Translations under genes and position numbers: made by a program | The notes under the pieces: generated by a model | What the model was told of the DNA's origin: nothing | Databases searched by the model: none | What the model saw: only the letters and a program-made list of their open reading frames with translations | Virus record (IMG/VR): IMGVR_UViG_3300025121_000282 | Coordinates: 1-64,000 of that record | DNA: 64,000 nucleotides | Direction: 5' to 3' (one strand) | Shown here: positions 1-64,000 of the stretch, in pieces | Position numbering within the stretch: position 1 is the stretch's first letter | Layout of the letters: each line of letters opens with the position of its first letter

Positions 1-31
1 CAGTGTATTTAACGATGGCAGCGGCCTAACA

Positions 32-952
32 ATGGAAACTTATTTTGTAACCGGTACTGATTCTTACAGAAAAACTGCTTGTGTACACACTATCAAAAAT
101 AAAAACAAGCAGCTTGACATGAAAGTACTGCGGTCAGACGATGATTTTATAGAGTATATAGAGGAAGAGAGTATATTCAACCCAACCAACAAGCTTCTTG
201 TGGTTTTAGACGCAGAGAAAATAAAACCAGACGAGCACATGAAGGCTGCTTTGGAGTGTGATAGGCCTCATGTAGTTATTTTTCATGCTTCTTCTGACCA
301 AAGAAACAAGAAGTTAGAATCTGTTTCTGGTATGAAAGTAATGGAATTTAACGGGCTAAAAACTTATGAAAACAACAATGAATTTAAACCGTGGGTAAAT
401 AGACTTATTCGTGCAAATGGACTGCTATTTTCTCCAGAGGCCAACGACCTTTTTTGTAGGTATGTAACCCCAGACTTGCACTCAGTCCAATCAGAATTAG
501 AAAAAATCAAATACTATAAGCCCGACGACACTATTACAACAGATGACATAAAGTTATTGATAGAATGTAGGTCTACACTAGGCATGTGGGACCCTGTGAT
601 GTCTTTGTTCGGTTCAGACAAAGACACAGCTGTACGTCAGCTTTTACAGTTATTGGAAGAAGACTCAGCCCCTGCTGTTTTAGCGGGTATGTACAATCTC
701 GTTTTCAAACTTTCCATGCTGAGCGACATGCTTTCTAAGAAAGAAAGCTTGGATAATATTTCCAAGACTTTAGGTATACCAAAGTTTCTTTTGTCGCTAA
801 ATTGGGTTGGAATTTCTGAAAAGACCTCTACTGAAAAGATTGTAAAGGTGCTGCACTACATGTGTACGGCAGATAACATGCTGACAACAAGTGCCGTGCC
901 ACCCAATGATGTTATGGTCCAGTTATTTAAGTCTATTAGCGATACAACCTGA
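32..952 (+). CDS. holA: DNA polymerase III delta (clamp loader) subunit-like protein
   Basis: 306 aa with a degenerate AAA+ layout: N-terminal YFVTG, clamp-contact-like 'EESIFN' (compare the delta SLF motif), 'DLHSVQSELEKIKYY' lid helix and a C-terminal collar. DnaX and a clamp-like gene lie in the same block. Confidence 0.75.
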   Translation: METYFVTGTDSYRKTACVHTIKNKNKQLDMKVLRSDDDFIEYIEEESIFNPTNKLLVVLDAEKIKPDEHMKAALECDRPHVVIFHASSDQRNKKLESVSGMKVMEFNGLKTYENNNEFKPWVNRLIRANGLLFSPEANDLFCRYVTPDLHSVQSELEKIKYYKPDDTITTDDIKLLIECRSTLGMWDPVMSLFGSDKDTAVRQLLQLLEEDSAPAVLAGMYNLVFKLSMLSDMLSKKESLDNISKTLGIPKFLLSLNWVGISEKTSTEKIVKVLHYMCTADNMLTTSAVPPNDVMVQLFKSISDTT

Positions 953-981
953 TTGACTGTAATACCGTAGTCATCAATACT
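953..981 (+). promoter_or_regulatory. candidate sigma70-like promoter upstream of the ligase
   Basis: TTGACT (953-958), a 17-nt spacer, then AATACT (976-981) in the short intergenic gap. The -10 element is imperfect. Confidence 0.3.
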
Positions 982-999
982 AGTAACAACCACGTACAG

Positions 1000-2961
1000 G
1001 TGATGTCTATGTCTACAAATTACATTGAAGAACTGGTAACCAAGCTTCAGGCCTGGGATGCCGCCTACACCATGGGCACCCCCGCCGTTAGTGACGATGT
1101 GTATGACGCTGTCAAAAGAGAAGTATACCTAGCTGCCCCTGGTCACCCGTATCTCAATGCAGTTGGCGCTCCTGTACCAGCCACCTCCCGATGGCCGGAA
1201 GTTAGGTATACCACTGTTATGGGTTCTCTGCACAAAGTGCACACAGAACCTGAGTTCAGAGACTGGGCAACCAAGACAGGCTCTAACACGTTTAGGGCCT
1301 CGTACAAGGGTGATGGTTTTGCTCTGTCTTTAATGTATGAAAAAGGTGTTTTGGTGTGTGCTGGCACTCGTGGGGAGGGAGACCGCGGGGAAAACATTTA
1401 CCATAATGCCATTTTGTTTGCTGGAGTGCCCCAGCGTTTACCTCACCCTTTAACCACTGAGATTCGTGGGGAGGTGATCCTTACCAATTCTCAGCGGCTA
1501 AAGATGGTGGAAGACGGTCTTCGTAGTGAGGCATACGCGAACAATAGGAATGGAGCAGTGGGGGCTGGGAAAGCTGGTGACCCGACAGATAGGTCTAAAT
1601 CCAAGCTTTGTTCCTACCTTACTTTTATCGCGTATGCTGTTGTTGGTGGTGTGAACGGACTAGTAGACAGAGAGATGGAATACAAGGTCCTTAGGTCCTT
1701 AGGTTTCAACACGTTCACATACATCACTGGTGGTATTGACGCCATAATTGGGTTTATGAATGACGAAACCCTGCGTCGTCCCCTTTTGGACTTTGATATT
1801 GATGGTGTGGTAGTAGAGGTATATAATTTCCAAGACTGCAACAAACTCGGCATGGGCCCTGACAATAGGCCGAGGTATGCAAGAGCCTGGAAGTTTGAAG
1901 CAGAAACCGCCATCGGAACTAACAATATGGTTACATGGGAAGTCGGTCAGGGTGGCACAATCACCCCCTGTGCCAACTTTAACCCTCCCATCAGCTTAGG
2001 TGGTACCAGTATTTCCAGGGCTTCTCTTCACAATGCAAAGTGGGTTAAAGACCACGCCATAGGCGATGGCGCAATCGTCGTAATTAAACGAGCAGGAGAC
2101 GTAATTCCGCAGGTAGTGTCTGTGGTTACCCCTGGCCCAAGCGGTGTTTCTTCACCCCCAGCTTTTTGCCCCGAGTGCGGCGCGGTAGTTGATTACAAAA
2201 CTACCAAAGACGGCGTGGGCGCTCATCTTTGGTGCACCAACATCAAGTGTTTCGCCAGAGTTTATGGCAAGATTGAACGTTGGATAGACACACTTGGTGT
2301 CAAGCAGTTTGGTGGGGCGTTGATTACTGCTCTGGTTAGAGAGAACTTGGTTTCTTCCCCGGATGACCTTTACAAACTGAAAGCGGATGCCGTCGCTGAG
2401 TTGCTTAAGCCTGATAGTAAATCCAGGTTTGGTGATTCGGCCAGGACTGCAATTCAAAACCTCAAGGCTGTGAAAGAAGTGGATTTAGCCACATTCGTTG
2501 CAGGCCTAGGTATTACGGGGGTAGACCGTTCAACGGTCCAGTTAGCTATAGACTCTGGGTTCAAAACATACGATAGCCTATTGGTCGCCACCGTGCCCAA
2601 GTTGGCTTCTATCCCTAAGATGGGCGCTCACACCGCTCAAAAATTGGTGGATGGGCTAATCTCCACTGCCCCCATCGGTAGACGACTACTGGTGGCAGGG
2701 ATCAAGGTAGCACCGCCAAAAACTGGTAAATTTACTGGACTCAAAATATGCTTTACTGGAAGTAGAGACTTAGTAGAGATAGCCTCTGCTGAGGGGGCCC
2801 GTATAGCCAGTTCTTGCTCCAAAGACACTAGTTTCTTGGTGGCGGAAGATCTGGCCTCTGTTTCTGGTAAAGCCGAACAGGCTAGAAAGTACGGCGTTAA
2901 AATCATAACCAGAGACGAGTTCTTGGCCATGTTGACAACTGCCGGGCCTCCTTGTTGCTAA
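1000..2961 (+). CDS. ligA: NAD-dependent DNA ligase
   Basis: Domain Ia 'DDVYDAVK', 'MGSLHKV', adenylation motif KGDG, OB fold 'RAGDVIPQV', Cys4 finger CPECG..C..C, HhH repeats and a C-terminal BRCT 'ICFTGS'. Confidence 0.97.
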   Translation: MMSMSTNYIEELVTKLQAWDAAYTMGTPAVSDDVYDAVKREVYLAAPGHPYLNAVGAPVPATSRWPEVRYTTVMGSLHKVHTEPEFRDWATKTGSNTFRASYKGDGFALSLMYEKGVLVCAGTRGEGDRGENIYHNAILFAGVPQRLPHPLTTEIRGEVILTNSQRLKMVEDGLRSEAYANNRNGAVGAGKAGDPTDRSKSKLCSYLTFIAYAVVGGVNGLVDREMEYKVLRSLGFNTFTYITGGIDAIIGFMNDETLRRPLLDFDIDGVVVEVYNFQDCNKLGMGPDNRPRYARAWKFEAETAIGTNNMVTWEVGQGGTITPCANFNPPISLGGTSISRASLHNAKWVKDHAIGDGAIVVIKRAGDVIPQVVSVVTPGPSGVSSPPAFCPECGAVVDYKTTKDGVGAHLWCTNIKCFARVYGKIERWIDTLGVKQFGGALITALVRENLVSSPDDLYKLKADAVAELLKPDSKSRFGDSARTAIQNLKAVKEVDLATFVAGLGITGVDRSTVQLAIDSGFKTYDSLLVATVPKLASIPKMGAHTAQKLVDGLISTAPIGRRLLVAGIKVAPPKTGKFTGLKICFTGSRDLVEIASAEGARIASSCSKDTSFLVAEDLASVSGKAEQARKYGVKIITRDEFLAMLTTAGPPCC

Positions 2962-2992
2962 GTAATCCTGTCGCTGCTGTATTGTTTGTACC

Positions 2993-5900
2993 ATGGAAAT
3001 AACTGTAAAAGCGCGGATCGACCGCGTCACATTTTCTACTCCGAATGAGCGCTTCTTCATATTTTATGCCACTCTTTTAGACACCCACAAAAAAGGCACA
3101 CGCCTATCATTTAAGGGCTATGCCCACTCGGTTGAGCCACACCCAGACCTAGTATTTACTGCAACAGGTAATTTTACTAGCCACCCTAAATATGGTGAGC
3201 AATTTGATTTTATAAAAATGTCTGAAGTACTCGAATCTGAGTACGGCATCGTTATGTTTCTTCAACATAACTTTAAGAGTATTGGGCCTGCGGCAGCCAA
3301 AAATATAGCCTCAAAATTCGGGGCAGACACCGTAAAGATTCTAAACGATAACATAGATGTACTTGATGACTGTGAGTTCTTAACCACAGAACAAAGACGT
3401 CAAATTAAAGAAAACTGGTTCAACTTAGCTAGGTATAGAGATGTTGCCCTATTTCTGCACGACTTGGGAGTCACTCCTGGGCTTGTGAGTAAAGTCTGGG
3501 CCAAGCTTGGCTCTGATACTCAAATAATACTCACTGAAAACCCATATAGACTTATGGATGTTCCTGGCATAGGGTTTACCAAAGCAGACATGATTGCAAC
3601 CAAAACAGGGTTTCCCCCTGATTCCAATTGCAGAATTCAGGCCTGTTTGAACCATTGTATTGATGAGGTTTGTTTTGCTGGGGGCAACACATACACCTAC
3701 GTAGACCCTCTTCTGTCCAGGATGCTGGACTATTTAGGCGACCACGTCACCCGAGTTAAAATTTTAGAGAATATAAAGCTGTTGCGTGACGCCAAAAAGC
3801 TTATCACCGATAAAGACAGCGATGGGGCAGTGACAGTAGCATCTCCCAAACTCCACTGGGCTGAACAAAGAAGTGCTGAATTCTTAGTAAAGCATATATC
3901 CACTAACGAAAATGTAGACTTAGATTACCTACCCAATTTCATTGCACGTCAAGAAGGTAAAATTGGTTATGGTCTGTCTGAGGACCAAAAGAAGTCAATA
4001 GAATTAGTATACACATTTGGGTGTGCAGTTATCACAGGTCTTCCGGGCACTGGCAAAACCACTGTTACACGGGTTGTGTACGAATTATTAAAGGACATGG
4101 GCAAACGTATATGTCTGATGGCCCCCACGGGGGTAGCAGCCAAAAGAATGGAATCTGCCATCCCCGGAGCAGCGGCTTTCACTATTCACCGCACTCTTGG
4201 ATACATGGGGGACGACGAGTTTAGCTTCAATGAAGACAACAAACTGGACTGCAGTGCTGCAATCATAGACGAATCGTCTATGGTTGACGTGGTGTTGCTT
4301 GAGAAACTTTTAGCAGCACTACCAGATTCCGCTGTGATAGTGTTTGTAGGCGATCACGCACAATTGCCATCTGTTGGCCCCGGCAATGTGTTGTTTGACC
4401 TTATAAATAGCAACATCATACCTGTGGTCAGGTTTACAAAGATTTATAGACAGGGCGAGTTGTCTGGTATCATTACCGCTGCTCACGACATATACTATGG
4501 TAAAGTGCCAGACTTTGGTAAAAAGGGTTCCGATTTTAGAGTTGTCGAGATTGTAGATTCTTCGAATTGCCCAGACCACGATAAGATTCGAGAATCGACC
4601 AAAGAAGTCGCTATCAGGTTGTTTAACGGAGATTTTGGTTCTTTTCAGGTTTTGGCCCCAATGTACAAAGGCCAAACAGGCATTCATGAGTTAAATACCC
4701 TGCTTAGAGACGCCCTCAACCCTCTGTCTCCTGGGGATTTGCAAACTAAAAAATTTAGAGTCAATGACAGAATCATGGTTACTGCCAATGACTACGACCT
4801 GGGTGTTTTTAATGGGGACATGGGCAAAGTAGACACCATAAACAAGGCATCCAACACTGTAACTATAAAAGTATTTGGAGACCCAGATAAATACGTCACT
4901 ATGGAGACTAACGAAGCTCACGATATGCTTACTCTGGCTTATTGTGTGTCCATCCATAAATGTGTCCACCCATCAACATACACAGAAGTTAATGGTGGGT
5001 TGTACCCTATCGGTATACTAAACAGTTCTGGGTCCATATCGTCCCACTCTGGCACTAAGCCTTATACCCAGGTACACAAGTATGGCGAAGCCCCTGCACT
5101 GCAATTGGAAACTGAGGATGGATATACACTTACGGCTACGCCAAATCATGGTTTAGACGTGTGGGACGGAACCTCGTTTACTAAGCAATTGTTTCAAGAT
5201 ATACGGCCGGGGGCACTAACACGACTCAAATTGGGGTGTGTAACTGACCGCACCTCTTATGTTACACTCCCACCCTCAGTTTCGGTACATTCTTCCGCCA
5301 TGTTACATAACATCCCCGTTCAAGTTACGCACGATGTGGCAGAATTTTTAGGACTGATGGTGGCAGATGGGACAGTTTATGATGCTGGTTTTAGACTGGC
5401 AAAAGAACATGTAGAAGTAGCTGATCGATTTGACGCATTGTGCCGCAGTATATTTGGAGTTGAACCAAAAAGATTCTTTACTTTGGGTGCTCACCATGTA
5501 GAAGTCAATTCGACATACCTCGTTGCTTGGTTAAGACAAATTGGGGGTATTCACCCAAACAACAAGTATGTACCCGATTGTGTAATGGAATCCGGCACTG
5601 CGGTGCAACGTAAGTTCTGTAAGGCTTTTTTTGAGGATGGGTCCGTACACCTTAGACGTGGTAGGAACATTTTAGACCATATACAAATTGCCATTCACAA
5701 CCCACACTTACGGTATCAAGTGTATACCTTACTACTGAGACTGGGTATAGCAGTTAGTTGTATAAAATCAAAAACTACCCCTATTTTGGCAATTTATGGC
5801 CAACAAGCACTTGTGTTTGGTAAGGAAATTGGATTTATAACATACGAAAAAGACCGCAGGTCTAAATTGCCTGCAGGGGCAGAATGGCACACCCCGATAC

Positions 5901-6454
5901 CAGTTTCGGCAGCCGAAATCCAAGAGTGTAGAAAGCACGCTATTGTCAGACTACCCAAAAATCTGCGAAACAAAGAATGGCTTAAACGTGGTACATGGAG
6001 TAAATACTTTTTAAATGGTGTGCTTTCTAAATTAGACCCCCAGTCTGACATACACAGCATACTTGTAGATAAGTTGGGATACAATTATCAGTTTGTTAAA
6101 TCTATGATTCCCACAGAGTGTGAGTCGGTTTGTGTAGAAGTTCCCGATGGGCATCAATTTCTTCAGAATGGGTTTTGTGGATGGAATTCTCAGGGTAACG
6201 CTTGGGACACAGTCATTATTATACTGACTCGTGACAATGGCCGCATGCTGTATCGTAACTTGATATACACAGCAATAACCAGGGCCAGATCTCGTGTTCT
6301 AATACTTGGTGACAGGCAAGCAGTTACCAGAGCCATAGAGAACAACGACGCCAACAAGAGAAACACTAAGTTGGCTAAAGTACTAAGGTCTGTGTACGAC
6401 AGCACAAAAAATACTGACACAAAAGAGACTGTTGATGTCGGAAGTGAAACCTGA
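2993..6454 (+). CDS. recD2: RecD2-like SF1B helicase containing an intein
   Basis: N-terminal OB and HhH region, Walker A GLPGTGKT, 'LMAPTGVAAKR', 'IIDESSM', 'VGDHAQLPSVGPG', 'SIHK|SQG' interrupted by an intein, and 'LIYTAITRAR'. Confidence 0.95.
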   Translation: MEITVKARIDRVTFSTPNERFFIFYATLLDTHKKGTRLSFKGYAHSVEPHPDLVFTATGNFTSHPKYGEQFDFIKMSEVLESEYGIVMFLQHNFKSIGPAAAKNIASKFGADTVKILNDNIDVLDDCEFLTTEQRRQIKENWFNLARYRDVALFLHDLGVTPGLVSKVWAKLGSDTQIILTENPYRLMDVPGIGFTKADMIATKTGFPPDSNCRIQACLNHCIDEVCFAGGNTYTYVDPLLSRMLDYLGDHVTRVKILENIKLLRDAKKLITDKDSDGAVTVASPKLHWAEQRSAEFLVKHISTNENVDLDYLPNFIARQEGKIGYGLSEDQKKSIELVYTFGCAVITGLPGTGKTTVTRVVYELLKDMGKRICLMAPTGVAAKRMESAIPGAAAFTIHRTLGYMGDDEFSFNEDNKLDCSAAIIDESSMVDVVLLEKLLAALPDSAVIVFVGDHAQLPSVGPGNVLFDLINSNIIPVVRFTKIYRQGELSGIITAAHDIYYGKVPDFGKKGSDFRVVEIVDSSNCPDHDKIRESTKEVAIRLFNGDFGSFQVLAPMYKGQTGIHELNTLLRDALNPLSPGDLQTKKFRVNDRIMVTANDYDLGVFNGDMGKVDTINKASNTVTIKVFGDPDKYVTMETNEAHDMLTLAYCVSIHKCVHPSTYTEVNGGLYPIGILNSSGSISSHSGTKPYTQVHKYGEAPALQLETEDGYTLTATPNHGLDVWDGTSFTKQLFQDIRPGALTRLKLGCVTDRTSYVTLPPSVSVHSSAMLHNIPVQVTHDVAEFLGLMVADGTVYDAGFRLAKEHVEVADRFDALCRSIFGVEPKRFFTLGAHHVEVNSTYLVAWLRQIGGIHPNNKYVPDCVMESGTAVQRKFCKAFFEDGSVHLRRGRNILDHIQIAIHNPHLRYQVYTLLLRLGIAVSCIKSKTTPILAIYGQQALVFGKEIGFITYEKDRRSKLPAGAEWHTPIPVSAAEIQECRKHAIVRLPKNLRNKEWLKRGTWSKYFLNGVLSKLDPQSDIHSILVDKLGYNYQFVKSMIPTECESVCVEVPDGHQFLQNGFCGWNSQGNAWDTVIIILTRDNGRMLYRNLIYTAITRARSRVLILGDRQAVTRAIENNDANKRNTKLAKVLRSVYDSTKNTDTKETVDVGSET
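4961..6187 (+). mobile_element. intein (409 aa) with LAGLIDADG homing endonuclease in RecD2
   Basis: Starts CVHPST after HK; block B 'TATPNH'; endonuclease motifs 'FLGLMVADG' and 'AFFEDG'; ends 'GFCGWN' followed by Ser. Removing it restores HKSQG. Confidence 0.93.
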
Positions 6455-6761
6455 GGATTTGTTGGTTACTAGTTTTACCGTGTCAGGTAAATTTGTTTCG
6501 CGTACATACAGAGGGGGTGACACATTTATCTCCATGACTGTGTCACCCAGGAGTCCTATCCCGCTTATGGATATGGCAGCCGCCCACGCTATAGCCTCTA
6601 AAAACCTATACAAAAGATTGATGACAGACGCCATATCCAAAGGCCATATCTCTAAACCTGATGGCCTAAATGAACTTAGACTGGTGCTTAGCAACATAGA
6701 CGCACTGTCTAATCCTAACAAAAAACCAGAACAAACAAAGACTGATTCAAATGAAACCTGA
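6432..6761 (+). CDS. hypothetical protein
   Basis: 109-aa ORF tightly coupled to both neighbours. Confidence 0.7.
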   Translation: MMSEVKPEDLLVTSFTVSGKFVSRTYRGGDTFISMTVSPRSPIPLMDMAAAHAIASKNLYKRLMTDAISKGHISKPDGLNELRLVLSNIDALSNPNKKPEQTKTDSNET

Positions 6762-7629
6762 AAGATTTGAGTACATATGTGGTAGACTAGACACTATGAA
6801 CTTGACCTTGCCACCTGACCCTGTTGAAGTTGGGTATGATGGCTTGGCTCAGTTGATATCCCAAGCCAGGGCATTTATGTCAGAGTCAGAAAGGTATATG
6901 AGGGAGACACTGAAAAACATACACATAGTCAGTATACTGCTCAATAACAAGAAGTCCCAGTATGAAATTCAGTCAGATTCATTATTAACAGACCACGACA
7001 TTAAACACCTGCCGAACATTCTAGACAGACGTGCTGCAGTTAATCAATTACTAAAACCCCTTATTGCCGAGATAGCAGCACACGAGGCAGAGTTGTTCAG
7101 TAATAACTCTGCCAGGACCATAATCAGGTCAAAAATGAACGACCTAAAGGGTATCATTATGGACCTGAAAACGATGCACCGGTTATTGGTGGATGATAAG
7201 CACTCTGGTGCGTACTATGGGTCAGAACACAAAGATCCCACTCTACCAGGAAAAGTCGTAGTTACTGTCCCAGAAAATGTCTCGGTTGATGACCTGATTT
7301 CGGGCGACGAAACCCCTACAGACTTTGGTCACGCAGTAATCGACTCGCCCGCCTCTGCCGTCACTACAGAAGACATAGACTGCATTGACGTCTCTGTACT
7401 GCTGACATCGGACATCCCTGCCCCGGTCTCTAACAAAAATTCAGATGCATTTGATATCGATGAGATACTTGCAAATGTGTCCAGTCCTTCAGTAGCGAAG
7501 CCAGTGTCCAGTCCCAGCCCCACGGATGACGATAACGTTTTAGCCTTGTTGAATCAGGTGCAAATACCCCCCAAAAAAGACATAGTTGCAGTTGACAGCT
7601 ATGACTTGGCCGGTCTTATAGGCGATTGA
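6751..7629 (+). CDS. coiled-coil protein with acidic tail, possibly a UvsY-like recombination mediator
   Basis: Helical N-terminal two-thirds and a disordered acidic C-terminus. It lies just upstream of the SSB-like, RuvC and RecA genes; the function is positional inference. Confidence 0.35.
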   Translation: MKPERFEYICGRLDTMNLTLPPDPVEVGYDGLAQLISQARAFMSESERYMRETLKNIHIVSILLNNKKSQYEIQSDSLLTDHDIKHLPNILDRRAAVNQLLKPLIAEIAAHEAELFSNNSARTIIRSKMNDLKGIIMDLKTMHRLLVDDKHSGAYYGSEHKDPTLPGKVVVTVPENVSVDDLISGDETPTDFGHAVIDSPASAVTTEDIDCIDVSVLLTSDIPAPVSNKNSDAFDIDEILANVSSPSVAKPVSSPSPTDDDNVLALLNQVQIPPKKDIVAVDSYDLAGLIGD

Positions 7630-7734
7630 GTGTGGTGATTTTTTGTTGTATAGTGGTAGTGCACAAGTGTGGCGTACTGACTTCTGGTGGTACCAGATCT
7701 TTCAGATGGCCTCCCATAAGCCGGAGAAATCAAA

Positions 7735-8526
7735 ATGGGTGCTGGATTCGTAGACTTAGACCTTGAAGATGGCGACAGCAAAGCCAACAAGTCCCTGACA
7801 GGGGGTAGAACTGAGACCTACAAGGGTATCAAGAACTACACCAACAGACTTTCTTTTATTTGGTATAACCAGATACCGGGTACTTCTGAAAAAGACCCTA
7901 TAGAAAGTCGGTATGCCACGGATACACGCCCCAAGTTCAAGGGTGCAAATGTTGCATATAAGAAAGACTCGGGCCTCGGATTCGTAATATACGAGGGGGA
8001 CAACGAGTTTATTAAGAGCGCCATAGGCGATTCCAAGGGTAGAGTAATCACCCTGGTAGTGAAATACTTGACCGACAAGGATGGCAATCTCATCAAGGGT
8101 GCCATTTCGCCTGAGCGCGGGTGGGAAGTTATACCGTGGGTTATGGCAAAGCAGCGCTTTGACGAACTCATGAAGTACCACAAGCAGAGCCCGTTCCAGA
8201 CTCATGACATTCTGGCGTCGTGCGAGAATTCCGAATTCCAGAATTTCAAGTTTATTTCGTGCAATGAGGCTTTGTGGCGCAATCCCAAACTCAGCAAGAA
8301 TATTCTTTCAGCCGCTGCTACTTTTAAAGAGGAAGAACTCTTAAAGCAGTTGGGCACAATTCGGTCGGACCAGTGGATTCTGGAGAAGTTGGGTAAGGGA
8401 CCCGGGTCGTCTGGCAATGTTGCCGACCTCGTAGCAGATGCTATTGACCTGGACGACCTTACCGCGGGCAGCAAGGCAGCTGGTGGCGACGTCCCCACGG
8501 ACTACGACGACCTACTGGCTCCTTGA
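7735..8526 (+). CDS. single-stranded DNA-binding protein-like (gp32-type)
   Basis: Aromatic- and Lys-rich core, strongly acidic C-terminal tail (DYDDLLAP), GGAG ribosome-binding site, GC-richer codons suggesting high expression, and location in the recombination cluster. Confidence 0.55.
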   Translation: MGAGFVDLDLEDGDSKANKSLTGGRTETYKGIKNYTNRLSFIWYNQIPGTSEKDPIESRYATDTRPKFKGANVAYKKDSGLGFVIYEGDNEFIKSAIGDSKGRVITLVVKYLTDKDGNLIKGAISPERGWEVIPWVMAKQRFDELMKYHKQSPFQTHDILASCENSEFQNFKFISCNEALWRNPKLSKNILSAAATFKEEELLKQLGTIRSDQWILEKLGKGPGSSGNVADLVADAIDLDDLTAGSKAAGGDVPTDYDDLLAP

Positions 8527-9170
8527 TCTACGGGCTTGACCCATCCCTAAATGGATTTGGTTGGGCGAAGCTGAATGGTTCTGGGCTGTTTGCAAATAGC
8601 GGCAGAATCCACACTTCGCCTAAAAACCAATTTGTCCATAGGCACTGGCACATAAAAACAGAGTTGGGTTCCATCATAGAGCCTAACTCTGTTGTAGGCA
8701 TTGAGAGCGTAGCCTTTGAAGGCACTCAATCCGAGGGGTTGTATGCCCTGTACACACACACAATGGAAGTGTTGTGGCAAAAGGGGTGTGACGTTGTACT
8801 CTTTGACCCCACTACCCTAAAGTGTCTCTCAAAAGAGAAATGGGCCGTAGACCCAGAAATAAAACCTTTTATAACTATGGACAAACCTGAGATGATACAG
8901 GTTGCCACCCAACTTTCTAATAACAATTTTAAGTCTTCAGATGAGGCAGACGCCTACTTGGCTGGGTACTTTGCAGATAGGTTTTGGCAACTGTACGATG
9001 GCCGAATAAGTGTTGGGGACCTTGGCCCATCTGAACAAAAATCTTTTGCGGGGATTAAGCAACCCACAAAAGGTAAAAATGCTGGACAGATTTTAAAAAC
9101 TGGTGCGATTTTTAGAGAAAACGTAAGATTTTTTCGATTTTCGCGCCATGACTTAAGTTTTGAGGAGTGA
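8523..9170 (+). CDS. ruvC: RuvC-like Holliday junction resolvase
   Basis: RNase H-fold acidic motifs 'GLDPSLNGFG', 'GIESVAF' and 'DEADA'. TTG start overlaps the upstream stop. Confidence 0.85.
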   Translation: MIYGLDPSLNGFGWAKLNGSGLFANSGRIHTSPKNQFVHRHWHIKTELGSIIEPNSVVGIESVAFEGTQSEGLYALYTHTMEVLWQKGCDVVLFDPTTLKCLSKEKWAVDPEIKPFITMDKPEMIQVATQLSNNNFKSSDEADAYLAGYFADRFWQLYDGRISVGDLGPSEQKSFAGIKQPTKGKNAGQILKTGAIFRENVRFFRFSRHDLSFEE

Positions 9171-9173
9171 CCC

Positions 9174-10433
9174 ATGGCTATGACATCCGCTCAGGTTGGC
9201 CTTTCTTTTTTAAAAAAGAAGTATAAAGATGTATATGACACCTCATACACAGAGATTTCCGAACAAAAACAAGTACCACACATACCTACTGGAAGTATAA
9301 TTCTTGACAACCTTATAGGCGGCACCCGGATAGACGGCAACAAGAGAGTGTGTCCCGGGTGGCCCAAGGGCAAAATCGTAGAGTGTTACGGGCATGAGAG
9401 TTCTGGTAAGTCTACAGTAGCCATGCACTACTGTGCCCAGATTTTGGCTGCAGGTGGGTCTGTTTGTTATGTAGACCTGGAGAATGCATTTTCGCATGGG
9501 TACGCGAAAAACATGGGCATCGACATACACAGCGATAGATTTATTTTGTTGCAACCGTATACATTTGAGGACGCATTTAATATTATAGAAGTTATGGTTG
9601 AAGCAAAGGTTGATGCAGTCATCATAGACTCGGTGTCCGGATTGATCCCTAAAGCTGTGTTTGAGGCCGAATTAGGCACCGGTCAACAGGTAGACTCGTT
9701 ACCTAAGTTGATGTCCCAGAATTTGAAAAGGGTGGTCCAACTACAAAGAAAGTGCGGGCTGATTACCACCATTTTCTTTGTGAATCAGGTTCGTGACAAA
9801 ATCAAGACCAGTAAGTACGACACCGGTCCCAATGAGGACACCAGCGGTGGCCGCGCTCTTAAGTTTTATGCAACACTAAGAATAAAGCTTAGGAGAAAAT
9901 CCATCGAATCGGCTATGGTCAGGGACCCCCTTACTGGAGATTCTAGCAAGCAGGCCATATCAAACGTCATCCAGGTGACTGGGGTTAAGAACAAGATAGA
10001 TTCTAGACAAAACCATACCGCACTTATGAACATAAGATACGGACATGGCATCGACAATTATAGGAGCATAATGGACATAGCCATTATGCGCAAGATTATA
10101 ACAAAGTACAACAAAACATACCTTGAGTATGTAGGCAGTTCTCCAGAGGTGTCATTCGGTAGGCCCGCTGACGATGGTACTTGGTCCCCCATGGCTGGCT
10201 CCAAAAATGGCATTGAACAATGTAGAGCGTTCATCATAAATAACCCATCTGTGTTCAAGGATATCCTGTCTAGGGTGATGGAATACTTGTCTACTGGTGT
10301 GCAGGAAATAAGTTCCGAAATGGTGGAAGGTGAAGAGCTTGAGTCCCAAACCGTGGGTGGTCAAGAAGATTTAGAGGCAGATGAAAACGTCCCAGATATT
10401 GCTGATTTGATCGGGGATGATGACATAGAGTAG
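9174..10433 (+). CDS. recA: RecA/UvsX recombinase
   Basis: 'IPTGSIILD', Walker A GHESSGKS, 'IIDSVSGL', 'FVNQVR' and 'GGRALKFYA'. Confidence 0.97.
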   Translation: MAMTSAQVGLSFLKKKYKDVYDTSYTEISEQKQVPHIPTGSIILDNLIGGTRIDGNKRVCPGWPKGKIVECYGHESSGKSTVAMHYCAQILAAGGSVCYVDLENAFSHGYAKNMGIDIHSDRFILLQPYTFEDAFNIIEVMVEAKVDAVIIDSVSGLIPKAVFEAELGTGQQVDSLPKLMSQNLKRVVQLQRKCGLITTIFFVNQVRDKIKTSKYDTGPNEDTSGGRALKFYATLRIKLRRKSIESAMVRDPLTGDSSKQAISNVIQVTGVKNKIDSRQNHTALMNIRYGHGIDNYRSIMDIAIMRKIITKYNKTYLEYVGSSPEVSFGRPADDGTWSPMAGSKNGIEQCRAFIINNPSVFKDILSRVMEYLSTGVQEISSEMVEGEELESQTVGGQEDLEADENVPDIADLIGDDDIE

Positions 10434-10444
10434 GCACACTGGTC

Positions 10445-11608
10445 ATGATTACAATTAGGATCAAGAATTTTCAAGCCATAACTGAGGCCGTACTAGAAGT
10501 ATCTGGTTTTACGACATTAGTAGGAAGGTCTAATGTTGGGAAATCGTCTGTTATACGTGCCATACAGTCTTGCATCACCAACAAGCCTCCCGCTGGATAT
10601 GTGAGAAGAGGAACTACCTCGGCGCAGGTTCAAATCTCAGATGGCAATTTTACTTTTGGGTGGGAAAAAGGCAAATCTGTATCTAAGTATACCGTAAACC
10701 AAACTACGTATGAAAAAACAGGCAGAGACGTACCCGACGAAATAACCAATAACGGGTACAGACAACTAGAAGTAAACGGTCAAAACCTGGATGTGCAAAT
10801 AGGGGCACAATGGTCTCCGCTGTTTATATTGTCCAAATCAGGATTCCTGCTGGCTGATTTGGTGTCTGGCTTTACCGGCTTGGCAGTTCTGATAGACGCC
10901 ATTCAATTGGCAAATGCCGATTTATCTTCTTTTAATAAGGGTCTTAATCTTCTCAAGTCTAATTTAGAGTCTACAACTGGGAGACTCGTAGGCTTTGATG
11001 GCATAGACCCTTTCAGAGATATAGTTGTCGGGATCGAAGGCTTAGTGGAGACAGCCAACGCCAAAAGGTCTGCACTTTCACAACTTAAAGAATACAAAGA
11101 CAAGATTGATGTAGAAGCACTAGTTTGTATACACAACAAAAGTATAAAACTGGTGAACATACCCGATGTAAACATAAGCACAGACCACATAAACATCCTT
11201 GTGGACTTGCACAACAAGTACCACTTGTACCACCGTCTGAGTAACTTTTGTGTTTTAGACTTACCCGAGGTGGACCTTGATGAGTTGTTACAGAAGCAAA
11301 ACGACAGAGACACACTAATTAAGGTAAACAAAGAGTTTGTCAGTCTTTGTTATGTTTCGGATCTGTCCGCTCCCGAGGTACCACATGTGCCAGACGACTT
11401 GTTTGACAAGTCCACCAAACTAGACGGTCTGCGTGTGGTGAATGGCCAATTAAGCTCTTTGGTAACTACAATAAACAGTCTTACTGCTGAACTAAAAGTC
11501 ATAGACAACCAAATAGCCGACACGGATGTCGAATTAGACACACTGTTGGCCTCCATGTCTATGTGCGACGTGTGTGGAACAATAATACATGATCACGCTA
11601 GTAACTAG
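10445..11608 (+). CDS. sbcC: SbcC/Rad50 N-terminal half (Walker A head, coiled coil, terminal zinc hook)
   Basis: 'IRIKNFQA', Walker A GRSNVGKS, Q-loop-like 'QIGAQWSP', coiled coil, ending CDVCG close to the stop. No signature or Walker B motif. Confidence 0.85.
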   Translation: MITIRIKNFQAITEAVLEVSGFTTLVGRSNVGKSSVIRAIQSCITNKPPAGYVRRGTTSAQVQISDGNFTFGWEKGKSVSKYTVNQTTYEKTGRDVPDEITNNGYRQLEVNGQNLDVQIGAQWSPLFILSKSGFLLADLVSGFTGLAVLIDAIQLANADLSSFNKGLNLLKSNLESTTGRLVGFDGIDPFRDIVVGIEGLVETANAKRSALSQLKEYKDKIDVEALVCIHNKSIKLVNIPDVNISTDHINILVDLHNKYHLYHRLSNFCVLDLPEVDLDELLQKQNDRDTLIKVNKEFVSLCYVSDLSAPEVPHVPDDLFDKSTKLDGLRVVNGQLSSLVTTINSLTAELKVIDNQIADTDVELDTLLASMSMCDVCGTIIHDHASN

Positions 11609-12569
11609 AAGCGACGTCCATTTGTCAGATGTTAGTCCTAAATCCAGGACTGACGACTACAAAGAGGCTATGTTTAATAAGCTCACCACAATATTCAAAA
11701 TGGCCGCCTCATTGGAAGCAGATGCCATCTTAGACGCTGGTGATTTGTTTCACGTCCCAGCTGCGTCTAGAAACACTCATGCTCTGGTGAAAAGAGCCAT
11801 AGAAGTGCACAGAGAGTGGGACATACCCACCTATGTACTGCCTGGAAATCACGACCTGCAGATGGGGTCTTACGATTCCCTAAATAAGCAACCGTTAGGT
11901 GTGATGTTTGCGTCTAAGACTGTATTGCCTCTGTGGGGGGATAACGAATTTGTTTTAATAAAAGATGGTATAAAAGTGCGGGTGGTGGGTGTACCATATA
12001 GTCCAAAACCATCTTTGGCTGACTTCAATATAAAGAAAAAGGACGAAGACATACTCATTTGTGTTACGCACGCCATGGTTGCAAAAGATGGAACTTTTGC
12101 ATGGAAGGGTGAGTACGAAACCGAGCCAATTATGTCGTGGGACCAATTATCCGAATTTGAACCTGACGTATTTTTTGGTGGTCACTGGCACAGAGACCAG
12201 GGGGCCGCGTTGCACAATAACAAGTGGTTTGTCTATCTTGGGTCTATAGCCAGAGGGTCATTATCTCATGACAACATTGGCAGAACGCCCCGCATCGGTG
12301 TTATAACTATCGACAGAATTGGTGGCTGTGTTAATGCCAATGTTAAAACACACACACTGCCTGTGCCACCCTCAGACTCTGTTTTCAACATGGAACAACA
12401 TGCTGAGACTGTAAATATTAGGTCTAGGATAGCAGACTTTGTCACCAAACTTACTTCTGAGTCATTCATCCAGAGTACTTCTCCTGTTGATGCCATAAAA
12501 AATAGAAAAGACTTGTCTCCTGAGATTATAGACTTAGTAGTAAAATACCTAACTAACGCTGCAAAGTAA
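11589..12569 (+). CDS. sbcD: SbcD/Mre11-like metallophosphoesterase nuclease
   Basis: Phosphoesterase motifs SDVH, AGDLFH, PGNHD, VTHA, GHWH and 'LGSIAR'. Confidence 0.92.
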   Translation: MITLVTRSDVHLSDVSPKSRTDDYKEAMFNKLTTIFKMAASLEADAILDAGDLFHVPAASRNTHALVKRAIEVHREWDIPTYVLPGNHDLQMGSYDSLNKQPLGVMFASKTVLPLWGDNEFVLIKDGIKVRVVGVPYSPKPSLADFNIKKKDEDILICVTHAMVAKDGTFAWKGEYETEPIMSWDQLSEFEPDVFFGGHWHRDQGAALHNNKWFVYLGSIARGSLSHDNIGRTPRIGVITIDRIGGCVNANVKTHTLPVPPSDSVFNMEQHAETVNIRSRIADFVTKLTSESFIQSTSPVDAIKNRKDLSPEIIDLVVKYLTNAAK

Positions 12570-12570
12570 A

Positions 12571-13398
12571 ATGTCCAGATACCTAAGCTACACAGGCATG
12601 TCTGTTTATAATGACTGCCCACTTAGATACAAGTGGCAGTACATTGACCAAAAAAAACCTGAGGACCCTGAAAATAAAGCTGGTACGGTGTATGGGTCGG
12701 TAATGGGTAGGATGCTCGAAAGATTTTATAATCAGGAAATGTGGAGAAACACCAGCACTGTTGTTCAAACATTATTGAATTTTGTAGACAAAGACGTAGC
12801 TCAGGTTGAATTTAAAAATAAAGACATAGACTACCCGAAAGCTAAACTAGACAGAAACCAAGTAATAGCTGATATAAACTCTCACATACCAGAAATGGTA
12901 AGGACAATCCAACGCAACTCTCTTTTAGGTATGTATGCTAAGTCAGAAGTTAAGATGAGCATTACTTCTGAAATAGATGGATGTGGGGAGTGGGAGATAA
13001 CCGGTAAAGCGGACCTGATATACACGCAGAAGGGAAAAACCTTCATCTTAGATGGTAAAGGATCTCCTAAAAGAGAAAAATATACGGACCCGGACCAACT
13101 ATTGTCGTATGCCTTGTTATACTGTAACCTACACGGGGTACCGCCAGATGGACTGGGTTGGGTATTTTTTAGATTTACTGGTGACGATTCTTTGTTGTGG
13201 CTGGACTTTACCATGGACAGTATCTTGCTGTTTAAGTCCAGGCTGTACAATACCATTAGGTCCATACATTCTGGTAAATTCGACCCCACCCCCTCAGTAA
13301 ATACGTGTAGAATGTGCCAGTACACAGACTGCAGTGCACGACTCTGTGCTAAAAAAGTTGTTAATACCTTCTCGTCAAGTGGAGCGATAGACTTATAA
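12571..13398 (+). CDS. PD-(D/E)xK nuclease (RecB/AddB/Cas4-like) with probable Fe-S cysteines
   Basis: 'YNDCPLRY', 'GKADL', 'ILDGK', 'QLLSY' and C-terminal 'CRMCQYTDC' (1+3 Cys arrangement). Confidence 0.85.
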   Translation: MSRYLSYTGMSVYNDCPLRYKWQYIDQKKPEDPENKAGTVYGSVMGRMLERFYNQEMWRNTSTVVQTLLNFVDKDVAQVEFKNKDIDYPKAKLDRNQVIADINSHIPEMVRTIQRNSLLGMYAKSEVKMSITSEIDGCGEWEITGKADLIYTQKGKTFILDGKGSPKREKYTDPDQLLSYALLYCNLHGVPPDGLGWVFFRFTGDDSLLWLDFTMDSILLFKSRLYNTIRSIHSGKFDPTPSVNTCRMCQYTDCSARLCAKKVVNTFSSSGAIDL

Positions 13399-13682
13399 TG
13401 TCAGAATTAACCGACAGGATACTCAAGCTGCGTGGCCAGAGTAAAACCCTTACCACTAGAAGAGCCACTCTAGTTGGACAGATTGATGCTAGCAAAGACC
13501 GGTTAAGACAGATTATAGACGAGATTAAGGCCAAGGGCTACGAGCCGACAACGCTGGGGGATACTATTAAATTAGAAGAGAGCCAGTTGTCTGTGCAGCT
13601 AGCCACCATTGAGAGTGAGTTGCAAAATGCAAACAGAGAACTCACTCGGATTGAAGAGGCCATAAGTGCAAATCGTCGTTAA
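13398..13682 (+). CDS. small coiled-coil protein
   Basis: 94 aa with a continuous heptad pattern and a central turn (KGYEP); translationally coupled on both sides. Confidence 0.75.
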   Translation: MSELTDRILKLRGQSKTLTTRRATLVGQIDASKDRLRQIIDEIKAKGYEPTTLGDTIKLEESQLSVQLATIESELQNANRELTRIEEAISANRR

Positions 13683-14841
13683 AGCTGCAGATTTATCCAA
13701 CACTCTAGACTTGGCTTCCTTGGTTCAGGAGGACAAGGATGACGCCCCGCTGTACAACTCAGTGGTATTTAAGTACCACAATCCCACTGAGGTACTTGCG
13801 CATGCTGCTATGAAAACCATGGACCGCTTTGGCATATTTGTATTACCCCTTCAAGTAGTCTCCCCCTCCTTTGACCCTGTAGCTATATCCATAGAATCTC
13901 TGAAGAAGGCCATAGACACAACAGACGACGACGAATTTATAACCATTAGCACTGGTACCTCTGTTTCTCTTCAGTTTTTATCTAGTGATGTAAAGTTACC
14001 TATTGTAAATCCTAAGGGATTCCCCAAACTTATTGATGCCGTTCCTAACTCCAGAGTGGGTGACCTGCCTGTTTTAGTTCTAAGACAGGCTTTAGAGTTA
14101 TGTAAGTCATACATAGGCAAAGACCCGTCTAAGCCCAACGCAATGGTGGCCGAGACTAGGAGCAGAAAGGCAGACCCCCAGGTCCCTAACAGTGTTGATG
14201 ACCACGCCATGTTGGCTCTAGACATGGCATGCCAGTCTGTCTTTTCAGACCCTAGTCTGTCTTTTCCATTTAGAATAGAAGCTGCACACATTAGTAAGTG
14301 TATTTCTCTTTTGAAAAAATTGCCCCCCGACTACATGTTGGAAATACACAACAACTCCACATGTATAGGTATAAAATCCAAATTTGGCGTATTTGTGTTT
14401 AGACAGAGTCCAATAGGGTTTTATCCGAGTCTTGTAAGTTACCTAGCGTCCATGCCCAGCACTACAGACCCGGATGCTGACATTCTTCAGATAAACTCAC
14501 AAGATTTAATAAAGGCAATAAAAATTATCACAGTCCCGCTATCTGATACAGAAAACAGAATGTCTGTGTTTGTGGGCTCTGGAGATTCTAAAATTAAGCT
14601 TTCCACCACCACTTCAGGCGAAACCTCGTCTACTGTGGTGTCGTGTACAAGGCCCTCTAACTTGTCTAATGAATTGGTATTTGACATAAACTACTTATAC
14701 CTGAAACAGGCCATCTCTCAGTTGGGCACTCCGGATGTGTTTTTGGTTACTTACAGAGATAAAGTCAAGTCCAACTGGGTACAAGTTGTTGCTACCCTGG
14801 GGACTTCTTGCGGGTCTATAGTTTTTGCCAAGAAACGATGA
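13666..14841 (+). CDS. DNA polymerase sliding clamp (beta/DnaN-like)
   Basis: 391 aa (beta-clamp size). N-terminus 'MQIVVKAADLSNTL' and C-terminal 'FDINYLYLKQAI' resemble DnaN alpha/beta repeats, and clamp-loader genes are nearby. Confidence 0.6.
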   Translation: MQIVVKAADLSNTLDLASLVQEDKDDAPLYNSVVFKYHNPTEVLAHAAMKTMDRFGIFVLPLQVVSPSFDPVAISIESLKKAIDTTDDDEFITISTGTSVSLQFLSSDVKLPIVNPKGFPKLIDAVPNSRVGDLPVLVLRQALELCKSYIGKDPSKPNAMVAETRSRKADPQVPNSVDDHAMLALDMACQSVFSDPSLSFPFRIEAAHISKCISLLKKLPPDYMLEIHNNSTCIGIKSKFGVFVFRQSPIGFYPSLVSYLASMPSTTDPDADILQINSQDLIKAIKIITVPLSDTENRMSVFVGSGDSKIKLSTTTSGETSSTVVSCTRPSNLSNELVFDINYLYLKQAISQLGTPDVFLVTYRDKVKSNWVQVVATLGTSCGSIVFAKKR

Positions 14842-15479
14842 ACATGGACTTTCTAGACATAAAAAACCGTGCGAACAGGGCTCTTTCTATCTACGATGAT
14901 CTCATTGCAGAAAAAGCAAGTATAGAAGCAAGTATACGCAAAGACACACACGAAGTAGAAAAAACTCGTCAGGCCATACTTATACTTCAAGAGTTGTATG
15001 ACCAACTTATTACTACTTGTGTTAAATCCATAGCTGACACAGTCACCGTGGGGCTGCAAGCAATATTTCATGACCAAAATTTGGTGTGTGTCCCAATTGT
15101 AGAAAAGCAACAAAGTAGAGTACAAGTAGAATTTAGAGTAAAAGAAGTATGTGTCGATGGGGAAACAGAAGGAGACATACTCACTTCTTTTGGTGGTGGT
15201 GTTGCTGCCATAGTTGACATGGTGTTACGTCTATATGCTTTAATTAAGTCCCCCTCACTAAAAAAGTTTTTGGCTCTAGACGAATCTTTGGGGGCTGTTT
15301 CGGATGAGTACATCCCCGCTACTGTTCAATTTATAAAAGAGTTTTGTAAAACGTCATCTGTGGATGTGTTATTAGTTACACACAAGCCAGCATTTTCTGA
15401 AAATGCCGATTTGAATTTCCAAGTTCAAAAAGACTCTTCTGGGTATAAGATAATAAAAACAGCAGAGTTTAGAACATGA
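14808..15479 (+). CDS. sbcC: SbcC/Rad50 C-terminal half (signature, Walker B, H-loop)
   Basis: Short coiled coil, then signature 'SFGGG', Walker B/D-loop 'FLALDESLGAVS' and H-loop 'LLVTH'. No Walker A. Confidence 0.85.
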   Translation: MRVYSFCQETMNMDFLDIKNRANRALSIYDDLIAEKASIEASIRKDTHEVEKTRQAILILQELYDQLITTCVKSIADTVTVGLQAIFHDQNLVCVPIVEKQQSRVQVEFRVKEVCVDGETEGDILTSFGGGVAAIVDMVLRLYALIKSPSLKKFLALDESLGAVSDEYIPATVQFIKEFCKTSSVDVLLVTHKPAFSENADLNFQVQKDSSGYKIIKTAEFRT

Positions 15480-15886
15480 CTGAAGACATACGCAACCAAC
15501 TTGATAAAGTAATAAAACTGCACAGAGAAATATACATTAACTCTAGAACAGAACGTGCCCCACAAAATTGTGCATATAACGCAGAGGCCACAGTGGGTAT
15601 GAATGGTTTCTGCGTAAAGACTCATGTTTGCTCGCTGCAAAACGCTCCAATCCAGGTATTGTGCGATGACCTGAATACAGCAATAAAATGCCCCTCTTTT
15701 ACTAAATACAAAACAACTGGGGATCTTAATGCAGAATACGAAGCCATACTGTCGGACCCAGACCAATTGTCTATACACTACCCAGAAATTAGAGCACTGA
15801 AATGGGTACTGTCAAAAATGGACCAAGAACCACAAGAACAGCACCACCGATTTTCTTGGAAACGGCTCTTAGGTCTTATACCGTAA
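15476..15886 (+). CDS. hypothetical Cys-containing protein
   Basis: 136-aa ORF with an ATGA overlap to the upstream gene; five Cys. Confidence 0.65.
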   Translation: MTEDIRNQLDKVIKLHREIYINSRTERAPQNCAYNAEATVGMNGFCVKTHVCSLQNAPIQVLCDDLNTAIKCPSFTKYKTTGDLNAEYEAILSDPDQLSIHYPEIRALKWVLSKMDQEPQEQHHRFSWKRLLGLIP

Positions 15887-16353
15887 AAGGACCATCTGAG
15901 TCTACCCTAGCCTTTGAACTGCCAACTAATGCTTTCTTTAATGTAGAAGATAAGTATATTATTAGTGGAGTCAACAAAACAGCGATTGCAAGACATAATA
16001 CCCATGAAAGTGTGATACGTCTCGGCTTGCATAAGGCAAAAACCATAACAGAATACTACGATGCCATTGCTCCACTACTTGGCACAAATGTGATAAAACT
16101 TGATACTGACACAGAACTCACAATCAGGGATCAGTATCTTGACCGTGAAATCCACGACGCAGTTGTTTTTACGGGGAATGAGTCATTTGCTGGTCTTGAG
16201 AGTACTAAAGACATACTAAACTTATCTGTTGTATATTATCCTGACTTAGGACCATTTGGTTTGTTGATACCAAAGGCAGGCCTTCTTATTCGGTCTGGTG
16301 ACTTAGTTGGATTTGTTTTGCCTGAGCCGAGTTTGGTGTATGCATTCATTTGA
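15802..16353 (+). CDS. hypothetical protein (start uncertain, possibly TTG at 15856)
   Basis: Fills the gap before the primase; the listed start overlaps the upstream gene by 85 nt. Confidence 0.55.
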   Translation: MGTVKNGPRTTRTAPPIFLETALRSYTVKGPSESTLAFELPTNAFFNVEDKYIISGVNKTAIARHNTHESVIRLGLHKAKTITEYYDAIAPLLGTNVIKLDTDTELTIRDQYLDREIHDAVVFTGNESFAGLESTKDILNLSVVYYPDLGPFGLLIPKAGLLIRSGDLVGFVLPEPSLVYAFI

Positions 16354-17044
16354 TACAGACTTTTTGAGTGACATAGTAAAGTTTGCACACTCAAATGTTG
16401 ATTTAGCCTACGACTACTTGTCTAAACGTGGGGTTTCTGAAGATCAAATTGATGAGTTTGACTTAGGCTTTGTCCCTAATATAAATTTTGACCTTGTTGG
16501 AGCCGGTCCGGACTTTGACCGGTTTTTAAAATTTACCCTGGGGCTAAAAAGACTATGTGGCACCGTTGTTATTCCAATCACCGATTTTGCTGGGTCCATT
16601 GTTGGAATACACACCCGGTCTATAACCGCTAAAGAATACTCCATATTTGTAACCAGTAGGGGCAAGTGGAGTCCATTCTTCATAGGTGCTAAACAGGCTG
16701 TTGAGCATATATGGGCCAAAAATAAAGCTAACATTGTAGAAGGCCCATTTGACTTTTTTCCCATACAAAGACATGCCAAAAATACCCTATGTTCTTTGGG
16801 GGCACAGGTAGCTGATACCCAGGTTGAGGGACTTGCTAGAGTATGTTCAGAAGTTCATTGTGTATTTGACGCTGACGAGGGGGGCACTAGTGGGTATTCA
16901 GAACTTGAGCCTCGTGCCACAAAGAGGGGCCTTTATTGCTACAATGATAGCATTGTAGGGGTTCCTGGGTGTAAAGACCCCGGAGCGGTTTGGGAATACG
17001 GTGGCGACTATCTGATCAAAAAGAAGATAGCACACCTGCTGTAA
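16307..17044 (+). CDS. dnaG: DnaG-type primase catalytic core (Toprim) lacking the zinc-binding domain
   Basis: 'YDYLSKRGVS', 'VIPITDFAGSIVGIHTR', Toprim 'IVEGPFD', DxD 'FDADEGG' and 'CKDPG'. No CHC2 finger. Confidence 0.85.
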   Translation: MDLFCLSRVWCMHSFDTDFLSDIVKFAHSNVDLAYDYLSKRGVSEDQIDEFDLGFVPNINFDLVGAGPDFDRFLKFTLGLKRLCGTVVIPITDFAGSIVGIHTRSITAKEYSIFVTSRGKWSPFFIGAKQAVEHIWAKNKANIVEGPFDFFPIQRHAKNTLCSLGAQVADTQVEGLARVCSEVHCVFDADEGGTSGYSELEPRATKRGLYCYNDSIVGVPGCKDPGAVWEYGGDYLIKKKIAHLL

Positions 17045-17070
17045 CGTGTTTGGTAACATGAGGTACTACT

Positions 17071-18324
17071 TTGAGAGATTGGGCAACTAGATATAGGCCA
17101 AAACTTTTTAATGAGGTTTTGGGTCAGCAGCACATTATTAAAATACTAAAGGGTATCAAGTCTAATAATAGTCAATACTCCTCATCATACATATTCTCTG
17201 GGCCATTTGGTACTGGTAAAACCACCCTAGCTAGAGTGTGGGCTAAGGTAATGTCATGTGAAAGTGTCTCTTCCGACATGGAGCCATGCAATTTGTGTGA
17301 CTCGTGTGTTGGTATAGACACTGACACTTCCATCCATTACACTGAAATTGACGGTGCTAACGAGTCTTCCAAGGAAGACATGCAGAGAATTATCGAGTCC
17401 ACCCAGTACCTGCACTCTGGCCCTAAAAAGATTTACACTGTTGACGAGGCCCACCGCTTATCCTTAGCTGCCAAGTCAGCCTTGCTGAAATCAGTAGAAG
17501 AGGATGACATAACTGGGGAAAAGCGGCTTTTGTGCATGTACTGCACTACGCATGTGAAATCCATGCCCGATGCGCTTAGGTCCAGGTGTTTAGAGTTTAA
17601 AGTACTGAAACCAAACGAAGAAGACATAATAAACAGACTACAAAGTATTTGTAATGAAAATGAGGTGCAGTTTACCCCCGCTGCCTTAAGTGTGATATGT
17701 AAAACCAAAAATAACCATCCCAGGTCTTGCTTTAACACTGCTTATGCCTTATCTTTAGCCGGGCCAATCACTGAGGACAACGTTAGACAATACCTCAGAG
17801 TTTACAGTATAAACATTGTGGACTCTATTTTGAACATGGATTTAAATGGTGTGTTGGAGTTTGTAGATTCCAATTTGGAATCAGTAAGCGCAGAATCCAT
17901 TTATCAGTCTTGGATGAACGAGATTAGTGGTGCCATAAGAAGTGGTGCCATTACCAAGGGTGTTGTTGAGACCTATGACTTAATCACTAAAAGAACATCA
18001 TTTACAGAGCACTCTCTCATTTGTGATGTGGTTAGGTCACATTTTTTAGTACACAGTGCAGAACAAGTTGTTGTAAACACAACACAACAGACCCTTCCAA
18101 GTGTGCCTGTTCCACTTGTCAGTATAGGTGCTGTTGGACAGCGCCGTAAGTTGCAAGAGGGTCCGCTGGCCCACTTGTTGCCTAATAAGACTACCAGGAC
18201 AGTGCAAGAAGACAAGCCCAGCTTGACTTTGCCTGTACTCTCTGGTTTAAATTTACCAGACAAAGATCGACCTATGCCAATATCTGAATTTAAAACATTT
18301 TATACCAGAATTGTCGGAGAATAA
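17071..18324 (+). CDS. dnaX: DNA polymerase III gamma/tau clamp-loader ATPase
   Basis: 'RYRPKLFNEVLGQ', Walker A GPFGTGKTT, Zn module C..PCNLCDSC, 'DEAH' and SRC motif. Confidence 0.93.
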   Translation: MRDWATRYRPKLFNEVLGQQHIIKILKGIKSNNSQYSSSYIFSGPFGTGKTTLARVWAKVMSCESVSSDMEPCNLCDSCVGIDTDTSIHYTEIDGANESSKEDMQRIIESTQYLHSGPKKIYTVDEAHRLSLAAKSALLKSVEEDDITGEKRLLCMYCTTHVKSMPDALRSRCLEFKVLKPNEEDIINRLQSICNENEVQFTPAALSVICKTKNNHPRSCFNTAYALSLAGPITEDNVRQYLRVYSINIVDSILNMDLNGVLEFVDSNLESVSAESIYQSWMNEISGAIRSGAITKGVVETYDLITKRTSFTEHSLICDVVRSHFLVHSAEQVVVNTTQQTLPSVPVPLVSIGAVGQRRKLQEGPLAHLLPNKTTRTVQEDKPSLTLPVLSGLNLPDKDRPMPISEFKTFYTRIVGE

Positions 18325-18327
18325 CAC

Positions 18328-18831
18328 ATGGGGTGGCTGTCTGTAGAATTGTCCTCGTCTTCTGCAGGCATGCGTTTGTCGGACATAAAGTATGCACTAT
18401 CAAAATCTTGTCCAAACAGCGAAATATTCGTCCCTATAACTGAAGAAGTAGACGTAAATGGTCAAGTAATAACAACAGTATTGTGTGAGGGGTATGCCTT
18501 TATAAAACACGTTCCGGATTTTGCTTTGTACAAGTTACAGAGGTGTAGTATAGTAATATCTGTTTTGTCTGAACTTAAAAGAGGCCAATTAGTACCGGCT
18601 ATCATATCTGACGACAAAATTGACAGGATGCGTCGCCAACTGGCTGACATCATCGGAAATAAAATATCAGACAACAGTAAAGTGCAAATACTATCAGGTC
18701 TTTACTCTGGCCTGAGCGGAGATGTGGTAGTTATAATTGATAACGAAGCCATAATCAAAATACGGGAAGTTAAATCTAAAACAATCCTTGCTACGGTCCC
18801 ACTGGGTGGCATTAAACTTGTAGAAGGGTAG
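18328..18831 (+). CDS. nusG: NusG-family transcription elongation factor
   Basis: NGN-like 'IFVP...EGYAFIK' and C-terminal KOW 'VQILSGLYSGLSGDVV'. Confidence 0.8.
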   Translation: MGWLSVELSSSSAGMRLSDIKYALSKSCPNSEIFVPITEEVDVNGQVITTVLCEGYAFIKHVPDFALYKLQRCSIVISVLSELKRGQLVPAIISDDKIDRMRRQLADIIGNKISDNSKVQILSGLYSGLSGDVVVIIDNEAIIKIREVKSKTILATVPLGGIKLVEG

Positions 18832-18848
18832 CTATTTGTTGTAAATTT

Positions 18849-19526
18849 ATGTGTGCATTTAAATTTGTAGGACTAAAAATGTCGTATCTGCAGTCATTCG
18901 ACCCCCATAACATAGAAACCCGAATCTCTTCAGAAAAGTCTTTGTGGTACCATATAGACTTTAGAGGTCCGGTGGACGAGGGTCAAAAAGACCGTATTTT
19001 ATCTTTATTAAGTAGGATACCACCAATAGAAGCCGATTATATACATCTCTACTTTATGTGTGGTAAGCGGCAGGACGACATCGCAGCCATTTTTCAACGT
19101 ACGCAAGCGGATGTGTCATACAGACTTTCTAAAGGTGTAAAAAGACTAAAATTTCTGCTTACTTTACCTGATGCTGTGGACGAAGACCTGATTCGTTTAA
19201 AGTTGAGCCCAATATTATGCAATGGTAGAGATAAAGACAGGATTTGCCATAATGGTGTTATGGTGGACCTGGACTTAGAAATTTTAGTTGGTATGTACAA
19301 AACTACATGTCAATCTTTTGTTGCTAGAACTCATGAAATAACTCAGGGCAAAGTTAGACACAGATTTTTTAGGTCTATGGAAAGGATTAGGTGTAGTGCC
19401 CAACATGAAGTAGACCCGGATGTGAGGCGGATTTTAGAGACCTTCGAAAAAATGTCTAGGCACGTAAATATACTTAGAGACATAAGTTATCCACAGTTTT
19501 TTGTACCTGATTGCATCTTATTTTAA
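18849..19526 (+). CDS. protein with two sigma70 region-4-like HTH motifs (probable start ATG 18879)
   Basis: 'LSRIPPIEADYIHLYFMCGKRQDDIAAIFQRTQADVSYRLSKG' and a second HTH 'TCQSFVARTHEITQGKVRHRFFR'. No recognisable region 2. Confidence 0.65.
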   Translation: MCAFKFVGLKMSYLQSFDPHNIETRISSEKSLWYHIDFRGPVDEGQKDRILSLLSRIPPIEADYIHLYFMCGKRQDDIAAIFQRTQADVSYRLSKGVKRLKFLLTLPDAVDEDLIRLKLSPILCNGRDKDRICHNGVMVDLDLEILVGMYKTTCQSFVARTHEITQGKVRHRFFRSMERIRCSAQHEVDPDVRRILETFEKMSRHVNILRDISYPQFFVPDCILF

Positions 19527-19577
19527 TCGTTAGATTCTCGATAAGCACAAGTTGATAACAATTGATCAGGATATACT

Positions 19578-19832
19578 ATGTCACGTAGAGTCCTTATGGC
19601 AAAGTCTGTTGCAGACTCTTTTGTGCAGAGTTTGCAGGCCGAGCACGAAACTACATTTCCGCACCCTACAAATACGGTTATCAGTGTATTAGACAGTAAC
19701 ACCAGCACATTCATTGCTAGGTGTGGTGGGGGGATTACCGTGTCCTCCTATGGAGAAAACTCCACGTCTGTGACCACACGATCGGCTGATTTGCATAAAT
19801 TGGTGAACGCCGTACTTAAGGCACTAAAATGA
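19578..19832 (+). CDS. hypothetical protein
   Basis: 84-aa ORF coupled to the next gene. Confidence 0.6.
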   Translation: MSRRVLMAKSVADSFVQSLQAEHETTFPHPTNTVISVLDSNTSTFIARCGGGITVSSYGENSTSVTTRSADLHKLVNAVLKALK

Positions 19833-20950
19833 TACAGCGTATAACAAATTTGGCCAGTGTTGTTGCCAATCAGTTTGTGATAGCACGAGAGGGGACTGTA
19901 GACGACTTTGCTGAGTATGTGTTTGCTACTCGCACCAGCCCCATCTCACCTAATGAAATAGAAGAATACCTCAAAGCCGAATTTGGCGTAGAGGTCTTGG
20001 ATGCCCTGCCGAGCAAGGCGGGAGTAGCCAGATTTAGTATAGAAGACCCCGTAACTGTAAACATAGAAAAGCACAAGGCAAAAGACTATCCCATAGCAGA
20101 CTGCCCAGAGTACCAAACACACAACGGTAAAGAGGGAATAGTTATCGACGTTCAGGGCCAGGATGTAGTGGTAGAACTTAGTGATGGGAACAAGGTTTTG
20201 TTCCATGGTGGTATGAAGGCCAACAGTGGCTTAACTAAGCCCACTAAATCATACGACGCACCCCCACATGGGCCTATCGAAATAATATACACCAGGAATC
20301 CTGAAAATAAGCCTAGCCGTATGGAGGCTGTGCAGGAATACCTAGATAAAAAGCCAGGACAAAGGTCCCCTAACTATTACAGCGGCAATTTTTCCAATCC
20401 ACGTAGAACCCAGAGTGGAGATAAGTGGACGTTGAATGTCAGGACCCAACAGCGGGCGGACCAGCCGGGCGGTGAATTTGGATTTGCGGCTATGGACCCG
20501 TTTAATGGTGCAATTTGGTACATTGGGAGACCAAATAAGAGACCTGTAGGTTGGTTTGCTAAGCTGAAACAAATCGTAGAAAACACACAAAAAACTGCCA
20601 GTGTCAAGACTGCTGGTAACCTTCCAAATGGTTTTGCAAACAGTATTTCTACTGGTTTGAAGTCATTAGGTATATTTGCTAATGGCATGGATACCAAGAT
20701 TGTGCACGCTCGTGGATTTGAACTTGAAACTCCTAGTGTATTAGCATCCGTAATAAATAAACTTAGTGTGTCTTTTAGCGGGAATCAGTTTGAGGGTGGA
20801 ATGTCCGAACAAGTTGTTGTAAGTATTTTACACGACACTGAAACGGGACCTGTCACTTACAAAATCCCGGTGGGTAAGTTTGTGTTTGATGCAAACACAA
20901 ACCAAACCACGTTTGTACCTGTAAGTGGGAAAACGAAAGAGATACCGTAA
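19829..20950 (+). CDS. putative virion/head-associated protein
   Basis: Position in the block upstream of the terminase; SH3/KOW-like 'GIVIDVQGQDVVVEL'; carries KTAS/KTAG motifs. Confidence 0.45.
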   Translation: MIQRITNLASVVANQFVIAREGTVDDFAEYVFATRTSPISPNEIEEYLKAEFGVEVLDALPSKAGVARFSIEDPVTVNIEKHKAKDYPIADCPEYQTHNGKEGIVIDVQGQDVVVELSDGNKVLFHGGMKANSGLTKPTKSYDAPPHGPIEIIYTRNPENKPSRMEAVQEYLDKKPGQRSPNYYSGNFSNPRRTQSGDKWTLNVRTQQRADQPGGEFGFAAMDPFNGAIWYIGRPNKRPVGWFAKLKQIVENTQKTASVKTAGNLPNGFANSISTGLKSLGIFANGMDTKIVHARGFELETPSVLASVINKLSVSFSGNQFEGGMSEQVVVSILHDTETGPVTYKIPVGKFVFDANTNQTTFVPVSGKTKEIP

Positions 20951-21549
20951 TGGACATTTTTACCCCGCAGTACTCGGGCATAGATCAGGCTCTGAGCAGA
21001 GAACAGAATTTTTTCTTTATTAAGCCCGAAATGGCTAGACAGTCTAACATAGGGCCGTTTGCTCGGCTGTCTGCTACTGACACGCTAGTTAGAATGTCTG
21101 AAAGAGACTTATGGGCTGTGGAACCCACAATTGATGGAAAGTATGTTATTAAAAGATTGTTTGATGACTCTGAGGGACCAATACAAATAGGTACTACTAA
21201 AACAGCCGGTCTCAACTCTGAAAAATACTATGTGATAGCTACAGGTTTGCATGGTGGAGTTGTGGCTAAACGGGGCCCGTTTGATTTTGCAATAGCCAGT
21301 GACAAGTTGGACATACTTAAAAAGGTGTGGGGTGCATCGAGTATTATCCAGGTACCCGGCAGTCAGATCGATTTGAATAAGTATGGCTTGGGTGCCACAG
21401 GCGACCCAGTGTCTACGCCGGGGGCATCTAAGTTACACAGACTTACTTCAATGGTCGCTATGACTTCATCCAGGCTATTGGTTCAGCGCAGTGCTAGTGT
21501 GACCAGCCAAATTTATGATTACCATGGTAATCCATACAGGGTTGTGTGA
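20950..21549 (+). CDS. putative virion/head-associated protein
   Basis: Coupled ORF in the head block with KTAG and RSAS motifs. Confidence 0.4.
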   Translation: MDIFTPQYSGIDQALSREQNFFFIKPEMARQSNIGPFARLSATDTLVRMSERDLWAVEPTIDGKYVIKRLFDDSEGPIQIGTTKTAGLNSEKYYVIATGLHGGVVAKRGPFDFAIASDKLDILKKVWGASSIIQVPGSQIDLNKYGLGATGDPVSTPGASKLHRLTSMVAMTSSRLLVQRSASVTSQIYDYHGNPYRVV

Positions 21550-22046
21550 TGTCAGACCTATACAAGACAGTCGCCACAAACCACGTATTCAGAGTCGCTT
21601 CGTCTGCTACTGGTGGCACTGGCAGGGCCATACCCGATTCTTTTAACGGTGACCAACTGTCACTAAAGCACTTGGCTAAAGCCCAGTGGCAACTCTTGGT
21701 TGCACTGGGTCATGTACTTAGCGGGTATAGTACTATCAGTAAAATAAAATCCACCTCTATGTCTCCAGATGGTAAGTTGGGTGGGTATGGATATGTTATG
21801 GGCATCAGTAACATTCGTAAAGACTTGGCTGAGATTGTTGAAAAATTATCAACTATAACAGATACCATCCACGACGAGACAAATGGGCCTCATTGGAAGA
21901 ATCAGCCCAAAGATACTCAGAAAATTCTTGAAGAAAGTGACCAGCTGCTGTCCAACGGATTAGAAGCAGTTGCCGAGTCTGAGTATGCAGAAGAAGTTCT
22001 AAATTCCGTTGGGCCTAAGGATAGTGGGCATGAACAAAGACCTTAA
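21546..22046 (+). CDS. putative virion/head-associated protein
   Basis: Coupled ORF with N-terminal RVAS motif and a helical core. Confidence 0.4.
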   Translation: MMSDLYKTVATNHVFRVASSATGGTGRAIPDSFNGDQLSLKHLAKAQWQLLVALGHVLSGYSTISKIKSTSMSPDGKLGGYGYVMGISNIRKDLAEIVEKLSTITDTIHDETNGPHWKNQPKDTQKILEESDQLLSNGLEAVAESEYAEEVLNSVGPKDSGHEQRP

Positions 22047-24483
22047 AATAAACCTTGGCGGTGTCATTAATTTAGATGGTTTTGTAGACGTTTCTATGTC
22101 TAATTTGGATTGGCTTGATGTGGACCCGGAAAGTTATAGGGAACACACACAACTACCTCGACAGAATGATGTTGTCGACCAGCTGAGTGGGCTGTGGAAT
22201 GGCCCAGACGCCAGTCATGCGCCGCCTGTCAACACCTCTATATTGTATGCCCCCCCGGCCGGCAGGACAGCTGGTTTTAATCCGGAAGCTGTATTTAAAT
22301 ACACCAGACTTAGTATAGCCGCTGGGCACAAGGGTGCTGACTTATACAACAGAATCGCTAGTATCATAAACCAATTTGCCCCTGACTTTGTGTCTAGCCA
22401 CTCGCGCATAGCCTCTACGCCACATGACGAAAAATACACCGCATTTAAAGACACACTATCCAACATAATTGCTTCTGAGCTTGGACTGTTAGGGAAATTA
22501 TACCTATACGCAAGTGATTTTAGTAAGTGCGAGTCTGGGGAAATTTTTAAGTTTTCTAAATCTGTAGGGATTAAGGCTACGCGTCTTTTGGCTAAAGACA
22601 AGTGTACTGACTGTATTTTCAAGCAAAATAACAAGTGCAATCCGTCTGGAATGAGTCTACATTCCTCGTTATCACTTGATAATCAACTTTTATCAGAGTT
22701 GGGTGTGTCCAACCCTGTTTCGGATATCCGTGCCGCCATTGTTTCTCACCTGGACCCAGCACCTGTAGTAAAAACCTCACACACTCCTTTTCTCATTAAC
22801 AAACCAGTAAGCGTATCAGCCGCACAGGCTGACGAATTCCTAGACTCAATAGAAGCTCCCCAAGCTGTCAAAAACAGTGACAACGATCGGCTAACCACTG
22901 TTTTGTATCAAAAGGCATGTCTGGGCAGCATCCCTATAAAGGGTGAATACAACAAAGTAGCATACGAGTTAGACTCGCTACACATTCATCATATGATTGG
23001 GTCTCAGTCTTTCAAGGATTGTACGTCTGCTGCACATTCTTTGAGGAACTCCAAAAATTTCGCTCCATTCATTGCTAAGTCTATATGCAAGTGTGGTGAT
23101 GTTGCTGTCTGTAACAAAACAAACCTGTATATTCATGATGACAAAACCCAACCATACCCTGACTCCTTTGAGGCTGTAAGAACAACTATTGACGCTGCTA
23201 TAAACCACGGATACAAAAGCGAACAGTTAGGGAAAAAAGCAGCTAGTCTCCTTGGTATTACCAAATTTACGTCCTTGCAGATTCTGTCAAAATTTTTAAG
23301 TGTCGCAGAGTCAATAAAGGCACAGAAGTTCGCTTCGCCTGAGATAATAAATACGCCGGTTACACTTACAGAGGCTGATAGAGTGATAGAGTCTTCTCTA
23401 GAATCTATCGACAACAACAACACGCGCGCCCATCAAGTGTTTGTTTCCAAAATAAATGAACCCGTGATAAGCTATGCCACTATGCTGTCAGCCCGCGGTA
23501 TTTCAGTCTCGGATGGATTGAATAAGACTGCCAGTAAATTCCCTGACAGAGATACAGACAGTATTCTGAAGGAATCTAGAATACTGGAGGACTGGGGCAT
23601 CATAGGCAAGCACTACGTACACTCAAGGAACTCTGCCTCTGAGTGTAAGAGAACTAATGATTTTTTGACCAAAACAGGGTCAGCAGCAATAGTGACCGTG
23701 GTGGCTTCAGAAGCCTGTGGTGGCTGTGTGCTTAACAGGGTTGGGACATGTTCTGCCTTTAGAGCCAAACTGTCATCTACCCCGTACACACCTGAAGTAC
23801 TGGGTGTGATTTCTAGCGACGTAAAGTCAGTCAAAGCAAGCCGGGTAGCTTCAGTAGAGGCGGGGCCATCTATAGAAGGTGCCATTAAGACATTTGTCAC
23901 CAGGAATGACCCCGCCCCACGCCAGACTCCTATTTCTTTGAACTCTGGCGTGGCTTTTAGTGGTGTAACCAACACTAAAAAAGTTATTTCCGCTGCTGAC
24001 GTGTCTAGTACTGTTACTAAAGTTAGGGTAGCCATAAACAACGGGCTCCACGGTCACGCCCTGATGGAGTTTATTTCTAAACTAGACAAAGATGTGGTAG
24101 TTGCAGCCAAGAGCGACATTTTGCCCTTGGTAAAACTAAGTGGCAATCTAGGTGTTAATTACATCGACCCTGCTGCATACCCCGATTATGGTGTTTGTAA
24201 GGTTGGCCCCGCCCAGCACCAAAATCGTAAAGCCCTGTTGGTACTGGAGCAAGAGAAATGCACCGGTTGCACCATGAAAAATGCACTGGGCGATTGCACT
24301 AGATACAACAGAAGACTGGTGTCTGAGCCATCTGCTCGTACCAACGAATCGATTACGGTTCAGTCTGCCCCTATACTGAACCCTGTACACGCATTTGACT
24401 TGCAATCTACTCTAAGTATAGAATTGAATCAAGAGGTAAACACGCTGCCTCTTGAAATTAAAATGCGTGGCAACACAATGTGA
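22009..24483 (+). CDS. large protein with four internal Cys4 repeats, putative virion protein
   Basis: Four modules of the form G..(Y/H)...C-x~20-Cx(x)C-x5-8-C (the second is degenerate), plus many [RK]xA[SG] motifs. Confidence 0.55.
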   Translation: MGLRIVGMNKDLKINLGGVINLDGFVDVSMSNLDWLDVDPESYREHTQLPRQNDVVDQLSGLWNGPDASHAPPVNTSILYAPPAGRTAGFNPEAVFKYTRLSIAAGHKGADLYNRIASIINQFAPDFVSSHSRIASTPHDEKYTAFKDTLSNIIASELGLLGKLYLYASDFSKCESGEIFKFSKSVGIKATRLLAKDKCTDCIFKQNNKCNPSGMSLHSSLSLDNQLLSELGVSNPVSDIRAAIVSHLDPAPVVKTSHTPFLINKPVSVSAAQADEFLDSIEAPQAVKNSDNDRLTTVLYQKACLGSIPIKGEYNKVAYELDSLHIHHMIGSQSFKDCTSAAHSLRNSKNFAPFIAKSICKCGDVAVCNKTNLYIHDDKTQPYPDSFEAVRTTIDAAINHGYKSEQLGKKAASLLGITKFTSLQILSKFLSVAESIKAQKFASPEIINTPVTLTEADRVIESSLESIDNNNTRAHQVFVSKINEPVISYATMLSARGISVSDGLNKTASKFPDRDTDSILKESRILEDWGIIGKHYVHSRNSASECKRTNDFLTKTGSAAIVTVVASEACGGCVLNRVGTCSAFRAKLSSTPYTPEVLGVISSDVKSVKASRVASVEAGPSIEGAIKTFVTRNDPAPRQTPISLNSGVAFSGVTNTKKVISAADVSSTVTKVRVAINNGLHGHALMEFISKLDKDVVVAAKSDILPLVKLSGNLGVNYIDPAAYPDYGVCKVGPAQHQNRKALLVLEQEKCTGCTMKNALGDCTRYNRRLVSEPSARTNESITVQSAPILNPVHAFDLQSTLSIELNQEVNTLPLEIKMRGNTM

Positions 24484-24491
24484 GAACCTAA

Positions 24492-24992
24492 ATGGCTGAT
24501 ACAATTCTGACTGTCCCGTACGTGGTTATGCAGCCAGACAAGACGAGTAAAGCAGAAATACTGGACTTCCCTGCTTTATACAAAGATTTTTCGGCCGATG
24601 AACTGGTATCCATGATTGAGGCAGATGCCTCTGGTCCAGAACTACAGAAAACCATACTCATTCAGATGGCAGAAGAGTGTGCTGTTCTTAAAGATAGAAG
24701 ACAACACATAACCACAAATCTTAAAGACCCATCTGAGGTTGTCTCTATCAGGGTAAAATCCCTTAAGCTGTTGTATGATACTATAGCAAAGTTTGACACT
24801 AGAGGCACTGCATTTGATTTTAACTCCCCTACAGTACAAGCTATATTTAGGGTTTGGATGGAAAGAATGCTGTCCACCCTACATGAGTGCGGTGTTCACT
24901 CAAACATGGTAGACAAAATATCTGGTTCTTTCGCCACTAATCTTGCCGATTGGCAAGAAGATGTTGTTGAGAGAATAAAGAAGACAGAGTGA
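24492..24992 (+). CDS. possible terminase small subunit
   Basis: 166-aa helical protein immediately upstream of the large terminase; positional inference only. Confidence 0.4.
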   Translation: MADTILTVPYVVMQPDKTSKAEILDFPALYKDFSADELVSMIEADASGPELQKTILIQMAEECAVLKDRRQHITTNLKDPSEVVSIRVKSLKLLYDTIAKFDTRGTAFDFNSPTVQAIFRVWMERMLSTLHECGVHSNMVDKISGSFATNLADWQEDVVERIKKTE

Positions 24993-24998
24993 CATTAC

Positions 24999-27900
24999 AT
25001 GGATGTCTTTTCGGATTTAATTAGAGACATAGTTTCAAAGTCTAAATCGTCTGTAGTAATAGAACAAAAACAAGAATCTGTGGTGGAATTTGTTGAGTCC
25101 TCTTGGGGGCTAAATTATAGACTGTTTCCAGGGCAGCGTTTTATTCTTAAGTTGTTTTATGATGAACCGTTAGACAACACAGAAAAAACTATACCAATAC
25201 CTGATCCTTTTACGGGACAAGTAAAAGAATGGTACTCAGAACAAGGGTATCTGGATCACTTATTTAGTAGTAAAAGAACTAATATAAAAAACACTGGTGG
25301 GGGCAAAAGAAACATACTAGTGCTCCCGATTGGCCGCCGAGGCACCAAATGTCTACGACCTGAAACACTAATTTATACTGATCATGGTATTTTACCTATC
25401 GGTTCTTTTGGTGATTTGTCAGGACCAGAAGTTCAGCCACTAAACATTACTGTAGTTAAACAAAACAGAAATACTGCTAAAACATCTAATTTCTACAATC
25501 CCGGTATTCTTAAAACCATAGACGTCAAAACACACTGTGGGTATGTTTTGGGTGGTTCTGAATCTCATCGTGTTAAGGTGTTATACCCAGATGGCAAAAT
25601 TGATTGGAAGTGTTTCCAAGACTTACAAGTTGGAGACAGGGTCGGCGTTCATCGAGGACCAGATCTATGGGGCCCTGGAGTAGATTTAACGCCACACCAC
25701 CCGATTTGGCGTTCAGATAACATCCGGTCTAGTGTCCCTCAATACCTAGATGAAGACTGGGGTCTGTTGCTGGGGTATTTGGTTGGAGACGGCACTTGGA
25801 CCCGCAAGTCATGGTTACAAATAACTACTTCGGGACAGATGATTGGGTCTGCTGCTGCATTGTGTTATAAGCTTTTCGGACGATGCACTGTCAAGGCATA
25901 CACCGACAGAAACTGTTCAGATATCAGAGTACACTCTAAGCCTATTCGTGAATTTTTAAACAGGTTGGGTTATACCTGGAATTCTAAGCCTAATACTAAA
26001 CACGTGCCCTGGGTCATTATGCAATCGCCTAAGGCAATAGTGGCTGCTTTTCTTAGAGGATTGTTTGAAGCAGATGGCTATTGTTCGGGTAGAAAAGTAG
26101 GGTTCACTTCTGCGTCATGGCAGTTAGCTCACGAAGTTCAAATGTTGTTGTTGAACTTTGGGGTTATAAGCAGACTTTATGTTGGAAACAGGTATAAAGG
26201 CAAAGACTACTACACTGTTAAGTTGATGGGTCGTCGTAGTCGCAGAATTTTTGCTGATGAGATTGGTTTTGCTACTCCATGCAAGGATGATGGTTTAAGC
26301 ATAAATGTAAATTATCATCAAGACTCGAATGGGAGTATTGAAGCCGTTCCTTTCCAAAAAATTTGGTTGCAACGGTGGCGTGATTCCATACCGTCATCAC
26401 ACGAACTGGCTGGAATACCCAGTGGCACTACCACCAATAAACTAGGATGGGAAAAGTCTAAGCTGCGTAAGATTTTAGGGAATAGCTTAAAAGCATCTAG
26501 TACAGAAAATGTGTCGTACACTAAGTTGCACAAAGCAGTGTCAGAGGGATGGTTAGATAAATGTAGGGATTTGGAAGTTAGGGCCCACTTTGAACATCTG
26601 CTTGAATCGGATTTATATTGGGACACAATTACTGAGACTTCTCATAGTGAAGCTCATTTATGTGACATTGAAGTTCCTGATGGGCATGACTACTCAGCGG
26701 GCGGATTTATAAATCATAACAGTGAAATAGCAGCACTTTGTGCTGTCTACGAAACTTGGAAGCTACTCCAAAAGAATGACCCCCAGAAGTATTATGGTCT
26801 GCCCCCGGGTGAATTTATAGAAATTATTGTTGTGGCCACCGAAAAGGAACAGGCGGCAACTATCTTTGCCCGCGCCGCCGCTCGTTTTGAAGGGAACCCA
26901 TATTTTAAGCCGTACATAGTTTCTCAGACTTTAACATTTATGAAATTTAGGACGCAGGCCGACATCGATAAACGGGGACCCAGAGCGAGAGCGTCTATAA
27001 AGGTCTCTTTTAGAGCTTGCAACGCCAAATCCTTGCGTGGTAAGGGGTACATAGTAGTAATACTGGACGAATTAGCCTTTTGGGAAGCAGAAGGCGGTTC
27101 GAGCCCCGATAAGGTCTGGACAGCAGTAACACCAGCTACTAAAACTTTTGCTCCTAAAGATCCTGAGGACGCCAGAATACCTATAGGCCCATCGGATGGC
27201 CGTATTATATGCATCTCATCCCCTATGAACAAAGCTGGCAAACTTTATGAATTATATGAAGATGGAATGAAGGGTGACCCTGATACCCTTGTGGTCCAAA
27301 CCCCTACGTGGGAGGTCAACCCAACCATACCACCTAAAGAGTACATAAGTGAACGTCACAAAATGGGCCCCGCCTTTTGGTGCGAGTGGGGTGGTGAGTT
27401 CTCTACACGAGTAAAGGGGTGGATAGAAAGAGAAGCAGACTTAGTAGACTGCATTAAAGACCCAAGTAGAAAACCTACCCACCGCGGTGCGGTCCGAGTG
27501 CCACACTACCTGGGCCTAGACTTAGGCTTGAGTGCGTTTCAAGATGGTACTGGTATTGCGGTGTCCCATGTGGACGGGGACATTATAGTTTTGGACGAAG
27601 TGATCGAAATTACTGCAGGCCTGGGCAGATACGAGCATAGAGAAAGACTGGACGTAGAGGAAGACATATACCCCATTATTGCTGATTTATGTGACCGGTT
27701 TATGGTAGTATCTGGTCTTTTTGACCAGTTTAATGGGTACCTTCTAGAACAGTTCTTACACCAAAAGAAACTAAAACAACTTAAAGTTGAACACATTACC
27801 CAAGAATTGCGCTCTAAAATGTACCAGAGATTTAAGCTCTTTATGTATGACAAAAAAATTGATCTACTCAATTTTCCACTACAAGATAGCCTGGATGGCC

Positions 27901-28199
27901 AACCACAGAAATTTTGTAAGTACATTAACGAACTGTTGGAACTTGAAGCTGAGAGAAAAAGTTACTCCATTGTGCAGGTTGGTCATCCAAAGCTTGCTGG
28001 GAAGCACGACGACATGTCAGATGCCATTATGAGATCAGTGTGGCTGGCTTCTGATCACGTTGGTACTTCATCAATCTCTGCACCCAGAATCATAGCTAAC
28101 TCTGGGAATCACCACAGTACTCTTGCCGCTCACAAAAGAAAATTAGCCTTTGGTCCTAGGAATCCCAGGATGGTACCACTTTCAAGGTTTGGCAGATGA
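24999..28199 (+). CDS. terL: terminase large subunit containing an intein
   Basis: Walker A 'GRRGTK|S' interrupted by an intein, Walker B 'VVILDELAF', motif III 'ISSP', nuclease 'LGLDLG' and 'HDDMSDA'. Confidence 0.93.
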   Translation: MDVFSDLIRDIVSKSKSSVVIEQKQESVVEFVESSWGLNYRLFPGQRFILKLFYDEPLDNTEKTIPIPDPFTGQVKEWYSEQGYLDHLFSSKRTNIKNTGGGKRNILVLPIGRRGTKCLRPETLIYTDHGILPIGSFGDLSGPEVQPLNITVVKQNRNTAKTSNFYNPGILKTIDVKTHCGYVLGGSESHRVKVLYPDGKIDWKCFQDLQVGDRVGVHRGPDLWGPGVDLTPHHPIWRSDNIRSSVPQYLDEDWGLLLGYLVGDGTWTRKSWLQITTSGQMIGSAAALCYKLFGRCTVKAYTDRNCSDIRVHSKPIREFLNRLGYTWNSKPNTKHVPWVIMQSPKAIVAAFLRGLFEADGYCSGRKVGFTSASWQLAHEVQMLLLNFGVISRLYVGNRYKGKDYYTVKLMGRRSRRIFADEIGFATPCKDDGLSINVNYHQDSNGSIEAVPFQKIWLQRWRDSIPSSHELAGIPSGTTTNKLGWEKSKLRKILGNSLKASSTENVSYTKLHKAVSEGWLDKCRDLEVRAHFEHLLESDLYWDTITETSHSEAHLCDIEVPDGHDYSAGGFINHNSEIAALCAVYETWKLLQKNDPQKYYGLPPGEFIEIIVVATEKEQAATIFARAAARFEGNPYFKPYIVSQTLTFMKFRTQADIDKRGPRARASIKVSFRACNAKSLRGKGYIVVILDELAFWEAEGGSSPDKVWTAVTPATKTFAPKDPEDARIPIGPSDGRIICISSPMNKAGKLYELYEDGMKGDPDTLVVQTPTWEVNPTIPPKEYISERHKMGPAFWCEWGGEFSTRVKGWIEREADLVDCIKDPSRKPTHRGAVRVPHYLGLDLGLSAFQDGTGIAVSHVDGDIIVLDEVIEITAGLGRYEHRERLDVEEDIYPIIADLCDRFMVVSGLFDQFNGYLLEQFLHQKKLKQLKVEHITQELRSKMYQRFKLFMYDKKIDLLNFPLQDSLDGQPQKFCKYINELLELEAERKSYSIVQVGHPKLAGKHDDMSDAIMRSVWLASDHVGTSSISAPRIIANSGNHHSTLAAHKRKLAFGPRNPRMVPLSRFGR
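25350..26720 (+). mobile_element. intein (457 aa) with LAGLIDADG homing endonuclease in TerL
   Basis: Starts CLRPET after the Walker A Lys; motifs 'LLGYLVGDG' and 'FLRGLFEADG'; ends 'GGFINHN' followed by Ser. Confidence 0.95.
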
Positions 28200-28378
28200 G
28201 TATTAAAACAGACATAATTATGCAAATCGCTCGCAGAACCATGTCTGACTCTCAGGTCAATCAGGTTGACCAGTTGTTTAAAGACGATGGTGGAAAGTGG
28301 GCCGAGGTGTTGAAGGCTAATGAAGAATCTGTAAAAAAACTTAAGAATATTGTTAAGGATGTTTTGTCACATGAGTAA
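28196..28378 (+). CDS. small hypothetical protein
   Basis: 60-aa ORF with an ATGA overlap on the terL stop. Confidence 0.55.
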   Translation: MSIKTDIIMQIARRTMSDSQVNQVDQLFKDDGGKWAEVLKANEESVKKLKNIVKDVLSHE

Positions 28379-28709
28379 CATCCAAGAATTAAACAACATC
28401 TTGGCAAGTATAAATGACATGTCTGCCAAGGCCCTAACTTTGTCTAGGGTACTTTTGGCCGAGGCCAAAGCATCTGATGATGCCACTACTGTAATACAAA
28501 CAAATATGTACGTAAGAATGCTGTCTGCAATGTTAAGTGGCTTGTCTAAACTTAGTCGCCACAAAATCTCTCCCATAAATGTACCCAATTATGTAAAAAA
28601 TGCCAGAGACAAAATGTTTTGGGTAGAAGCCAGAAGAATAGCATACAGCAAAAACAAAACTTCTGAAGTAGAAATTGAAAAGATATGGAAGGGGCTGACT
28701 CGTGCCTAA
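28350..28709 (+). CDS. hypothetical helical protein (start possibly ATG at 28371)
   Basis: Fills the gap to the portal gene. Confidence 0.6.
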   Translation: MLRMFCHMSNIQELNNILASINDMSAKALTLSRVLLAEAKASDDATTVIQTNMYVRMLSAMLSGLSKLSRHKISPINVPNYVKNARDKMFWVEARRIAYSKNKTSEVEIEKIWKGLTRA

Positions 28710-30363
28710 AAGTACAGATCAAGAAGGGCGCGTCGTCCGCACCATACTAACAAGTAATGTGAAAGTTGGCAAACCGTCTCGTAAAAACAGGCTAGCTGCC
28801 AACATCTCTATGGCGCAGAATTCTCAGTTCTATGATACTATCATGTCTGCGGACATGCTCGAATTGCCTCAACCGGGGCAAAACGAAGCCGCTGTAATCA
28901 GACACTTTTATGAGTATGACGAGTATGTTGGTGCTGCCATCGATATGCACACTCAGCTGCCTCTTTCAAAAATTAGGCTAGAGCAAGCTGAGTGCCCTGA
29001 TGTCGAGTTGTCTGAGAAGTCTTACAGATTTTTTTTTAAAATGTGTAAACGTATAAAATTGTTTAAACGTCTGGTTTCTATACTATTTGATTATAATCTC
29101 CATGGTGAGGCAGTTGTATGGGCGGAGGACAGTGCTGACTCTATGCCGTTAGACGTGCGGCACACAACCGAAAGATACATAAATGACTACGGAAAACCTG
29201 TAGAAGAACACATTGTTAGAGACGATGCGGACACTAGAGAAGTAGAGTGGTACAAAAAACATTACAAGGGTTGGGACAAAATTACCACTCTCCCACCTGA
29301 GTGTGTAGAAATAAAAACGTTTCCGTTTTCTAATTTTTCTTCAATAACCATACTACACGATGACCAGACGCGGGCTTTGGTTAACAGGGCTGACATAGAC
29401 CCGGTTTCCGCTCAGGCATACGATGCAATACCCCAAGAACTTAGACCCTATTTGACAGAATCAGATAGGATTCCACTTGGTACCGACCCGAATAAGGGGT
29501 CGTTTGTTTATCACCTAGCCAGGGCAAAATCTGATTATCAAGAACGTGGAGTACCTGTACTTAGGCGATGCCTGAAAACGTTAATTTATAGGGATAAGTT
29601 ACGTCAGGCCCAAACTCAGATCGCTTCCAGAGCTATGACCCCTAAGAGACTGATTTGGGCGGAAGACCTAAGCCCAGAACAGTTGGAAGACCTTCGGGAT
29701 CAGGTGGACATGTCCCTGATGGACCCTGATTTTAGTATTATCACCAACTATCAAGTCAACTGGGAGGAGTTAGGGGCTAGAGACCGTCTTTTAGACTTAG
29801 CATCGGAAGACGAATCCGCAAATAAAAGACTGGTGGCTGGACTCGGTATTACTGAGGGACTGATCACCGGAGAGGCCACCTACTCCGGTGACCGTATGCC
29901 CATAGAGGCAATCAACACCAAGTACATGCTTTTGCGTGAACACATTCAAGAGTATGTTCACGACTATTTATTTGAGCCCATAGCCAGAAAAAAGGGATTT
30001 GTATACATTGACGAGGACGGTGATGAGATAGCGGTGTACCCCACTATTGGGTTCACACGTATGGCACTCACTGATTCTCAGGATGCATATGACAAGCTTT
30101 ATAACCTGTACCAAAAGGGCTCCATTCCAATTAGTGTGATTTTAGACTTGCTTAACATTGAGCCTAGATACGCCAGAAAACAGTTGGAACAAGACCTGTT
30201 TACAGTAAATGACCCCAACTTCAACGAGGTACTCCGCTCCCTGTATGGAGAAATTGGTAGAGCTTTGGTGGAACAGTCTAATGCTGTAGCCAAAACGTCA
30301 GAATACCTTTCTTTGAAGCCTATAGCAAAAGAAGGGTCAGAAGAAGATAACAGGTTCAAGTAA
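28702..30363 (+). CDS. portal protein
   Basis: 553 aa, largely helical, in the canonical position between terL and the protease/capsid genes; 'EYVGAAIDMHTQLPLS' and 'GVPVLRRCLKTL' resemble large-phage portals. Confidence 0.72.
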   Translation: MPKSTDQEGRVVRTILTSNVKVGKPSRKNRLAANISMAQNSQFYDTIMSADMLELPQPGQNEAAVIRHFYEYDEYVGAAIDMHTQLPLSKIRLEQAECPDVELSEKSYRFFFKMCKRIKLFKRLVSILFDYNLHGEAVVWAEDSADSMPLDVRHTTERYINDYGKPVEEHIVRDDADTREVEWYKKHYKGWDKITTLPPECVEIKTFPFSNFSSITILHDDQTRALVNRADIDPVSAQAYDAIPQELRPYLTESDRIPLGTDPNKGSFVYHLARAKSDYQERGVPVLRRCLKTLIYRDKLRQAQTQIASRAMTPKRLIWAEDLSPEQLEDLRDQVDMSLMDPDFSIITNYQVNWEELGARDRLLDLASEDESANKRLVAGLGITEGLITGEATYSGDRMPIEAINTKYMLLREHIQEYVHDYLFEPIARKKGFVYIDEDGDEIAVYPTIGFTRMALTDSQDAYDKLYNLYQKGSIPISVILDLLNIEPRYARKQLEQDLFTVNDPNFNEVLRSLYGEIGRALVEQSNAVAKTSEYLSLKPIAKEGSEEDNRFK

Positions 30364-30371
30364 GGGCACCC

Positions 30372-30995
30372 ATGAAGTATCAATTTGCTACCGACAAAGA
30401 CCCTAATTCTTTAGGGACTGGTGTAAACCTCACTCCAGCCCAAAAAGAAGATAAAGAGGCCCGTCGTCTGGTACGCCCTGCACCTAAATTTAGAAATGTC
30501 AGAAGGGATGTCAGAAGAGAAATTGTAATTGACCCCACAGAGCCAGAAACAGGGTCAAAAGAGATAATCGCTTCGGAGTCTAAGTTAGTTTTAGTTTTTG
30601 ATGATGACGATTTTGACGATGACCCGTATAGGTTAGCTCAGGCGTGTGACATCAGACCATCTAATGTACACGACTTTTTGTGCGGCCATGTGAACGGCAA
30701 AAGAAAAGTAGTTTCTGCTCTCTTTTGTGGAGTGTCTGGTGACACAATGAGTTTTGATATTGTGGTAGACCCAGAATACAGAAGGCTTGGTTTAGCAAGT
30801 GACTTGGTAAAAGTGGTTATAGATGAGTACGAATCAAACCGAGAAGCAGTCCCAGACTTAGTATTGCAAGCAGACGCAGTTAACCCAAACATGCAAAAAA
30901 TATTATTGGATAATGGTTTTAAAATTACTAGGCCCTCTCACAGTGGTTATAACATGGAAAAAGTCTCTTCACTCCTAAGACACTCCCTGCGTTAA
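30372..30995 (+). CDS. GNAT-family acetyltransferase with basic N-terminal extension
   Basis: Acetyl-CoA motif A 'IVVDPEYRRLGLASDLV' and motif B 'AVNPNMQKILLDNGF'. Confidence 0.75.
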   Translation: MKYQFATDKDPNSLGTGVNLTPAQKEDKEARRLVRPAPKFRNVRRDVRREIVIDPTEPETGSKEIIASESKLVLVFDDDDFDDDPYRLAQACDIRPSNVHDFLCGHVNGKRKVVSALFCGVSGDTMSFDIVVDPEYRRLGLASDLVKVVIDEYESNREAVPDLVLQADAVNPNMQKILLDNGFKITRPSHSGYNMEKVSSLLRHSLR

Positions 30996-31048
30996 ATCTT
31001 CTATATTTGGTTGAGTTCAACCACTCAGTGGTTGTCAACACTGCTTAA

Positions 31049-31453
31049 GTGGTTGTAGACCGCACTTCAAAAGGTAAACTAATGCCATCAAATATTGAAC
31101 AGGCCAGAAATTGGATCAGCAGACTGGATCGCTGCGCCTCTATGTGCGAAAAAAAGTTTGCTGATCTTGGTCTCACAGCAGACCAAGGTGTTAAGATGGC
31201 ATCAAAAATCGATTTAATATCTGATGCTATTGAAATTAAGTACCTTGGGAAAGAGTCATTTAAGGCCAGAGTTTCTGGGGTGTTAAACCGCGACCCAGAC
31301 GAGTCTTACATGGACTCTTTTTCTGAAGATGGTGTTATAGATGGACTCATGAATTGGGACGAGTTCATGGCAGACTTTAAGAATCAAGACGAGGCTGCCA
31401 TACCGCCCGCCGCTGTTAGTGGTAATGGTGGGAATTTTGCGTCCAAAGGTTGA
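31049..31453 (+). CDS. hypothetical head-module protein (probable start ATG 31082)
   Basis: Acidic C-terminus and KMAS motif; lies between the portal and protease genes. Confidence 0.6.
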   Translation: MVVDRTSKGKLMPSNIEQARNWISRLDRCASMCEKKFADLGLTADQGVKMASKIDLISDAIEIKYLGKESFKARVSGVLNRDPDESYMDSFSEDGVIDGLMNWDEFMADFKNQDEAAIPPAAVSGNGGNFASKG

Positions 31454-31465
31454 GTAGGTACTAAA

Positions 31466-32032
31466 GTGGAAACACCCGCACCCAATGATGAGTACCATCC
31501 CGATTCCAGAGAATTGGGGAACCATTATAATGTGGGTGATTTTGTAGCTAGACAATTACCTGATGGCGGTATCACTGACGTAGTTGGCGTAATCACCGCC
31601 GTTCTCCGTAAAATTGGATTTGTAGACGTAGAGTTTCCTACAGGAAATGAGCGGATTTCCATTGTAGAAGTGTGGAAAGTACCTAAGGACTCCATATTTT
31701 ATGCCCCCGCTACGCTGAACACTTCCATGGAAACATGGGACACCTCTATGTCTAGATATCTAGATGGGGTTAATTCTGGGTATAGCTACGCTCACCCAAG
31801 AGTTAGCAGTGTTGTTTCGAAGCACATGTTTCGTACATACAGCCCTGTAGTCTCCTTTATTAAAAGGGCTTTCTCAGCGGGGCTTTCTTCAAAACAGATA
31901 ACTGATGTGCTTGGGCGTGTTTTACCTTCCAATTCATTTGTTGAAATGCAAGAATTGGTCGCACACGTCCATGGCGAAGTCTTTAGAAGCAAATTGCCTT
32001 TACTCCAAATGGATAATATAACGGTGAGTTAA
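31466..32032 (+). CDS. hypothetical head-module protein with SH3/KOW-like N-terminal fold
   Basis: 'VGDFVAR...GVITAV...VDVEFP'; coupled to the protease gene. Confidence 0.55.
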   Translation: METPAPNDEYHPDSRELGNHYNVGDFVARQLPDGGITDVVGVITAVLRKIGFVDVEFPTGNERISIVEVWKVPKDSIFYAPATLNTSMETWDTSMSRYLDGVNSGYSYAHPRVSSVVSKHMFRTYSPVVSFIKRAFSAGLSSKQITDVLGRVLPSNSFVEMQELVAHVHGEVFRSKLPLLQMDNITVS

Positions 32033-33498
32033 TGGGGTTTATACGAACGGCTGAAGCTGCTGTCATACACACGGGCTGGACTCGTGAGCAGTGGGGTCGT
32101 ATTCGTGACGAGGCAAAAGACCAGGGCGGCAATGACCGTTTGGCCTCCGTTAATGAAGAATTTAGGCACTTTGACCCTAGCAAGTATTTGTTATCTCATC
32201 TAACAATAATGTGTTCTGTTGATGTGGAAGAGTCTCCACTACCGTTAGGTAAATTCAACTCTTCAAAAATAAAGTCTTCTTCGCTAACTAAGTTTCTACC
32301 CGGCTACGGCATAACTAATCGCAATTTCTCAGATTTTTTAGTTAAGCCTGAACACTCTAAGTACGTGAATGGCAACGGTGACTGTTGGGAACGGAAGCTT
32401 TTACTCTCTGCGTACAAGACCTTTATAGGCGGGGCAAACTATTATGAACACTTACAGGTCCCGGAATTAAATAAGGGCATAATAGTAGATGCTGTCGCTC
32501 GCGATGTCGGGGACACAATTTACATCGACCTGTTGAAAGCAACTGATCGTAAGCACACATATATAACAGAAGACCTTGAGTCGGATGTGCTTAATACAGC
32601 AAGTATGGGGTGTAACGCTTCCTTTGCTATTTGTACTAGATGTGGAAACGTTGCTATAGAAGACACGGACGTCTGTGATTGCGTGTCTCAGGGCTATAAG
32701 CTCAGTTATTACACTGACAACGACATTCGCAGGATCGTGGCTGAGCTAATAGGCCACTGGTCCGACCCCAATTCTTGTGTATTTTTTGAGTCGTCATGGG
32801 TTCGCAATCCAGCCTTTAAAGGCGCTGTAAAACGCAAAATTTTGACCCCACTTGAGGTAAACTCCTCCTCTGGTGTCCCTATCACATTTCCCGAACTAAG
32901 GGTAGCCTCTTTAACGGCCACTCGGTCGGCCCGAGTTGCTAACTTAATGTGGCCCCTACTTGTTGGAAATGTTATGGCCGATGGTACTCCTCAAAAAGGA
33001 CAAGACACTCGGCCCGATGCTCTTAAAAAGTTATACCCACAAAAAACTGCCCCTCCTGCTGAACCCGTTGTGGAGGAGCCTGAGGAATCAGACCCATCCA
33101 CTAAAGAGGAACCAGCACCTCCTCCTGAAGATATTGCCCCGCAGCAGGAGGAGTCTGTAGACCCTCCTGTGGCTGAGCCAGAGCCAGAGCCTGTTGAAGA
33201 CAGGTCCCCCGTTGAGTTGGACATACAGGATGCCAAAGACGCTCTTCGTCAGACGCTCCTGGAGCAGGTTGTAGACGAACTCACAGACAAAAATAAAAAA
33301 GAGTACGTCCCTGATCCTAACCAAGATAACAATCTGTTTGCTACTGTAGCATTGAAGCACATAAATCGTGGTAGAGTAGCCTCAGTTTTGTTTAAATCTG
33401 AAAATGATGTGCATACCACTAAGTACATACAAGCCTTAGCATCAAAGATTGGTGCAGTGCACACCTCCAGACAACCGTCTGGAATTAGACGCCCGTGA
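32032..33498 (+). CDS. prohead (maturation) protease, HK97/herpes assemblin-like, with zinc-ribbon insert and acidic Pro-rich tail
   Basis: His 'YYEH', Ser 'TASMGC', 'ICTRCGN..CDC' insert and 'FESSWVRNPAF' (ExSxVxxPA-type motif). Position before the scaffold and capsid genes. Confidence 0.78.
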   Translation: MGFIRTAEAAVIHTGWTREQWGRIRDEAKDQGGNDRLASVNEEFRHFDPSKYLLSHLTIMCSVDVEESPLPLGKFNSSKIKSSSLTKFLPGYGITNRNFSDFLVKPEHSKYVNGNGDCWERKLLLSAYKTFIGGANYYEHLQVPELNKGIIVDAVARDVGDTIYIDLLKATDRKHTYITEDLESDVLNTASMGCNASFAICTRCGNVAIEDTDVCDCVSQGYKLSYYTDNDIRRIVAELIGHWSDPNSCVFFESSWVRNPAFKGAVKRKILTPLEVNSSSGVPITFPELRVASLTATRSARVANLMWPLLVGNVMADGTPQKGQDTRPDALKKLYPQKTAPPAEPVVEEPEESDPSTKEEPAPPPEDIAPQQEESVDPPVAEPEPEPVEDRSPVELDIQDAKDALRQTLLEQVVDELTDKNKKEYVPDPNQDNNLFATVALKHINRGRVASVLFKSENDVHTTKYIQALASKIGAVHTSRQPSGIRRP

Positions 33499-33515
33499 AG
33501 GGTGTGGAGTAGACC

Positions 33516-34454
33516 ATGTCTGATCGTAATCGTTCCACCTGGAGCCGGGCGGCTGCAACCAATCGTCAGGCCGACCCGTTCACAATGAACCAGACTCGCG
33601 TTCAGCCCAGTGAGGATGCCTATGCAAATGGGGACCCGTCAACTTGGGGTGAAGATGTGGACCACAGCAACATGTGGAAGAATGAGACACGTAATGAGAT
33701 CGGCCAGCCTGTGCCGCACTCTAACGTGATAGATTCCGCGCTGCAGGTAGAGGAAGCTGCCCGTGTTGCTGCCCAGAAAGCGGCAACAGCGGCAACTACT
33801 CCTCCCCCCGTAGACCCCACCATTTTTCAGTATCACCTGAAGAGAGCAAAGCTCGCAACTATGATTGCAGAGTCTATGCTTCCTGGTGGCACCTCCGACG
33901 AGGTTGTTGTGGCCTCAGCCGGACATCTGATGTACCTCCCGGACACGGCTCTTGCAGGGCTGAGAGAAGTTCAGCGTAATGCTGGTCTGGTTAAGTATGC
34001 CAAGGAAGAGGCACCCGCTCCCGAGGCTCCCGCTCCCGAGGTTGTGGCACCCGCTCCCGAGGCTCCCGCTCCTGTGAATGCCTCAATGGACTTTGACGCA
34101 GAATTAGAAGCAGCACTTTTTGCTGGTACAGAAGAAGGTCAGGGCGGAGATAATGGTATAGAACTGCCCTCTTGTGATCTTGGCCTTGAAGACCCGGCCG
34201 AGGGTGTAGACCCAATTATAGCAGCACTGTTTGAGCAGGCACTACCCGCCCCCGTAGTGCGTGCGGCCTCGGTTACTCGGACAGCTTCCCAACAGCCCCA
34301 GGCCCCTGCTACGCCGCAGCGGCTGGGTGCGGCGCCCAGAGCGAGAATGGCCTCTGGGGACGCAAACAGAGCGTCAGCTGACCTTTCGGCCCTTTGGAGT
34401 TCAGAGCCCGACGTGTCAGCCCACTTTGGGACCCCCATCAGCATCAAAGACTAA
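33516..34454 (+). CDS. probable capsid scaffolding protein
   Basis: Ala/Pro/Glu-rich low-complexity protein between the protease and the decoration/capsid genes; strong GGAG ribosome-binding site. Confidence 0.6.
   Translation: MSDRNRSTWSRAAATNRQADPFTMNQTRVQPSEDAYANGDPSTWGEDVDHSNMWKNETRNEIGQPVPHSNVIDSALQVEEAARVAAQKAATAATTPPPVDPTIFQYHLKRAKLATMIAESMLPGGTSDEVVVASAGHLMYLPDTALAGLREVQRNAGLVKYAKEEAPAPEAPAPEVVAPAPEAPAPVNASMDFDAELEAALFAGTEEGQGGDNGIELPSCDLGLEDPAEGVDPIIAALFEQALPAPVVRAASVTRTASQQPQAPATPQRLGAAPRARMASGDANRASADLSALWSSEPDVSAHFGTPISIKD
34011..34072 (+). repeat. 26-bp direct repeat (period 36) encoding APAPEAPAP
   Basis: gcacccgctcccgaggctcccgctcc at 34011-34036 and 34047-34072. Confidence 0.9.
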
Positions 34455-34477
34455 ATAGAACTCAATCATAGCTAGCA

Positions 34478-34526
34478 GCTGAGGCCAACTTTCCGTAACA
34501 AGGAAGTTGGCCTCAGCCGTATTTGG
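34478..34526 (+). terminator. GC-rich hairpin with GTATTTG tail after the scaffold gene
   Basis: Perfect 14-bp inverted repeat gctgaggccaactt (34478-34491) / aagttggcctcagc (34504-34517), followed by cgtatttgg. Confidence 0.65.
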
Positions 34527-34618
34527 ATATCAAAGTTGGCCCAAACCTCGTTAAACCTTAAATCAAATGTTAGGTGTTAGGTGTTCATACCGTACTTGTA
34601 GTTTAAGGAGAATCAAAA

Positions 34619-35239
34619 ATGGCAGGTCAGTCTAATGCTGATTTCAAGGGAAGCAGCGATCGACTTCGAATTTTGTATCGAGGCCACTCGAATTCTAGTT
34701 CGAAGCTAACGGAAGATGCTTACACTAACACCAACCCTCCGATTGCGGCGCTTGCTGGAGTTGCCAGCAGCACCCTGACCGGAATCACCAAGACTGGTGT
34801 TCTTGGCTCCTCGGTGGCTGTCACCCGTCCGGATGCTGGTGGTGGCTACATTGGTGGCCCTCCGTCAAATGAGGCTCTCGAAGGCAACTTCCGCCCCCTC
34901 GGTCTCTTCCGTCGTGACGCCAATGGCCTCCCGAATGAGAACGACCCGGGCGTTGCATCGGAAAAGACTGCTTACCTCCACGGCGGTGGCCAGTATGGAT
35001 GCCAGTTGTACGAATCCAAGATTCTAAACACTGGCGCCGCACTTTCGCCGTCTTGGACCAGTGGTGTTCTGGTTTATTGCTCCCGCAATGGTCTCATCAC
35101 CACGCTGGACAACGCCAACAACACCCTGGAGCGGGTTGCTGCTCACAGCATGTCTCCTGCCACTGGCACCGTGATGGGCGTGGTTCTTATGGGCCCGACT
35201 TCGGCAATTGCTGAGGTTACGCTCGACCTTCACGTTTAA
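34619..35239 (+). CDS. putative head decoration/cement protein (paralogue 1)
   Basis: Gly-rich beta protein upstream of the capsid gene with an AAGGAG ribosome-binding site; clearly homologous to the next ORF. Confidence 0.6.
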   Translation: MAGQSNADFKGSSDRLRILYRGHSNSSSKLTEDAYTNTNPPIAALAGVASSTLTGITKTGVLGSSVAVTRPDAGGGYIGGPPSNEALEGNFRPLGLFRRDANGLPNENDPGVASEKTAYLHGGGQYGCQLYESKILNTGAALSPSWTSGVLVYCSRNGLITTLDNANNTLERVAAHSMSPATGTVMGVVLMGPTSAIAEVTLDLHV

Positions 35240-35250
35240 TTGGAGGTCAC

Positions 35251-36036
35251 ATGAGCTACTTTGGAATCTCAAATCAGGATTTTAAGGGGCTAGCCGGTCG
35301 GCTTCGCATCCTTTATCGGGGCCATGGCAACTGCATGGCAGTCCTGGTGGATGACGCCTACACCCAGGCTAACCCGGGTCAGGCCATCGTATCAGATGAA
35401 GCCACCCCCACTTCCAGCACCTTGACGGGTGTTACGAAGCGTGGTGTGCTTTCTGGTTCGGTAGCTTTCACTCGTCCTTCCACATCAGGCAACGTGGCTG
35501 TGGATAACATGGTAGGTGGCCCTCGTCGTCGTGGTGGTTCCAGCATCGGGGCCGCTAACGCTGAACAGGCCGTAGATGGCACCAACGCCCACGCAGAAGA
35601 TGCACGGACGCACGTAATTGGCCTGTTTATCAACGATGCAATGGGCAACCAGAGCTTCGACAATCAGGCAGGCGTTGCATCGGGTAAGATTGCGTATCTT
35701 TCTGGTCCCGTTGGGTCGGTGGGCGTCCAGGTCTACGAGACCCGGCAGCAAATTGACTGGGCCCGTGGCGGGGCTGGGGCGGCTGTCTCTTGGGGCAGTG
35801 GTCAGTATGTGTACGGGTCTATAAACGGACTTGTCACCAACCTTGTTCGTGATGCTCTGGAGTCCTATTCCACTGGCGTACTGAATGATGCCGGTAATGG
35901 ACTTACTGATGCAGCCGGTGGAGCAGTGGCCGCTCCGTCAGTGTCCATCATGGGAACCACTAAGTTCGGGCCTACTGCGGCTTTGCCAGAGGTCTGTTTT
36001 GACATGCGCTTGTTCAAGTACCGTACGGTCGCTTAA
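35251..36036 (+). CDS. putative head decoration/cement protein (paralogue 2)
   Basis: Shares 'DFKG...RLRILYRGH', 'STLTG(I/V)TK.GVL' and 'GVAS.K.AYL' with 34619..35239; GGAGG ribosome-binding site. Confidence 0.6.
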   Translation: MSYFGISNQDFKGLAGRLRILYRGHGNCMAVLVDDAYTQANPGQAIVSDEATPTSSTLTGVTKRGVLSGSVAFTRPSTSGNVAVDNMVGGPRRRGGSSIGAANAEQAVDGTNAHAEDARTHVIGLFINDAMGNQSFDNQAGVASGKIAYLSGPVGSVGVQVYETRQQIDWARGGAGAAVSWGSGQYVYGSINGLVTNLVRDALESYSTGVLNDAGNGLTDAAGGAVAAPSVSIMGTTKFGPTAALPEVCFDMRLFKYRTVA

Positions 36037-36061
36037 TCTTAATCAGTAGAGGTAAAAGAAA

Positions 36062-36937
36062 ATGTCAGTAAGTAACGCAGTGAAGCAGCAGAAGATTGCT
36101 GAACTCATTGGATCTCAGGGCGGCCGTGACATTATCGCCCGTTCAATGATTCAGCCCCTTCGGTCCCGTCGTGACTATTTCGCTGTAGGGCGTAAGTCAC
36201 TCCACGTCGAGCAGCTTCCCGATGGTGCGCTCCCGATTTATGACAAGGATGTGGACGTCGTCGCCTACATCGTGTCGGAAGAGGGTGATAACATCGTTGC
36301 TGTGCAGAAGCCTCGCCGGGTTCATTTCCCGACCTTCGAGATTGCTGCCAACCCTGAGATTCCCCTGTCTCAGATCCGCCAGCGCCGGTTCGACGTGATC
36401 GACCGGTCGCAGGACGCGGCCAGAAGCCAGATTCAGGCTGCTGAAGACCAGCGGTACTTTGCTACCCTGGATTCGGTTGCTGTTGACGGCTACGACAATG
36501 TGTCGGGCTCGGCTGCACGTGACGTTCAGGTCATTGCTCCCATCTCCCCCAGCGTTCTTGCTGAGGCCTTCTCGGAGATTGAGCAGAACGACCTCCAGGT
36601 CAGCCGGATGTTCTTCAATGCGAAGGACTACAGCGACGTCCGCAAGTTCGGCAGAGACATCCTGGACATCGAGTCCCAGGCCGTCCTGCTGAAGACCGGT
36701 CTGATGGCGCAGCTTTGGGGCGCGCAGATCATGATCAGCCGACTGGTCCCCCAGGGCTTCGTTTATATCGTCTGCGAGCCGCTGTACTTGGGGAGAATGC
36801 CAGTACGCACAGAACTCACCGTAATATCCGCTGATGACCCTAGACGCCGTATGATAGGCTTCTCGGTCTTCGAAGAGATTGGCATTGGCGTGTATAACCC
36901 CGCTGGCGTCACCCGTCTCGTGGTACAGCGCGGTTAA
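36062..36937 (+). CDS. major capsid protein (HK97-like fold, no delta domain)
   Basis: 291 aa with the strongest C/G-ending codon bias in the window; 'VEQLPDGALPIYDKD' and 'FPTFEIAANPEI' resemble large-phage capsid proteins. Last gene of the head operon, followed by a hairpin. Confidence 0.8.
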   Translation: MSVSNAVKQQKIAELIGSQGGRDIIARSMIQPLRSRRDYFAVGRKSLHVEQLPDGALPIYDKDVDVVAYIVSEEGDNIVAVQKPRRVHFPTFEIAANPEIPLSQIRQRRFDVIDRSQDAARSQIQAAEDQRYFATLDSVAVDGYDNVSGSAARDVQVIAPISPSVLAEAFSEIEQNDLQVSRMFFNAKDYSDVRKFGRDILDIESQAVLLKTGLMAQLWGAQIMISRLVPQGFVYIVCEPLYLGRMPVRTELTVISADDPRRRMIGFSVFEEIGIGVYNPAGVTRLVVQRG

Positions 36938-36971
36938 TCTCAGCGGTCTTCCAGACCGTTTTTCGTTCATA

Positions 36972-37018
36972 ATCAACCCGAGGAGCCCGTTAAAGTTCCT
37001 CGGGTTGATGTGTATTTG
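36972..37018 (+). terminator. hairpin with GTATTTG tail after the capsid gene
   Basis: 13-bp inverted repeat atcaacccgagga (36972-36984) / tcctcgggttgat (36997-37009), followed by gtgtatttgg. Confidence 0.7.
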
Positions 37019-37020
37019 GG

Positions 37021-37170
37021 ATTCTTGTTAGTACTTTATACCAATCTTGGCTATATGTCTATTATGTTGTTTAAAGACACTTTCTTGTTACTAGGTTATA
37101 TGTCCCCAACTCGGTGTTAGTTCTTTGTTATTGTTCTGAGTGTTACTAGGCCGTATGCCTATTTAAACTT
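37021..37170. repeat. imperfect direct repeats in a T-rich intergenic region
   Basis: ttcttgtta at 37022 and 37082; tgttactagg at 37085 and 37141; tatatgtc at 37052 and 37097. Confidence 0.55.
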
Positions 37171-37255
37171 AGTACAAATTATTTTATCTCTCCAAAGACA
37201 ACAAGACCAATAATTATTTTGTGGGTACTGTCTGTACTATTGTTTATTTTTTATA

Positions 37256-37285
37256 TTGCGCTGAGCAGCCCCGATCTTGTATAAT
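37256..37285 (+). promoter_or_regulatory. candidate sigma70-type promoter
   Basis: TTGCGC (37256-37261), an 18-nt spacer, then TATAAT (37280-37285), with an AT-rich upstream tract; 30 nt before the ATG. Confidence 0.45.
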
Positions 37286-37315
37286 GTTGTAACACAGCAT
37301 AGGAAATAAACAAAA

Positions 37316-40189
37316 ATGACTGATTACCAACAATTGTTAATTGCTGCAGGCATTACTCCGGGTACTATCCATGAACTGTACCTAAAGCACACAGATGTGG
37401 AATTGGCAGCCCAGGCTTCTGTGTTTGACCAGATAGTCCCGGAACATGTGGTGGCTTATTGGCGTAAAAAATGGGGCGTGAAGACTCTAACCTTTCGTCA
37501 GCGTAGAGACCTGGGCAAAGGTATACCAGACATTTCTGGACTCACTAAAGAGAAGTTTCTGGAGTTACATACCAATTTTGGAGACACTCAAATTGCCAAA
37601 ATTTATAACATCAGTAAACAGGGTATAGCCAAGCTTAGACAGCGATATGGCATTGCAGCCGTCAGTTATGAGAAGAGAATTAACCCAACAGACGAACTTA
37701 CTGATTTTCAGAAAGCCGTAATTATTGGAACATCTTTGGGAGATGGCCACATTACTGCGTCAGGATGTTTAAAGTTAGATCACTCTGCGGCTCAAATGAA
37801 TTACATCAAATTCAAACACGGTGTAGTTGCAAATATTTCTAAACGATTGCAATACTTTGAAGGAGATAGATTTAGAGAATACTTGACTTATGGGTTCACT
37901 TTCGTGACCTCTCCACACTCATGGGTAAAGGAGCTTCGTTCTATTTTGTACCCAGATGGAATCAAAGTTTTTCCATTGGATGTAATTGCTAGTTTGAAGC
38001 CTGTCTCTTTAGCTATGTGGTATTTTGACGATGGTCACTATGAAGACTATCCTAGTATTGCGATGGGACTGGCTACTTTGACTGATGTAGACAACGCTAT
38101 TGTTGGATTAGACACAGCCTTTGGTCTTAAAACGTATCTTTCTCCACGATCTTTACCCAATTGCCATGTTCTTCAGTTCAGAGCAGAGTCTAGTGATAGA
38201 CTATTTGAGTTAGTAGCTGAGTTTGCTACTCCAGATGTTGCCCACAAGATCCCTAAAAAATTTTGGCCTATTAAAATCGACTTACCTAAATACAAGGTTA
38301 CCAGAGAGGAGCTTCAGGTATCTAATGACCTGCAGAAGAAGTCTAAGTCTTGGCTCACAATGACTGAGGCAGAACAAGCAGAGCACACAAATAACGTTTT
38401 TCTTGGGTGGAGAGAAGTTGGTTTTCCTTTTCAGACTCCTAAATCAGAAGAGCTTCAAACCATCGTTGGTTTAGAAGACTATCAGATTTTAGACGAAGAT
38501 ACGATCAAAGCTTGCCAAGTTGGGCAAAGTATATGTCAAGCTTTCATGCCCCACATTTGGGGTCAAAAACCCATTGATTCTACTTACTCTATTAAAGAGA
38601 TTTTTGATGATGATCACATGTTTAAAACCGTTATTGTCAAATCTTTAAATGAAAAGAAGTCTGTTACAGCTGGTGCAATTAGAAGTTCTTTGCGTTCATA
38701 TCGCCGTTCAGGCTTATACAATTTTCGCCCAGCAGCTGCCCGTGTGTTGGTAGATAAGTATTGCGTTTCTGGCGGTACTGTATTTGACCCCTGTGCAGGG
38801 TGGGGTGGCAGACTTTTAGGTGTATTGCTATCTGAACAGAGGGTCAATTATGTGGCCTGTGAGCCTAGCTCTGCTACTTTTAATGGTTTAAATGAACTGA
38901 CCAATTGGTTGCAAGAGCACGGGGTAAATGCCAACAATCGCGTTCATTTGCACAACACCCCAATAGAGGACTTCATAGTTCCGGATGGCATAGACCTTAT
39001 TCTGACCTCCCCTCCATACTGGAAAAAAGAAATTTATTCAGACGAACCAACCCAATCTAGTATTAGGTATACTACTTATTCTGACTGGTTGGATCGATTT
39101 TTGAAACCGTTGATTGAGAATTCTTGGAAGAAACTCAATGCTGGTGGCCACATGATTTTGAATGTAGACGATTTTAATTTAAATAAGGAAACTTACAACT
39201 TAGTAGAGGATACTCAACGAATTGCGACTCAAGTTGGGTGCGGCTCTCCAATATCAATTTTTAAATATGACATGGCTTCTTATGGTGTAGAAAATTTTGA
39301 GTCGGTTTTAATATGGCAGAAAGAATCTGGGGTTGTACTTCCATTCCATACTAGACCTAAAGTCAAGTGTCAGCACTGTGGTGGTGATTTTGAAGCTAGA
39401 GCCGGCAAACAATTTTGCTCTACTTTGTGTCGAGTAAAAGGACATCGTCATAATTCTAAATTGCAATCTGACACAGCCAAATTTTGGGCATTGGACGAGT
39501 ATACCCGTTCTATTACAGATAAGTGTAGGTCTTGTGGATTTTATAAACTAAAATCTAATCTTTTGGGTCATGTATGTTCTGACTGTTCTGTTTTACCTCA
39601 TAACCCCAAGAAAATTTGCAAATTTTGTTCAAACCCGTTTCAAGCCGAAAATCTTACTCATCAATACTGTACTGAAGCCTGTTATAAAAAATACCGCAGA
39701 CGTGAATATCGAAAAACAGTTCCTGCTAAAACAACTCGCACAGCCAAATGTCAAATTTGTGAGAACGAATGGGAAGTCCCAGCAACAGGTGGGTGGCCTA
39801 CTAAATGTGATCAGTGTAAGAATCAATCTGATTTAGACGATCGGAAACGAGTTTGTCAGTATAGACATTGCAACACTGAATTTGTAGACACCTCTAAGTT
39901 TCAGGGTATGCATTTTTGTTCACCTGAACATCGAGGTGCCGAAAAACGCATACGTTCAGGTGCAACTGCTGATGTGCCCCCTAAGGATCTCGTTATTGGT
40001 CGTCAACGCAGTAAATGTATGCTGTGTAAACAGCCATTTCTGCTTAATGGAACTAAAAATACTCGTTGTGATGATTGTAAGGTAAAGACCAGAACTAAAC
40101 AGTGTTTGCGGTGTAGCAATCCTTTTATTGATGACAGTGCAAATAACACGTGCAAATTTTGTATTGTTTGCACTAAAATTTCACGTTAA
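37316..40189 (+). CDS. HTH + LAGLIDADG endonuclease + amino-DNA methyltransferase + multiple zinc-finger fusion
   Basis: HTH 'DTQIAKIYNISKQGIAKLR'; LAGLIDADG motifs 'IIGTSLGDG' and 'AMWYFDDG'; MTase 'FDPCAGWGGR' and 'LTSPPY'; about seven CxxC...C(x)xxC motifs at the C-terminus. Confidence 0.85.
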   Translation: MTDYQQLLIAAGITPGTIHELYLKHTDVELAAQASVFDQIVPEHVVAYWRKKWGVKTLTFRQRRDLGKGIPDISGLTKEKFLELHTNFGDTQIAKIYNISKQGIAKLRQRYGIAAVSYEKRINPTDELTDFQKAVIIGTSLGDGHITASGCLKLDHSAAQMNYIKFKHGVVANISKRLQYFEGDRFREYLTYGFTFVTSPHSWVKELRSILYPDGIKVFPLDVIASLKPVSLAMWYFDDGHYEDYPSIAMGLATLTDVDNAIVGLDTAFGLKTYLSPRSLPNCHVLQFRAESSDRLFELVAEFATPDVAHKIPKKFWPIKIDLPKYKVTREELQVSNDLQKKSKSWLTMTEAEQAEHTNNVFLGWREVGFPFQTPKSEELQTIVGLEDYQILDEDTIKACQVGQSICQAFMPHIWGQKPIDSTYSIKEIFDDDHMFKTVIVKSLNEKKSVTAGAIRSSLRSYRRSGLYNFRPAAARVLVDKYCVSGGTVFDPCAGWGGRLLGVLLSEQRVNYVACEPSSATFNGLNELTNWLQEHGVNANNRVHLHNTPIEDFIVPDGIDLILTSPPYWKKEIYSDEPTQSSIRYTTYSDWLDRFLKPLIENSWKKLNAGGHMILNVDDFNLNKETYNLVEDTQRIATQVGCGSPISIFKYDMASYGVENFESVLIWQKESGVVLPFHTRPKVKCQHCGGDFEARAGKQFCSTLCRVKGHRHNSKLQSDTAKFWALDEYTRSITDKCRSCGFYKLKSNLLGHVCSDCSVLPHNPKKICKFCSNPFQAENLTHQYCTEACYKKYRRREYRKTVPAKTTRTAKCQICENEWEVPATGGWPTKCDQCKNQSDLDDRKRVCQYRHCNTEFVDTSKFQGMHFCSPEHRGAEKRIRSGATADVPPKDLVIGRQRSKCMLCKQPFLLNGTKNTRCDDCKVKTRTKQCLRCSNPFIDDSANNTCKFCIVCTKISR

Positions 40190-40242
40190 CTATTCTTTTA
40201 CCCTTTTTATGCCCGTGTTAGTTTAACTACATAGGTTTTACC

Positions 40243-40677
40243 ATGACTACCATTGCAGATGCCATTTTAAGAGTAGCTTCGGTTTTACAAATCTCTGCTG
40301 ATAAACCTGTTGACAGGCTGCAAGTTATAATAGACAAAATTACTGAAGAGATGAAGATCAGTGACAACCCTGGTCTTGAACGTTTTCCAGCCGTTGTACG
40401 GTATCTAAGAGACCACAGAACGTCTGAATCCCTAGCCACAGACGTTCTGCATAAGATGTTCCCTAAAGACATGTCCCGTGATGTCAAGAACACTGTGTAC
40501 ACCAATAGGTACAACCCTAAAGTTGGTGACCATGTTAAGATTGTTGGTGGCAACTACAATGGGCATGTTGGTACCGTTCAAAGCCTGCACGAAGACAAAG
40601 TTATAATTGTTCTCAATAAACCAGTTACTGTTACGTATCATTCAGTATCAGTCCCTGACGTTTACATACATCGATAA
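40243..40677 (+). CDS. KOW-motif protein
   Basis: C-terminal 'KVGDHVKIVGGNYNGHVGTVQS'; N-terminal 'ILRVAS'. Confidence 0.65.
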   Translation: MTTIADAILRVASVLQISADKPVDRLQVIIDKITEEMKISDNPGLERFPAVVRYLRDHRTSESLATDVLHKMFPKDMSRDVKNTVYTNRYNPKVGDHVKIVGGNYNGHVGTVQSLHEDKVIIVLNKPVTVTYHSVSVPDVYIHR

Positions 40678-40685
40678 GCCACAAC

Positions 40686-41078
40686 ATGTCTCTTTTGAAT
40701 AAACTGAGATCCATCAGAACAGAGATGGCTCACGCTGCTCAAGAGGTGTATGACTCTTGGGACCAGGATGAAGATGGGGACGACCCAAAATTTGGCTCTG
40801 GTGGTATTTGTGACCGCATTTCTGACGCACTGGCTAGCGTAGTTGTCAACGCCATAGAAGACGTGGAAGTGCACGAGGGTGGGCAAGATGGGGACGACCA
40901 CTCGTGGTTAATCGTTATGAATAATGCCGAGGCCTACTCAGTGGACATACCACCCAGGGTGTACGAGACTGGTGGTGGGTACTCCTGGAAGAAAATTCCG
41001 GATGTTGTGTTCAAGTCTGACGACATTGTAATAGATAACATTCCTATTGGAGATGTTATAAATTTACTTGAGGATTGA
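40686..41078 (+). CDS. acidic hypothetical protein
   Basis: 130-aa ORF coupled to the next gene. Confidence 0.65.
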   Translation: MSLLNKLRSIRTEMAHAAQEVYDSWDQDEDGDDPKFGSGGICDRISDALASVVVNAIEDVEVHEGGQDGDDHSWLIVMNNAEAYSVDIPPRVYETGGGYSWKKIPDVVFKSDDIVIDNIPIGDVINLLED

Positions 41079-41683
41079 AAATGACACCAGACAACATACT
41101 TGAAAAATACACAAATAAAATTACAACCTACCTTAAGGACCCAAAACGGTCCAGAAACATTTTGGACCAAGTACTTATAAACCTGCATACCCAAATATTT
41201 GAAGAGTTACCAGTCTCAGTCTCTATTACAAAAAAAGAACATATAGACCTCGGCCACGGTAGGGTTGATGGATACGAAGACATAAAAGTACCCGGTGTAC
41301 CCTCTAGGTGTCTCTTGAAGTTAAGTTATACTATCGACATCCCAGAGGTACCGGGTTCGGTTGAACACGAAGCAGTAAGTGACATAATTAAGTTTCTGTA
41401 TGCTATTTTGCATGAAGAGGACCAGCTAGAGAAAATAGTTGAGCACACTATAGAGAACGACGATGAAAACTTTCCTGGGACCATAGACTGTGGCAGGGGC
41501 ATTTCTGCTGCTGTTGTGTACCAATTGCACACGTTGGAAGCAGATACTTTCATTGGCCACCAGGACCAATCTAAAATTTCTGTGAAGCTTGACATACACT
41601 TAAACCTTGATCCAGAAACTAAGTTTCATAAAGATGAATACCCCCACTTGAAGCCCGAAAGTCATAGAAGAGTGGAACCATAA
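41075..41683 (+). CDS. hypothetical protein (probable start ATG 41080 region)
   Basis: 202-aa ORF, acidic and His-rich. Confidence 0.6.
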   Translation: MKMTPDNILEKYTNKITTYLKDPKRSRNILDQVLINLHTQIFEELPVSVSITKKEHIDLGHGRVDGYEDIKVPGVPSRCLLKLSYTIDIPEVPGSVEHEAVSDIIKFLYAILHEEDQLEKIVEHTIENDDENFPGTIDCGRGISAAVVYQLHTLEADTFIGHQDQSKISVKLDIHLNLDPETKFHKDEYPHLKPESHRRVEP

Positions 41684-41742
41684 CGAAACCCGTGTTCGTT
41701 GTATAATTATAGCTGACGTGTAATAACAACACAGGAAAACCA

Positions 41743-42624
41743 ATGTCAGAGATTGAATACGAACGCGGCGTGTTTTTTACTTATGTGGTGCGCAGTGTGT
41801 TTACTGATGGCCAACAGGACATGCGGTTCAGTGTAGGTGACGAATTCGAGTACGACGGGACAATACTTCGTATTGGTAATGAAGAGACTACGTCACAAAG
41901 AATTAGAGGCGCCATCAAACACGGGTGGGCCACCAGACTGGGAAGCCCTAAGGTTGCGTTACAAGCACCCAGGGCCAACATAAAGATCTCTGCTGCACTT
42001 CCTGAAAACCGGGCTAAAGGTATGATGGAAATGACTGTGGAGAGATTTGAAGACGAGCGGGTGGTGGGTACTGTTGATGGCATCCGCGCTGCCGCTAAAA
42101 ACCCGAGTGGTAACATAGGGAAAGACCGTCAGCCCGCTCCTGCAGTTCGTACGGCATCAGAACTCAACTTTGTTGGTGATTCGGTGAGTGCTCCTGTCTC
42201 TCGTGGGGACAGAGTTGTAGCTACAATAAGCACCCCTCTTAAGACCTCATTTAACACAGAAACTGGTAAGACTGTGGACTTGAATACCGGCAAGCCCATT
42301 TTATCTGTGGATGAGGGTAAAAGAATAAATAGTGGCTACAGCGAAGCAGAAATTGCTAACATAAACAGAGACACTGCTCCTTCTCGGGTGGTTGAGCGTG
42401 CATCTAGACCCTCTGTTGCCCGTCCAACAGTTAAGGCACCAGTCCAGGCCGCTCCTACAGAATTGGAGTGGGACCTTAGTGCCAATCCTATGAAGAGAAT
42501 TGGAGACATGAGAAAGCAGTTTGCTGACCGTCCCGATGTTCTTTTACAGCTTTACAGCATAGAAACGCCTAAAATTAAGGCCATGATGGTGGAAAGATTT
42601 CCAGGGGTGTCATTTCCTAAGTGA
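41743..42624 (+). CDS. hypothetical protein with folded termini and low-complexity linker
   Basis: 293 aa; TATAAT at 41702 and an AGGA ribosome-binding site upstream. Confidence 0.7.
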   Translation: MSEIEYERGVFFTYVVRSVFTDGQQDMRFSVGDEFEYDGTILRIGNEETTSQRIRGAIKHGWATRLGSPKVALQAPRANIKISAALPENRAKGMMEMTVERFEDERVVGTVDGIRAAAKNPSGNIGKDRQPAPAVRTASELNFVGDSVSAPVSRGDRVVATISTPLKTSFNTETGKTVDLNTGKPILSVDEGKRINSGYSEAEIANINRDTAPSRVVERASRPSVARPTVKAPVQAAPTELEWDLSANPMKRIGDMRKQFADRPDVLLQLYSIETPKIKAMMVERFPGVSFPK

Positions 42625-43190
42625 TACTTGTATTAGCACAGCTGGTGAGTCCTATCACCCCTCCAACAGAGGATGTTTGTATAAACCACACAATGTGGTC
42701 CGCGCAAATACGCCCTCTGTTGGAGAAGTTAGATAGACTTGAAAAAAGTACCCCCAGTATAGAGCTAGACCCAGTATACATTGTAGAGGACCAGTTCGGT
42801 AGAACGTACGTAAAGAATACCAAGGCAAAAGGCACTCTTAGATGGGCGGATTTTACCGTAGACCTTGAGTGGGAACCTAAGGTAGACATACATAAAATCC
42901 AAACTTCGAAGTCAGAGTCCAAATTTGACTTGGAATTTCAGTTTTTGTTGTACCCATTCGGAGTTTACAAATCTGGGCCTGTAATAGAAAATTTTGACAT
43001 TTCTTTAGCGTACCCACTTTTTGAGTGGAATTCATTCTCACCAATAGTGTACACAGGCATTCAGTCATACGGATTTGGAACTCAGTATCGTCTGGTACCT
43101 CATATGGCTTTGAGTGTAGTATTGGGTAATGGATGGTACACTCAAATTGACCTGTATGGCGGTCTAGGTGTGGCGTTTAGTATTTTTTAA
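42621..43190 (+). CDS. hypothetical protein with outer-membrane beta-strand-like C-terminus
   Basis: Alternating hydrophobic/aromatic C-terminal strands ending in Phe (YGGLGVAFSIF); short hydrophobic N-terminus. Confidence 0.4.
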   Translation: MILVLAQLVSPITPPTEDVCINHTMWSAQIRPLLEKLDRLEKSTPSIELDPVYIVEDQFGRTYVKNTKAKGTLRWADFTVDLEWEPKVDIHKIQTSKSESKFDLEFQFLLYPFGVYKSGPVIENFDISLAYPLFEWNSFSPIVYTGIQSYGFGTQYRLVPHMALSVVLGNGWYTQIDLYGGLGVAFSIF

Positions 43191-43198
43191 CTCTTGTA

Positions 43199-44839
43199 TT
43201 GTTACACATGGATAACACAGTATACGACAAACTAAAATCAATCCGCTCAAAGACTGATTTAGAGATTAAGCCTTCACAGTTTATAAACAAGACTCTGCCT
43301 GGAACTGACACACCACTAGAAGCTAGAAACTACCAGAAGATAGGTATACTTCATATACTACTAACCCCTAGGATGGTACTTGGAGATGACACTGGACTCG
43401 GAAAGACCCTGAGTAGCATTTTTGCTTTATGTTACATATGGGAACGTGAGTCTCTAAAGACCATAGTTGTTACCACCAAATCGGCTAAGAGACAGTGGTG
43501 GGACGAGTTTTACAAATTCACCAACCAGGGTGACAAGGTTAAAGTTGTAGAGGGTAAGCCACAAGCACGTAGAGAAGTGTATGAGGCGTTTGCCAAAGAT
43601 GACAGTCGAGTCCTTATACTACACTACCACCTGTTGATTCAAGATTATGCCTACCTACTATCAGCCATAAAGGGGATAAGATACGCCCTGGTACTGGACG
43701 AAGTGGCTAATTTAAAAAATCCAAAGTCCAAAACACATAAAATATGCTTTGCTTTAGCAAATAACAAAAATGTAGCCAGGGTAGTCGGACTTACAGCCAC
43801 ATTACTTAAGAACAGATTGGAAGAGGGTTTTGGTGTTTACAGGATAGTTAAGCCTGACGTATTTTCTACTTATTATAAGTTTTTAGACGAGTATTGCATC
43901 GTTAAAATGCAGAAAGTCCCTGGAAACAGACAAGTACCCATAGTGGTTGGCCATTCTAAGATTCAGATTCATAACTTTAGACAGGCCATCGACCCATATT
44001 TTATAGGCAGGCTAAAGTATGATGTTGCCAAAGAGTTGCCTAAGATAATAACAAGAATAATAGACTGTTCTATGTCTAAACAGCAAATAGACCTATATAA
44101 AGAGATATATATAAACAACACACTTACTAAACCCAACGGAGAAGTCCTAGAGCTTACAGACTTGACTCAGAATGGGTATGCCCAAGCTGTGGTAAATAGC
44201 CCCCATTTGCTAGGTTTCACTGTAACTGAAGACCCCAAGTTAGAGACAATACTAGACTTACTAGAGAATGAGCTAAGCGGCGACAAAGTTATTATTTTTA
44301 GTCAGTTACGCACCATGATAGACACCATGGTGCCCCGGTTAACCAAAATAGGAAGGAAGCCATGCAGGATAACCGGGTCTGACAAAGAAAAAGAACGGGA
44401 AGCAGCCAAGAAGGGATTTCAGGGGGATAGGTATGACACTATATGTATTACCACCGCTGGGTCTGAGGCTATTAACTTACAACAAGCATCGGTCATCATA
44501 CTATACGACACCCCCTGGTCCTGGGGTGACTATCTACAGATTCTAGGTAGAGCAGTGAGAATTGGGTCTCCTTATGAGGGCGTTACGGTGTATCATATAG
44601 CAGCCAGTATACCCTCAATTCATAAGATGGGAAAGATTGCGTCTCCATCTAAACGACTCTGTCCTTCGGATTCTGTCCCTACTATTGATTACATCAAGAT
44701 AGCAAGGATCATGTCCAAAAAGAGCTTGATCGAAGCGGCTATGGCTCAGTCTTCTACAGTTTTAGACATAGACAAAGATGATGTTGTGTCGAATAAAGAT
44801 TTGATTCGTCTTGCCAGAGAAGAACTGGCAGCACAATGA
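43199..44839 (+). CDS. SNF2-family SF2 helicase/ATPase
   Basis: 'GDDTGLGKT', 'VLDEV', 'LTAT', 'AGSEAINLQ' and 'QILGRAVRIG'. Confidence 0.92.
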   Translation: MLHMDNTVYDKLKSIRSKTDLEIKPSQFINKTLPGTDTPLEARNYQKIGILHILLTPRMVLGDDTGLGKTLSSIFALCYIWERESLKTIVVTTKSAKRQWWDEFYKFTNQGDKVKVVEGKPQARREVYEAFAKDDSRVLILHYHLLIQDYAYLLSAIKGIRYALVLDEVANLKNPKSKTHKICFALANNKNVARVVGLTATLLKNRLEEGFGVYRIVKPDVFSTYYKFLDEYCIVKMQKVPGNRQVPIVVGHSKIQIHNFRQAIDPYFIGRLKYDVAKELPKIITRIIDCSMSKQQIDLYKEIYINNTLTKPNGEVLELTDLTQNGYAQAVVNSPHLLGFTVTEDPKLETILDLLENELSGDKVIIFSQLRTMIDTMVPRLTKIGRKPCRITGSDKEKEREAAKKGFQGDRYDTICITTAGSEAINLQQASVIILYDTPWSWGDYLQILGRAVRIGSPYEGVTVYHIAASIPSIHKMGKIASPSKRLCPSDSVPTIDYIKIARIMSKKSLIEAAMAQSSTVLDIDKDDVVSNKDLIRLAREELAAQ

Positions 44840-45570
44840 CCAATTTAAACCCTAACTGTACTAAGTGTGGGGGGCGTGGCCACTACAAGACTCATAAAGA
44901 CGAATTGGGCCGCCGTGTCTTTAAAAGATGTGAACTGTGCCACCCTACTACAGCCAGTTTGGCTAATTTGGGCAGGCTGGAAAATGCACCGACTCTGTTG
45001 CAAGACACCACAGAGTCTAACCCTATACTTAAATTTTTAAGTTCTAATTTGGTTATACGTGACACCAACTACTCAGACCAGTACAGCATGTTTGACGTTT
45101 TGCTTAAAAATGCGGTGCTAAAAACCCCTGACTGGGTATACGGGGAAGTTACAGACAGAGAGTTGGTTGATGCTTGGTTGGGTAAAAGTGATTTGCTAGA
45201 GGGCATGGGCATCACCAGGGAACGGCAGTCTAGTACAGATTTGGTAAGAAAACCACCGCTGTTGATTCTAAGATTAGGGTTTATTACATACAAACACAAT
45301 GGGTTATCTGAACAAGTGTCTGATGCTCTGTTATTTAGAAAAATGTACAACAAACCCACTTGGGTTGTACTAGGTATATCAGACGACTTTGACCAGACAC
45401 ACCCCTGCTGGTCTCCTAAAAACGCTGAGATACTCTCCAGCTTTCCTCAAACCACCCTTGCTAAAGGGGCCAAAAAAATACCCAAGCCAAAGCCCGGTGT
45501 TGCTCCAGACACTTCAGGTACATCTGGTATACCTAATGACGGATATTTCTCGGATATTTCGAAGGTTTAA
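44836..45570 (+). CDS. degenerate DnaC/DnaI-like helicase loader
   Basis: N-terminal CTKCGGRG..CELC finger; AAA+-like 'LLILRLG' and 'RKMYNKPTWV'; no intact P-loop; directly upstream of dnaB. Confidence 0.5.
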   Translation: MTNLNPNCTKCGGRGHYKTHKDELGRRVFKRCELCHPTTASLANLGRLENAPTLLQDTTESNPILKFLSSNLVIRDTNYSDQYSMFDVLLKNAVLKTPDWVYGEVTDRELVDAWLGKSDLLEGMGITRERQSSTDLVRKPPLLILRLGFITYKHNGLSEQVSDALLFRKMYNKPTWVVLGISDDFDQTHPCWSPKNAEILSSFPQTTLAKGAKKIPKPKPGVAPDTSGTSGIPNDGYFSDISKV

Positions 45571-45575
45571 CAACA

Positions 45576-48407
45576 ATGTCCGAAGGAATCAATAAAATAC
45601 TACGCAGTTTGCTTGTACTTAATGACAAGCCCGACCAAGAGAATGCAGCTAGGAATTTTGAACAGGTTTTAGTATATAGAATAGACTTTACTGAAGATGA
45701 AGAGAAAGAGATCTTTAATAAAATAAAGAACCACTTTTCTACCTATAGAGAAACCCCTACTATTCAAGACTTGCGTGATGCATTTGAGTTAGAAAAGAAT
45801 CCTGGGGCCATTTTAGTTTTAGATGAAATTTCGAAAGAACCTTGTTACGTCCGCAGTTCTTTTGAAGCTTTGGTTATGGGAGAACTGGAGAAGCAAAGAA
45901 TAGCCAAAATCCATATTTTGGCCAAAGAGTCAGCGCACATAGCATCACATGGCTTAAAAATAGGCAAAGTAGAGCTAAAGGGAGTCAATGATGCCATTCG
46001 TCATTTCACCGGTGGAGCCGACTCTCTACTTGTGATGAATAACGGCGTCAGATTGTCTGGCGATGTGACCCAGGACCATGACGACTTTATAGAAGAAGTT
46101 GAGTACACCCACTCGCACCCAGAAGAAGCTTATGGGTGCCTTACTGGTATAATCCAGGTTGATGAAGGGTGTATGGGGGTAAAACCCTCTGAATTCTGGG
46201 CACACGCTGCATACAGCGGGGGGTTGAAATGTATTAGTGGGGGGTCACGTATTTTTGATAGCAGAGTAGGCATTTTACGTGAAGCCCGAGATGTATACCA
46301 GAATGGTGCCGTAGGTCTGTACACCCACTCATTAAACCACGCCACTGGACAAATCGAATTGGCTGGCGTTAGCCACATACAAGAAAACGGAGTTCGACCT
46401 GTATTTGTACTTGAAAGCTCTCAAGGCCGACAGACAGGGGTCTCAGACAACCACCCATTTCTTACACCTAATGGGTACGTAGAACTTAAGGACCTTAAGA
46501 TTGGAGATTGGATTGCAGTTCCATCTCGTCTTCCAATCCCACTCAGTGCAACCAATCAATTTACTGATGCTCATGCAAAATTGATTGGCTATATGCTGGG
46601 GGGCGGATACATGAACAAAGGTCTGACTTTTGTTACTGTGTCTGACGCCATTAGAACAGATTTTATTGAGCAACTGGTTACTATGGGGTATGTAGAAGGA
46701 AAAGCTACCCCATTACACCCACATTTTCGGTCCACATTTCCCAAAACTAGAGTGCCCACATTACGTATGGGCCATTCTGCTCGTAGTACTAAACGTTATT
46801 GTGCTTCCCCATTGTTACTGTTATTACAATCTTTGGGGCTAATGGGTAAAATTGCGTCCACCAAATTTATTCCAAATCAGCTGTGGTCTATGTCGGATCA
46901 TCAGTTAAAATTACTGGTTGGGGCCATGTGGTCCACTGATGGCCACCTCTCTGTGTGGCGCAATGGTAAGGGTAAAAGGGTACCATCAGTCAAAATTAAG
47001 TACACCACCAAAAGTAGACAACTGGGGGCAGATTTACAATTAGTCTTGCAACGTTTGGGGATTCGTACCTCGTTGGACCGGCACTGGGTTAAATACAAAG
47101 GAGAACGAAGACTGTATTGGACAATAGCAGTTATAGGCCATTCGGCTAAATTCAAATTCTTAACAGACATTGTGGTGATTGGCAAGACTGAAGCTTGTCG
47201 TCTTGCTATTGAAGCGCTTGAGACCCAGCGTGATACATGTGATGACCACATACCTCTGTCTGTATTTAAGAATGTCAAGATTCCACTTCGGGCTGTAAAC
47301 AAAACAGGCAAGACCCCTGTTTACATTGGTTCTATAACCAAGAAGCAAAAAAAAGTGTCTAGAACTGTGGCACTACAATTTGCTTCTGTGCTGAATGACC
47401 CTAGTATCAATACACTGTTGAGTGACCATTTAAACTGGGAACAGGTCCGCTCGATAGTGTGTACTGGTGAGGAGATGACATATGACCTGTCTGTGCCGTC
47501 TAACGAGAACTTTGTTGTAGACGGCTTTGTTACCCACAACACTACTTTTGCTTTAAACTGGGCATACTTTACTGCTGTGTTTCTTAGGAAGAATGCTGAG
47601 TATTTTAGCCTGGAAATGCCATACAAACAGGTTAGACGCATACTAAAGGTGATGCATTCTACTCATTGGAAGTTTACTGATGCACCTTCTGAGGGTGGTC
47701 TCGGGTGGGAACCACTAGAATATAAGAAAGTGCGAGATGGCAAACTAACCCCAATTGAGTTAGAGCGCCTTAAGTACATATCCAAGGACCTTTCAAATCA
47801 AGAGTTACATGGGGCAATACACGTAGTCAAACCCGACCGTGAAGTAACTATAGCAGACCTTAGATTTGTAGCCGAGGCCCAGCATAAGAAGACACCTCTC
47901 TCTGTTATATTTATAGACTACTTGCAATTAGTACAGTCTTCGGATAAGTCTTTAAGGTCAACTACAGAACGGCAAAATGAAGTAGCCCGCGCAGGTAAGC
48001 ACCTCGCCATGAATTTCAATGGTGGTGCAGGGATAGCGGTGATAGGCCTGTGGCAGATCAATAACGAAGGCTACAAACACGCCCAGAAGAAAATGGAAGC
48101 TAAGGAAGAAAAGAAAGGTGGTGTATACGATTTGTCTCACCTTTCTTGGGCAAACGAACTAAAGAATGCCGCCGATTATGTTACATACACCTATGTTGAT
48201 GATGACCTTCGTGCTACAAACGAGGCCATTATAGGCAATATGAAAAACAGAGATAATAGCATCTTTTCTGAAGCTAGAATGAGAGTTGAATGGGGGCAAC
48301 GTAAGTTGGAGTCCCTAATGATCAACTCACCCCTATCTGCCAACAAATCATTTGAAACAGCAGGCGTGAAGGACTTAGACATCGATGTCCTCCTCGGCGG
48401 TCCTTAA
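45576..48407 (+). CDS. dnaB: DnaB-like replicative helicase containing an intein
   Basis: Walker A 'AYSGGLK|TT' interrupted by an intein, 'YFSLEM', 'IFIDYLQL', 'WQIN' and 'MKNRD'. Confidence 0.92.
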   Translation: MSEGINKILRSLLVLNDKPDQENAARNFEQVLVYRIDFTEDEEKEIFNKIKNHFSTYRETPTIQDLRDAFELEKNPGAILVLDEISKEPCYVRSSFEALVMGELEKQRIAKIHILAKESAHIASHGLKIGKVELKGVNDAIRHFTGGADSLLVMNNGVRLSGDVTQDHDDFIEEVEYTHSHPEEAYGCLTGIIQVDEGCMGVKPSEFWAHAAYSGGLKCISGGSRIFDSRVGILREARDVYQNGAVGLYTHSLNHATGQIELAGVSHIQENGVRPVFVLESSQGRQTGVSDNHPFLTPNGYVELKDLKIGDWIAVPSRLPIPLSATNQFTDAHAKLIGYMLGGGYMNKGLTFVTVSDAIRTDFIEQLVTMGYVEGKATPLHPHFRSTFPKTRVPTLRMGHSARSTKRYCASPLLLLLQSLGLMGKIASTKFIPNQLWSMSDHQLKLLVGAMWSTDGHLSVWRNGKGKRVPSVKIKYTTKSRQLGADLQLVLQRLGIRTSLDRHWVKYKGERRLYWTIAVIGHSAKFKFLTDIVVIGKTEACRLAIEALETQRDTCDDHIPLSVFKNVKIPLRAVNKTGKTPVYIGSITKKQKKVSRTVALQFASVLNDPSINTLLSDHLNWEQVRSIVCTGEEMTYDLSVPSNENFVVDGFVTHNTTFALNWAYFTAVFLRKNAEYFSLEMPYKQVRRILKVMHSTHWKFTDAPSEGGLGWEPLEYKKVRDGKLTPIELERLKYISKDLSNQELHGAIHVVKPDREVTIADLRFVAEAQHKKTPLSVIFIDYLQLVQSSDKSLRSTTERQNEVARAGKHLAMNFNGGAGIAVIGLWQINNEGYKHAQKKMEAKEEKKGGVYDLSHLSWANELKNAADYVTYTYVDDDLRATNEAIIGNMKNRDNSIFSEARMRVEWGQRKLESLMINSPLSANKSFETAGVKDLDIDVLLGGP
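46230..47540 (+). mobile_element. intein (437 aa) with LAGLIDADG-type endonuclease in DnaB
   Basis: Starts CISGGS; block B 'VSDNHP'; motifs 'LIGYMLGGG' (degenerate) and 'AMWSTDG'; ends 'GFVTHN' followed by Thr. Confidence 0.95.
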
Positions 48408-48984
48408 AGAAGCACAAGACGAATTACGACGTAAAGAAAACCTTGCTAAAAGAATAGCACGTATTAAAGAGTGTGCCAAAATACATGATGTGATCAAGCA
48501 CCATGGGCTTGAAGTGAGAAATGGTCCTGAGTATGGTGACGACTCCCCATGCAAGTGCCCCTTTCATGGGTATGACAACAGACCTTCTGCTATGGTGTAC
48601 TACCACAGTAACACGTTTTATTGCTTTAAGTGTAAAAAATCGCACGACTTGGTTGGCTTGGAATCCCAACTGTCCAACACCACGTATTTCTCTGCACTCA
48701 GGATTTTAGAGTTTAGGTACAGTCTTCCTTTTATAGGGGAAGAAAAAGAAGAAGTAGAAGAAGTAGAAGAAGTTAAGATCGAAGATATAATATACGCTCT
48801 TAAGAAAAATTTGATAAGGAATAAGGGTGTAGCATCGCTAAACACCTATTTAAAAATATTTAAAGCTTTGGACATGGTGTCATATGACAACCATTTACCA
48901 GACGCAGACACAGATAAGCTTAAAGCAATACTGGTCAAAATTACAGATAGGATGAAAGAACTGTATGAACGAAGAGTTTGTTGA
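48385..48984 (+). CDS. stand-alone primase CHC2 zinc-binding domain protein
   Basis: 'CPFHGYDNRPS...FYCFKC', then 'YFSALRILEFRY' helices and an acidic linker. No Toprim domain. Confidence 0.85.
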   Translation: MSSSAVLKEAQDELRRKENLAKRIARIKECAKIHDVIKHHGLEVRNGPEYGDDSPCKCPFHGYDNRPSAMVYYHSNTFYCFKCKKSHDLVGLESQLSNTTYFSALRILEFRYSLPFIGEEKEEVEEVEEVKIEDIIYALKKNLIRNKGVASLNTYLKIFKALDMVSYDNHLPDADTDKLKAILVKITDRMKELYERRVC

Positions 48985-49147
48985 TTGTCGATGTTGCAGG
49001 TGTGGCAGGGGAATTCGAGTCCTTATAACCGTCTCTCAGTCTAAAAGTGCCATGTGTAAGTCATGTAAAGAGAAATACGCTTTCGTGACTAAACTCAATA
49101 CAGACACAGAGTCCCGGTTTACAAATAAACACGGTGTTATTTATTGA
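48965..49147 (+). CDS. small zinc-ribbon protein
   Basis: 60 aa with CCRC and CKSC motifs; overlaps both neighbours. Confidence 0.5.
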   Translation: MNEEFVDCRCCRCGRGIRVLITVSQSKSAMCKSCKEKYAFVTKLNTDTESRFTNKHGVIY

Positions 49148-49562
49148 AGTGTCTAACTATACAAAGATAAACTTTAACGGAGTTTATGAAAAATTTTTAG
49201 TCATTCGGATGGAAAACGGGGTTATAGAGCCTCAGTGGGCTCAATTATACAGTCAAATACTGAACACTGACTGGCTTAGAGACCTTATACCGATGGTCCC
49301 GGAAGACGTGTGGTTGGAGGCTACACGGTACAGGAACACTAACAAACTACAAACCTATATAAGAATGGAAAAAGGTCAGTACTACAGAAAAGTACCAGCA
49401 GAATATAGGTGCTGTAGAATAACACAACAGTGTGACGTGGCACAACAAAAGTGCACACTTTTTGTGACTGCACCTGTCTGTTTCGAGTCTGACACTTTTC
49501 AGCTTAGAGAAGTGTTAATGGCTTGGAAAGAAAAACACCACGTAATCGTAACGTTTGCATGA
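49134..49562 (+). CDS. hypothetical protein with C-terminal Cys cluster
   Basis: 142-aa ORF (GTG start) upstream of the polymerase. Confidence 0.6.
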   Translation: MLFIEVSNYTKINFNGVYEKFLVIRMENGVIEPQWAQLYSQILNTDWLRDLIPMVPEDVWLEATRYRNTNKLQTYIRMEKGQYYRKVPAEYRCCRITQQCDVAQQKCTLFVTAPVCFESDTFQLREVLMAWKEKHHVIVTFA

Positions 49563-49574
49563 GGAGCCACTAAT

Positions 49575-52352
49575 ATGGACATGTTTTCTTTGTCTCGCGC
49601 TATAGCGCGTCCCGACTGGTTGGACGAATGCAAAACCAGGGTGGTCGGGTCATTACAGGAACTGTCGGATTTGGTGGACGAGGTCTTATCTCAACCTAAG
49701 CCTTGTGTTGCCTCAGACATAGAGACCACGGGTCTGGACGCCAGGGTATACAGAGCAGACCAGCTTGACATAATAGAAAAAATACGTAGAGAGAAGCCCA
49801 TCCAATATAGAGAGTGGTCTCCTAGTGAAATAGAATGGGTACACAAAGTAGGGCACACCACTATAGATAAAGTTTGTGGCATTGGTTTATCACCGAATGG
49901 CATACGGGGGTACTATATACCCCTGCGTCACAGACCTTGGGATGCAAATTGCTCCAACTTGCCAATTCCACAGACTGTGGAAATACTAAAAAAGTTGTAC
50001 GCCAACGCTACCATTGTAGAACACCACTCTAAATATGATAATGAGGTTATGGAGTATGACCTAGGTATACCCATGTCTGGTATCAGTTTGCACGATACCA
50101 TGATAAAACATTATGTTCTAAATTCCAACGCTAAACGCCATGGTCTTAAGGGACTGGCTAAAGATTTGTTGGACATGTCGATGATTGAGTTGGAAGACTT
50201 ATTTCCTCATGCTGTAGGAAAAGGGAAGAAAGAACGGGTAGAAGTTCAAAATCTTTTCCCTGAAGAGATTGAAGAGTACGGGTGCAGTGACGTCATTGTT
50301 ACATACCGCTTGGATAAATTTTTAGACTACCACTGCTGGATTAAGAGGGGCACACGGATAGATCAGCACTCTCATTTTTCGCACCCAAACGGCTCCATGC
50401 GGGTTAAAGAGGTAGACAGCTTTAAAAATTTGGTTCAGTCTTTAGAAAATCCTATTAATAATGAAAAGCAGCACGGGGAGTGGGTCAATCTCTTTGTTTT
50501 CCAGAGAGACCTGCTGTCAATAGAACACAGACTGGTAGACGCCATTAGAGATACTGAGAGGCGCAGAGTCAAACTTAACATACCTATGTTGGAGCAAAAC
50601 AAGGCCAACATAATTGTAAAACTTGCTAAGATTGAACGAGAAATTCTTTCTGAATTAGGGGAAAAGGCTCTGGTCCGTATAGAGTCAGAACCTAACCCGT
50701 GGTATTGCAGTTTGAGGTCTGCTAGGGACCTGTCTGTTTTAATATACCATAACTTGGGTTTTAAACCCCTGGAAAACTTTGCAGGAACAACGGGCCCAGG
50801 AGCGGGGAATAAGGCAGCAGTGGACGCCACTGCTTCTACGGATGCTGCAATTCTGGCCGACTTGATTAAAGAAAATCCTAAAAATAAAAACATAACAATA
50901 CTGCAAAAAATACTTGACTACAGAGCCTTAGACAAGGCTCTGATGTCTTATTACGAGCCTGTTCTTCAGTCAGTTGATCCCAATGGGGAGGCCAGAATAT
51001 CGTATAGCCCCTGGTCTGTAGATACCGGTCGTCTCGCTGCAAGGTCAGGTAATTACCTAGTTGATGGATACTCTGAAGTACAGTGGCACGCCATCCCGTC
51101 TCCGGATGAACTCTCTCCTCAAGAAGTGAATGACCTTAAGAGTATGGTCGTCCCTAGAGAGGGGTACATACTCTGTTCTGCCGATTTTAGTGGTGAAGAA
51201 CTGAGGATTGCCGCAAACCTATCTAGAGAAGAGAAATGGATCAAAGAGTTTCTGGAGGGTACTGGGGATCTACACTCTATTACGGCTAGAATTCTATACG
51301 ACCTGGGTGACAATGGCACACCTACCAAGTCTCAGAGACAGGCAGGTAAGAGAACCAATTTTGCCAAATTATATGGTGGAGGTGGCCCCGCCATAGCCCG
51401 CGCAGTGGGGGCTGCGGACGCAAGTGAGGGCTGGCGCCTAGCAGGCAAGCTCGAATCCGGTCTCCCAGGAATTGCCGCGTGGCAAAAGCGTCAGGAGAGC
51501 GTGGCGAAGCAGCTTGGATTTGTAGTTACAGCTGCAAAGCGCGTCAGATTAGTTCCGCAGATGTTCCCGGATGTAGCAGACGAGCGTGAGTTCCGCAAGA
51601 TTTACGCGTATGGGGTAAGAACGTCAATCAATACTGTTGTCCAGGGCACCGCAGCAGACATTATCAAGTTGGCTATGTCTCTATTAAGGAATAGATTTAA
51701 AAAAGAAGGTTGGAGTATGGACATTGTGGCTATGTTGCACAACGTTCACGACGAGATACTATTTGAAATCAACCTGAAGTGGCTGCACAAAGTTATCCCT
51801 GTTATCGTTGAGTGTATGGAGATGAAGAATATCCTAATGAAACTGTGGGGGTGGGTTGTCCCACTTGTTATTGAGCCCGCTATCGGCATGGACTGGACTG
51901 CCAAATACAAGTGGGAGTCCATACACAAACCCCCGTGTGAGAACTGCAAGGATGGGATTCCCGCAGAGTCCAAGAAAGATTACGAGTGTGGAAAGTGTGG
52001 CAGGCAGGTAGTTCCAAAAGAGTGGGGGGTCAGCCAAGAGGACATAGATGCAGAAACATCCAAAATAAGTAGCCACGCCACCCTTAAAGTACTACAGCCC
52101 AAAGAGGAACCTCGACCAGTACCTGTTATGCTACAGTCCGGTGTTATTAGATACAAACTGGCAAGCCCGCTGAGTAAACGCACGGCACAGCTATTGTTTA
52201 CTGCTGTGAATGCATCCCAGGGTTCAGAGCCCCTGGTTGTTTATGATTCTGTAGGGAATGTGATTTTTGACGAATCTGAGGGGATTAAGATTGACTACAA
52301 CCTGTTCAAAGAGAACGTAGACAAGCATCATTTGGTTGGTGTGTTGAATTGA
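49575..52352 (+). CDS. polA: family A DNA polymerase with 3'-5' exonuclease, no 5' nuclease
   Basis: ExoI 'SDIETTG', ExoII 'HHSKYD', ExoIII 'YGCSD'; motif A 'ADFSGEELR', motif B 'RQAGKRTNFAKLYG', motif C 'VHDE'. Confidence 0.96.
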   Translation: MDMFSLSRAIARPDWLDECKTRVVGSLQELSDLVDEVLSQPKPCVASDIETTGLDARVYRADQLDIIEKIRREKPIQYREWSPSEIEWVHKVGHTTIDKVCGIGLSPNGIRGYYIPLRHRPWDANCSNLPIPQTVEILKKLYANATIVEHHSKYDNEVMEYDLGIPMSGISLHDTMIKHYVLNSNAKRHGLKGLAKDLLDMSMIELEDLFPHAVGKGKKERVEVQNLFPEEIEEYGCSDVIVTYRLDKFLDYHCWIKRGTRIDQHSHFSHPNGSMRVKEVDSFKNLVQSLENPINNEKQHGEWVNLFVFQRDLLSIEHRLVDAIRDTERRRVKLNIPMLEQNKANIIVKLAKIEREILSELGEKALVRIESEPNPWYCSLRSARDLSVLIYHNLGFKPLENFAGTTGPGAGNKAAVDATASTDAAILADLIKENPKNKNITILQKILDYRALDKALMSYYEPVLQSVDPNGEARISYSPWSVDTGRLAARSGNYLVDGYSEVQWHAIPSPDELSPQEVNDLKSMVVPREGYILCSADFSGEELRIAANLSREEKWIKEFLEGTGDLHSITARILYDLGDNGTPTKSQRQAGKRTNFAKLYGGGGPAIARAVGAADASEGWRLAGKLESGLPGIAAWQKRQESVAKQLGFVVTAAKRVRLVPQMFPDVADEREFRKIYAYGVRTSINTVVQGTAADIIKLAMSLLRNRFKKEGWSMDIVAMLHNVHDEILFEINLKWLHKVIPVIVECMEMKNILMKLWGWVVPLVIEPAIGMDWTAKYKWESIHKPPCENCKDGIPAESKKDYECGKCGRQVVPKEWGVSQEDIDAETSKISSHATLKVLQPKEEPRPVPVMLQSGVIRYKLASPLSKRTAQLLFTAVNASQGSEPLVVYDSVGNVIFDESEGIKIDYNLFKENVDKHHLVGVLN

Positions 52353-52699
52353 AAGACCTAACTAGACAGTGCCTAGAAGACGTTAAGTCCGTAGATGCTG
52401 CAGCAACCATACAGGTATTGAGGCAGGGTTTCTGTAAGGGTTCCCCACCCTGTAGAAACCCTGGTTGTTTGTGGTCTGTGGCTAAAGGAACCTTGTTTGA
52501 GTCTAGAATAGCCACAAACTTCGACAGACTGCTAAACTCTGAAAAAGCTGACCCAAACGATAAAGAATTTGAGCACATAAGGAACCAGGACTTTAAGGAT
52601 GTAAATGCACCGACCAAGGTGTTTGTGTCTGGTTATACTTCCAAGCCTATTGTGGTTACCTCTGGGTCGGTTATAACTTTCTCTAAGAAGCCTACTTAA
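52349..52699 (+). CDS. hypothetical protein with CxxCxxxxC motif
   Basis: 116-aa ORF with a TTG start overlapping the polymerase stop. Confidence 0.6.
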   Translation: MKDLTRQCLEDVKSVDAAATIQVLRQGFCKGSPPCRNPGCLWSVAKGTLFESRIATNFDRLLNSEKADPNDKEFEHIRNQDFKDVNAPTKVFVSGYTSKPIVVTSGSVITFSKKPT

Positions 52700-52705
52700 C
52701 TGTAT

Positions 52706-52735
52706 GTACTCCGGATTGAAATACCCCGGAGTGTG
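52706..52735 (+). promoter_or_regulatory. hairpin overlapping the Shine-Dalgarno sequence
   Basis: actccgg (52708-52714) / ccggagt (52726-52732) pairs over GGAG. Confidence 0.4.
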
Positions 52736-53428
52736 AAATACATGTCAGCAGATACTGAATACCCCACCACTAGGGTTATAATTAAGTCTCTTGGCGGAGT
52801 AGTTGTTGAACAACTAAACGAACAAGAGTACTTGGCAAAGATCCCGATCAATGCCCATGATAGTCCAGTCGGCAAACTCGCTGCACTCGCCTCTTTGGTG
52901 GGTAGTAATGGGCTTGCCGGTTCTGAGGTAGTAAACGAGTACCTAACTGGATTGGGATTTACGACTTGCTTAACTAGCCATTTGAGGTTTGTACTAAAAG
53001 AAATAGAAGCAAAAAGACTGACTTGGGGCGACGCCCTAAAAATGTTGCAAACGCCAGTAAGTCAGGACCTGATCTATAGAATAATTGTCAAGCCTATGGC
53101 ACTTGAACATCTGAGTATGTTCGTGTCAGACGGGATTAGTCACGGGTACGGCTTTGCCTGGGCAGATCGAGACACTATAATCATCGACCGGTTTCTTCCG
53201 GGTGATTTTATGTCTGAAATAAACGACCTACCTCAAGTGCAGTGGACTACCAACGAAAGTGGGTTTATTTCCGGATTCCAAAAGCCACTTTCAGGTGGCT
53301 GGCAATTGCTTCTGTGCCCCGGTAACAGTAAGCTGATACTGGGTGAGAGTACTGTACCCATGGCAGGCTTGTCTGTGAACGTACATAAGGAATTTAGGGT
53401 GTCATTCTCTACACCAGGAATATTTTAA
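52733..53428 (+). CDS. hypothetical protein (probable start ATG 52742)
   Basis: 231-aa ORF; GGAG lies 10 nt upstream of ATG 52742. Confidence 0.65.
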   Translation: MKYMSADTEYPTTRVIIKSLGGVVVEQLNEQEYLAKIPINAHDSPVGKLAALASLVGSNGLAGSEVVNEYLTGLGFTTCLTSHLRFVLKEIEAKRLTWGDALKMLQTPVSQDLIYRIIVKPMALEHLSMFVSDGISHGYGFAWADRDTIIIDRFLPGDFMSEINDLPQVQWTTNESGFISGFQKPLSGGWQLLLCPGNSKLILGESTVPMAGLSVNVHKEFRVSFSTPGIF

Positions 53429-53970
53429 TGTCTACTAAAAAGGTTGGTGAGTACGAACCTTCTAAGGCTAAATTAATAGAGCATCGTAAGGTGCTGTGGT
53501 CCGCCAAGACTGTACCTGTATACTACGAGAAGTCCACGTGGAAGTTCTTTGCTTTTCCTGACCCGGCGGACCTAGAAAACATACTCACTGCTGAAACCAT
53601 GCATAAGCTATGCGACCAACTTGACGGGTGGGACAAGACCCAAGCCCATAAGTTTGTGTGGCACAAAGAGATTTGGATTGTGTTTGTAAATGACCTTAAG
53701 ACTTTTAGATTTGACCTCCATGTTGTAGACGTGGGCACCCACCCACTAATCTCGATAAGGTATAAAAACCAGCCGAACGGCTATTACAGCAAGACCACTA
53801 AAATCCCATACAGCCCCGTTGCTGAATCCACTCTAAGAACTTACCTGAAGACACTGAACAGCGATGTTGACAGAATTGTAAGTGAAGATTCTATCCGCAT
53901 GGCTTTCCCACTAGTTTTTGGGGAGAAACCGCCCGTATCTAAACGGTTCAAGCACTTGGAAATGGACTAA
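53428..53970 (+). CDS. hypothetical protein
   Basis: 180-aa ORF with TAATG coupling. Confidence 0.65.
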   Translation: MSTKKVGEYEPSKAKLIEHRKVLWSAKTVPVYYEKSTWKFFAFPDPADLENILTAETMHKLCDQLDGWDKTQAHKFVWHKEIWIVFVNDLKTFRFDLHVVDVGTHPLISIRYKNQPNGYYSKTTKIPYSPVAESTLRTYLKTLNSDVDRIVSEDSIRMAFPLVFGEKPPVSKRFKHLEMD

Positions 53971-53975
53971 TTACA

Positions 53976-54290
53976 ATGTCTGTCACAAAATTTAATGTAG
54001 AATATACAGTTCGTGCTTGTCAGCCCAGTGTAAATGCCGCAGCCCCTGTTACAGAATACTTAGAAGTGCCATACCTAACAGTTGAGGCCTGGGTCGGTGC
54101 AATGAAGAAAGTGGGAAGTTTGGTATTTGACGATCCCATGTTTGGTAAGCTTGGTTTTGTTGATAGTAACGATGTTTGGCACACCCTCCATACACACGTT
54201 GTTACTACAGTTACAAGTCTGTCTCAAACTGATCGGAACTTTTTACAGACTCCAGAGAGCCGGGCACTACTACTTGGAAACAGGCCATAA
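53976..54290 (+). CDS. hypothetical protein
   Basis: 104-aa ORF in a tight operon. Confidence 0.6.
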   Translation: MSVTKFNVEYTVRACQPSVNAAAPVTEYLEVPYLTVEAWVGAMKKVGSLVFDDPMFGKLGFVDSNDVWHTLHTHVVTTVTSLSQTDRNFLQTPESRALLLGNRP

Positions 54291-54293
54291 ACA

Positions 54294-54749
54294 GTGTCTG
54301 GGTTCAAACGAGACGAGGTTGTAGCCCTTCCTGGGTTCGAATCAACAGACCGCAAAACTTGGCTCAGGCTGAACACAATCATGGCTGACGAAAATCTGAT
54401 GCGACGGTTACACATGGGCCTCCCAGTTGGAAATCTCAAAGACCGCACTCAAGACCTTTATTTTGTAGAAGCCGCTAAGCACTTTGGAATCCCAATCGAA
54501 GAAGTCACCCCAGAACAGCGTCGCCAGATGAAGGATATTCTATTCGGTCAGCTGTATGGTCAATCTGAAGAAGTAAAAGCACTTCGTGCTGAGGCCAAGT
54601 TCATGAATTTTGCCGAAGGCCTCCCTTATGGCATGCCAGACAAACTTGTGGAACAACCATCAGACAAATACAGACTTGCTAGACAGCAGGCAATGGCTAA
54701 CGTGTGGAGAATAGTGTACGGGTTGCCAGACGAGCCCACTGAAGACTAA
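54294..54749 (+). CDS. small protein with PolA fingers/O-helix-like repeats
   Basis: 'DLYFVEAAKHFGIPIEEVTPEQRRQMKDILFGQLYG' matches PolA motif B and its upstream helices; two further degenerate copies follow. Confidence 0.65.
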   Translation: MSGFKRDEVVALPGFESTDRKTWLRLNTIMADENLMRRLHMGLPVGNLKDRTQDLYFVEAAKHFGIPIEEVTPEQRRQMKDILFGQLYGQSEEVKALRAEAKFMNFAEGLPYGMPDKLVEQPSDKYRLARQQAMANVWRIVYGLPDEPTED

Positions 54750-54847
54750 CCCTTTTATAAATACTGAAAATACCAGTGCTTCCGCGACCTGGGCCAACAG
54801 CGCGGTAATCTCGTCCAAGTTGTAACATAACTGACTGGAGATTACCC

Positions 54848-55303
54848 ATGGCAATGGTTCGCGCAAAATACCGGTGCATGGCCTTGACCCAGCATTATGA
54901 TGGTCATACAACAGCAACGTTTCGCCCTGTTTACCGCAATAGTAAACAAGGACCGGATGAGGAAAACAAACTATTCAGCCTGGAGACACCATCCGGCGAG
55001 GCTGAACTGAACTACACCGAGTGCCCAGCCGATTTAAAAGCTGGTGATTTTTATTATATTGACATGGAAAAATGTACTGGTGAAGAATGCCCACAGGCTT
55101 GGACCATAACAGGGACTGAGCGGCAAGCTGGATGGAACAACACTAAAATTACTTTAGCTCTTCCATGGCAATACTCCTCTGCAAATCCCCGATGCGGTTC
55201 TGTCCAGCTTGGGATTACTCGCCAGGAGACCGCTGACTTATTTACTCCTTTTGGTAGTAAGTGGAAAGTGACATTTAGTTTCGCTGAAAAGTCAGCTGAC
55301 TAA
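54848..55303 (+). CDS. hypothetical small beta protein, apparently two tandem domains
   Basis: 'VRAKY...TPSGEAEL...GDFYYIDM' followed by a similar '..CGSVQL...GSKWKVTF'; GGAG ribosome-binding site. Confidence 0.65.
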   Translation: MAMVRAKYRCMALTQHYDGHTTATFRPVYRNSKQGPDEENKLFSLETPSGEAELNYTECPADLKAGDFYYIDMEKCTGEECPQAWTITGTERQAGWNNTKITLALPWQYSSANPRCGSVQLGITRQETADLFTPFGSKWKVTFSFAEKSAD

Positions 55304-55338
55304 AGATTTTGGTTACTTTTTATGACTTGGTACCTGTA

Positions 55339-55398
55339 CCAACCTGAGGGCAACCAAAGATGTCATTCAAGAAACTTTCTGCTCAACTCCGATCCGCT
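55339..55398 (+). repeat. 5' cassette repeat (UTR plus first 13 codons), copy 1
   Basis: 54 of 60 nt identical (my count) to 61542..61601. Confidence 0.9.
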
Positions 55399-55743
55399 CT
55401 AAAGTTTTATGATATAGCCGAAACAATAGACATGGGGGACATAAGGGTAGACCTGCGAGACCGAGATACATGGTATGGTATAGCTGGGGACTTTAGGGGT
55501 ATAGAAAAATCATGGAAAGATGGCCCTCCTATTTACACCATAGAAGTAGCAGACCGTCTTGATTTGTTATCTGACTACGACAATGAAGATGTGGTATAGC
55601 TGATAAACGAAACGACCGAGACTCTGCGTTTGATGCTTGAGAGCACATACAAAACTATATCTCAAGAAGAGGGGTATCATTTGATCCCATCTCCAGAGAA
55701 AATATTTGAAAGCCAAGACGCCTACATAAAAAGTGGTGTGTGA
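55360..55743 (+). pseudogene. KLSAQLRSA-leader protein interrupted by an in-frame TAG at 55597-55599
   Basis: The ORF track stops at 55599, but the frame stays open for 47 more codons to TGA 55741-55743, about 20 nt before the hairpin. Read-through length is 127 aa. Confidence 0.55.
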
Positions 55744-55763
55744 CAAGTAACGCAACCCTGTAA

Positions 55764-55814
55764 CTGAGCCCCAGTTTTGAGTTTTCCTCACTGGGGCTCA
55801 GCTGTATTTGAAAT
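55764..55814 (+). terminator. hairpin with GTATTTG tail, 3' cassette repeat copy 1
   Basis: 12-bp stem ctgagccccagt / actggggctcag; 55765..55814 is 49/50 identical to 61935..61984. Confidence 0.8.
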
Positions 55815-55864
55815 AGCTCTTTATTGGTGTTCGTACACACAAGAAGCAATGGAGATGTACGAGC

Positions 55865-56311
55865 ATGGAAAAGTTGTCTGTACTTTTACTGAAGTCAGTG
55901 CTTGGTGGTGAGTCTAGTGTTCCTAAAAAATACATGCACATTGACTTCAAGCCTCCTATGTCGGTAGCAGATGCCGCCGCCAAAGGGCTTGAATACAGGA
56001 GAAGAGCCTCTCCCTCAAATAAAGGAGGCTTAACTCCTGCAGAAGCTGCTAAGCATGGTCTGGGGTCCGGAGTACAAAGGGCCATAAACTTAAAGAACAG
56101 AGACCGCGTATCACCAGAAGTTATACGCCAGATGGTATCTTTCTTTTCACGTCATGAGAAGAACGCAACCATAGAGCCTGAAAACAAAGAAACCCCTTGG
56201 AACGACAGGGGTTATGTCGCGTGGCTTCTTTGGGGTGGAGACCCGGGCAGGTCCTGGGCTAATAAGGTTATGAACCAAATGCGTGCAGCAGATAATAAAT
56301 ATAACGATTGA
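55865..56311 (+). CDS. conserved phage hypothetical protein (WLLWGGD motif)
   Basis: 'AAAKGLEYRR', 'MVSFFSRHE' and 'GYVAWLLWGGDPG' resemble a widespread small phage protein family; function unknown. Confidence 0.6.
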   Translation: MEKLSVLLLKSVLGGESSVPKKYMHIDFKPPMSVADAAAKGLEYRRRASPSNKGGLTPAEAAKHGLGSGVQRAINLKNRDRVSPEVIRQMVSFFSRHEKNATIEPENKETPWNDRGYVAWLLWGGDPGRSWANKVMNQMRAADNKYND

Positions 56312-56332
56312 CAGTCCGACTTATAATGGGAA

Positions 56333-56360
56333 GTACTCCATAACTAGTAGTGTGGAGTGT
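56333..56360 (+). promoter_or_regulatory. hairpin overlapping the Shine-Dalgarno sequence of the PARP gene
   Basis: actcca (56335-56340) / tggagt (56353-56358); TATAAT at 56322-56327 just upstream. Confidence 0.4.
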
Positions 56361-57910
56361 CTCAAGTGGGAACTATTGCGCACAATGTCGTCCTCAACTT
56401 CACTGATCTGACTGGCGACAAGACCGGCTGTGTAACACTTGGCTCCAATAAGTTCTGGAAGGGCCACGTGGTTGATCACGGAAATGGTACTGCAGACTTC
56501 GAGTGTAAGTGGGGCCCTACAGGAGAGCCTGGGTCAGACAAAGGTAGCAAGAGGGGGATTTCACTTGCTGAGGCCATCAAGATTCTCAATTCGAAAGTGG
56601 CCGAGAAGGAAAAGAAGGGTTACACCCGCCTTCAGGTACGGGATGATGCTGAAGAGGCCGCCAAGCAGGCAGCGAAGGGCATCGTAGCGGCTGTGGCTCC
56701 TGGCATTGCAGCTGCTCCAGCCCCCAAGCGTATTTTCCACCCTGAGGTGGGTAAGCTTCTCTCCACGATTTATGGAGCTACATCTACAGTAGTTCGAGCC
56801 GGTTTGTCATCTCAGGCGGGTGCTACAGCTAGCAATCCCATCGGAAACCTCTCCGATAGCCAACTGGACATTGGTGGGTCGATCTTGGATGAAATCGGAC
56901 TCGCTCTTGAAGCTGAATTCGGTCGAGAGTCCACCAACAACAAAGCCACCACTTTCCCTCTCGCCAAAGACGGCACTCCCAGTCCGAAAGTGATCGACCT
57001 GACCAATCGATTTATGTCCAATGTTCCAAGGGAAATTGGGCGAGAAATGCGTGGTCGTGAGAATCTTCATCGACTGGTCATCTCAAGTTATGAGCGCCTC
57101 CAGGCTCAGCGTGAATTCCTACAACTGTTGAGAGACGCGCATCTGACGCAAGCAGTCTTTCAGGCAGCAGGAGCACAGACTGCCTCCTCTGACAAAGAGG
57201 CAGTCTGGTACGACGGGTTGAATTGTGCCATCGAGCACTTGGACCCAGCAAGTCCCGAATTCCGCAGGGTGGTCGAGATCTTTAGCACTGGCCAGAGTCA
57301 GAAGAACTCAAACTGGTTTCGTAATGGTCGATCCACTCTGCGAGTGGCTAACGTTTTCAAATACTGCAGAAACGGAACGGAGTCCACTTTTAGTGCCTAC
57401 GCCGACAAGGTAGCCCGAAAGCCTGGAGCAGTTGGCAAAATCATGGCATGGCATGGTACGAAAGCCGAAAACACTATCGGGATATCCAAGCAGGGTCTTT
57501 TGATGCCTGAGAATTTGCCGCGGGGTGTGAGTCAAACTGGCAAAGCCTTTGGAAAAGGGATCTACCACGCCCCTAACTTCCTCGTTGCTGGAGTTAAAAC
57601 GGTTGGTCCTTACCCCACTGATGGTACTAATGGTGCGCTCAAGAGCATGAACTATACCGGCATGTCTGGAGCCGCTTATGGTGGCGGGAATGCCGCGGCA
57701 TACATGTTTCTTCAAGAAGTGGCTTTGGGTAAGGCTGATGTCCATTTCTCAGCTTGTTGGGATAAACACCGCCCCAACGACTTCCCGAACAACGACTTTA
57801 TCTTTGCTTGTGGTGCCAAGAACCAAGGCGGTTTTGTCCACGACGAAATTGTGACATTCGACCAGAACGCACAGAAGTTCGCTTATTTACTTCTCATCAA
57901 GAGTGTCTAG
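56357..57910 (+). CDS. PARP-like ADP-ribosyltransferase with WGR, helical regulatory and catalytic domains (start possibly GTG 56366)
   Basis: WGR-like 'SNKFW...CKWGPTG'; regulatory-like 'IGNLSDSQL' and 'DLTNRFMSNVP'; catalytic H-Y-E triad 'WHGT', 'FGKGIYHA', 'HDEIVTFD'. Confidence 0.9.
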   Translation: MSQVGTIAHNVVLNFTDLTGDKTGCVTLGSNKFWKGHVVDHGNGTADFECKWGPTGEPGSDKGSKRGISLAEAIKILNSKVAEKEKKGYTRLQVRDDAEEAAKQAAKGIVAAVAPGIAAAPAPKRIFHPEVGKLLSTIYGATSTVVRAGLSSQAGATASNPIGNLSDSQLDIGGSILDEIGLALEAEFGRESTNNKATTFPLAKDGTPSPKVIDLTNRFMSNVPREIGREMRGRENLHRLVISSYERLQAQREFLQLLRDAHLTQAVFQAAGAQTASSDKEAVWYDGLNCAIEHLDPASPEFRRVVEIFSTGQSQKNSNWFRNGRSTLRVANVFKYCRNGTESTFSAYADKVARKPGAVGKIMAWHGTKAENTIGISKQGLLMPENLPRGVSQTGKAFGKGIYHAPNFLVAGVKTVGPYPTDGTNGALKSMNYTGMSGAAYGGGNAAAYMFLQEVALGKADVHFSACWDKHRPNDFPNNDFIFACGAKNQGGFVHDEIVTFDQNAQKFAYLLLIKSV

Positions 57911-58001
57911 AAAAGCAAACTTCAGTCTTGACAAGTCTCGATTGACCCTACCCCTCTTGTGACGAATAAGTTGTAAGCCCTAACCAACTGGAGTATATAC
58001 T

Positions 58002-58145
58002 ATGGTCATCATCGTTATCCTGCTCGTCTGCTCTGCCCTCGGCTATGCCATGGCGGGAACCCGCAAGAAGGCCCTTGGAGCAATCCTCGGTTTCTTCCTG
58101 GGACCATTCGGTATCCTGATCGCCGCCATTGCGTGCAAGGACTGA
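58002..58145 (+). CDS. 47-aa two-TM membrane protein (not in ORF track)
   Basis: Translated by hand as MVIIVILLVCSALGYAMAGTRKKALGAILGFFLGPFGILIAAIACKD; GGAG ribosome-binding site upstream. Confidence 0.75.
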   Translation: MVIIVILLVCSALGYAMAGTRKKALGAILGFFLGPFGILIAAIACKD

Positions 58146-58149
58146 TGCC

Positions 58150-58470
58150 ATGAGCACTTATTCAAAATGGCTTCTGACCATCTTGTCCGTGGTTGCCGTG
58201 CTTTCGGGCGCTACCTACTTTCATCGCTATAGGAAAGATCACTGCAAGGAACGACTCAAGGCGCAGGCTAGTGAATTCGCCATAATGAATGAGGGGGAGG
58301 TCCGAGCGTGTTATGGTGATCTCACCACGAGTGCGGCCCTGGATACCCATATCAAATCACTCGGGTTGGCTTCTGGGGCTGAGCTGACCTGGAGTGAGAG
58401 GCATGACGCCTTTGTCGCCATTGCCAAGGGTAGGTTCGCAGACGGCAATACGGGAGGACTGGTCAAATGA
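58150..58470 (+). CDS. N-terminally anchored membrane protein
   Basis: MSTYSKWLLTILSVVAVLSGATYF hydrophobic anchor; in frame with track ORF 58129..58470. Confidence 0.6.
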   Translation: MSTYSKWLLTILSVVAVLSGATYFHRYRKDHCKERLKAQASEFAIMNEGEVRACYGDLTTSAALDTHIKSLGLASGAELTWSERHDAFVAIAKGRFADGNTGGLVK

Positions 58471-58646
58471 ACACCCTCCTGAAACTCGCCATGACCTTTC
58501 TTTTTGCTACGGGCTGTGGTCGAGGCACCACGTGTACGAGTGGTGCAGGCTGCTTCGTCGGGCTGTATTGCACATCTTCGGGGTTCTGCCAGGACAATTC
58601 CGAGAATGCACCAAAGGTCATCTACATTTACAAAGACTGCCGCTGA
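58467..58646 (+). CDS. 59-aa Cys-rich putative lipoprotein (not in ORF track)
   Basis: MNTLLKLAMTFLFATG|CGRGTTCTSGAGCFVGLYCTSSGFCQDN...; lipobox-like Cys and an ATGA overlap. Confidence 0.75.
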   Translation: MNTLLKLAMTFLFATGCGRGTTCTSGAGCFVGLYCTSSGFCQDNSENAPKVIYIYKDCR

Positions 58647-58648
58647 AC

Positions 58649-58870
58649 ATGAATACCCTCCTAATCCTCACCTTCATCCTGGCCTGTGGGTGCTCCCGTC
58701 TGGGAGAGGATTGCTTCAACCATTGGGATTGTGACGACAACCAGAGGTGTTCTTTTTCTGGCACCTGTCGTTTGTCTTGGTATCTGGACAGATGTGTGGA
58801 GAAGAATTCCTGCGCCCATGGGCTGTATTGCTCAGACCCAGGCGTCTGCCTGCGGGAACCGAAGGACTGA
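58649..58870 (+). CDS. 73-aa Cys-rich putative lipoprotein
   Basis: MNTLLILTFILACG|CSRLGEDC..C..C..C plus a second C..C..GLYC..C module. Confidence 0.75.
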   Translation: MNTLLILTFILACGCSRLGEDCFNHWDCDDNQRCSFSGTCRLSWYLDRCVEKNSCAHGLYCSDPGVCLREPKD

Positions 58871-58874
58871 TCCC

Positions 58875-59141
58875 ATGAACACCTTCCTCAAATTCCTTCT
58901 GATCGCGTCCCTCATTGCCCCCAGCGCCGTTCAGGCCAAGCCCTGCGGTCGCGGGTACATCGCGGACAACAAGGTCTGTCACAAGGGTGGTGGATACTAC
59001 CTCCCGGCCCCCGCCCGCAAAGTGCCCAAGACCAAGGGACGTCTTGGTTCTGTGTGTGCCAGCAACTCGGAGTGCAAGAAAGGGCTGTACTGTACCACAT
59101 CGGGTTATTGTCAGGAGAACAACCACAAGGTGGCCAAATGA
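58875..59141 (+). CDS. 88-aa secreted Cys-rich protein
   Basis: Signal peptide ending AVQA, then 'KPCGRGYIADNKVCHKG' and 'CASNSECKKGLYCTTSGYC'. Confidence 0.75.
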   Translation: MNTFLKFLLIASLIAPSAVQAKPCGRGYIADNKVCHKGGGYYLPAPARKVPKTKGRLGSVCASNSECKKGLYCTTSGYCQENNHKVAK

Positions 59142-59473
59142 ACACCCTGAATACCATCCTGACAATAACCCTGGTCACTGCCCTCATCTTGCCCAATGCG
59201 GCCGGCGCCAAGCCATGTGGGGATAGTTACATCTCAGACAACGAGACCTGTCACAAAGGCGGGGGCGGGGATGACAGCACCCCGCCTTCTTGGGGAAGTG
59301 TTATCCTTTGGAGTTCAGTGGTTGTTGGGGGCTTGTTTTTCCTGGCCTGGGCCACGAGTAAAAGCGGCAACCCGTCTCACGGTACAGGTCCTGGCCCAAA
59401 TGTGCAGCGGGGCGACTCGTTCGAGTCCTTTGTACAAGACCTCGGCGGGACTGTCACTATCACTCACAAGTGA
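59138..59473 (+). CDS. 111-aa exported, membrane-anchored Cys-motif protein
   Basis: Signal peptide ending AAGA, 'KPCGDSYISDNETCHKG', then a TM helix. Confidence 0.75.
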   Translation: MNTLNTILTITLVTALILPNAAGAKPCGDSYISDNETCHKGGGGDDSTPPSWGSVILWSSVVVGGLFFLAWATSKSGNPSHGTGPGPNVQRGDSFESFVQDLGGTVTITHK

Positions 59474-59480
59474 GGAGAAA

Positions 59481-59702
59481 ATGGCACATAGACCTAACAG
59501 AACCCTGCAAGACACAGATGACCACATTGTTTCAATTGTGGTCGTGATTGTAGCCGTACTATTCGCACTTGGGGTTGGGGTGTATACAGTCTCATCCAGC
59601 ATCGACTGTGACCGCAAGTGTGCACCCAAGCAGGGTGTATTCGCCCGCCAAATCATGTCTTACCAGTGTGTCTGTGTAGACCCAGAAGACATAAAAGAAT
59701 AG
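59481..59702 (+). CDS. 73-aa single-TM protein with Cys4 C-terminal domain
   Basis: GAGGAG ribosome-binding site, TM 'IVSIVVVIVAVLFALGVGVY', then C..C..CxC. Confidence 0.7.
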   Translation: MAHRPNRTLQDTDDHIVSIVVVIVAVLFALGVGVYTVSSSIDCDRKCAPKQGVFARQIMSYQCVCVDPEDIKE

Positions 59703-59725
59703 CCTTTTAATTTGGTTTTGATGTT

Positions 59726-60109
59726 ATGCAAAAACTCTCTACCAAACTCAAAAACATATTCAGAAATAAAATCACTCCTCGGATCAAGACGGAGTTTGCC
59801 AATCGGGCCGAGAAGGCCGGATTGGACGGCAAAGGTCGTTTCCCTACTATAGGCAGGGCCATTAACATCATCAATGGCATCCTTGAAAAGCCCTACACCC
59901 TGAGTGATGGCACCCAAGTCTCCATAGAATTGGACGACATCACCTCTGCGGACCTTTTCGTGAAGAGTCCGGCACCCGCTCTTTCCATCTCGCCTTTAAA
60001 ACTACTGACCCTTTTCTCTCCGGACCCCATTGGCAACTCGATGCTTGCCATGTCCTGGCACTACATCAAAGAGCGGGACAACTACGAGGTCCTGGCCTAC
60101 CTGTCGTAA
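59726..60109 (+). CDS. hypothetical protein with KLS-type N-terminus
   Basis: 127-aa ORF starting MQKLSTKLK. Confidence 0.6.
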   Translation: MQKLSTKLKNIFRNKITPRIKTEFANRAEKAGLDGKGRFPTIGRAINIINGILEKPYTLSDGTQVSIELDDITSADLFVKSPAPALSISPLKLLTLFSPDPIGNSMLAMSWHYIKERDNYEVLAYLS

Positions 60110-60157
60110 TTGACCCGCTATAAACTTATGGTAAATAACTCCGAGGGACTATTATAA

Positions 60158-60592
60158 ATGACCGATAAACTCTCAGATCAACTCCGTTTTGCCATGGCTT
60201 TCTCCCGGAGAGATTTTATAGACAGAGCCCACGAGTACATTGCTGGTGCCATCATAGAGTTTTATAAGGTTAAGCTCGCTAAGAAAAATGGTTTTACTAA
60301 GTGGGTTGTACACTGGGATAACGAGTCTAAGCGGTTGATTGACAGACAACTTGTTCTGCTATTTCTGCACCCCATCCGTGGATTTAAAGACACGAAGTCT
60401 GCGGCTTTGCAGGCGCTTAGTGATATCATGGTTGGCAGCAATGGGTACCAAACTGTCGCCACTAATGATGTAAAGAAGGATTTTAAAGTTCAGGGTCTCC
60501 AGACAGGCCTAGACGAGCAAGACGCCCAAGACTTTAAAAACTGGGTCAGTTTGGCCATTGAGGCTAATCATGACCTGAGGGTCCGAAAATGA
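60158..60592 (+). CDS. KLSxQLRxA-leader protein, tandem paralogue 1
   Basis: MTDKLSDQLRFA; colinear homology to 60589..61008. Confidence 0.8.
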   Translation: MTDKLSDQLRFAMAFSRRDFIDRAHEYIAGAIIEFYKVKLAKKNGFTKWVVHWDNESKRLIDRQLVLLFLHPIRGFKDTKSAALQALSDIMVGSNGYQTVATNDVKKDFKVQGLQTGLDEQDAQDFKNWVSLAIEANHDLRVRK

Positions 60593-61008
60593 CCGATAAA
60601 CTCTCAGACCAACTTCGCTATGCAATGGCTTTCTCCCGTCGCGACTTCATCGACAGAGCCCACGAGTACATCTCAGGTGCTATCAGAGAATTCTATAAAG
60701 CTAAACTGGCCCGTAAAAATGGCCTTACTGAGTGGGTCACCCACTGGGATAACGAGGCAAAGCGTTTGGTAAATGACCAGCTTGCTGCGTTATTCTTGCA
60801 TCCGATTCGAGGTTTTAAAAACAAGAAACAAGCTGCCACTCAGGCATTCGAGGACATCTTTGAAAAAAGTGCGGGGTACCAGAGGATCGCTACTACTACC
60901 GTCAAACGAGACTTTAACGTCACCGGTCTAGTCCACAGCCTCGATGTCAGTGATGCTGATGAGTTTCGAGAGTGGGTATTGTCAGTCATCAGCGAGTCGG
61001 AGGACTAA
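60589..61008 (+). CDS. KLSxQLRxA-leader protein, tandem paralogue 2
   Basis: MTDKLSDQLRYA; shares SRRDFIDRAHEYI, HWDNE and FLHPIRGFK with the upstream gene. Confidence 0.8.
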   Translation: MTDKLSDQLRYAMAFSRRDFIDRAHEYISGAIREFYKAKLARKNGLTEWVTHWDNEAKRLVNDQLAALFLHPIRGFKNKKQAATQAFEDIFEKSAGYQRIATTTVKRDFNVTGLVHSLDVSDADEFREWVLSVISESED

Positions 61009-61013
61009 TTGCA

Positions 61014-61043
61014 ATGACTGATAAACTATCAAAGAGTCACTAG
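61014..61043 (+). pseudogene. truncated third copy or minigene MTDKLSKSH
   Basis: atgactgataaactatca matches the paralogue start, has GGAGG upstream, and stops after 9 codons. Confidence 0.5.
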
Positions 61044-61091
61044 ACAATACCCCCTTAATATGTTTTATTGGCAAAAATAGGAGTTAGTAAA

Positions 61092-61484
61092 ATGAATAAA
61101 CTCTCTGTCCAACTCCGTGAAGCCGCCGCAGACTACAGGTCTTGGTTCATTGTCCTTGACAAGGATGGGGACGAGCCGAAGACTGAGTACAAGGTGAGCG
61201 GGTGGACTACCCTGCTCAGTACCCTGGATGATGCAGCTGACGTGGCTGGTTATGACGCAGACGAGGAAAAGTATACCATTTTTGAGGTACTTCCCACTTC
61301 TGACATTTACCCCCACTCCAAAGCCATTGACCTGGGGGCCACAGGAGAACCGCACGAAGATGGGGCAGAACCTGGAGAATCAGAGTACCCTTCTGGTCAG
61401 CCCATGGCTATGGTAAAAGGCAAGAGCTATAATGTGGTTAAGACATACAAATATGACACAGACAAGAAAAAGTTTGTGAACTAA
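61092..61484 (+). CDS. acidic KLSxQLRxA-leader protein
   Basis: MNKLSVQLREAA; AGGAG ribosome-binding site before ATG 61092 (in frame with track ORF 61068). Confidence 0.75.
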   Translation: MNKLSVQLREAAADYRSWFIVLDKDGDEPKTEYKVSGWTTLLSTLDDAADVAGYDADEEKYTIFEVLPTSDIYPHSKAIDLGATGEPHEDGAEPGESEYPSGQPMAMVKGKSYNVVKTYKYDTDKKKFVN

Positions 61485-61541
61485 ATAGCACTGATCACTG
61501 GTCCCACTTGGTCATTGTTTTATAGGCCTTTGTGATTACAG

Positions 61542-61601
61542 CCAACCTGAGGACAACCAAAGATGTCTTTCAAGAAACTTTCTGCTCAACTTCGTTCTGC
61601 C
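61542..61601 (+). repeat. 5' cassette repeat copy 2
   Basis: 54 of 60 nt identical to 55339..55398. Confidence 0.9.
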
Positions 61602-61910
61602 GCTGGTAGTAAAATTGACGGCTCTATGTGTTTAACCAACGACCACGACATGGGAACCCCAACCAAGTTTGTGGCTTGGTCTTTTGACGCAGCTTTAAAG
61701 TACCTTTTAAAGTCTCCGCGTCACGCTGTTGTGCTAAAAAGCCCCGAGGGTAAGGTTGCAGTATTTTGTGGAGCAAGCGACGGTCCCAGTAATTATTATG
61801 TCTCAACTTTCCCTATGGACGACCCCAACGACGCAGACGGTGGGGACTGGACTGCTCGCAGTGCTCTTCAAGAAGCTTGCGGCATGACTGTTATGTCTTC
61901 TAACACATAA
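61563..61910 (+). CDS. KLSAQLRSA-leader protein
   Basis: Its first 13 residues are identical to those of the 55360 ORF; the remainder is unrelated. Confidence 0.8.
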   Translation: MSFKKLSAQLRSAAGSKIDGSMCLTNDHDMGTPTKFVAWSFDAALKYLLKSPRHAVVLKSPEGKVAVFCGASDGPSNYYVSTFPMDDPNDADGGDWTARSALQEACGMTVMSSNT

Positions 61911-61934
61911 AATCAGTTATTGTTAAGTTGGTGT

Positions 61935-61984
61935 TGAGCCCCAGTTTTGAGTTTTCCTCGCTGGGGCTCAGCTGTATTTGAAAT
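61935..61984 (+). terminator. hairpin with GTATTTG tail, 3' cassette repeat copy 2
   Basis: tgagccccag / ctggggctca stem; 49/50 identical to 55765..55814. Confidence 0.8.
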
Positions 61985-62055
61985 CAGTTATTAACTAACC
62001 AGTTATACGTGTGTAAGTAACACTGTACCATAATGTCTTACTGATAGAGTACAAA

Positions 62056-62487
62056 ATGCCTCCCGTCTTTGTGTATTTGACCCTTTTTGGGTTGGCAATC
62101 TTTTTGCTTATGCTGATTGCCATATTTTGGCCCAAGTATGTGTCTGCTAACCCAACTAAAATACTGCCTACAGTGGTGTGTGTTACCAAGGGTCATACGT
62201 GGCACGAGGGGGATGATACCCCGCACACCTTAGCAGGGGCCAAAAATAGTGGCTTTCATTGGTGTACATTTACATGGAGATGCAAGCGGTGTGGTGTCTG
62301 CACAGAGCCTGGAGACTCACCTCCGCCCAACTTTACTTGGGACCACACCTGGGTAAATCCTATGGACGAGCCATCATGGTTTGACGGTCGTCCAGGTGAT
62401 TGTGCAAACATTTATCGTAAACGTCAAGACAAAATAAAAGAAATTAAAATGGCCTGGGCGCGGCAGGAGCAAGACAATGTGGTATAA
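62056..62487 (+). CDS. membrane-anchored protein with Cys/His finger
   Basis: N-terminal TM, then 'CVTKGHTW...CKRCG'. Confidence 0.6.
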   Translation: MPPVFVYLTLFGLAIFLLMLIAIFWPKYVSANPTKILPTVVCVTKGHTWHEGDDTPHTLAGAKNSGFHWCTFTWRCKRCGVCTEPGDSPPPNFTWDHTWVNPMDEPSWFDGRPGDCANIYRKRQDKIKEIKMAWARQEQDNVV

Positions 62488-62719
62488 CAATGACCCTAGG
62501 CACGTGGTTGGTAAGCGAGCCACTGTCATTGTGTGGTGTCCTCCTGACGTAGTGTTTACGGCCTATGTTGAAACTAAGAATACTTATTGGGTTGACGTGA
62601 GGAATCATCCGTCAAATACCATGGCTTCTAATGGTATCGGGGACAACTGGCCCGAGGGTTGGTTGTGGACTTGGCTCCCAACCCCTTCAAAAGCTGTTAT
62701 GAACGAGGAGAAGTGCTGA
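62477..62719 (+). CDS. small Trp-rich hypothetical protein
   Basis: 80-aa coupled ORF. Confidence 0.55.
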   Translation: MWYNNDPRHVVGKRATVIVWCPPDVVFTAYVETKNTYWVDVRNHPSNTMASNGIGDNWPEGWLWTWLPTPSKAVMNEEKC

Positions 62720-62720
62720 A

Positions 62721-63698
62721 ATGGGTGGTAATTTCTGGAAGCTGGACAGAATGGCACGTGTTGCCTACTTAGACATAGAGGACGACCTGAGGCGATACCT
62801 GGACGAAGCAGCCCCGGGTCAATACAGAATTCCGGAGTATTGTGGGGACAAAGCTACCTTTGGAGACTTGGACGTACTACTGTCCTCGAATGTTTTAGTC
62901 AAAAACCCACAATTTTATGATACCCTGCATCGCGATCTGGGCATCACCCAGTTTGATAGTCTGCACACCGGGCATACCACAGTCTATCGTGGGTTGCAGG
63001 TAGACTTCTTTATTGTGTCTCCCGATAACCTCAAGTCCTCGTATAATTTCATGTCATACGGAGAGTTGGGTAACATTATCGGTAGAATGGTCAAGAGATT
63101 TGACTGTAAGTGGGGTGGAGACGGCCTTACTTTCATCTTCAGATGGGGAGACCATTTCAAGAGAGAAGTTAATCTTACTAAAAACTTCGAAATAGTATGT
63201 GAATGCTTTTGTTTGAACTATGACATTTGGTCTAAGGGGTTCGCAACCCAGAGAGACTCGTTTATTTGGGCCACCAATTCTATGTGGTTCCGGTCTGAAC
63301 CATACTTTAGAGAAGACGGCCCCGTAGCCAACAGAATTAAGACCCGTACAGGCATGATAGACTTTGTAGCCTTCGTCAAGTCAAACTTTGGCCCCAACTC
63401 GGGAGCTAAAACAGACGACCCCATTGGACACTTGGAAAAGTACTTCCCTGGGTCAAACCTAAGAGAGAAAATAAGTAAATTCGAGGCTCAGGTAAAGACC
63501 ATAGAAGCAGTTTCTGCCAAGTTCAATGGCAGATACATCATGGGACTCAGACCGGGACTTGCCGGGAAAGAATTGGGAGACTTTATCAGTAAGTTTAAGG
63601 CATCTAAAGAGAACTTTGAGGAGTGGGTCATAGGGAATGACCAACCCACAATTGATAGTGCCGTACTCGGATTTGTCCCCAATCGGAGCGAATTGTAA
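62721..63698 (+). CDS. DNA polymerase beta-superfamily nucleotidyltransferase
   Basis: 'TFGDLDVLL' (DxD), third acid in 'QVDFF', and X-family-like 'YGELGNIIGRMVK'. Confidence 0.65.
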   Translation: MGGNFWKLDRMARVAYLDIEDDLRRYLDEAAPGQYRIPEYCGDKATFGDLDVLLSSNVLVKNPQFYDTLHRDLGITQFDSLHTGHTTVYRGLQVDFFIVSPDNLKSSYNFMSYGELGNIIGRMVKRFDCKWGGDGLTFIFRWGDHFKREVNLTKNFEIVCECFCLNYDIWSKGFATQRDSFIWATNSMWFRSEPYFREDGPVANRIKTRTGMIDFVAFVKSNFGPNSGAKTDDPIGHLEKYFPGSNLREKISKFEAQVKTIEAVSAKFNGRYIMGLRPGLAGKELGDFISKFKASKENFEEWVIGNDQPTIDSAVLGFVPNRSEL

Positions 63699-64000
63699 AT
63701 GAGTGATGACAAGATCCACATTCGGAAAAGTAGCTTTGCGGATACCCGTACATGCGATTACACACAGGTGTCGGAGGCCCAACTTTTAGAGGCTTCCAGA
63801 CAGCACATAAACGACATTGGCCTTGCTATGCGCTTTTTTAGAAGCCTGATTCTAAGAGCCATGCAAGTTCATGACTTTGATAAATTCACGGATATCAAGT
63901 CTTTCCATGAGGATTTTCTCACCGGGTTCAAGCAAACTGGGTGGTGGGACCGGCACAGACGTGTAAATCGTCACCATCTTTTGGTGGCAGACGGTGTGCC
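63699..64000 (+). CDS. partial HD-like protein (runs off the window)
   Basis: Translated by hand: MSDDKIHIRKS...QHINDI...VHDFDK...HRRVNRHH, a His/Asp-rich metal-binding pattern. Confidence 0.55.
   Translation, partial: MSDDKIHIRKSSFADTRTCDYTQVSEAQLLEASRQHINDIGLAMRFFRSLILRAMQVHDFDKFTDIKSFHEDFLTGFKQTGWWDRHRRVNRHHLLVADGV

What the first reader, a model, noticed from the sequence alone, without database searches (positions are those of the whole stretch)
37316..40189. Homing endonuclease-DNA methyltransferase-zinc finger array in one polypeptide
One uninterrupted 957-aa frame contains an HTH, two LAGLIDADG motifs that both keep the catalytic Asp (SLGDG, YFDDG), an amino-MTase (DPCAGWGG then SPPY, suggesting N4-C or N6-A) and about seven Cys-rich fingers. 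No intein Hint motifs are visible. It has its own promoter candidate, looks AT-richer than the capsid genes, and sits where tail-completion genes often follow. Inference: either a selfish element that cuts empty alleles while methylating for self-protection (a single-chain restriction-modification-like homing unit), or an MTase steered to long targets.
Basis: partly seen in the sequence, partly recalled or inferred. Interest (0 to 1): 0.75.

Follow-up and report, generated by a model that had tools for sequence, protein, structure and literature searches.

The report
Homing endonuclease fused to DNA methyltransferase
A huge groundwater phage carries, right after its capsid gene, one long gene that joins an apparently intact I-SceI-type homing endonuclease to a DNA methyltransferase and seven zinc fingers; close relatives of this cassette are gained and lost like selfish mobile genes, so it looks like a mobile nuclease gene with a fused, probably useful, methylase.

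Summary
ORF 37316-40189 (957 aa) is contiguous in independent assemblies. It encodes two HTH repeats, an I-SceI-like LAGLIDADG domain, a helical adaptor, an amino-methyltransferase (motif I then SPPY) and seven Cys-rich zinc units. No intein signature was found.

All four I-SceI active-site residues (D143, K217, D239, K311) and the methyltransferase motifs are kept in about 99% of 134 fusion relatives.

The gene sits in a polymorphic slot just after the major-capsid-gene terminator of phage-G-like huge phages. Relatives carry there nothing, a free-standing HTH-LAGLIDADG gene, endonuclease-methyltransferase fusions, or zinc-finger-methyltransferase genes.

In a sister lineage the fusion gene is a clean 2,562-bp indel between otherwise identical genomes, with diverged flanks only next to the junction. 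That is a homing signature.

For the window's own lineage, mobility is only inferred:
- its GC3 is at the 0.9th percentile of the genome;
- it is five times less diverged than the capsid gene between two strains.

Best reading: a free-standing homing-endonuclease gene translationally fused to a (probably N4-cytosine) DNA methyltransferase as cargo. Methylation-based self-protection is possible but untested.

An in-frame LAGLIDADG domain has been noted once before, in an unrelated actinophage methylase family. I found no description of this family. I rate it a new variant of a known kind.

The parts
36062..36937 (+). Major capsid protein gene. It is the conserved neighbour whose 3' end and terminator border the cassette slot, and it is a plausible region for the endonuclease target.
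   Evidence: phrog_2522 major head protein, E 4e-51. The same capsid family lies 100-250 bp upstream of nearly all related cassettes.
36942..37009 (+). Two terminator-like hairpins (36942-36960 and 36972-37009) ending the capsid transcription unit. In relatives the cassette junction lies just after the equivalent hairpin.
   Evidence: Junction seen in L096/L098.
37281..37286 (+). TATAAT -10 hexamer about 30 nt before the start codon, with a weak -35 (TTGCGC, 18-nt spacer). AGGAAA ribosome-binding site at 37301-37306.
   Evidence: Read from the sequence. Not called by the sigma-70 scan.
37316..40189 (+). Whole ORF, 957 aa: HTH x2, LAGLIDADG, helical adaptor, methyltransferase, zinc-finger array.
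37343..37666 (+). Two HTH-like helical repeats (about aa 10-56 and 72-117).
   Evidence: Alignment A1. HTH_23/Sigma70_r4 hits in relatives. AF2 helices. No Pfam hit in the window protein itself.
37694..38260 (+). I-SceI-type monomeric LAGLIDADG endonuclease domain (aa 127-315). Catalytic D143 is at nt 37742-37744 and D239 at nt 38030-38032. K217 and K311 align with I-SceI K122 and K223.
   Evidence: Pfam PF03161, 70.5 bits. Profile against PDB I-SceI, E 5e-25. Foldseek 1r7m, TM 0.76. Residue conservation.
38318..38695 (+). Helical adaptor / N-terminal extension of the methyltransferase (aa 335-460). It is also present in stand-alone relatives of about 340 aa.
38696..39325 (+). Rossmann-fold amino-methyltransferase core (aa 461-670). 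Motif X-like YNFRP at 468-472. Motif I DPCAGWGGR at nt 38786-38812. Motif IV SPPY at nt 39008-39019.
   Evidence: Hit to the beta-class methylase 2zie in permuted order. Model pLDDT 93.9.
39368..39430 (+). Extra FCS-like zinc unit (aa 685-705), specific to this phage. It is absent from 19 aligned relatives and has low model confidence.
39524..40162 (+). Array of six conserved zinc units (aa 737-949), alternating zinc-ribbon-like CxxC...CxxC units and CGNR/FCS-like CxxC...FCSxxC + Arg-rich units.
   Evidence: Invariant Cys in A1. zf-CGNR is sub-threshold here at 17.9 bits and above threshold in relatives. Unit coordinates.

Best explanation
The gene is a free-standing homing-endonuclease gene that has become translationally fused to a DNA methyltransferase.

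Shown:
- The N-terminal third (two HTH repeats plus an I-SceI-type LAGLIDADG domain) has a complete active site.
- The middle is a gamma-ordered amino-methyltransferase with SPPY. It is a circular permutation of PF01555-type N4-C/N6-A DNA methylases.
- The C-terminus is a seven-unit zinc-finger array.
- The cassette occupies a slot just downstream of the major-capsid-gene terminator. That slot is polymorphic across phage-G-like huge phages.
- A sister fusion cassette moved recently between nearly identical genomes, together with short diverged flanks.

Inferred:
- During co-infection the endonuclease part cuts cassette-less relatives near the capsid gene's 3' end. Recombinational repair then copies the whole cassette in.
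- The methyltransferase part, probably an N4-cytosine enzyme, modifies the phage DNA. This may give an anti-restriction benefit and possibly also immunity to the cassette's own nuclease.
- The zinc fingers and HTH repeats add DNA affinity.
- Fusion to a useful enzyme would explain why both active sites stay under purifying selection over deep divergence.
For: Domains and active sites:
- The endonuclease domain is homologous to I-SceI.
- In 134 fusion proteins, D143 is kept in 133, D239 in 134, K217 (K or R) in 132 and K311 in 133. The same four residues are kept in free-standing and fused relatives at the same slot.
- In the methyltransferase, D491, G495 and R499 are kept in 134/134 and S565 in 131/134; P566 (132/134), P567 and Y568 (134/134 each) are likewise kept. 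The hit to a beta-class DNA methylase is in permuted order.

The slot:
- In the MTase-anchored set, every locus whose match includes the LAGLIDADG part and that has upstream sequence lies just after this capsid gene.
- In a capsid-anchored sample of 52 loci, 26 have neither domain, 12 have a free-standing HTH-LAGLIDADG gene, 10 have fusions, 3 have a methyltransferase without LAGLIDADG and 1 has zinc fingers only.
- Phages with identical capsid proteins differ in what occupies the slot.

Recent movement in a sister lineage:
- L096 against L098 shows a 2,562-bp insertion replacing 17 bp, 72 bp after the capsid stop codon.
- Flank divergence is 12, 12 and 4% in the three 100-bp windows left of the junction and 10% in the 100 bp to the right. 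It is 0-1% for the next 800-1300 bp.
- Empty, free-endonuclease and fusion alleles occur in phages at least 97% identical upstream.

The window's own copy:
- Its GC3 of 33.2% is at the 0.9th percentile of the genome.
- Between two natural strains the cassette is five times less diverged than the capsid gene, all but one change synonymous (Fisher p 0.0035).
- It is the only LAGLIDADG_2 and the only PF01555 hit in the 315-kb genome.
Against: - No cleavage or methylation data exist.
- For the window's own lineage (the triple fusion) I found no empty/occupied pair with near-identical flanks.
- That clade has a uniform architecture and is monophyletic.
- Its endonuclease and methyltransferase domain distances co-vary (r 0.70-0.86, Mantel p 0.001). 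This also fits long vertical inheritance.
- An AU test did not reject congruence between the capsid tree and cassette distribution for L026 (p 0.79).
- The methyltransferase fold search cannot tell DNA from RNA or protein substrates.
- The window protein is borderline for the Pfam methylase threshold.
- The endonuclease target site is unknown.
Confidence: 0.55

Rival explanations
1. Single-chain restriction-modification-like unit. The methyltransferase methylates a base inside (or overlapping) the nuclease's recognition sequence, protecting the phage's own DNA. The LAGLIDADG nuclease cuts the unmethylated site in competing phages or the host. Spread of the cassette would then be a by-product of this self/non-self discrimination.
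For: - Both active sites are conserved together, and the two domains co-evolve as one unit.
- The domain order (nuclease, helical adaptor, gamma-ordered methyltransferase, C-terminal DNA-binding region) mirrors Type IIG/IIL enzymes. That resemblance rests on my own knowledge; HsdM-like structural hits appear.
- The fusion is stable over deep divergence.
Against: - Free-standing HTH-LAGLIDADG genes without a methyltransferase sit in the same slot, so immunity does not need methylation.
- Zinc-finger-methyltransferase genes without a nuclease also sit there, so the methyltransferase works without the nuclease.
- LAGLIDADG enzymes recognise their long sites through their own beta-saddle, so shared specificity with a short-site methylase is not expected.
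Confidence: 0.15
2. Domesticated LAGLIDADG domain. The nuclease fold serves only as a long-site DNA-binding module, together with the HTH repeats and zinc fingers, that places or tethers the methyltransferase. No cleavage and no homing occur in this lineage.
For: - The architecture is uniform and the pattern looks vertical in the triple-fusion clade.
- The methyltransferase core is combined with other DNA-binding modules (zinc fingers, ROS/MucR, HTH) in paralogues.
- WhiA is a precedent for LAGLIDADG domestication (PMC3384342).
Against: - The catalytic Asp pair and Lys pair are essentially invariant. WhiA lost all four (PMC3384342).
- The LAGLIDADG domain is about as conserved as the methyltransferase (50.5% against 53.2% mean pairwise identity).
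- Sister cassettes show recent mobility.
- The window gene is a compositional outlier in its genome.
Confidence: 0.15
3. Packaging- or head-associated nuclease/methylase. Being encoded beside the head module, the protein would cut or mark the phage's own concatemer, analogous to HNH-terminase partners or methylation-controlled pac cleavage. Alternatively it would be packaged and injected as an anti-defence 'polyvalent' protein.
For: - The gene lies next to the terminase, portal, protease and capsid module.
- Polyvalent multi-domain phage proteins that include methylases are known (PMC5512222, seen).
Against: - Half of the close relatives lack the gene at this slot, so it cannot be essential for packaging.
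- It is separated from the capsid gene by terminators and is followed by a replication module.
- Cultured relatives (phage G, Tunturi_5) have no such gene after the capsid gene.
Confidence: 0.05
4. Assembly or annotation artefact: two or three genes joined by an error.
For: None found.
Against: - Contigs from four runs in at least three studies cover the ORF with no indel or joint, including a strain variant with 13 substitutions.
- More than 50 homologues at 33-41% identity share the architecture.
Confidence: 0.01

Closest known systems
I-SceI and the LAGLIDADG_2 family (PF03161), monomeric double-motif homing endonucleases
   Same: Same fold (TM 0.76 to 1r7m). Two LAGLIDADG helices. Both catalytic Asp residues and both peripheral Lys residues align (I-SceI D44/D145/K122/K223).
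   Different: This one is not intron-encoded. It carries two N-terminal HTH repeats and is fused in frame to a methyltransferase and zinc fingers. Identity to I-SceI is about 20%.
Free-standing phage homing endonuclease genes (T4 seg/mob genes, 'intronless homing'; endonuclease genes next to essential phage genes, PMC10448857)
   Same: It lies between genes next to a highly conserved essential gene (the capsid gene). Presence/absence is polymorphic among close relatives. Flanks next to the junction look co-converted. It has a DNA-binding module plus a nuclease module.
   Different: The nuclease is LAGLIDADG rather than GIY-YIG or HNH. It carries a second enzyme in the same polypeptide.
Actinophage methylases with an in-frame LAGLIDADG domain (Taj_79 group; PMC9957025)
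   Same: A LAGLIDADG endonuclease domain and a DNA methylase in one ORF without an intein. The same two hypotheses were discussed there: a selfish insert, or a single-peptide restriction-modification enzyme.
   Different: The methylase family is unrelated, with no tblastn similarity. The Taj_79 domain is a 139-aa insert found in nine sequences. Here the module is a full I-SceI-like domain at the N-terminus, found in hundreds of clusters at a fixed slot after the capsid gene, with HTH and zinc-finger additions.
Type IIG/IIL single-chain restriction-modification enzymes (MmeI, BpuSI type) and HsdM-like gamma methyltransferases
   Same: The order is N-terminal nuclease, helical region, gamma-ordered amino-methyltransferase, C-terminal DNA-binding region. 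HsdM structures appear among the fold hits.
   Different: Those enzymes use PD-(D/E)XK nucleases and NPPY N6-adenine methylases with a shared target-recognition domain. Here the nuclease is LAGLIDADG with its own DNA-recognition surface, and the motif is SPPY.
PF01555 beta-class N4-C/N6-A DNA methyltransferases (e.g. T. thermophilus 2zie; N4-C methyltransferase 8s9n)
   Same: Sequence similarity in the motif IV-VIII block and in the FxP...DPxAGxG block. The SPPY tetrapeptide is typical of N4-cytosine enzymes (my own knowledge).
   Different: The two blocks are in the opposite order (circular permutation), and a helical N-terminal extension is added.
WhiA/DUF199 (domesticated LAGLIDADG plus HTH transcription factor)
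   Same: A LAGLIDADG fold tethered to HTH DNA-binding modules in a protein that is not intron-encoded.
   Different: [quoted passage not shown] This family keeps all four.

Membership tests
LAGLIDADG_2 / I-SceI-like homing endonuclease (protein family) | Profile match above the curated threshold | tested here: met
   PF03161 scores 70.5 bits against a cut-off of 25 and 73.9 bits in the genome search. The A1 profile hits I-SceI at E 5e-25.
LAGLIDADG_2 / I-SceI-like homing endonuclease (protein family) | Two LAGLIDADG helices, each ending in a catalytic acidic residue, plus flanking basic residues | tested here: met
   D143, D239, K217 and K311 align with I-SceI D44, D145, K122 and K223. They are kept in 132-134 of 134 relatives.
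LAGLIDADG_2 / I-SceI-like homing endonuclease (protein family) | [quoted passage not shown] | tested here: met
   AF2 pLDDT is about 90 over residues 130-310. Foldseek finds 1r7m, 5a0m and 6x1j with TM 0.74-0.76.
LAGLIDADG_2 / I-SceI-like homing endonuclease (protein family) | Site-specific double-strand cleavage | not testable with these tools
   Needs biochemistry.
Mobile (homing) free-standing endonuclease gene | Presence/absence polymorphism at one site among close relatives, with clean junctions | tested here: met
   Met for sister lineages: L096 against L098 (2,562 bp against 17 bp) and L112 against L147 (1,059 bp against 128 bp), with L153 (endonuclease) against L159 (UDG) as a replacement at the same slot rather than a clean indel. 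For the window's own lineage only cassette swaps at lower flank identity were seen (L018 against L051, 82%).
Mobile (homing) free-standing endonuclease gene | Co-conversion of flanking sequence | tested here: met
   In L096/L098, divergence is 10-12% within 100-300 bp of the junction and 0-1% beyond. This is the sister lineage, not the window's.
Mobile (homing) free-standing endonuclease gene | Evidence of horizontal movement of the window-type cassette itself | tested here: inconclusive
   GC3 is an outlier at the 0.9th percentile. The cassette is five times less diverged than the capsid gene between strains (p 0.0035). The AU test does not reject congruence (p 0.79).
Amino-methyltransferase of the N6_N4 DNA methylase group | Motif I (FxGxG-like SAM loop) and motif IV ((S/D/N)PP(Y/F)) | tested here: met
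   DPCAGWGGR at 491-499 and SPPY at 565-568, near-invariant in 134 relatives.
Amino-methyltransferase of the N6_N4 DNA methylase group | Profile match above the curated threshold | tested here: inconclusive
   26.5 bits against 26.7 by hmmscan, and 28.1 bits, over the cut-off. Relatives score 32-67 bits. The A3 profile hits 2zie at E 1.5e-11.
Amino-methyltransferase of the N6_N4 DNA methylase group | DNA (not RNA or protein) as substrate, and N4-C rather than N6-A | not testable with these tools
   Fold hits include Trm11, PrmC, TrmN6 and HsdM alike. N4-C is inferred from the Ser in SPPY and from weak hits to 8s9m/8s9n. The SAM complex job was not folded.
Type IIG/IIL restriction-modification enzyme | PD-(D/E)XK nuclease sharing one target-recognition domain with the methyltransferase | tested here: not met
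   The nuclease is LAGLIDADG. No PD-(D/E)XK domain was found.
Intein | Hint splicing blocks flanking the endonuclease | tested here: not met
   No Hint or Intein_splicing hit at E <= 1. The endonuclease domain is N-terminal to the methyltransferase, not inserted within it.
zf-CGNR zinc finger (PF11706) | Profile match above the curated threshold | tested here: not met
   15.7-17.9 bits against a cut-off of 24 in the window protein. Relatives reach 30-31 bits, so the resemblance is real but this copy is sub-threshold.

The most novel reading that the evidence does not exclude
This would be a LAGLIDADG-based 'homing with methylation immunity' system. The fused methyltransferase would methylate the endonuclease's own long recognition site, so the phage could keep the target sequence in its essential capsid region. 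The nuclease would destroy or convert unmethylated co-infecting relatives. That would make it the first restriction-modification-like system built on a LAGLIDADG nuclease, used in phage-against-phage competition.
Probability: 0.15. Interest if true: 0.85.

Novelty: new variant of a known kind. Interest (0 to 1): 0.6.

Why it matters
Homing endonuclease genes are usually seen as pure parasites that decay once fixed. Here an I-SceI-type nuclease has stayed catalytically intact while welded to a DNA methyltransferase across hundreds of divergent huge-phage lineages. Sister cassettes still move between genomes.

This offers a natural test of whether a selfish nuclease can stabilise itself by carrying a useful enzyme, or by methylation-based immunity.

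It marks the capsid-gene 3' flank as a hot spot for exchange of anti-defence genes in huge phages.

It provides a large, diverse set of compact I-SceI-like meganucleases with built-in HTH and zinc-finger modules and a permuted, probably N4-cytosine, methyltransferase for enzymology.

Tried and rejected
- NCBIfam gave no hit.
- A repeated TCTTGTTASTA motif in the upstream spacer is not enriched in the window (5 found against 2.85 expected).
- The SAM-methyltransferase complex prediction was not folded and is not evidence either way.
- A scan of capsid-gene nucleotide conservation for a hyper-conserved candidate target gave no signal. It was ungapped and anchored at the C-terminus, so the alignment was poor.
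- The AU test for incongruence between the capsid tree and the cassette (L026/L027) did not reject congruence (p 0.79). I therefore make no claim of horizontal transfer for the window-type lineage from trees.
- Foldseek on the methyltransferase model returns generic amino-methyltransferases and cannot assign the substrate.
- Literature searches found no description of this family. They found only the unrelated Taj_79 case.
- I first read the tight synteny with the capsid gene in methyltransferase-anchored loci as a vertically inherited core gene. The capsid-anchored sample overturned that.
- Megablast of 16 kb against cultured phages found nothing.
Full report
**The observation**

The window holds an uninterrupted ORF at 37316-40189 (+) of 957 aa.

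- Pfam finds LAGLIDADG_2 at residues 134-296 (70.5 bits against a cut-off of 25) and a borderline N6_N4_Mtase match at 559-672 (26.5 against 26.7 bits).
- PHROGs finds a LAGLIDADG homing-endonuclease family and several DNA-methyltransferase families. NCBIfam finds nothing.
- There are seven C4/C3H units between residues 685 and 949.
- No intein family is hit.
- Contigs from four runs in at least three groundwater or soil studies cover the ORF with no indel or joint. One of them is a strain variant with 13 substitutions. A join error is excluded.

**The nuclease domain**

- A profile of 20 homologues hits I-SceI at E 5e-25. The alignment places D143 on I-SceI D44, D239 on D145, K217 on K122 and K311 on K223.
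- The AlphaFold model has mean pLDDT 80.8, and about 90 over this domain. Its best PDB matches are I-SceI and I-WcaI, with TM 0.74-0.76.
- Across 134 fusion proteins down to about 25% identity, D143 is kept in 133, D239 in 134, K217 (K or R) in 132 and K311 in 133.
- The domesticated LAGLIDADG protein WhiA lost all four equivalent residues (PMC3384342). This domain therefore looks like a working nuclease rather than a mere DNA-binding scaffold.

**The methyltransferase**

- The order is motif X-like YNFRP, motif I, then SPPY, preceded by a helical extension (335-460). Stand-alone relatives of about 340 aa also have that extension.
- A profile of this region hits the beta-class Thermus modification methylase 2zie in two blocks in reversed order. 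The family is therefore a circular permutation of PF01555-type DNA amino-methyltransferases.
- A separate model of residues 330-682 is very confident (pLDDT 93.9, pTM 0.91).
- Fold searches return Trm11, PrmC, TrmN6 and HsdM alike. Structure therefore says 'exocyclic or amide N-methyltransferase' but not which substrate.
- I infer DNA and N4-cytosine from three things: the sequence kinship, the conserved Ser of SPPY (131/134), and the DNA-binding partners. This is not shown.

**The family**

- More than 50 full-length homologues at 33-41% identity occur on contigs of up to 528 kb, none of them named.
- An exhaustive search finds 278 cluster representatives at E <= 1e-30 and 2,610 at E <= 1e-10.
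- Among 204 collected proteins the commonest architectures are HTH-LAGLIDADG-methyltransferase, with or without a zinc-finger array. Stand-alone methyltransferases and zinc-finger-methyltransferase forms also occur. This set is biased towards fusions by the query.
- On a methyltransferase tree the triple-fusion type forms one clade (support 100). The window protein is its deepest branch.
- Endonuclease and methyltransferase domain distances co-vary: r 0.86 overall and 0.70 within the clade, Mantel p 0.001.
- The two domains are about equally conserved, at 50.5% and 53.2% mean pairwise identity.
- The fusion is therefore old and evolves as one unit.

**Context**

- The genome is a 314,886-bp virus record in which this is the only LAGLIDADG_2 and the only PF01555 match.
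- The gene follows the head module: terminase 24999-28199, portal 28702-30363, protease 32032-33498 and major capsid protein 36062-36937.
- Two terminator-like hairpins and a 300-bp AT-rich spacer with a TATAAT separate it from the capsid gene.
- SNF2 and DnaB-type helicase genes follow downstream.
- The capsid protein is related to those of Bacillus phage G (38%) and Tunturiibacter phage Tunturi_5 (42.5%). Neither has such a gene after its capsid gene.

**The slot is polymorphic**

- Loci fetched with the methyltransferase as bait nearly all have this capsid gene 100-250 bp upstream. I first read that as a core gene.
- Loci fetched with the capsid protein as bait overturn that reading. Of 52 with enough downstream sequence, 26 have neither domain, and Pfam on ten of these confirms other genes such as UDG. 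Twelve have a free-standing HTH-LAGLIDADG gene of 309-329 aa. Ten have endonuclease-methyltransferase fusions, two of them preceded by a free endonuclease gene. Three have a methyltransferase without LAGLIDADG, and one has zinc fingers only.
- On the capsid tree these states are scattered, and identical capsid proteins carry different states.
- A tree of the LAGLIDADG domains shows three lineages sharing the slot: the window type with a sister fused group, a 785-aa fused type, and a free-standing type. All keep the Asp/Lys/Asp/Lys set.

**Direct evidence of movement in a sister lineage**

- L096 (fusion) and L098 (empty) come from different samples. They differ by 2,562 bp against 17 bp, 72 bp after the capsid stop codon and just past the capsid terminator hairpin.
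- Divergence is 12, 12 and 4% in the three 100-bp windows left of the junction (the capsid 3' end and terminator) and 10% in the first 100 bp to the right. It is 0-1% for the next 800-1300 bp on each side.
- This is the pattern expected when a cassette is copied in, with short co-converted flanks, from a diverged donor.
- A third allele with a free endonuclease gene (L102) shares 98.7% identity upstream with L098.
- L112 against L147 gives a second clean indel; L153 against L159 is a replacement of an endonuclease gene by a UDG gene at the same slot.

**The window's own lineage**

I found no near-identical empty/occupied pair for this lineage. An AU test does not reject congruence between the capsid tree and the cassette distribution (p 0.79). 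Two indirect signals remain:

- The gene's GC3 is 33.2%, at the 0.9th percentile of 224 ORFs (median 46.7%).
- Between the window and a strain from another study, the capsid gene has 8 synonymous changes in 876 bp. The 2,874-bp cassette has 5 changes, 4 of them synonymous (Fisher p 0.0035). This suggests more recent common ancestry for the cassette than for its neighbour.

**Interpretation**

The best-supported reading is a free-standing homing-endonuclease gene fused to a DNA methyltransferase as cargo.

- Self-immunity by methylation (a restriction-modification-like unit) is not excluded. It is not needed, because endonuclease-only and methyltransferase-only genes occupy the same slot.
- Pure domestication as a DNA-binding module is disfavoured by the intact active site.
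- A packaging role is disfavoured because half of the relatives lack the gene.

**Prior knowledge**

- The library search found no description of this family.
- The nearest precedent is a 139-aa LAGLIDADG domain in nine actinophage methylases (Taj_79). Its authors raised the same two hypotheses and noted that LAGLIDADG enzymes have not been described in restriction-modification systems (PMC9957025).
- That methylase family shows no similarity to this one.
- Homing endonuclease genes clustering beside capsid and other essential phage genes is established (PMC10448857).
- I therefore rate this a new variant of a known kind. What is notable is its abundance, the intact dual active sites and the clear homing footprint in a sister lineage.

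Noticed in passing
window 33516-36937: The capsid block (four genes plus the major capsid gene) is 56-58% GC, with capsid-gene GC3 at 68%. The genome averages 47% and its neighbours here are 40-45%. GC is very patchy across the 315-kb genome.
   Followed up: partly
window 34619-35239 and 35251-36036: Two adjacent genes just before the capsid gene are paralogues (39% identity, E 1e-41) with no family hit. In phage G the gene at this position is annotated as capsid decoration.
   Followed up: partly
window 24999-28199: The terminase large-subunit ORF is 1066 aa, but terminase profiles cover only about residues 541-1015. The N-terminal half matches an unknown-function PHROG.
   Followed up: no
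window 36754-36766: In a strain variant (run X9), four synonymous changes cluster within 13 bp about 170 bp before the capsid stop codon. Overall the capsid gene is five times more diverged than the cassette.
   Followed up: partly
window 39368-39430 (aa 685-705): An extra FCS-like zinc unit is present only in this phage's protein. It is absent from 19 aligned relatives and is modelled with low confidence.
   Followed up: partly
L006 8932-10871: In a relative, an IS605-type TnpB/OrfB gene and a resolvase sit immediately downstream of the cassette. This is a second kind of mobile element at the same hot spot.
   Followed up: no
L013 1-10124: A 107-kb relative has a LAGLIDADG-methyltransferase fusion followed directly by a ROS/MucR-zinc-finger methyltransferase paralogue. 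An upstream 1067-aa gene has faint intein and LAGLIDADG_3 hits.
   Followed up: no
L001 7140-10829 (LR745208.1); L156/L157: One relative carries two HTH-LAGLIDADG modules in tandem within the same ORF (1229 aa). Others carry a free-standing endonuclease gene followed by an endonuclease-methyltransferase fusion.
   Followed up: partly
L159 6106-6768; L123 5957-6619: In some cassette-less relatives a uracil-DNA-glycosylase-family gene occupies the slot after the capsid gene.
   Followed up: partly
window 36000-40300 in public runs: The phage is found nearly identical in groundwater and soil metagenomes from at least four studies.
   Followed up: partly

What the first reader, a model, noticed from the sequence alone, without database searches (positions are those of the whole stretch)
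54294..54749. Stand-alone mini-protein made of repeated DNA polymerase I O-helix motifs
Against the PolA motif B consensus RxxAKxxNFGxxYG, the protein has RRQMKDILFGQLYG (preceded by the fingers-like DLY..AAKHFGIPIEEVTPEQ), RAEAKFMNFAEGLPYG and a weak RQQAMANVWRIVYG. The first copy looks more like cellular Pol I than the phage's own PolA 2 kb upstream. There are no palm aspartates, so it cannot polymerise. Inference: a dNTP- or primer-binding decoy, a modulator or mimic aimed at host Pol I or nucleotide-sensing defences, or a decaying fragment.
Basis: partly seen in the sequence, partly recalled or inferred. Interest (0 to 1): 0.65.

Follow-up and report, generated by a model that had tools for sequence, protein, structure and literature searches.

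The report
Stand-alone DNA polymerase fingertip mini-protein
A huge groundwater phage encodes a small, conserved, non-catalytic protein cut from the nucleotide-binding "fingertip" of a Pol I-type DNA polymerase, and it belongs to a widespread, undescribed family of such phage mini-proteins whose function is unknown.

Summary
The ORF 54294-54749 (151 aa) is real. Residues 22-94 are homologous to the family A polymerase segment running from the end of motif A through helices N and O (Pfam PF00476 at 36.6 bits, above its 34.3 cut-off; hhalign E 2e-16). Motif A's aspartate and all of motif C are missing, so it cannot polymerise.

The "second O-helix" has modest statistical support. The "third" has weak support but is conserved.

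It is not debris. Against a diverged relative (neighbour-gene dS about 1.4), the hairpin has dN/dS 0.06 and the C-terminal helix 0.10.

It resembles bacterial Pol I more than the phage's own complete PolA, which lies 2 kb upstream.

New here: searches found at least 70 clusters of 43-130 aa stand-alone N/O-helix proteins, on phage contigs wherever a contig could be read. Several sit beside RNase H, ligase, helicase or PolA genes. In the cultured Pectobacterium phages PPWS2 and CX5 they lie in the early region. On a 39-residue tree they group apart from full-length PolAs.

Mechanism is inferred only: a non-catalytic ligand-binding or mimic module that keeps the dNTP-contacting residues (Y/H56, R76, K80, F84, Y88). 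Structure prediction was poor, and the dimer test gave no verdict.

The parts
54294..54749 (+). Mini-protein ORF, 151 aa, GTG start, TAA stop at 54747-54749
   Evidence: The identical protein P0001 was read on 21 contigs, the longest 341 kb.
54381..54383 (+). Alternative ATG start (M30). The true start is uncertain.
   Evidence: One gene call in the cluster starts here (P0069, 122 aa). In L002 the N-terminal 24 codons are cut off by an in-frame TAG, and the called ORF restarts at the equivalent place behind an AAGGGA Shine-Dalgarno-like site.
54357..54440 (+). Residues 22-49: remnant of the end of PolA motif A ('ELR') and the helices before helix N. The catalytic Asp is not retained, and residues 31-47 evolve fast.
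   Evidence: The hhalign alignment starts at residue 22. dN is 0.75 for residues 31-47 against L002.
54441..54572 (+). Residues 50-93: PolA helix N, loop and helix O (motif B) hairpin, carrying Y56, R76, K80, F84 and Y88
   Evidence: Pfam PF00476 at 36.6 bits; Klenow match; hhalign; the only confident part of the AF2 model, pLDDT 76-90; dN/dS 0.06.
54582..54632 (+). Residues 97-113: second motif-B-like stretch (R98, K102, N105, F106, then Y112-G113 after a 2-residue insertion). It lies within the 22 codons that L002 lacks.
   Evidence: Motif-B HMM shuffle tests; alignment.
54681..54722 (+). Residues 130-143: conserved C-terminal helix, a weak third motif-B-like pattern (R130, M134, W138, Y142, G143)
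   Evidence: dN/dS 0.10 for residues 123-151. Shared with P0003 and, more motif-B-like, with P0022.
54723..54746 (+). Residues 144-151: acidic, proline-containing tail, net charge -4
   Evidence: Nearly invariant in the subfamily and similar in P0022. Not a general feature of the wider family.
54429..54716 (+). Allelic patch: 37 difference positions, including two 3-nt indels, between the window and contig L001, which differ at only 6 other positions over 13.5 kb
   Evidence: Two allele classes plus intermediates. Inside codons 57-91 all 4 differences are synonymous.
49575..52352 (+). The phage's own complete PolA (925 aa, 3'-5' exonuclease plus polymerase domain; motifs A, B and C visible in the translation). 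Context only, not the source of the mini-gene.

Best explanation
The gene encodes a functional, non-catalytic protein derived from a Pol I-type family A DNA polymerase. It keeps the segment from the end of motif A through helices N and O (the mobile 'fingertip'), followed by one or two degenerate O-helix-like helices and an acidic tail. It belongs to a widespread, so far unannotated family of phage stand-alone fingertip mini-proteins. These points are shown: the homology, the loss of catalytic parts, purifying selection, and recurrence as complete small ORFs in phages. The mechanism is inferred. The hairpin presents the same face that holds the incoming dNTP in PolA (Y/H56 on helix N; R76, K80, F84 and Y88 on helix O). 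It therefore most likely acts by binding a ligand of that face without catalysis, either a nucleoside triphosphate (or another phosphorylated nucleotide) or a primer-template end. The effect would be sequestration, competition or recruitment in the context of DNA replication or host take-over. The confidence of 0.5 is for the whole statement: about 0.85 for what the protein is, and about 0.3 for the ligand-binding mechanism.
For: Homology: Pfam above its gathering score, Klenow match, hhalign E 2e-16 over residues 22-94, and all top Foldseek hits are PolA, though weak. Selection: dN/dS 0.06 for the hairpin and 0.10 for the C-terminal helix against L002, where neighbouring genes have dS about 1.4-1.5. 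Between the two alleles, codons 57-91 carry 4 synonymous and 0 non-synonymous differences. Base composition matches the rest of the genome. Family: 64 hits in 1.84 billion representatives, many of them 50-100 aa and starting with Met. 72 clusters of 43-130 aa were found with a mini-protein profile. 10 of 23 IMG/VR loci are stand-alone ORFs in phage contigs of 44-392 kb. The ORFs are complete and internal to their contigs. On a 39-residue tree, 62 of 63 tips in the mini-protein part are stand-alone proteins. The window protein sits in a 14-tip clade with no full-length PolA (all are short ORFs apart from the 334-aa P0012), support 0.85. Across 89 short members D54, H/Y56, F/Y84 and Y88 are largely retained. 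Context: replication and repair genes are nearby in many cases. These include PolA, DnaB and primase here, RNase HII, ligase and PrimPol, and RNase H, PolA with a MazZ-like diphosphohydrolase, and an SF1 helicase. Precedent: a synthetic 50-residue Pol I peptide is reported to bind substrate and DNA (Mullen, Shenbagamurthi and Mildvan 1989, title seen in the reference list of PMC4082485). Its boundaries, residues 728-777, are from my memory.
Against: There is no direct evidence of any ligand or partner. AF2 models are poor (mean pLDDT 46 and 52), so the fold of the whole protein is unknown. Retention of R, K, F and Y is partly an ascertainment effect, because the searches were seeded with those residues. 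The bare hairpin lacks most of the PolA dNTP pocket (palm, metal ions). In L002 the N-terminal part carries an in-frame stop and the second motif is deleted, so only about 70 residues are really constrained. The early-gene position in Autographiviridae fits a protein-directed mimic as well as a ligand binder.
Confidence: 0.5

Rival explanations
1. Protein mimic or decoy. The mini-protein copies the exposed tip of host Pol I in order to bind a protein that normally recognises that surface, such as a host factor or a defence sensor. It would act as a host take-over or anti-defence protein rather than as a nucleotide or DNA binder.
For: It resembles bacterial Pol I, not the phage's own PolA. In Pectobacterium phages PPWS2 and CX5 (Autographiviridae) the 60-aa relative lies among the first small ORFs of the early region, 10 kb from the real polymerase. 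Relatives P0006 and the one in Acinetobacter phage MD-2021b sit in similar small-ORF clusters. The most conserved stretch of the minis is the helix N, loop and start of helix O rather than the catalytic half of helix O. The window gene carries the largest allelic patch in 13.5 kb, with dN/dS 0.39.
Against: I know of no protein partner of the Pol I fingertip. There are no PADLOC hits. Similar but smaller SNP patches occur in neighbouring genes. The conservation pattern is biased by the search words.
Confidence: 0.2
2. Replisome accessory. The mini-protein binds the phage's own polymerase, helicase or nick-processing enzymes (RNase H, ligase) as a structural adaptor, for example through its acidic tail.
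For: In the window lineage it keeps a conserved position downstream of PolA, DnaB and primase. Some relatives overlap RNase HII or DNA ligase genes. The tail resembles, from general knowledge, the acidic tails of T7 gp2.5 and gp4.
Against: The acidic tail is not a family feature: 27 tails are negative and 44 positive. Many relatives are not next to replication genes. The own PolA is complete, so nothing needs complementing.
Confidence: 0.1
3. Neutral relic of a displaced or fragmented polA gene, for example after polymerase swapping or intein or homing-endonuclease activity, still open by chance.
For: L002 has an in-frame TAG after codon 24 and a 22-codon deletion. The linker evolves fast. Inteins are active in this lineage: DnaB carries one.
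Against: dN/dS is 0.06-0.10 at dS 0.6-1.0. The gene is intact in all 21 contigs read and in three lineages. The same domain boundaries recur in at least 70 unrelated small ORFs. The minis form their own clades.
Confidence: 0.05
4. A piece of a split polymerase that completes the resident PolA in trans.
For: Split PolA genes exist in T7-like phages (PMC10201439). 277-aa PolA halves were seen in the IMG/VR loci.
Against: The resident PolA has motifs A, B and C and a full Pfam match to positions 30-380 of 381. The mini-protein duplicates a part that the PolA already has.
Confidence: 0.03

Closest known systems
Family A DNA polymerase fingers subdomain (Pfam PF00476; E. coli Pol I Klenow fragment helices N and O, motif B)
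   Same: Significant sequence homology over residues 22-94. R76, K80, F84 and Y88 correspond to R754, K758, F762 and Y766, and H/Y56 corresponds to H734.
   Different: Only about 44-73 of the roughly 400 polymerase-domain residues are present. There is no motif A aspartate, no motif C, no thumb and no exonuclease. It cannot be a polymerase.
PHROG 38792 (62-position profile, function unknown) and similar small phage ORFs, such as Pectobacterium phage PPWS2 ORF5 (annotated 'DNA polymerase', 60 aa) and Acinetobacter phage MD-2021b CDS 8583-8762
   Same: The same stand-alone N/O-helix module.
   Different: Those proteins are bare hairpins of 50-60 aa. The window protein adds an N-terminal motif-A remnant, one or two extra O-helix-like helices and an acidic tail. 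None has a known function.
Synthetic 50-residue Pol I peptide (Mullen, Shenbagamurthi and Mildvan, J Biol Chem 1989;264:19637)
   Same: From memory, nearly the same boundaries as residues 50-99 here. By its title it binds substrate and DNA (reference seen).
   Different: It is an artificial peptide studied in vitro. I could not read the paper, so affinities and boundaries are unverified.
Split exo/pol PolA genes of T7-like phages (Czernecki et al. 2023, PMC10201439)
   Same: PolA parts encoded as separate ORFs in phages.
   Different: Those pieces together make an active enzyme. Here the resident PolA is complete and the fragment is redundant and catalytically dead.

Membership tests
Family A DNA polymerase (active enzyme) | Motif A catalytic aspartate (D705 in E. 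coli Pol I) | tested here: not met
   Homology starts only at the 'ELR' end of motif A (residue 22). The upstream residues read P13-G14-F15-E16-S17 and hold no conserved Asp. The part of P0026 that BLAST aligned to residues 14-21 is an intein C-terminus, not motif A.
Family A DNA polymerase (active enzyme) | Motif B / O-helix (R..AK..NFG..YG) | tested here: met
   Residues 76-89 keep R, K, F, Y and G. Pfam 36.6 bits against a gathering score of 34.3.
Family A DNA polymerase (active enzyme) | Motif C (HDE) and the palm and thumb subdomains | tested here: not met
   The protein ends 58 residues after motif B. The Pfam match covers only HMM positions 181-224 of 381.
Stand-alone PolA fingertip mini-proteins (family delineated here; includes PHROG 38792) | A complete small ORF holding the helix N, loop and helix O module without palm motifs, encoded in a phage genome | tested here: met
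   The window protein falls in a 14-tip clade with no full-length PolA, support 0.85 on a 39-residue tree.
Stand-alone PolA fingertip mini-proteins | Shared biochemical function | not testable with these tools
   No member is characterised. Literature searches found nothing.
   Second unit: p about 0.01 in the window allele and 0 of 3000 shuffles in the L001 allele. Third unit: HMM p about 0.04, post-hoc pattern test p about 5e-4. The collinear alternative (PolA helix P) got no support.
Diversity-generating retroelement target (considered because of the allelic patch) | A template repeat copy nearby, and substitutions only | tested here: not met
   There is no second copy of the gene in the 64-kb window. 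The patch contains two 3-nt indels. Similar patches occur in other genes.

The most novel reading that the evidence does not exclude
Phage-encoded Pol I fingertip mimics are a new class of small host take-over or anti-defence proteins. They would be early-expressed hairpins that sequester nucleotides or signalling molecules, or that titrate a host factor recognising Pol I. The window protein would be an elaborated multi-helix member.
Probability: 0.25. Interest if true: 0.85.

Novelty: new variant of a known kind. Interest (0 to 1): 0.62.

Why it matters
Surveys of family A polymerases discard short fragments. One recent survey dropped everything under 200 residues (PMC12926913). As a result, a recurrent family of conserved phage mini-proteins built from the most conserved polymerase helix pair has gone unnoticed or is mis-annotated as 'DNA polymerase'.

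If these proteins bind nucleotides, DNA ends or a host partner, they would be a new kind of small replication or host take-over factor. They would also be a natural minimal nucleotide-binding module. Members occur in cultured Pectobacterium phages (PPWS2, CX5), so the question can be tested directly.

Tried and rejected
1. Megablast of 6 kb around the gene against INPHARED phages found no match.
2. Rfam scan of the whole window found no match. The promoter and terminator scan gave nothing above shuffles.
3. I searched for a second copy or template repeat of the gene in the window and found none. The DGR idea was dropped.
4. A collinear reading of the tail as PolA helices O1 to P got no support: HMMs of those columns gave no hit. 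The long BLASTP alignment to P0026 partly runs into an intein tail and an insertion, so it is not decisive.
5. AF2 with the 8-sequence family alignment gave pLDDT 45.7. With PolA segments added it gave 51.6, with only residues 50-90 confident. Foldseek against the PDB returned only PolA hits, but at E 0.03-0.5.
6. Complex prediction on a homodimer of residues 30-151 gave no verdict. It is not evidence either way.
7. The idea that an acidic C-terminal tail is a family-wide feature was rejected: 27 tails are negative and 44 positive.
8. PADLOC gave no hits for the gene or its neighbours. NCBIfam gave only sub-threshold Pol I fragment matches for the mini-protein and nothing for its neighbours.
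9. Literature searches for stand-alone fingers or O-helix proteins in phages found nothing relevant. The 1989 peptide paper could not be opened.
10. The context of the two-module protein P0012 is only a 1.25-kb contig without DNA.

Full report
**The object.** The window holds an ORF at 54294..54749 on the + strand. It has a GTG start and encodes 151 aa.
- It lies in a co-directional block downstream of DnaB (45576..48407), a primase-like gene, and a complete PolA (49575..52352, 925 aa, with 3'-5' exonuclease and polymerase domains).
- Four small genes of unknown function separate it from the PolA.
- Downstream there are more small genes and a PARP-like gene.
- The start codon is uncertain. An internal ATG at 54381 (M30) is used in one database gene call (P0069).
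- The identical protein was read on 21 contigs, mostly from groundwater metagenomes, the longest 341 kb. The source is therefore a huge phage.

**Is the polymerase resemblance real?** Yes.
- Pfam DNA_pol_A matches residues 50-93 to HMM positions 181-224 of 381, with E 3.2e-9 and 36.6 bits. This is just above the curated cut-off of 34.3.
- phmmer against PDB sequences is best on the Klenow fragment, at E 8e-6. The printed alignment shows 20 of 41 identical residues by my count.
- With the established Pol I numbering, R76, K80, F84 and Y88 correspond to R754, K758, F762 and Y766. Y56 (H in the other allele) corresponds to H734.
- A profile-profile comparison of the family against 13 PolA segments gives probability 98.7 and E 2.2e-16 over residues 22-94. 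The homology therefore reaches back to the 'ELR' end of motif A and covers the helices leading into N and O.
- The motif A aspartate is not retained, and motif C, palm and thumb are absent. The protein cannot polymerise.
BLASTP to the resident PolA gives only 18.5 bits, E 0.25. The best NCBIfam models are the bacterial Pol I equivalogs.
- Base composition is like the rest of the genome.

**Are there repeats?** I built a small HMM of motif B from the PolA alignment and scored the tail (residues 93-151) against composition-preserving shuffles.
- The second unit (residues 97-113) is reached by 32 of 3000 shuffles in the window allele. In the allele on contig L001 it scores 9.7 bits and no shuffle reaches it.
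- The third unit (residues 130-143) is not significant by HMM (114-144 of 3000). It keeps the R/M/W/Y-G spacing, and a post-hoc pattern test gives 10 of 20000.
- In the distant relative P0022 the corresponding helix carries R, N-F and Y-G at the motif-B spacing.
- The alternative reading, that the tail is simply the collinear continuation of PolA (helices O1 to P), got no support from HMMs of those columns.
- I therefore score the observation as one solid copy, one modestly supported copy and one weak copy.
- The second unit lies within the 22 codons that the 93-aa relative P0003 lacks, so it is dispensable.

**Is it debris?** No. Two further lineages carry the gene in the same place: L001 (88% identical, 151 aa) and L002 (93 aa).

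| Comparison with L002 | dN/dS | Other values |
|---|---|---|
| Neighbouring genes | 0.03-0.46 | dS about 1.3-1.8 |
| Hairpin, residues 54-91 | 0.06 | dN 0.034, dS 0.58 |
| C-terminal helix and tail, residues 123-151 | 0.10 | |
| Linker, residues 31-47 | fast-evolving | dN 0.75, dS saturated |

- In L002 the first 24 codons are still recognisable (13 of 23 identical). They are separated from the rest by an in-frame TAG, and translation restarts at the position of M30/A31.
- The constrained core is therefore the N/O hairpin plus the C-terminal helix, about 70 residues.
- The hairpin's dS is lower than that of its neighbours (about 0.6 against 1.4). This hints at some extra constraint or at more recent exchange.

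**Population variation.** The window and L001 are nearly identical over 13.5 kb, with 6 differences outside the gene.
- They differ at 37 positions within 54429-54716, including two 3-nt indels, and dN/dS there is 0.39.
- Cluster members show two allele classes and intermediates.
- Within codons 57-91 all four differences are synonymous.
- Smaller SNP clusters occur in polA and in two neighbouring genes on other contigs. This looks like recombination mosaicism, with the mini-gene carrying the largest patch, rather than a dedicated mutator.
- No second copy or template repeat exists in the window.

**The wider family (the main new result).**
- A full HMMER scan of 1.84 billion representatives with the family profile found only the window cluster and P0003 as close kin. 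It also found dozens of 50-130 aa proteins that start with Met, hold just the N/O module and stop soon after the O-helix tyrosine.
- A profile built from fifteen of these retrieved 72 clusters of 43-130 aa, many on contigs of 10-290 kb.
- A scan of IMG/VR with a single peptide pattern gave 23 loci. Ten of them are stand-alone ORFs of 60-262 aa in phage contigs of 44-392 kb. The others are genuine or split PolAs.
- Where DNA or gene tables were available, the ORFs are complete and internal to their contigs.
- Several members keep a motif-A-like start (D-[YF]-x-x-[IVL]-E) as the window protein does in degenerate form. One (P0012) has two N/O modules in tandem.
- Across 89 short members D54, H/Y56, F/Y84 and Y88 are largely retained. 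This is partly an ascertainment effect of the search.
- On a FastTree of the 39-residue hairpin (121 sequences, 22 of them full-length PolAs), 62 of the 63 tips in the mini-protein part of the tree are stand-alone proteins.
- The window protein sits in a 14-tip clade with no full-length PolA (support 0.85). A second clade of 46 tips holds 45 minis (support 0.85).
- The alignment is short and the PolA sampling is biased. This favours, but does not prove, minis that persist and spread as minis rather than arising by repeated recent truncation.

**Genomic contexts of relatives.**
- Directly after RNase HII.
- Directly before an ATP-dependent DNA ligase and a PrimPol helicase.
- Near RNase H.
- Between a divergent PolA and a MazZ-like dATP/dGTP diphosphohydrolase.
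- Before an SF1 helicase, and near a HIRAN protein.
- Among small ORFs.
- In the cultured Autographiviridae phages PPWS2 and CX5 of Pectobacterium, the 60-aa member is one of the first small ORFs of the early region. In PPWS2 the real polymerase (ORF27) lies 10 kb further on, and the mini is annotated 'DNA polymerase'.

**Structure and interactions.**
- AF2 gave low confidence: mean pLDDT 45.7 with the family alignment and 51.6 with PolA segments added. Only residues 50-90 were confident. All models are helical.
- Foldseek returned only family A polymerases, at weak E-values.
- A homodimer test gave no verdict.

**Interpretation.**
- Shown: a selected, non-catalytic PolA fingers fragment that belongs to a recurrent phage family.
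- Inferred: it works through the conserved cleft-facing surface of the hairpin. It would bind a nucleotide triphosphate or DNA end (best guess), or mimic the Pol I fingertip towards a protein partner (main rival).
- The early-gene location in Autographiviridae and the allelic patch lean towards a host-directed role. The replication-module location here and in other phages leans towards a replication-linked role.
- A synthetic Pol I peptide with nearly the same boundaries was reported to bind substrate and DNA (reference seen; details from memory).
- I found no description of such stand-alone proteins in the literature. Systematic polymerase surveys exclude short fragments.

Noticed in passing
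window 56357..57910 (+): A 517-aa protein with eukaryote-type PARP architecture in a phage: WGR (E 6e-10), PARP regulatory domain (E 3e-8) and PARP catalytic domain (E 4e-11). It is conserved on related contigs and lies 1.6 kb downstream of the mini-gene.
   Followed up: partly
window 45576..48407 (+): The DnaB helicase gene (943 aa) carries an intein with a LAGLIDADG endonuclease, by the Pfam domains listed for the identical gene on L003. The L002 orthologue is 506 aa and has no intein.
   Followed up: partly
L002:9899-10001: In the diverged relative the mini-gene's N-terminal 24 codons start with ATG and are followed by an in-frame TAG at 9971. The called 93-aa ORF restarts in the same frame at 10001. 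This could be a nonsense mutation, a sequencing error or recoding; it is not resolved.
   Followed up: partly
window 53976..54296: The upstream gene (104 aa, the fastest-evolving neighbour: 28% identity and dN/dS 0.46 against L002) is in the same reading frame as the mini-gene. Only TAA and one further codon separate them. The same in-frame arrangement holds in L002 (TAG plus two codons). There is no evidence of read-through.
   Followed up: no
window 50327-50528, 52011-52060, 53053-53065, 53644-53718: Short clusters of SNPs separate otherwise near-identical contigs of the same phage population (L004, L005, L003, L006). This suggests frequent short-patch recombination. L004 also lacks the gene at 54848..55303.
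   Followed up: partly
window 60158..60592 and 60589..61008 (+): Two adjacent genes (144 and 139 aa) are about 77% identical at the DNA level over about 240 bp, so they are a tandem paralogous pair (cross-matches).
   Followed up: no
P0012 (ENA ERZ23498363, 1253-bp contig): A 334-aa protein with two tandem N/O-helix modules and a motif-A-like C-terminus. It falls in the same tree clade as the window protein.
   Followed up: partly
L037:2220-6206: A 61-aa fingertip mini-protein lies between a divergent PolA (34 bits to Pfam) and a MazZ-like dATP/dGTP diphosphohydrolase domain protein. This may be a phage with modified nucleotide metabolism.
   Followed up: no
P0026 residues about 1000-1030: This 1319-aa PolA appears to carry an intein inserted inside motif A. 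An intein-like C-terminal block ends in H-N, directly before S-Q-V-E-L-R. This was judged by eye only.
   Followed up: no
L038:1964-2146 (Pectobacterium phage PPWS2 ORF5): A 60-aa early-region ORF is annotated 'DNA polymerase' in GenBank although it is only the N/O hairpin. The real polymerase is ORF27.
   Followed up: yes

Follow-up and report, generated by a model that had tools for sequence, protein, structure and literature searches.

The window, by which we mean the whole stretch of 64,000 nucleotides that was analysed, belongs to a 315-kb uncultivated phage known from groundwater metagenomes only. In the accessory region of this phage, two loci that have the same orientation and are separated by 6.2 kb share a 5' block (55339-55398 vs 61542-61601, 54/60 nt identical) and a 3' block (55765-55814 vs 61935-61984, 49/50 nt identical). 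Each block has two matches in the window, whereas 0 are expected from shuffled sequence. The 366 and 333 nt between the blocks align at the random level and the block edges are sharp, where an identity of 92-98% gives way to the random level over a few bases. Homology between the two loci is confined to the flanks and does not extend to the bodies.

The initial annotation had described these blocks, the second one as a hairpin block, around genes for unrelated proteins, and the description was borne out, also in independent assemblies. Both loci were recovered in the same arrangement from the ENA assemblies L044 and L045 and from Logan contigs of three runs, at 99.8-99.9% identity. An assembly artefact is ruled out by the two independent ENA assemblies together with the Logan contigs.

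Table 1. Features of the two loci and of the neighbouring genes with related starts
Feature	Position	Strand	Remark
Upstream motif, locus 1 (TTGGTTACTTTTTAT)	55309..55323	+	Candidate promoter element
Conserved 5' UTR, locus 1, with GAGG Shine-Dalgarno sequence	55339..55359	+	20/21 identical to 61542-61562
Leader codons 1-13, locus 1 (MSFKKLSAQLRSA)	55360..55398	+	Peptide identical at both loci
Locus 1 ORF, 79 aa, stop TAG, ORFan body	55360..55599	+	Only a 99%-identical copy found
Locus 1 in-frame continuation past TAG	55600..55742	+	46 codons to TGA at 55740-55742
3' block, locus 1: hairpin 55766-55799 and GTATTTG	55765..55814	+	Probable terminator
Weaker motif match MEKLSVLLLKS, phrog_2859-like	55865..56311	+	Membership uncertain
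Weaker motif match MQKLSTKLKNI	59726..60109	+	Membership uncertain
Family member starting MTDKLSDQLRFA	60158..60592	+	KLSxQLR start
Family member starting MTDKLSDQLRYA	60589..61008	+	Tandem paralogue of 60158, body 63% identical
Family member starting MNKLSVQLREA	61092..61484	+	KLSxQLR start
Upstream motif, locus 2 (TTGGTCATTGTTTTAT)	61508..61523	+	Candidate promoter element
Conserved 5' UTR, locus 2	61542..61562	+	Match to locus 1 UTR
Locus 2 ORF, 115 aa: leader helix residues 1-21, alpha/beta body residues 22-106	61563..61910	+	Family of ~95-aa proteins
3' block, locus 2: hairpin 61936-61969 and GTATTTG	61935..61984	+	Probable terminator

A third shared patch, TTGGTyAyT(0-2)TTTTAT, is found 40-55 nt upstream of both ATGs and looks like a promoter. 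The strict pattern occurs at the two loci only (0 expected), and a relaxed pattern is strand-specific, with five occurrences on the + strand and none on the - strand (0.5 expected). No sigma-70-like site was found at or beside either block. Structure in the UTR region of locus 1 is not above that of shuffled sequence (z +0.6) and the RBS region is open. The 3' hairpins are strong, with -26.4 and -27.1 kcal/mol (z -5.1 and -4.3), and no family in Rfam was matched. A hairpin followed by GTATTTG occurs four times in the 64 kb, in each case after a stop codon and with differing stems, and the two copies beyond the paired loci follow head-module genes. The window encodes a portal (28702-30363), a protease (32032-33498) and head-module proteins at 33516-36937. 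The 3' block is probably an instance of the strong-terminator design of this phage, hairpin plus GTATTTG, while the conserved 3' hairpin itself is restricted to this pair and missing from the leader arrays of other phages presented below. The initial annotation had assigned expression signals to the flanks, and the patterns in their sequence are what such signals would look like: ahead of the gene lie a promoter-like motif and an open RBS region, and behind it a probable terminator.

If the blocks were expression signals only, an RBS region and a terminator would have been copied between genes, and the encoded peptide would be conserved only because selection acts on the mRNA. The translation-initiation regions, which have less structure than shuffled sequence, are consistent with this, as is the use of the terminator design at other genes, and the noncoding flanks are under stronger conservation than the synonymous sites (2/71 differences, against 5/12 in the third positions of codons; p=0.0005). 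However, the leader tag is conserved as a peptide, since all five coding differences between the loci are synonymous. Likewise, the longer module described below keeps its amino acid sequence across phages although the leader DNA is only 52-88% identical, and it is confidently predicted to fold. We consider this explanation improbable.

The core of the leader, KLSxQLR, also opens the genes at 60158, 60589 and 61092. Genes starting with x(1-3)-KLSxQLRxA number five in the neighbourhood and perhaps seven, if the two weaker motif matches in Table 1 are counted. With the exception of the tandem pair 60158/60589, the bodies of the five genes are mutually unrelated, and QLRxA is confined to these five among the window proteins scanned. 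Family members had no match in Pfam and PHROGs, nor did tblastn of the leader or the payload give a match in 50,697 deposited phage genomes.

The proteins of the two loci share 13 residues and have otherwise no similarity (z=0.37); cryptic similarity between the bodies was not found either. The locus 1 ORF matches nothing in Pfam or PHROGs. Its in-frame TAG (55597-55599) is retained in L044 and L045, and the TGA that closes the continuation lies 23 nt ahead of the 3' block, the counterpart distance at locus 2 being 25 nt. Judging from its sequence, the continuation may once have formed the 3' portion of this gene, and locus 1 with its in-frame TAG may be decaying. Recoding of TAG is unlikely, because TAG closes 6/69 long ORFs and no tRNA was found in the window or in the 9.7 kb that follow it. 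For the locus 2 protein, AF2 gave a pLDDT of 84 overall, above 90 in the body and about 60 in the leader, and in a fold search with the body none of the matches was significant (best PDB E 0.05, TM 0.41). Payload 2 has 45 relatives, most of them without any leader.

The number, spacing and orientation of the copies would suit a plain duplication in which the middle has diverged past recognition and the payloads are distant homologues. The initial annotation had named two copies only, with distantly homologous payloads, as the mark of such an event; the first part holds, while homology of the bodies was not found. In addition, identity is lost abruptly at the block edges, and the synonymous divergence of the leader is moderate, therefore neutral divergence could not have erased the body. 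The payload-2 family also exists on its own without a leader, and payload 1 is without relatives. A plain duplication is in our opinion very improbable.

The search of the whole genome and of related contigs for both flanks, as proposed in the initial annotation, returned the two known copies in the 314,886-bp contig and no others in IMG/VR, JGI metagenomes or GTDB genomes. In IMG/VR, 25 matches to the 20-nt core were rejected as chance matches, being in the wrong frame or away from an ORF start, and the Lentzea matches covered the common stem only. Payload swaps between strains at the same locus had likewise been anticipated and none were seen: the available strains are 99.8-99.9% identical and differ nowhere in structure. 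When contigs from four runs were compared for population variants, the sole mapping was that of the locus 2 flanks onto locus 1. Near-identical or related phages were found neither among the deposited genomes nor in IMG/VR via the neighbouring genes. A diversity-generating retroelement or an integron cassette was rejected, as the middles are non-homologous and are not A-mutated repeats; the scan of neighbouring genes also showed no reverse transcriptase or integrase.

In other uncultivated jumbo phages we found a basic helical hairpin module of about 40 aa (alignment A7) on 34 unique proteins. Their bodies are mostly acidic and small, and the 29 that are long enough to compare fall into 23 unrelated clusters. 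The proteins often stand in arrays, which were found in several contigs of 180-380 kb. Within arrays the leaders have 73-88% nucleotide identity, followed by an abrupt fall to random in the bodies. Of 35 occurrences of the module, 29 are N-terminal; it is also found at the C-terminus, at both ends of one protein and in tandem. It is predicted with confidence to fold as a two-helix hairpin (pLDDT 86). The charge is +4.7 for the basic leader and -10.7 for the strongly acidic bodies. Module proteins have no match in Pfam or PHROGs, and ESM Atlas scores, all below 0.8, were uninformative. A SAP, HeH or LEM identity was rejected: the PDB profile search returned designed coiled coils only, at E above 0.5, and Foldseek gave TM 0.36-0.38 for LEM. 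By these comparisons the module is an undescribed, recurrent domain family that is missing from Pfam and PHROGs.

The leader in the window is probably the first helix of this module in a shortened form. Aligned to the module profile, the locus 2 leader matches end-to-end with positions 1-20 alone, at 5-7 bits, corresponding to E 0.004-0.007 among 7 proteins and 0.7 among 2203 segments. The locus 1 leader gave E 0.04-0.09, the other family members in the window gave no score, and a word-indexed search with the leader alone added one extra protein. The link between the window leader (13-21 aa) and the 40-aa module is statistically modest and leans on body homology, in that four proteins (P0004, P0006, P0014, P0021) are 38-49% identical to the locus 2 body and carry the module at the same N-terminal position. 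The findings support a modular leader that is joined to diverse payloads. The claim that the leader is portable at the protein level agrees with the synonymous differences, with the mostly leaderless payload-2 family and with the occurrence of the longer tag on 23 unrelated body clusters.

We find it fairly probable that the two loci are insulated single-gene units of the local family, in which the body is exchanged and the tag acts as a docking or addressing element. Each unit would run from the promoter-like motif through a 21-nt UTR with a Shine-Dalgarno sequence and the 13-codon tag to the body, and would end with the hairpin and GTATTTG terminator. Both would derive from a single ancestral unit in which recombination exchanged the body (modular shuffling), and a UvsX-like recombinase is encoded by this phage. 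Uncultivated jumbo phages would attach the basic hairpin to a multitude of unrelated small acidic proteins, in most cases at the N-terminus. At the protein level the tag would be a docking or addressing element common to these proteins, bringing diverse effector-like bodies to one partner or place.

By analogy with the T4 leader, procapsid loading for injection is the leading candidate for this place, although we hold it tentatively. Head-loaded and injected effectors had been the reading of the initial annotation. The leader would load the proteins into the procapsid core, the prohead protease would cut it off, and the bodies would be injected as anti-defence effectors. The architecture of the T-even Ip genes is the same, with unrelated small proteins that have the leader alone in common and lie in a variable region. 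A predominantly N-terminal module would fit a targeting leader, the strong terminator of the cassettes is also that of two head-module genes, and small acidic bodies would suit inhibitor-like proteins. On the other hand, similarity to the T4 leader is absent, and QLRxA, the end of the leader, occurs in no head-module protein of the window, which is a weak test. T4 internal proteins are basic, whereas the bodies here are acidic. The C-terminal, double and tandem placements of the module are unlike those of a cleaved propeptide, and the arrays do not adjoin head genes where the context, mostly unannotated, is readable. Such T4-type targeting, cleavage and injection may apply, and we rate it as a possibility below even chance.

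Alternatively, the basic amphipathic hairpin may serve oligomerisation or tethering, either by forming helical bundles or by binding nucleic acid or an acidic surface, so that within the infected cell it assembles or anchors the various acidic bodies, with no role in the virion. This would agree with the strongly positive module, with the toleration of varied positions and tandem copies, and with the two-helix prediction, the nearest structural look-alikes of which are helix-loop-helix dimers in four-helix bundles. However, these matches are generic and none is significant (E above 1), and the window version has helix 1 alone and therefore cannot form a hairpin. We regard a role of this kind as possible but less likely than not.

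Returning to the tag as an addressing element, our most far-reaching proposal is a speculative one, in which the hairpin would be an undescribed addressing tag that sends arrays of unrelated small acidic effectors to one destination, be it the procapsid for injection or another compartment or hub built by the phage. It would act in the manner of the T4 leader but be unrelated to it and tolerant of position, and the window would hold a minimised one-helix version in self-contained units of promoter, leader and terminator with exchangeable bodies.

Should the tag prove to be an address label, a simple sequence handle would be at hand for effector-like accessory proteins of unculturable jumbo phages, most of which are ORFans unexplained by homology search, and possibly a portable tool to direct cargo. 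The logic of one leader and many payloads would then have arisen independently of the T-even internal proteins, in a very different phage lineage. Under a more modest reading, the module still is a recurrent domain family outside Pfam and PHROGs. The window in itself clearly illustrates how a gene unit in nature may be self-contained, with promoter-like motif, RBS, tag and terminator around a body that was probably exchanged.

Among known systems, the T-even internal-protein leader and the PeSL cassettes come closest, but the loci belong to neither. T-even internal proteins are unrelated small proteins with a short N-terminal leader in common, encoded in a variable accessory region (PMC12373910; PMC3012670), so that the architecture behind the analogy drawn in the initial annotation is documented. 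The present genes resemble Ip1-3 in this respect, in their clustering and in having candidate anti-defence bodies. They differ in that the window leader shows no sequence similarity to the T-even leader and no recognisable protease site, and in that the long module is a predicted folded hairpin which may be C-terminal or tandem. Encapsulin cargo-loading peptides are short and unstructured, are found on diverse cargo at either terminus and address an HK97-fold shell. A conserved terminal peptide on diverse cargo is the likeness to the module, but the sequences are not similar and the present system has no encapsulin.

PeSLs (promoter-early stem-loops), which mediate modular shuffling in T4-type phages, are single intergenic composites of a sigma-70 promoter and a stem-loop, present in about 50 copies per genome (PMC2839356; PMC4122927). 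Like these, the blocks are conserved regulatory patches of about 50 nt, including a terminator stem-loop, beside ORFans in a plastic region, and they may provide homology for gene exchange. Here, in contrast, there are two copies, the blocks have no sigma-70-like promoter, and the 5' patch reaches beyond the gene start, where it encodes a conserved peptide. A single small gene that has a promoter-like motif and a probable terminator to itself is also reminiscent of a moron, an autonomous unit of promoter, gene and terminator, but different morons have neither flanks nor an N-terminal peptide in common (PMC2839356), whereas the two loci have both.

The two cassettes share a 5' block identical at 54 of 60 positions and a 3' block identical at 49 of 50, each found twice in the window and not once in shuffled sequence. 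In the nucleotide alignment the homology stops within a few bases, and the intervening 366 and 333 nt are at random level. The two proteins have only MSFKKLSAQLRSA in common, and with this leader removed their similarity drops to a z-score of 0.37. Homology is confined to the flanks and does not extend to the bodies, as the initial annotation had described. Two independent ENA assemblies (L044 and L045) and Logan contigs of several runs contain both loci, arranged alike and 99.8-99.9% identical; the loci are therefore not an assembly artefact. The sampled population is nearly clonal, and payload swaps between strains were absent from these assemblies and contigs. Positions of all features are listed in the table.

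Features in the window and, in the last four lines, in other fetched loci
Feature	Position	Strand	Remarks
5' block, locus 1	55339-55398		
5' block, locus 2	61542-61601		
3' block, locus 1	55765-55814		
3' block, locus 2	61935-61984		
Leader codon 2, locus 1	55363		
In-frame TAG region, locus 1	55597-55742		
Hairpin	34478-34525		-29.6 kcal/mol; then GTATTTGG; directly 3' of head-module gene
Hairpin	36974-37018		-27.3 kcal/mol; then GTATTTGG; directly 3' of head-module gene
TTGKT-N(3-7)-TTTATR	18836, 37025, 37240, 55309, 61508	coding	upstream of or between genes in all five
KLSxQLR genes	55360, 60158, 60589, 61092, 61563		
M-x-KLS-x-x-L genes	55865, 59726		
Long terminase	24999-28199		
957-aa ORF	37316-40189		
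G+C island	34000-36000		
Repeat in G+C island	34000-34071		
PARP-like protein	56357-57910		
Four small ORFs	58129-59473		
Module at both termini	L066 5380-6135		
Tandem modules	L067 5995-6261		
tRNA genes	L053 425-498, 1265-1414	opposite	
NADAR neighbour	L072 235-1076		

The window covers the initial 64 kb of a contig of 314,886 bp (IMGVR_UViG_3300025121_000282, Ga0208375_1000024) from groundwater metagenomes. The contig is that of a tailed phage, encoding on one strand an NAD-ligase, a RecD/Dda-like helicase, a UvsX-like recombinase, the large terminase, portal, head protease, a DnaB-type helicase and a family A polymerase. No related phages were found via neighbouring genes or DNA similarity. 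The large terminase subunit is unusually long (1066 aa), its extra region matching an unrelated PHROG, and a 957-aa ORF combines LAGLIDADG, HNH and methyltransferase-like matches; both point to inteins or to insertions of homing endonucleases. Downstream of the head protease, the genes are spanned by an island with a G+C content of 0.56 (about 0.43-0.45 elsewhere), which contains a short Pro/Ala/Glu-rich repeat.

The leader is conserved as a protein. The 5' block has six differences, one in the UTR and five at third codon positions, and since all five coding differences are synonymous, the leader peptide is under purifying selection. Four of these five sit in codons 10-13, adjoining the point where homology ends. 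In the noncoding flanks 2 of 71 positions differ, compared with 5 of the 12 third codon positions (Fisher p = 0.0005), which reflects either constraint at the nucleic acid level or a more recent homogenisation. In the strain variants L044 and L045 leader codon 2 encodes Pro in place of Ser; in other phages the long module, described below, carries a Pro at position 3.

The 3' block folds into a GC-rich hairpin of 9-13 bp (-26 to -27 kcal/mol, z about -5), where 0.5% of background windows reach -20 kcal/mol. The two cassette hairpins are among the four strongest of the 64 kb; the other two follow the head-module genes that end at 34454 and 36937 and have the same design with different stems. 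GTATTTG(G/A) follows all four within 1-4 nt. The coding strand of the window has 16 GTATTTG sites, of which exactly these four are preceded by a fold below -25 kcal/mol. Because this pairing recurs at the four strongest hairpins, the 3' block probably represents the strong-terminator design of the phage. A third common patch, TTGGTyAyT(0-2)TTTTAT, is located 40-55 nt 5' of each cassette ATG and has no other occurrence; its relaxed form, TTGKT-N(3-7)-TTTATR, has five occurrences on the coding strand and none on the other (0.5 expected), making it a candidate phage promoter. The conserved 21-nt UTR contains GAGG and is unstructured. With terminator design, upstream patch and UTR found together, each locus looks like an insulated single-gene unit.

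Further flank copies with other payloads had been expected of a plug-in system; exact or degenerate searches of IMG/VR and JGI metagenomes with the hairpin and the codon-degenerate leader returned none beyond the two of this contig. A stem-only pattern matched GTDB genomes at one locus in the genus Lentzea, where ten genomes (L034-L043) each carry one hairpin whose 10/12-nt stem arms are those of the cassette hairpin. It probably represents a terminator specific to the genus and unrelated to the cassettes.

Within the contig a KLSxQLR core, conserved also as DNA, begins five genes and no others, 2-4 codons past the ATG in each, and two more genes begin with M-x-KLS-x-x-L. The bodies of this family are unrelated, except for the tandem pair 60158/60589. 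Four small, overlapping or adjacent ORFs between the cassettes begin with hydrophobic N-termini of the MNT(L/F)L type, which resemble signal peptides or lipoprotein signals. A repeated GLYC(T/S)xxGxC motif occurs in three of them, and there is conservation at the DNA level as well, in their ribosome-binding site and first codons (repeat families D8 and D12).

The only relatives of payload 1 are its own strain copies. Its in-frame TAG is kept in all three assemblies, and beyond it the frame stays open for 46 codons, up to a TGA 23 nt 5' of the hairpin, placed like the locus 2 stop. The TAG could mean that the gene has been truncated by a nonsense mutation, that it is short by nature, or that the codon is read through; as TAG is a normal stop in this genome, where it ends 6 of the 69 long ORFs, the gene is either truncated or naturally short. 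Payload 2 appeared ORFan-like in a word-indexed search; an exhaustive search gave 45 relatives. Most of these are about 95 aa long and begin at the position aligned with residue 22 of the window protein, hence without the leader, and they occur in arrays of small co-oriented genes. In the AF2 model of the locus 2 protein the body has a pLDDT above 90 and the leader helix about 60, and no significant structural relatives were found in PDB or BFVD. A PARP-like protein (WGR, PARP regulatory and PARP catalytic domains) is encoded between both cassettes, near the payload-2 family member of the window; in L072 a leaderless family member is directly 3' of a NADAR-domain gene (ADP-ribose processing).

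Four longer payload-2 relatives (P0004, P0006, P0014 and P0021) carry an N-terminal extension of about 40 aa with the consensus MKPSQLAxxLRRIAAKIDNSKxPDRxLVAxDLKKVLAA. This module is also N-terminal on P0047, whose body differs, and starts two further genes of the same contig as well as two adjacent genes of another. Two IMG/VR scans with leader alignments placed module loci on contigs of 18 to 377 kb, mostly 180-380 kb, with four or more separate sites in some genomes. A profile scan of all fetched loci gave 34 unique module proteins, and the 29 bodies long enough to compare fall into 23 clusters without detectable mutual similarity; the architecture of a tag with diverse bodies thus recurs in other jumbo phages. 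In module arrays the leader DNA is 73-88% identical and the following 120 nt are at random level, the same drop as in the window cassettes, whereas the conserved 3' hairpin is found in the window pair and not in the arrays. Next to the two module genes of L053, between and just after them, are genes for tRNA-Pro, tRNA-Asn and tRNA-Trp.

The module has no match in Pfam, PHROGs or 50,697 deposited phage genomes. It is modelled by AF2 as a confident two-helix hairpin (pLDDT 86), for which profile and fold searches gave nothing beyond generic helix-loop-helix matches; a suspected kinship to SAP/HeH/LEM domains found no support in these searches. The leaders are basic (mean charge +4.7) and the bodies acidic (mean charge -10.7, pI below 5 in 18 of 23). 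Of 35 occurrences of the module, 29 start at the initiator Met and six are C-terminal, internal or tandem, one 251-aa protein having it at both termini. Such position tolerance and the acidic bodies argue against a simple cleaved propeptide. A small protein of L067 ends in two tandem modules.

The N-terminus of the locus 2 protein aligns over its full length with helix 1 of the module (positions 1-20), with an E-value of 0.004-0.007 in a search space of seven proteins and 0.7 among all 2203 segments. By itself this link seems modest; it gains weight because the payload-2 body family bears the full module at the same place. Other members of the window family connect solely through a KLSxQLRxA motif. 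We consider it fairly likely that the window leader is truly homologous to the module.

The observation behind the initial annotation is thus confirmed, and its interpretation is supported in part. The body of a cassette was probably replaced by recombination, on which the UvsX-like recombinase of the same phage bears; in the PeSL work, exchange of this kind is discussed for patches of about 50 nt. The flanks probably serve as promoter and terminator, and the tag possibly as a docking or addressing element. Two cassettes by themselves, in one genome and one of them possibly decaying, would be a minor curiosity; what gives them value is the leader module to which they lead, which is undescribed, widespread and carried by diverse small acidic proteins of uncultivated jumbo phages.

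A capsid-targeting sequence has been described for the T-even phages, in which an N-terminal leader, the sole common part of Ip1-3, directs packaging. The proposed head-loading tag of this kind is apt as an analogy, Ip1-3 sharing the leader only; membership fails, as the window leader has neither sequence similarity to the T-even leader nor a recognisable protease site. At the DNA level the closest analogue is provided by the PeSL cassettes, which differ from the window cassettes in composition and copy number.
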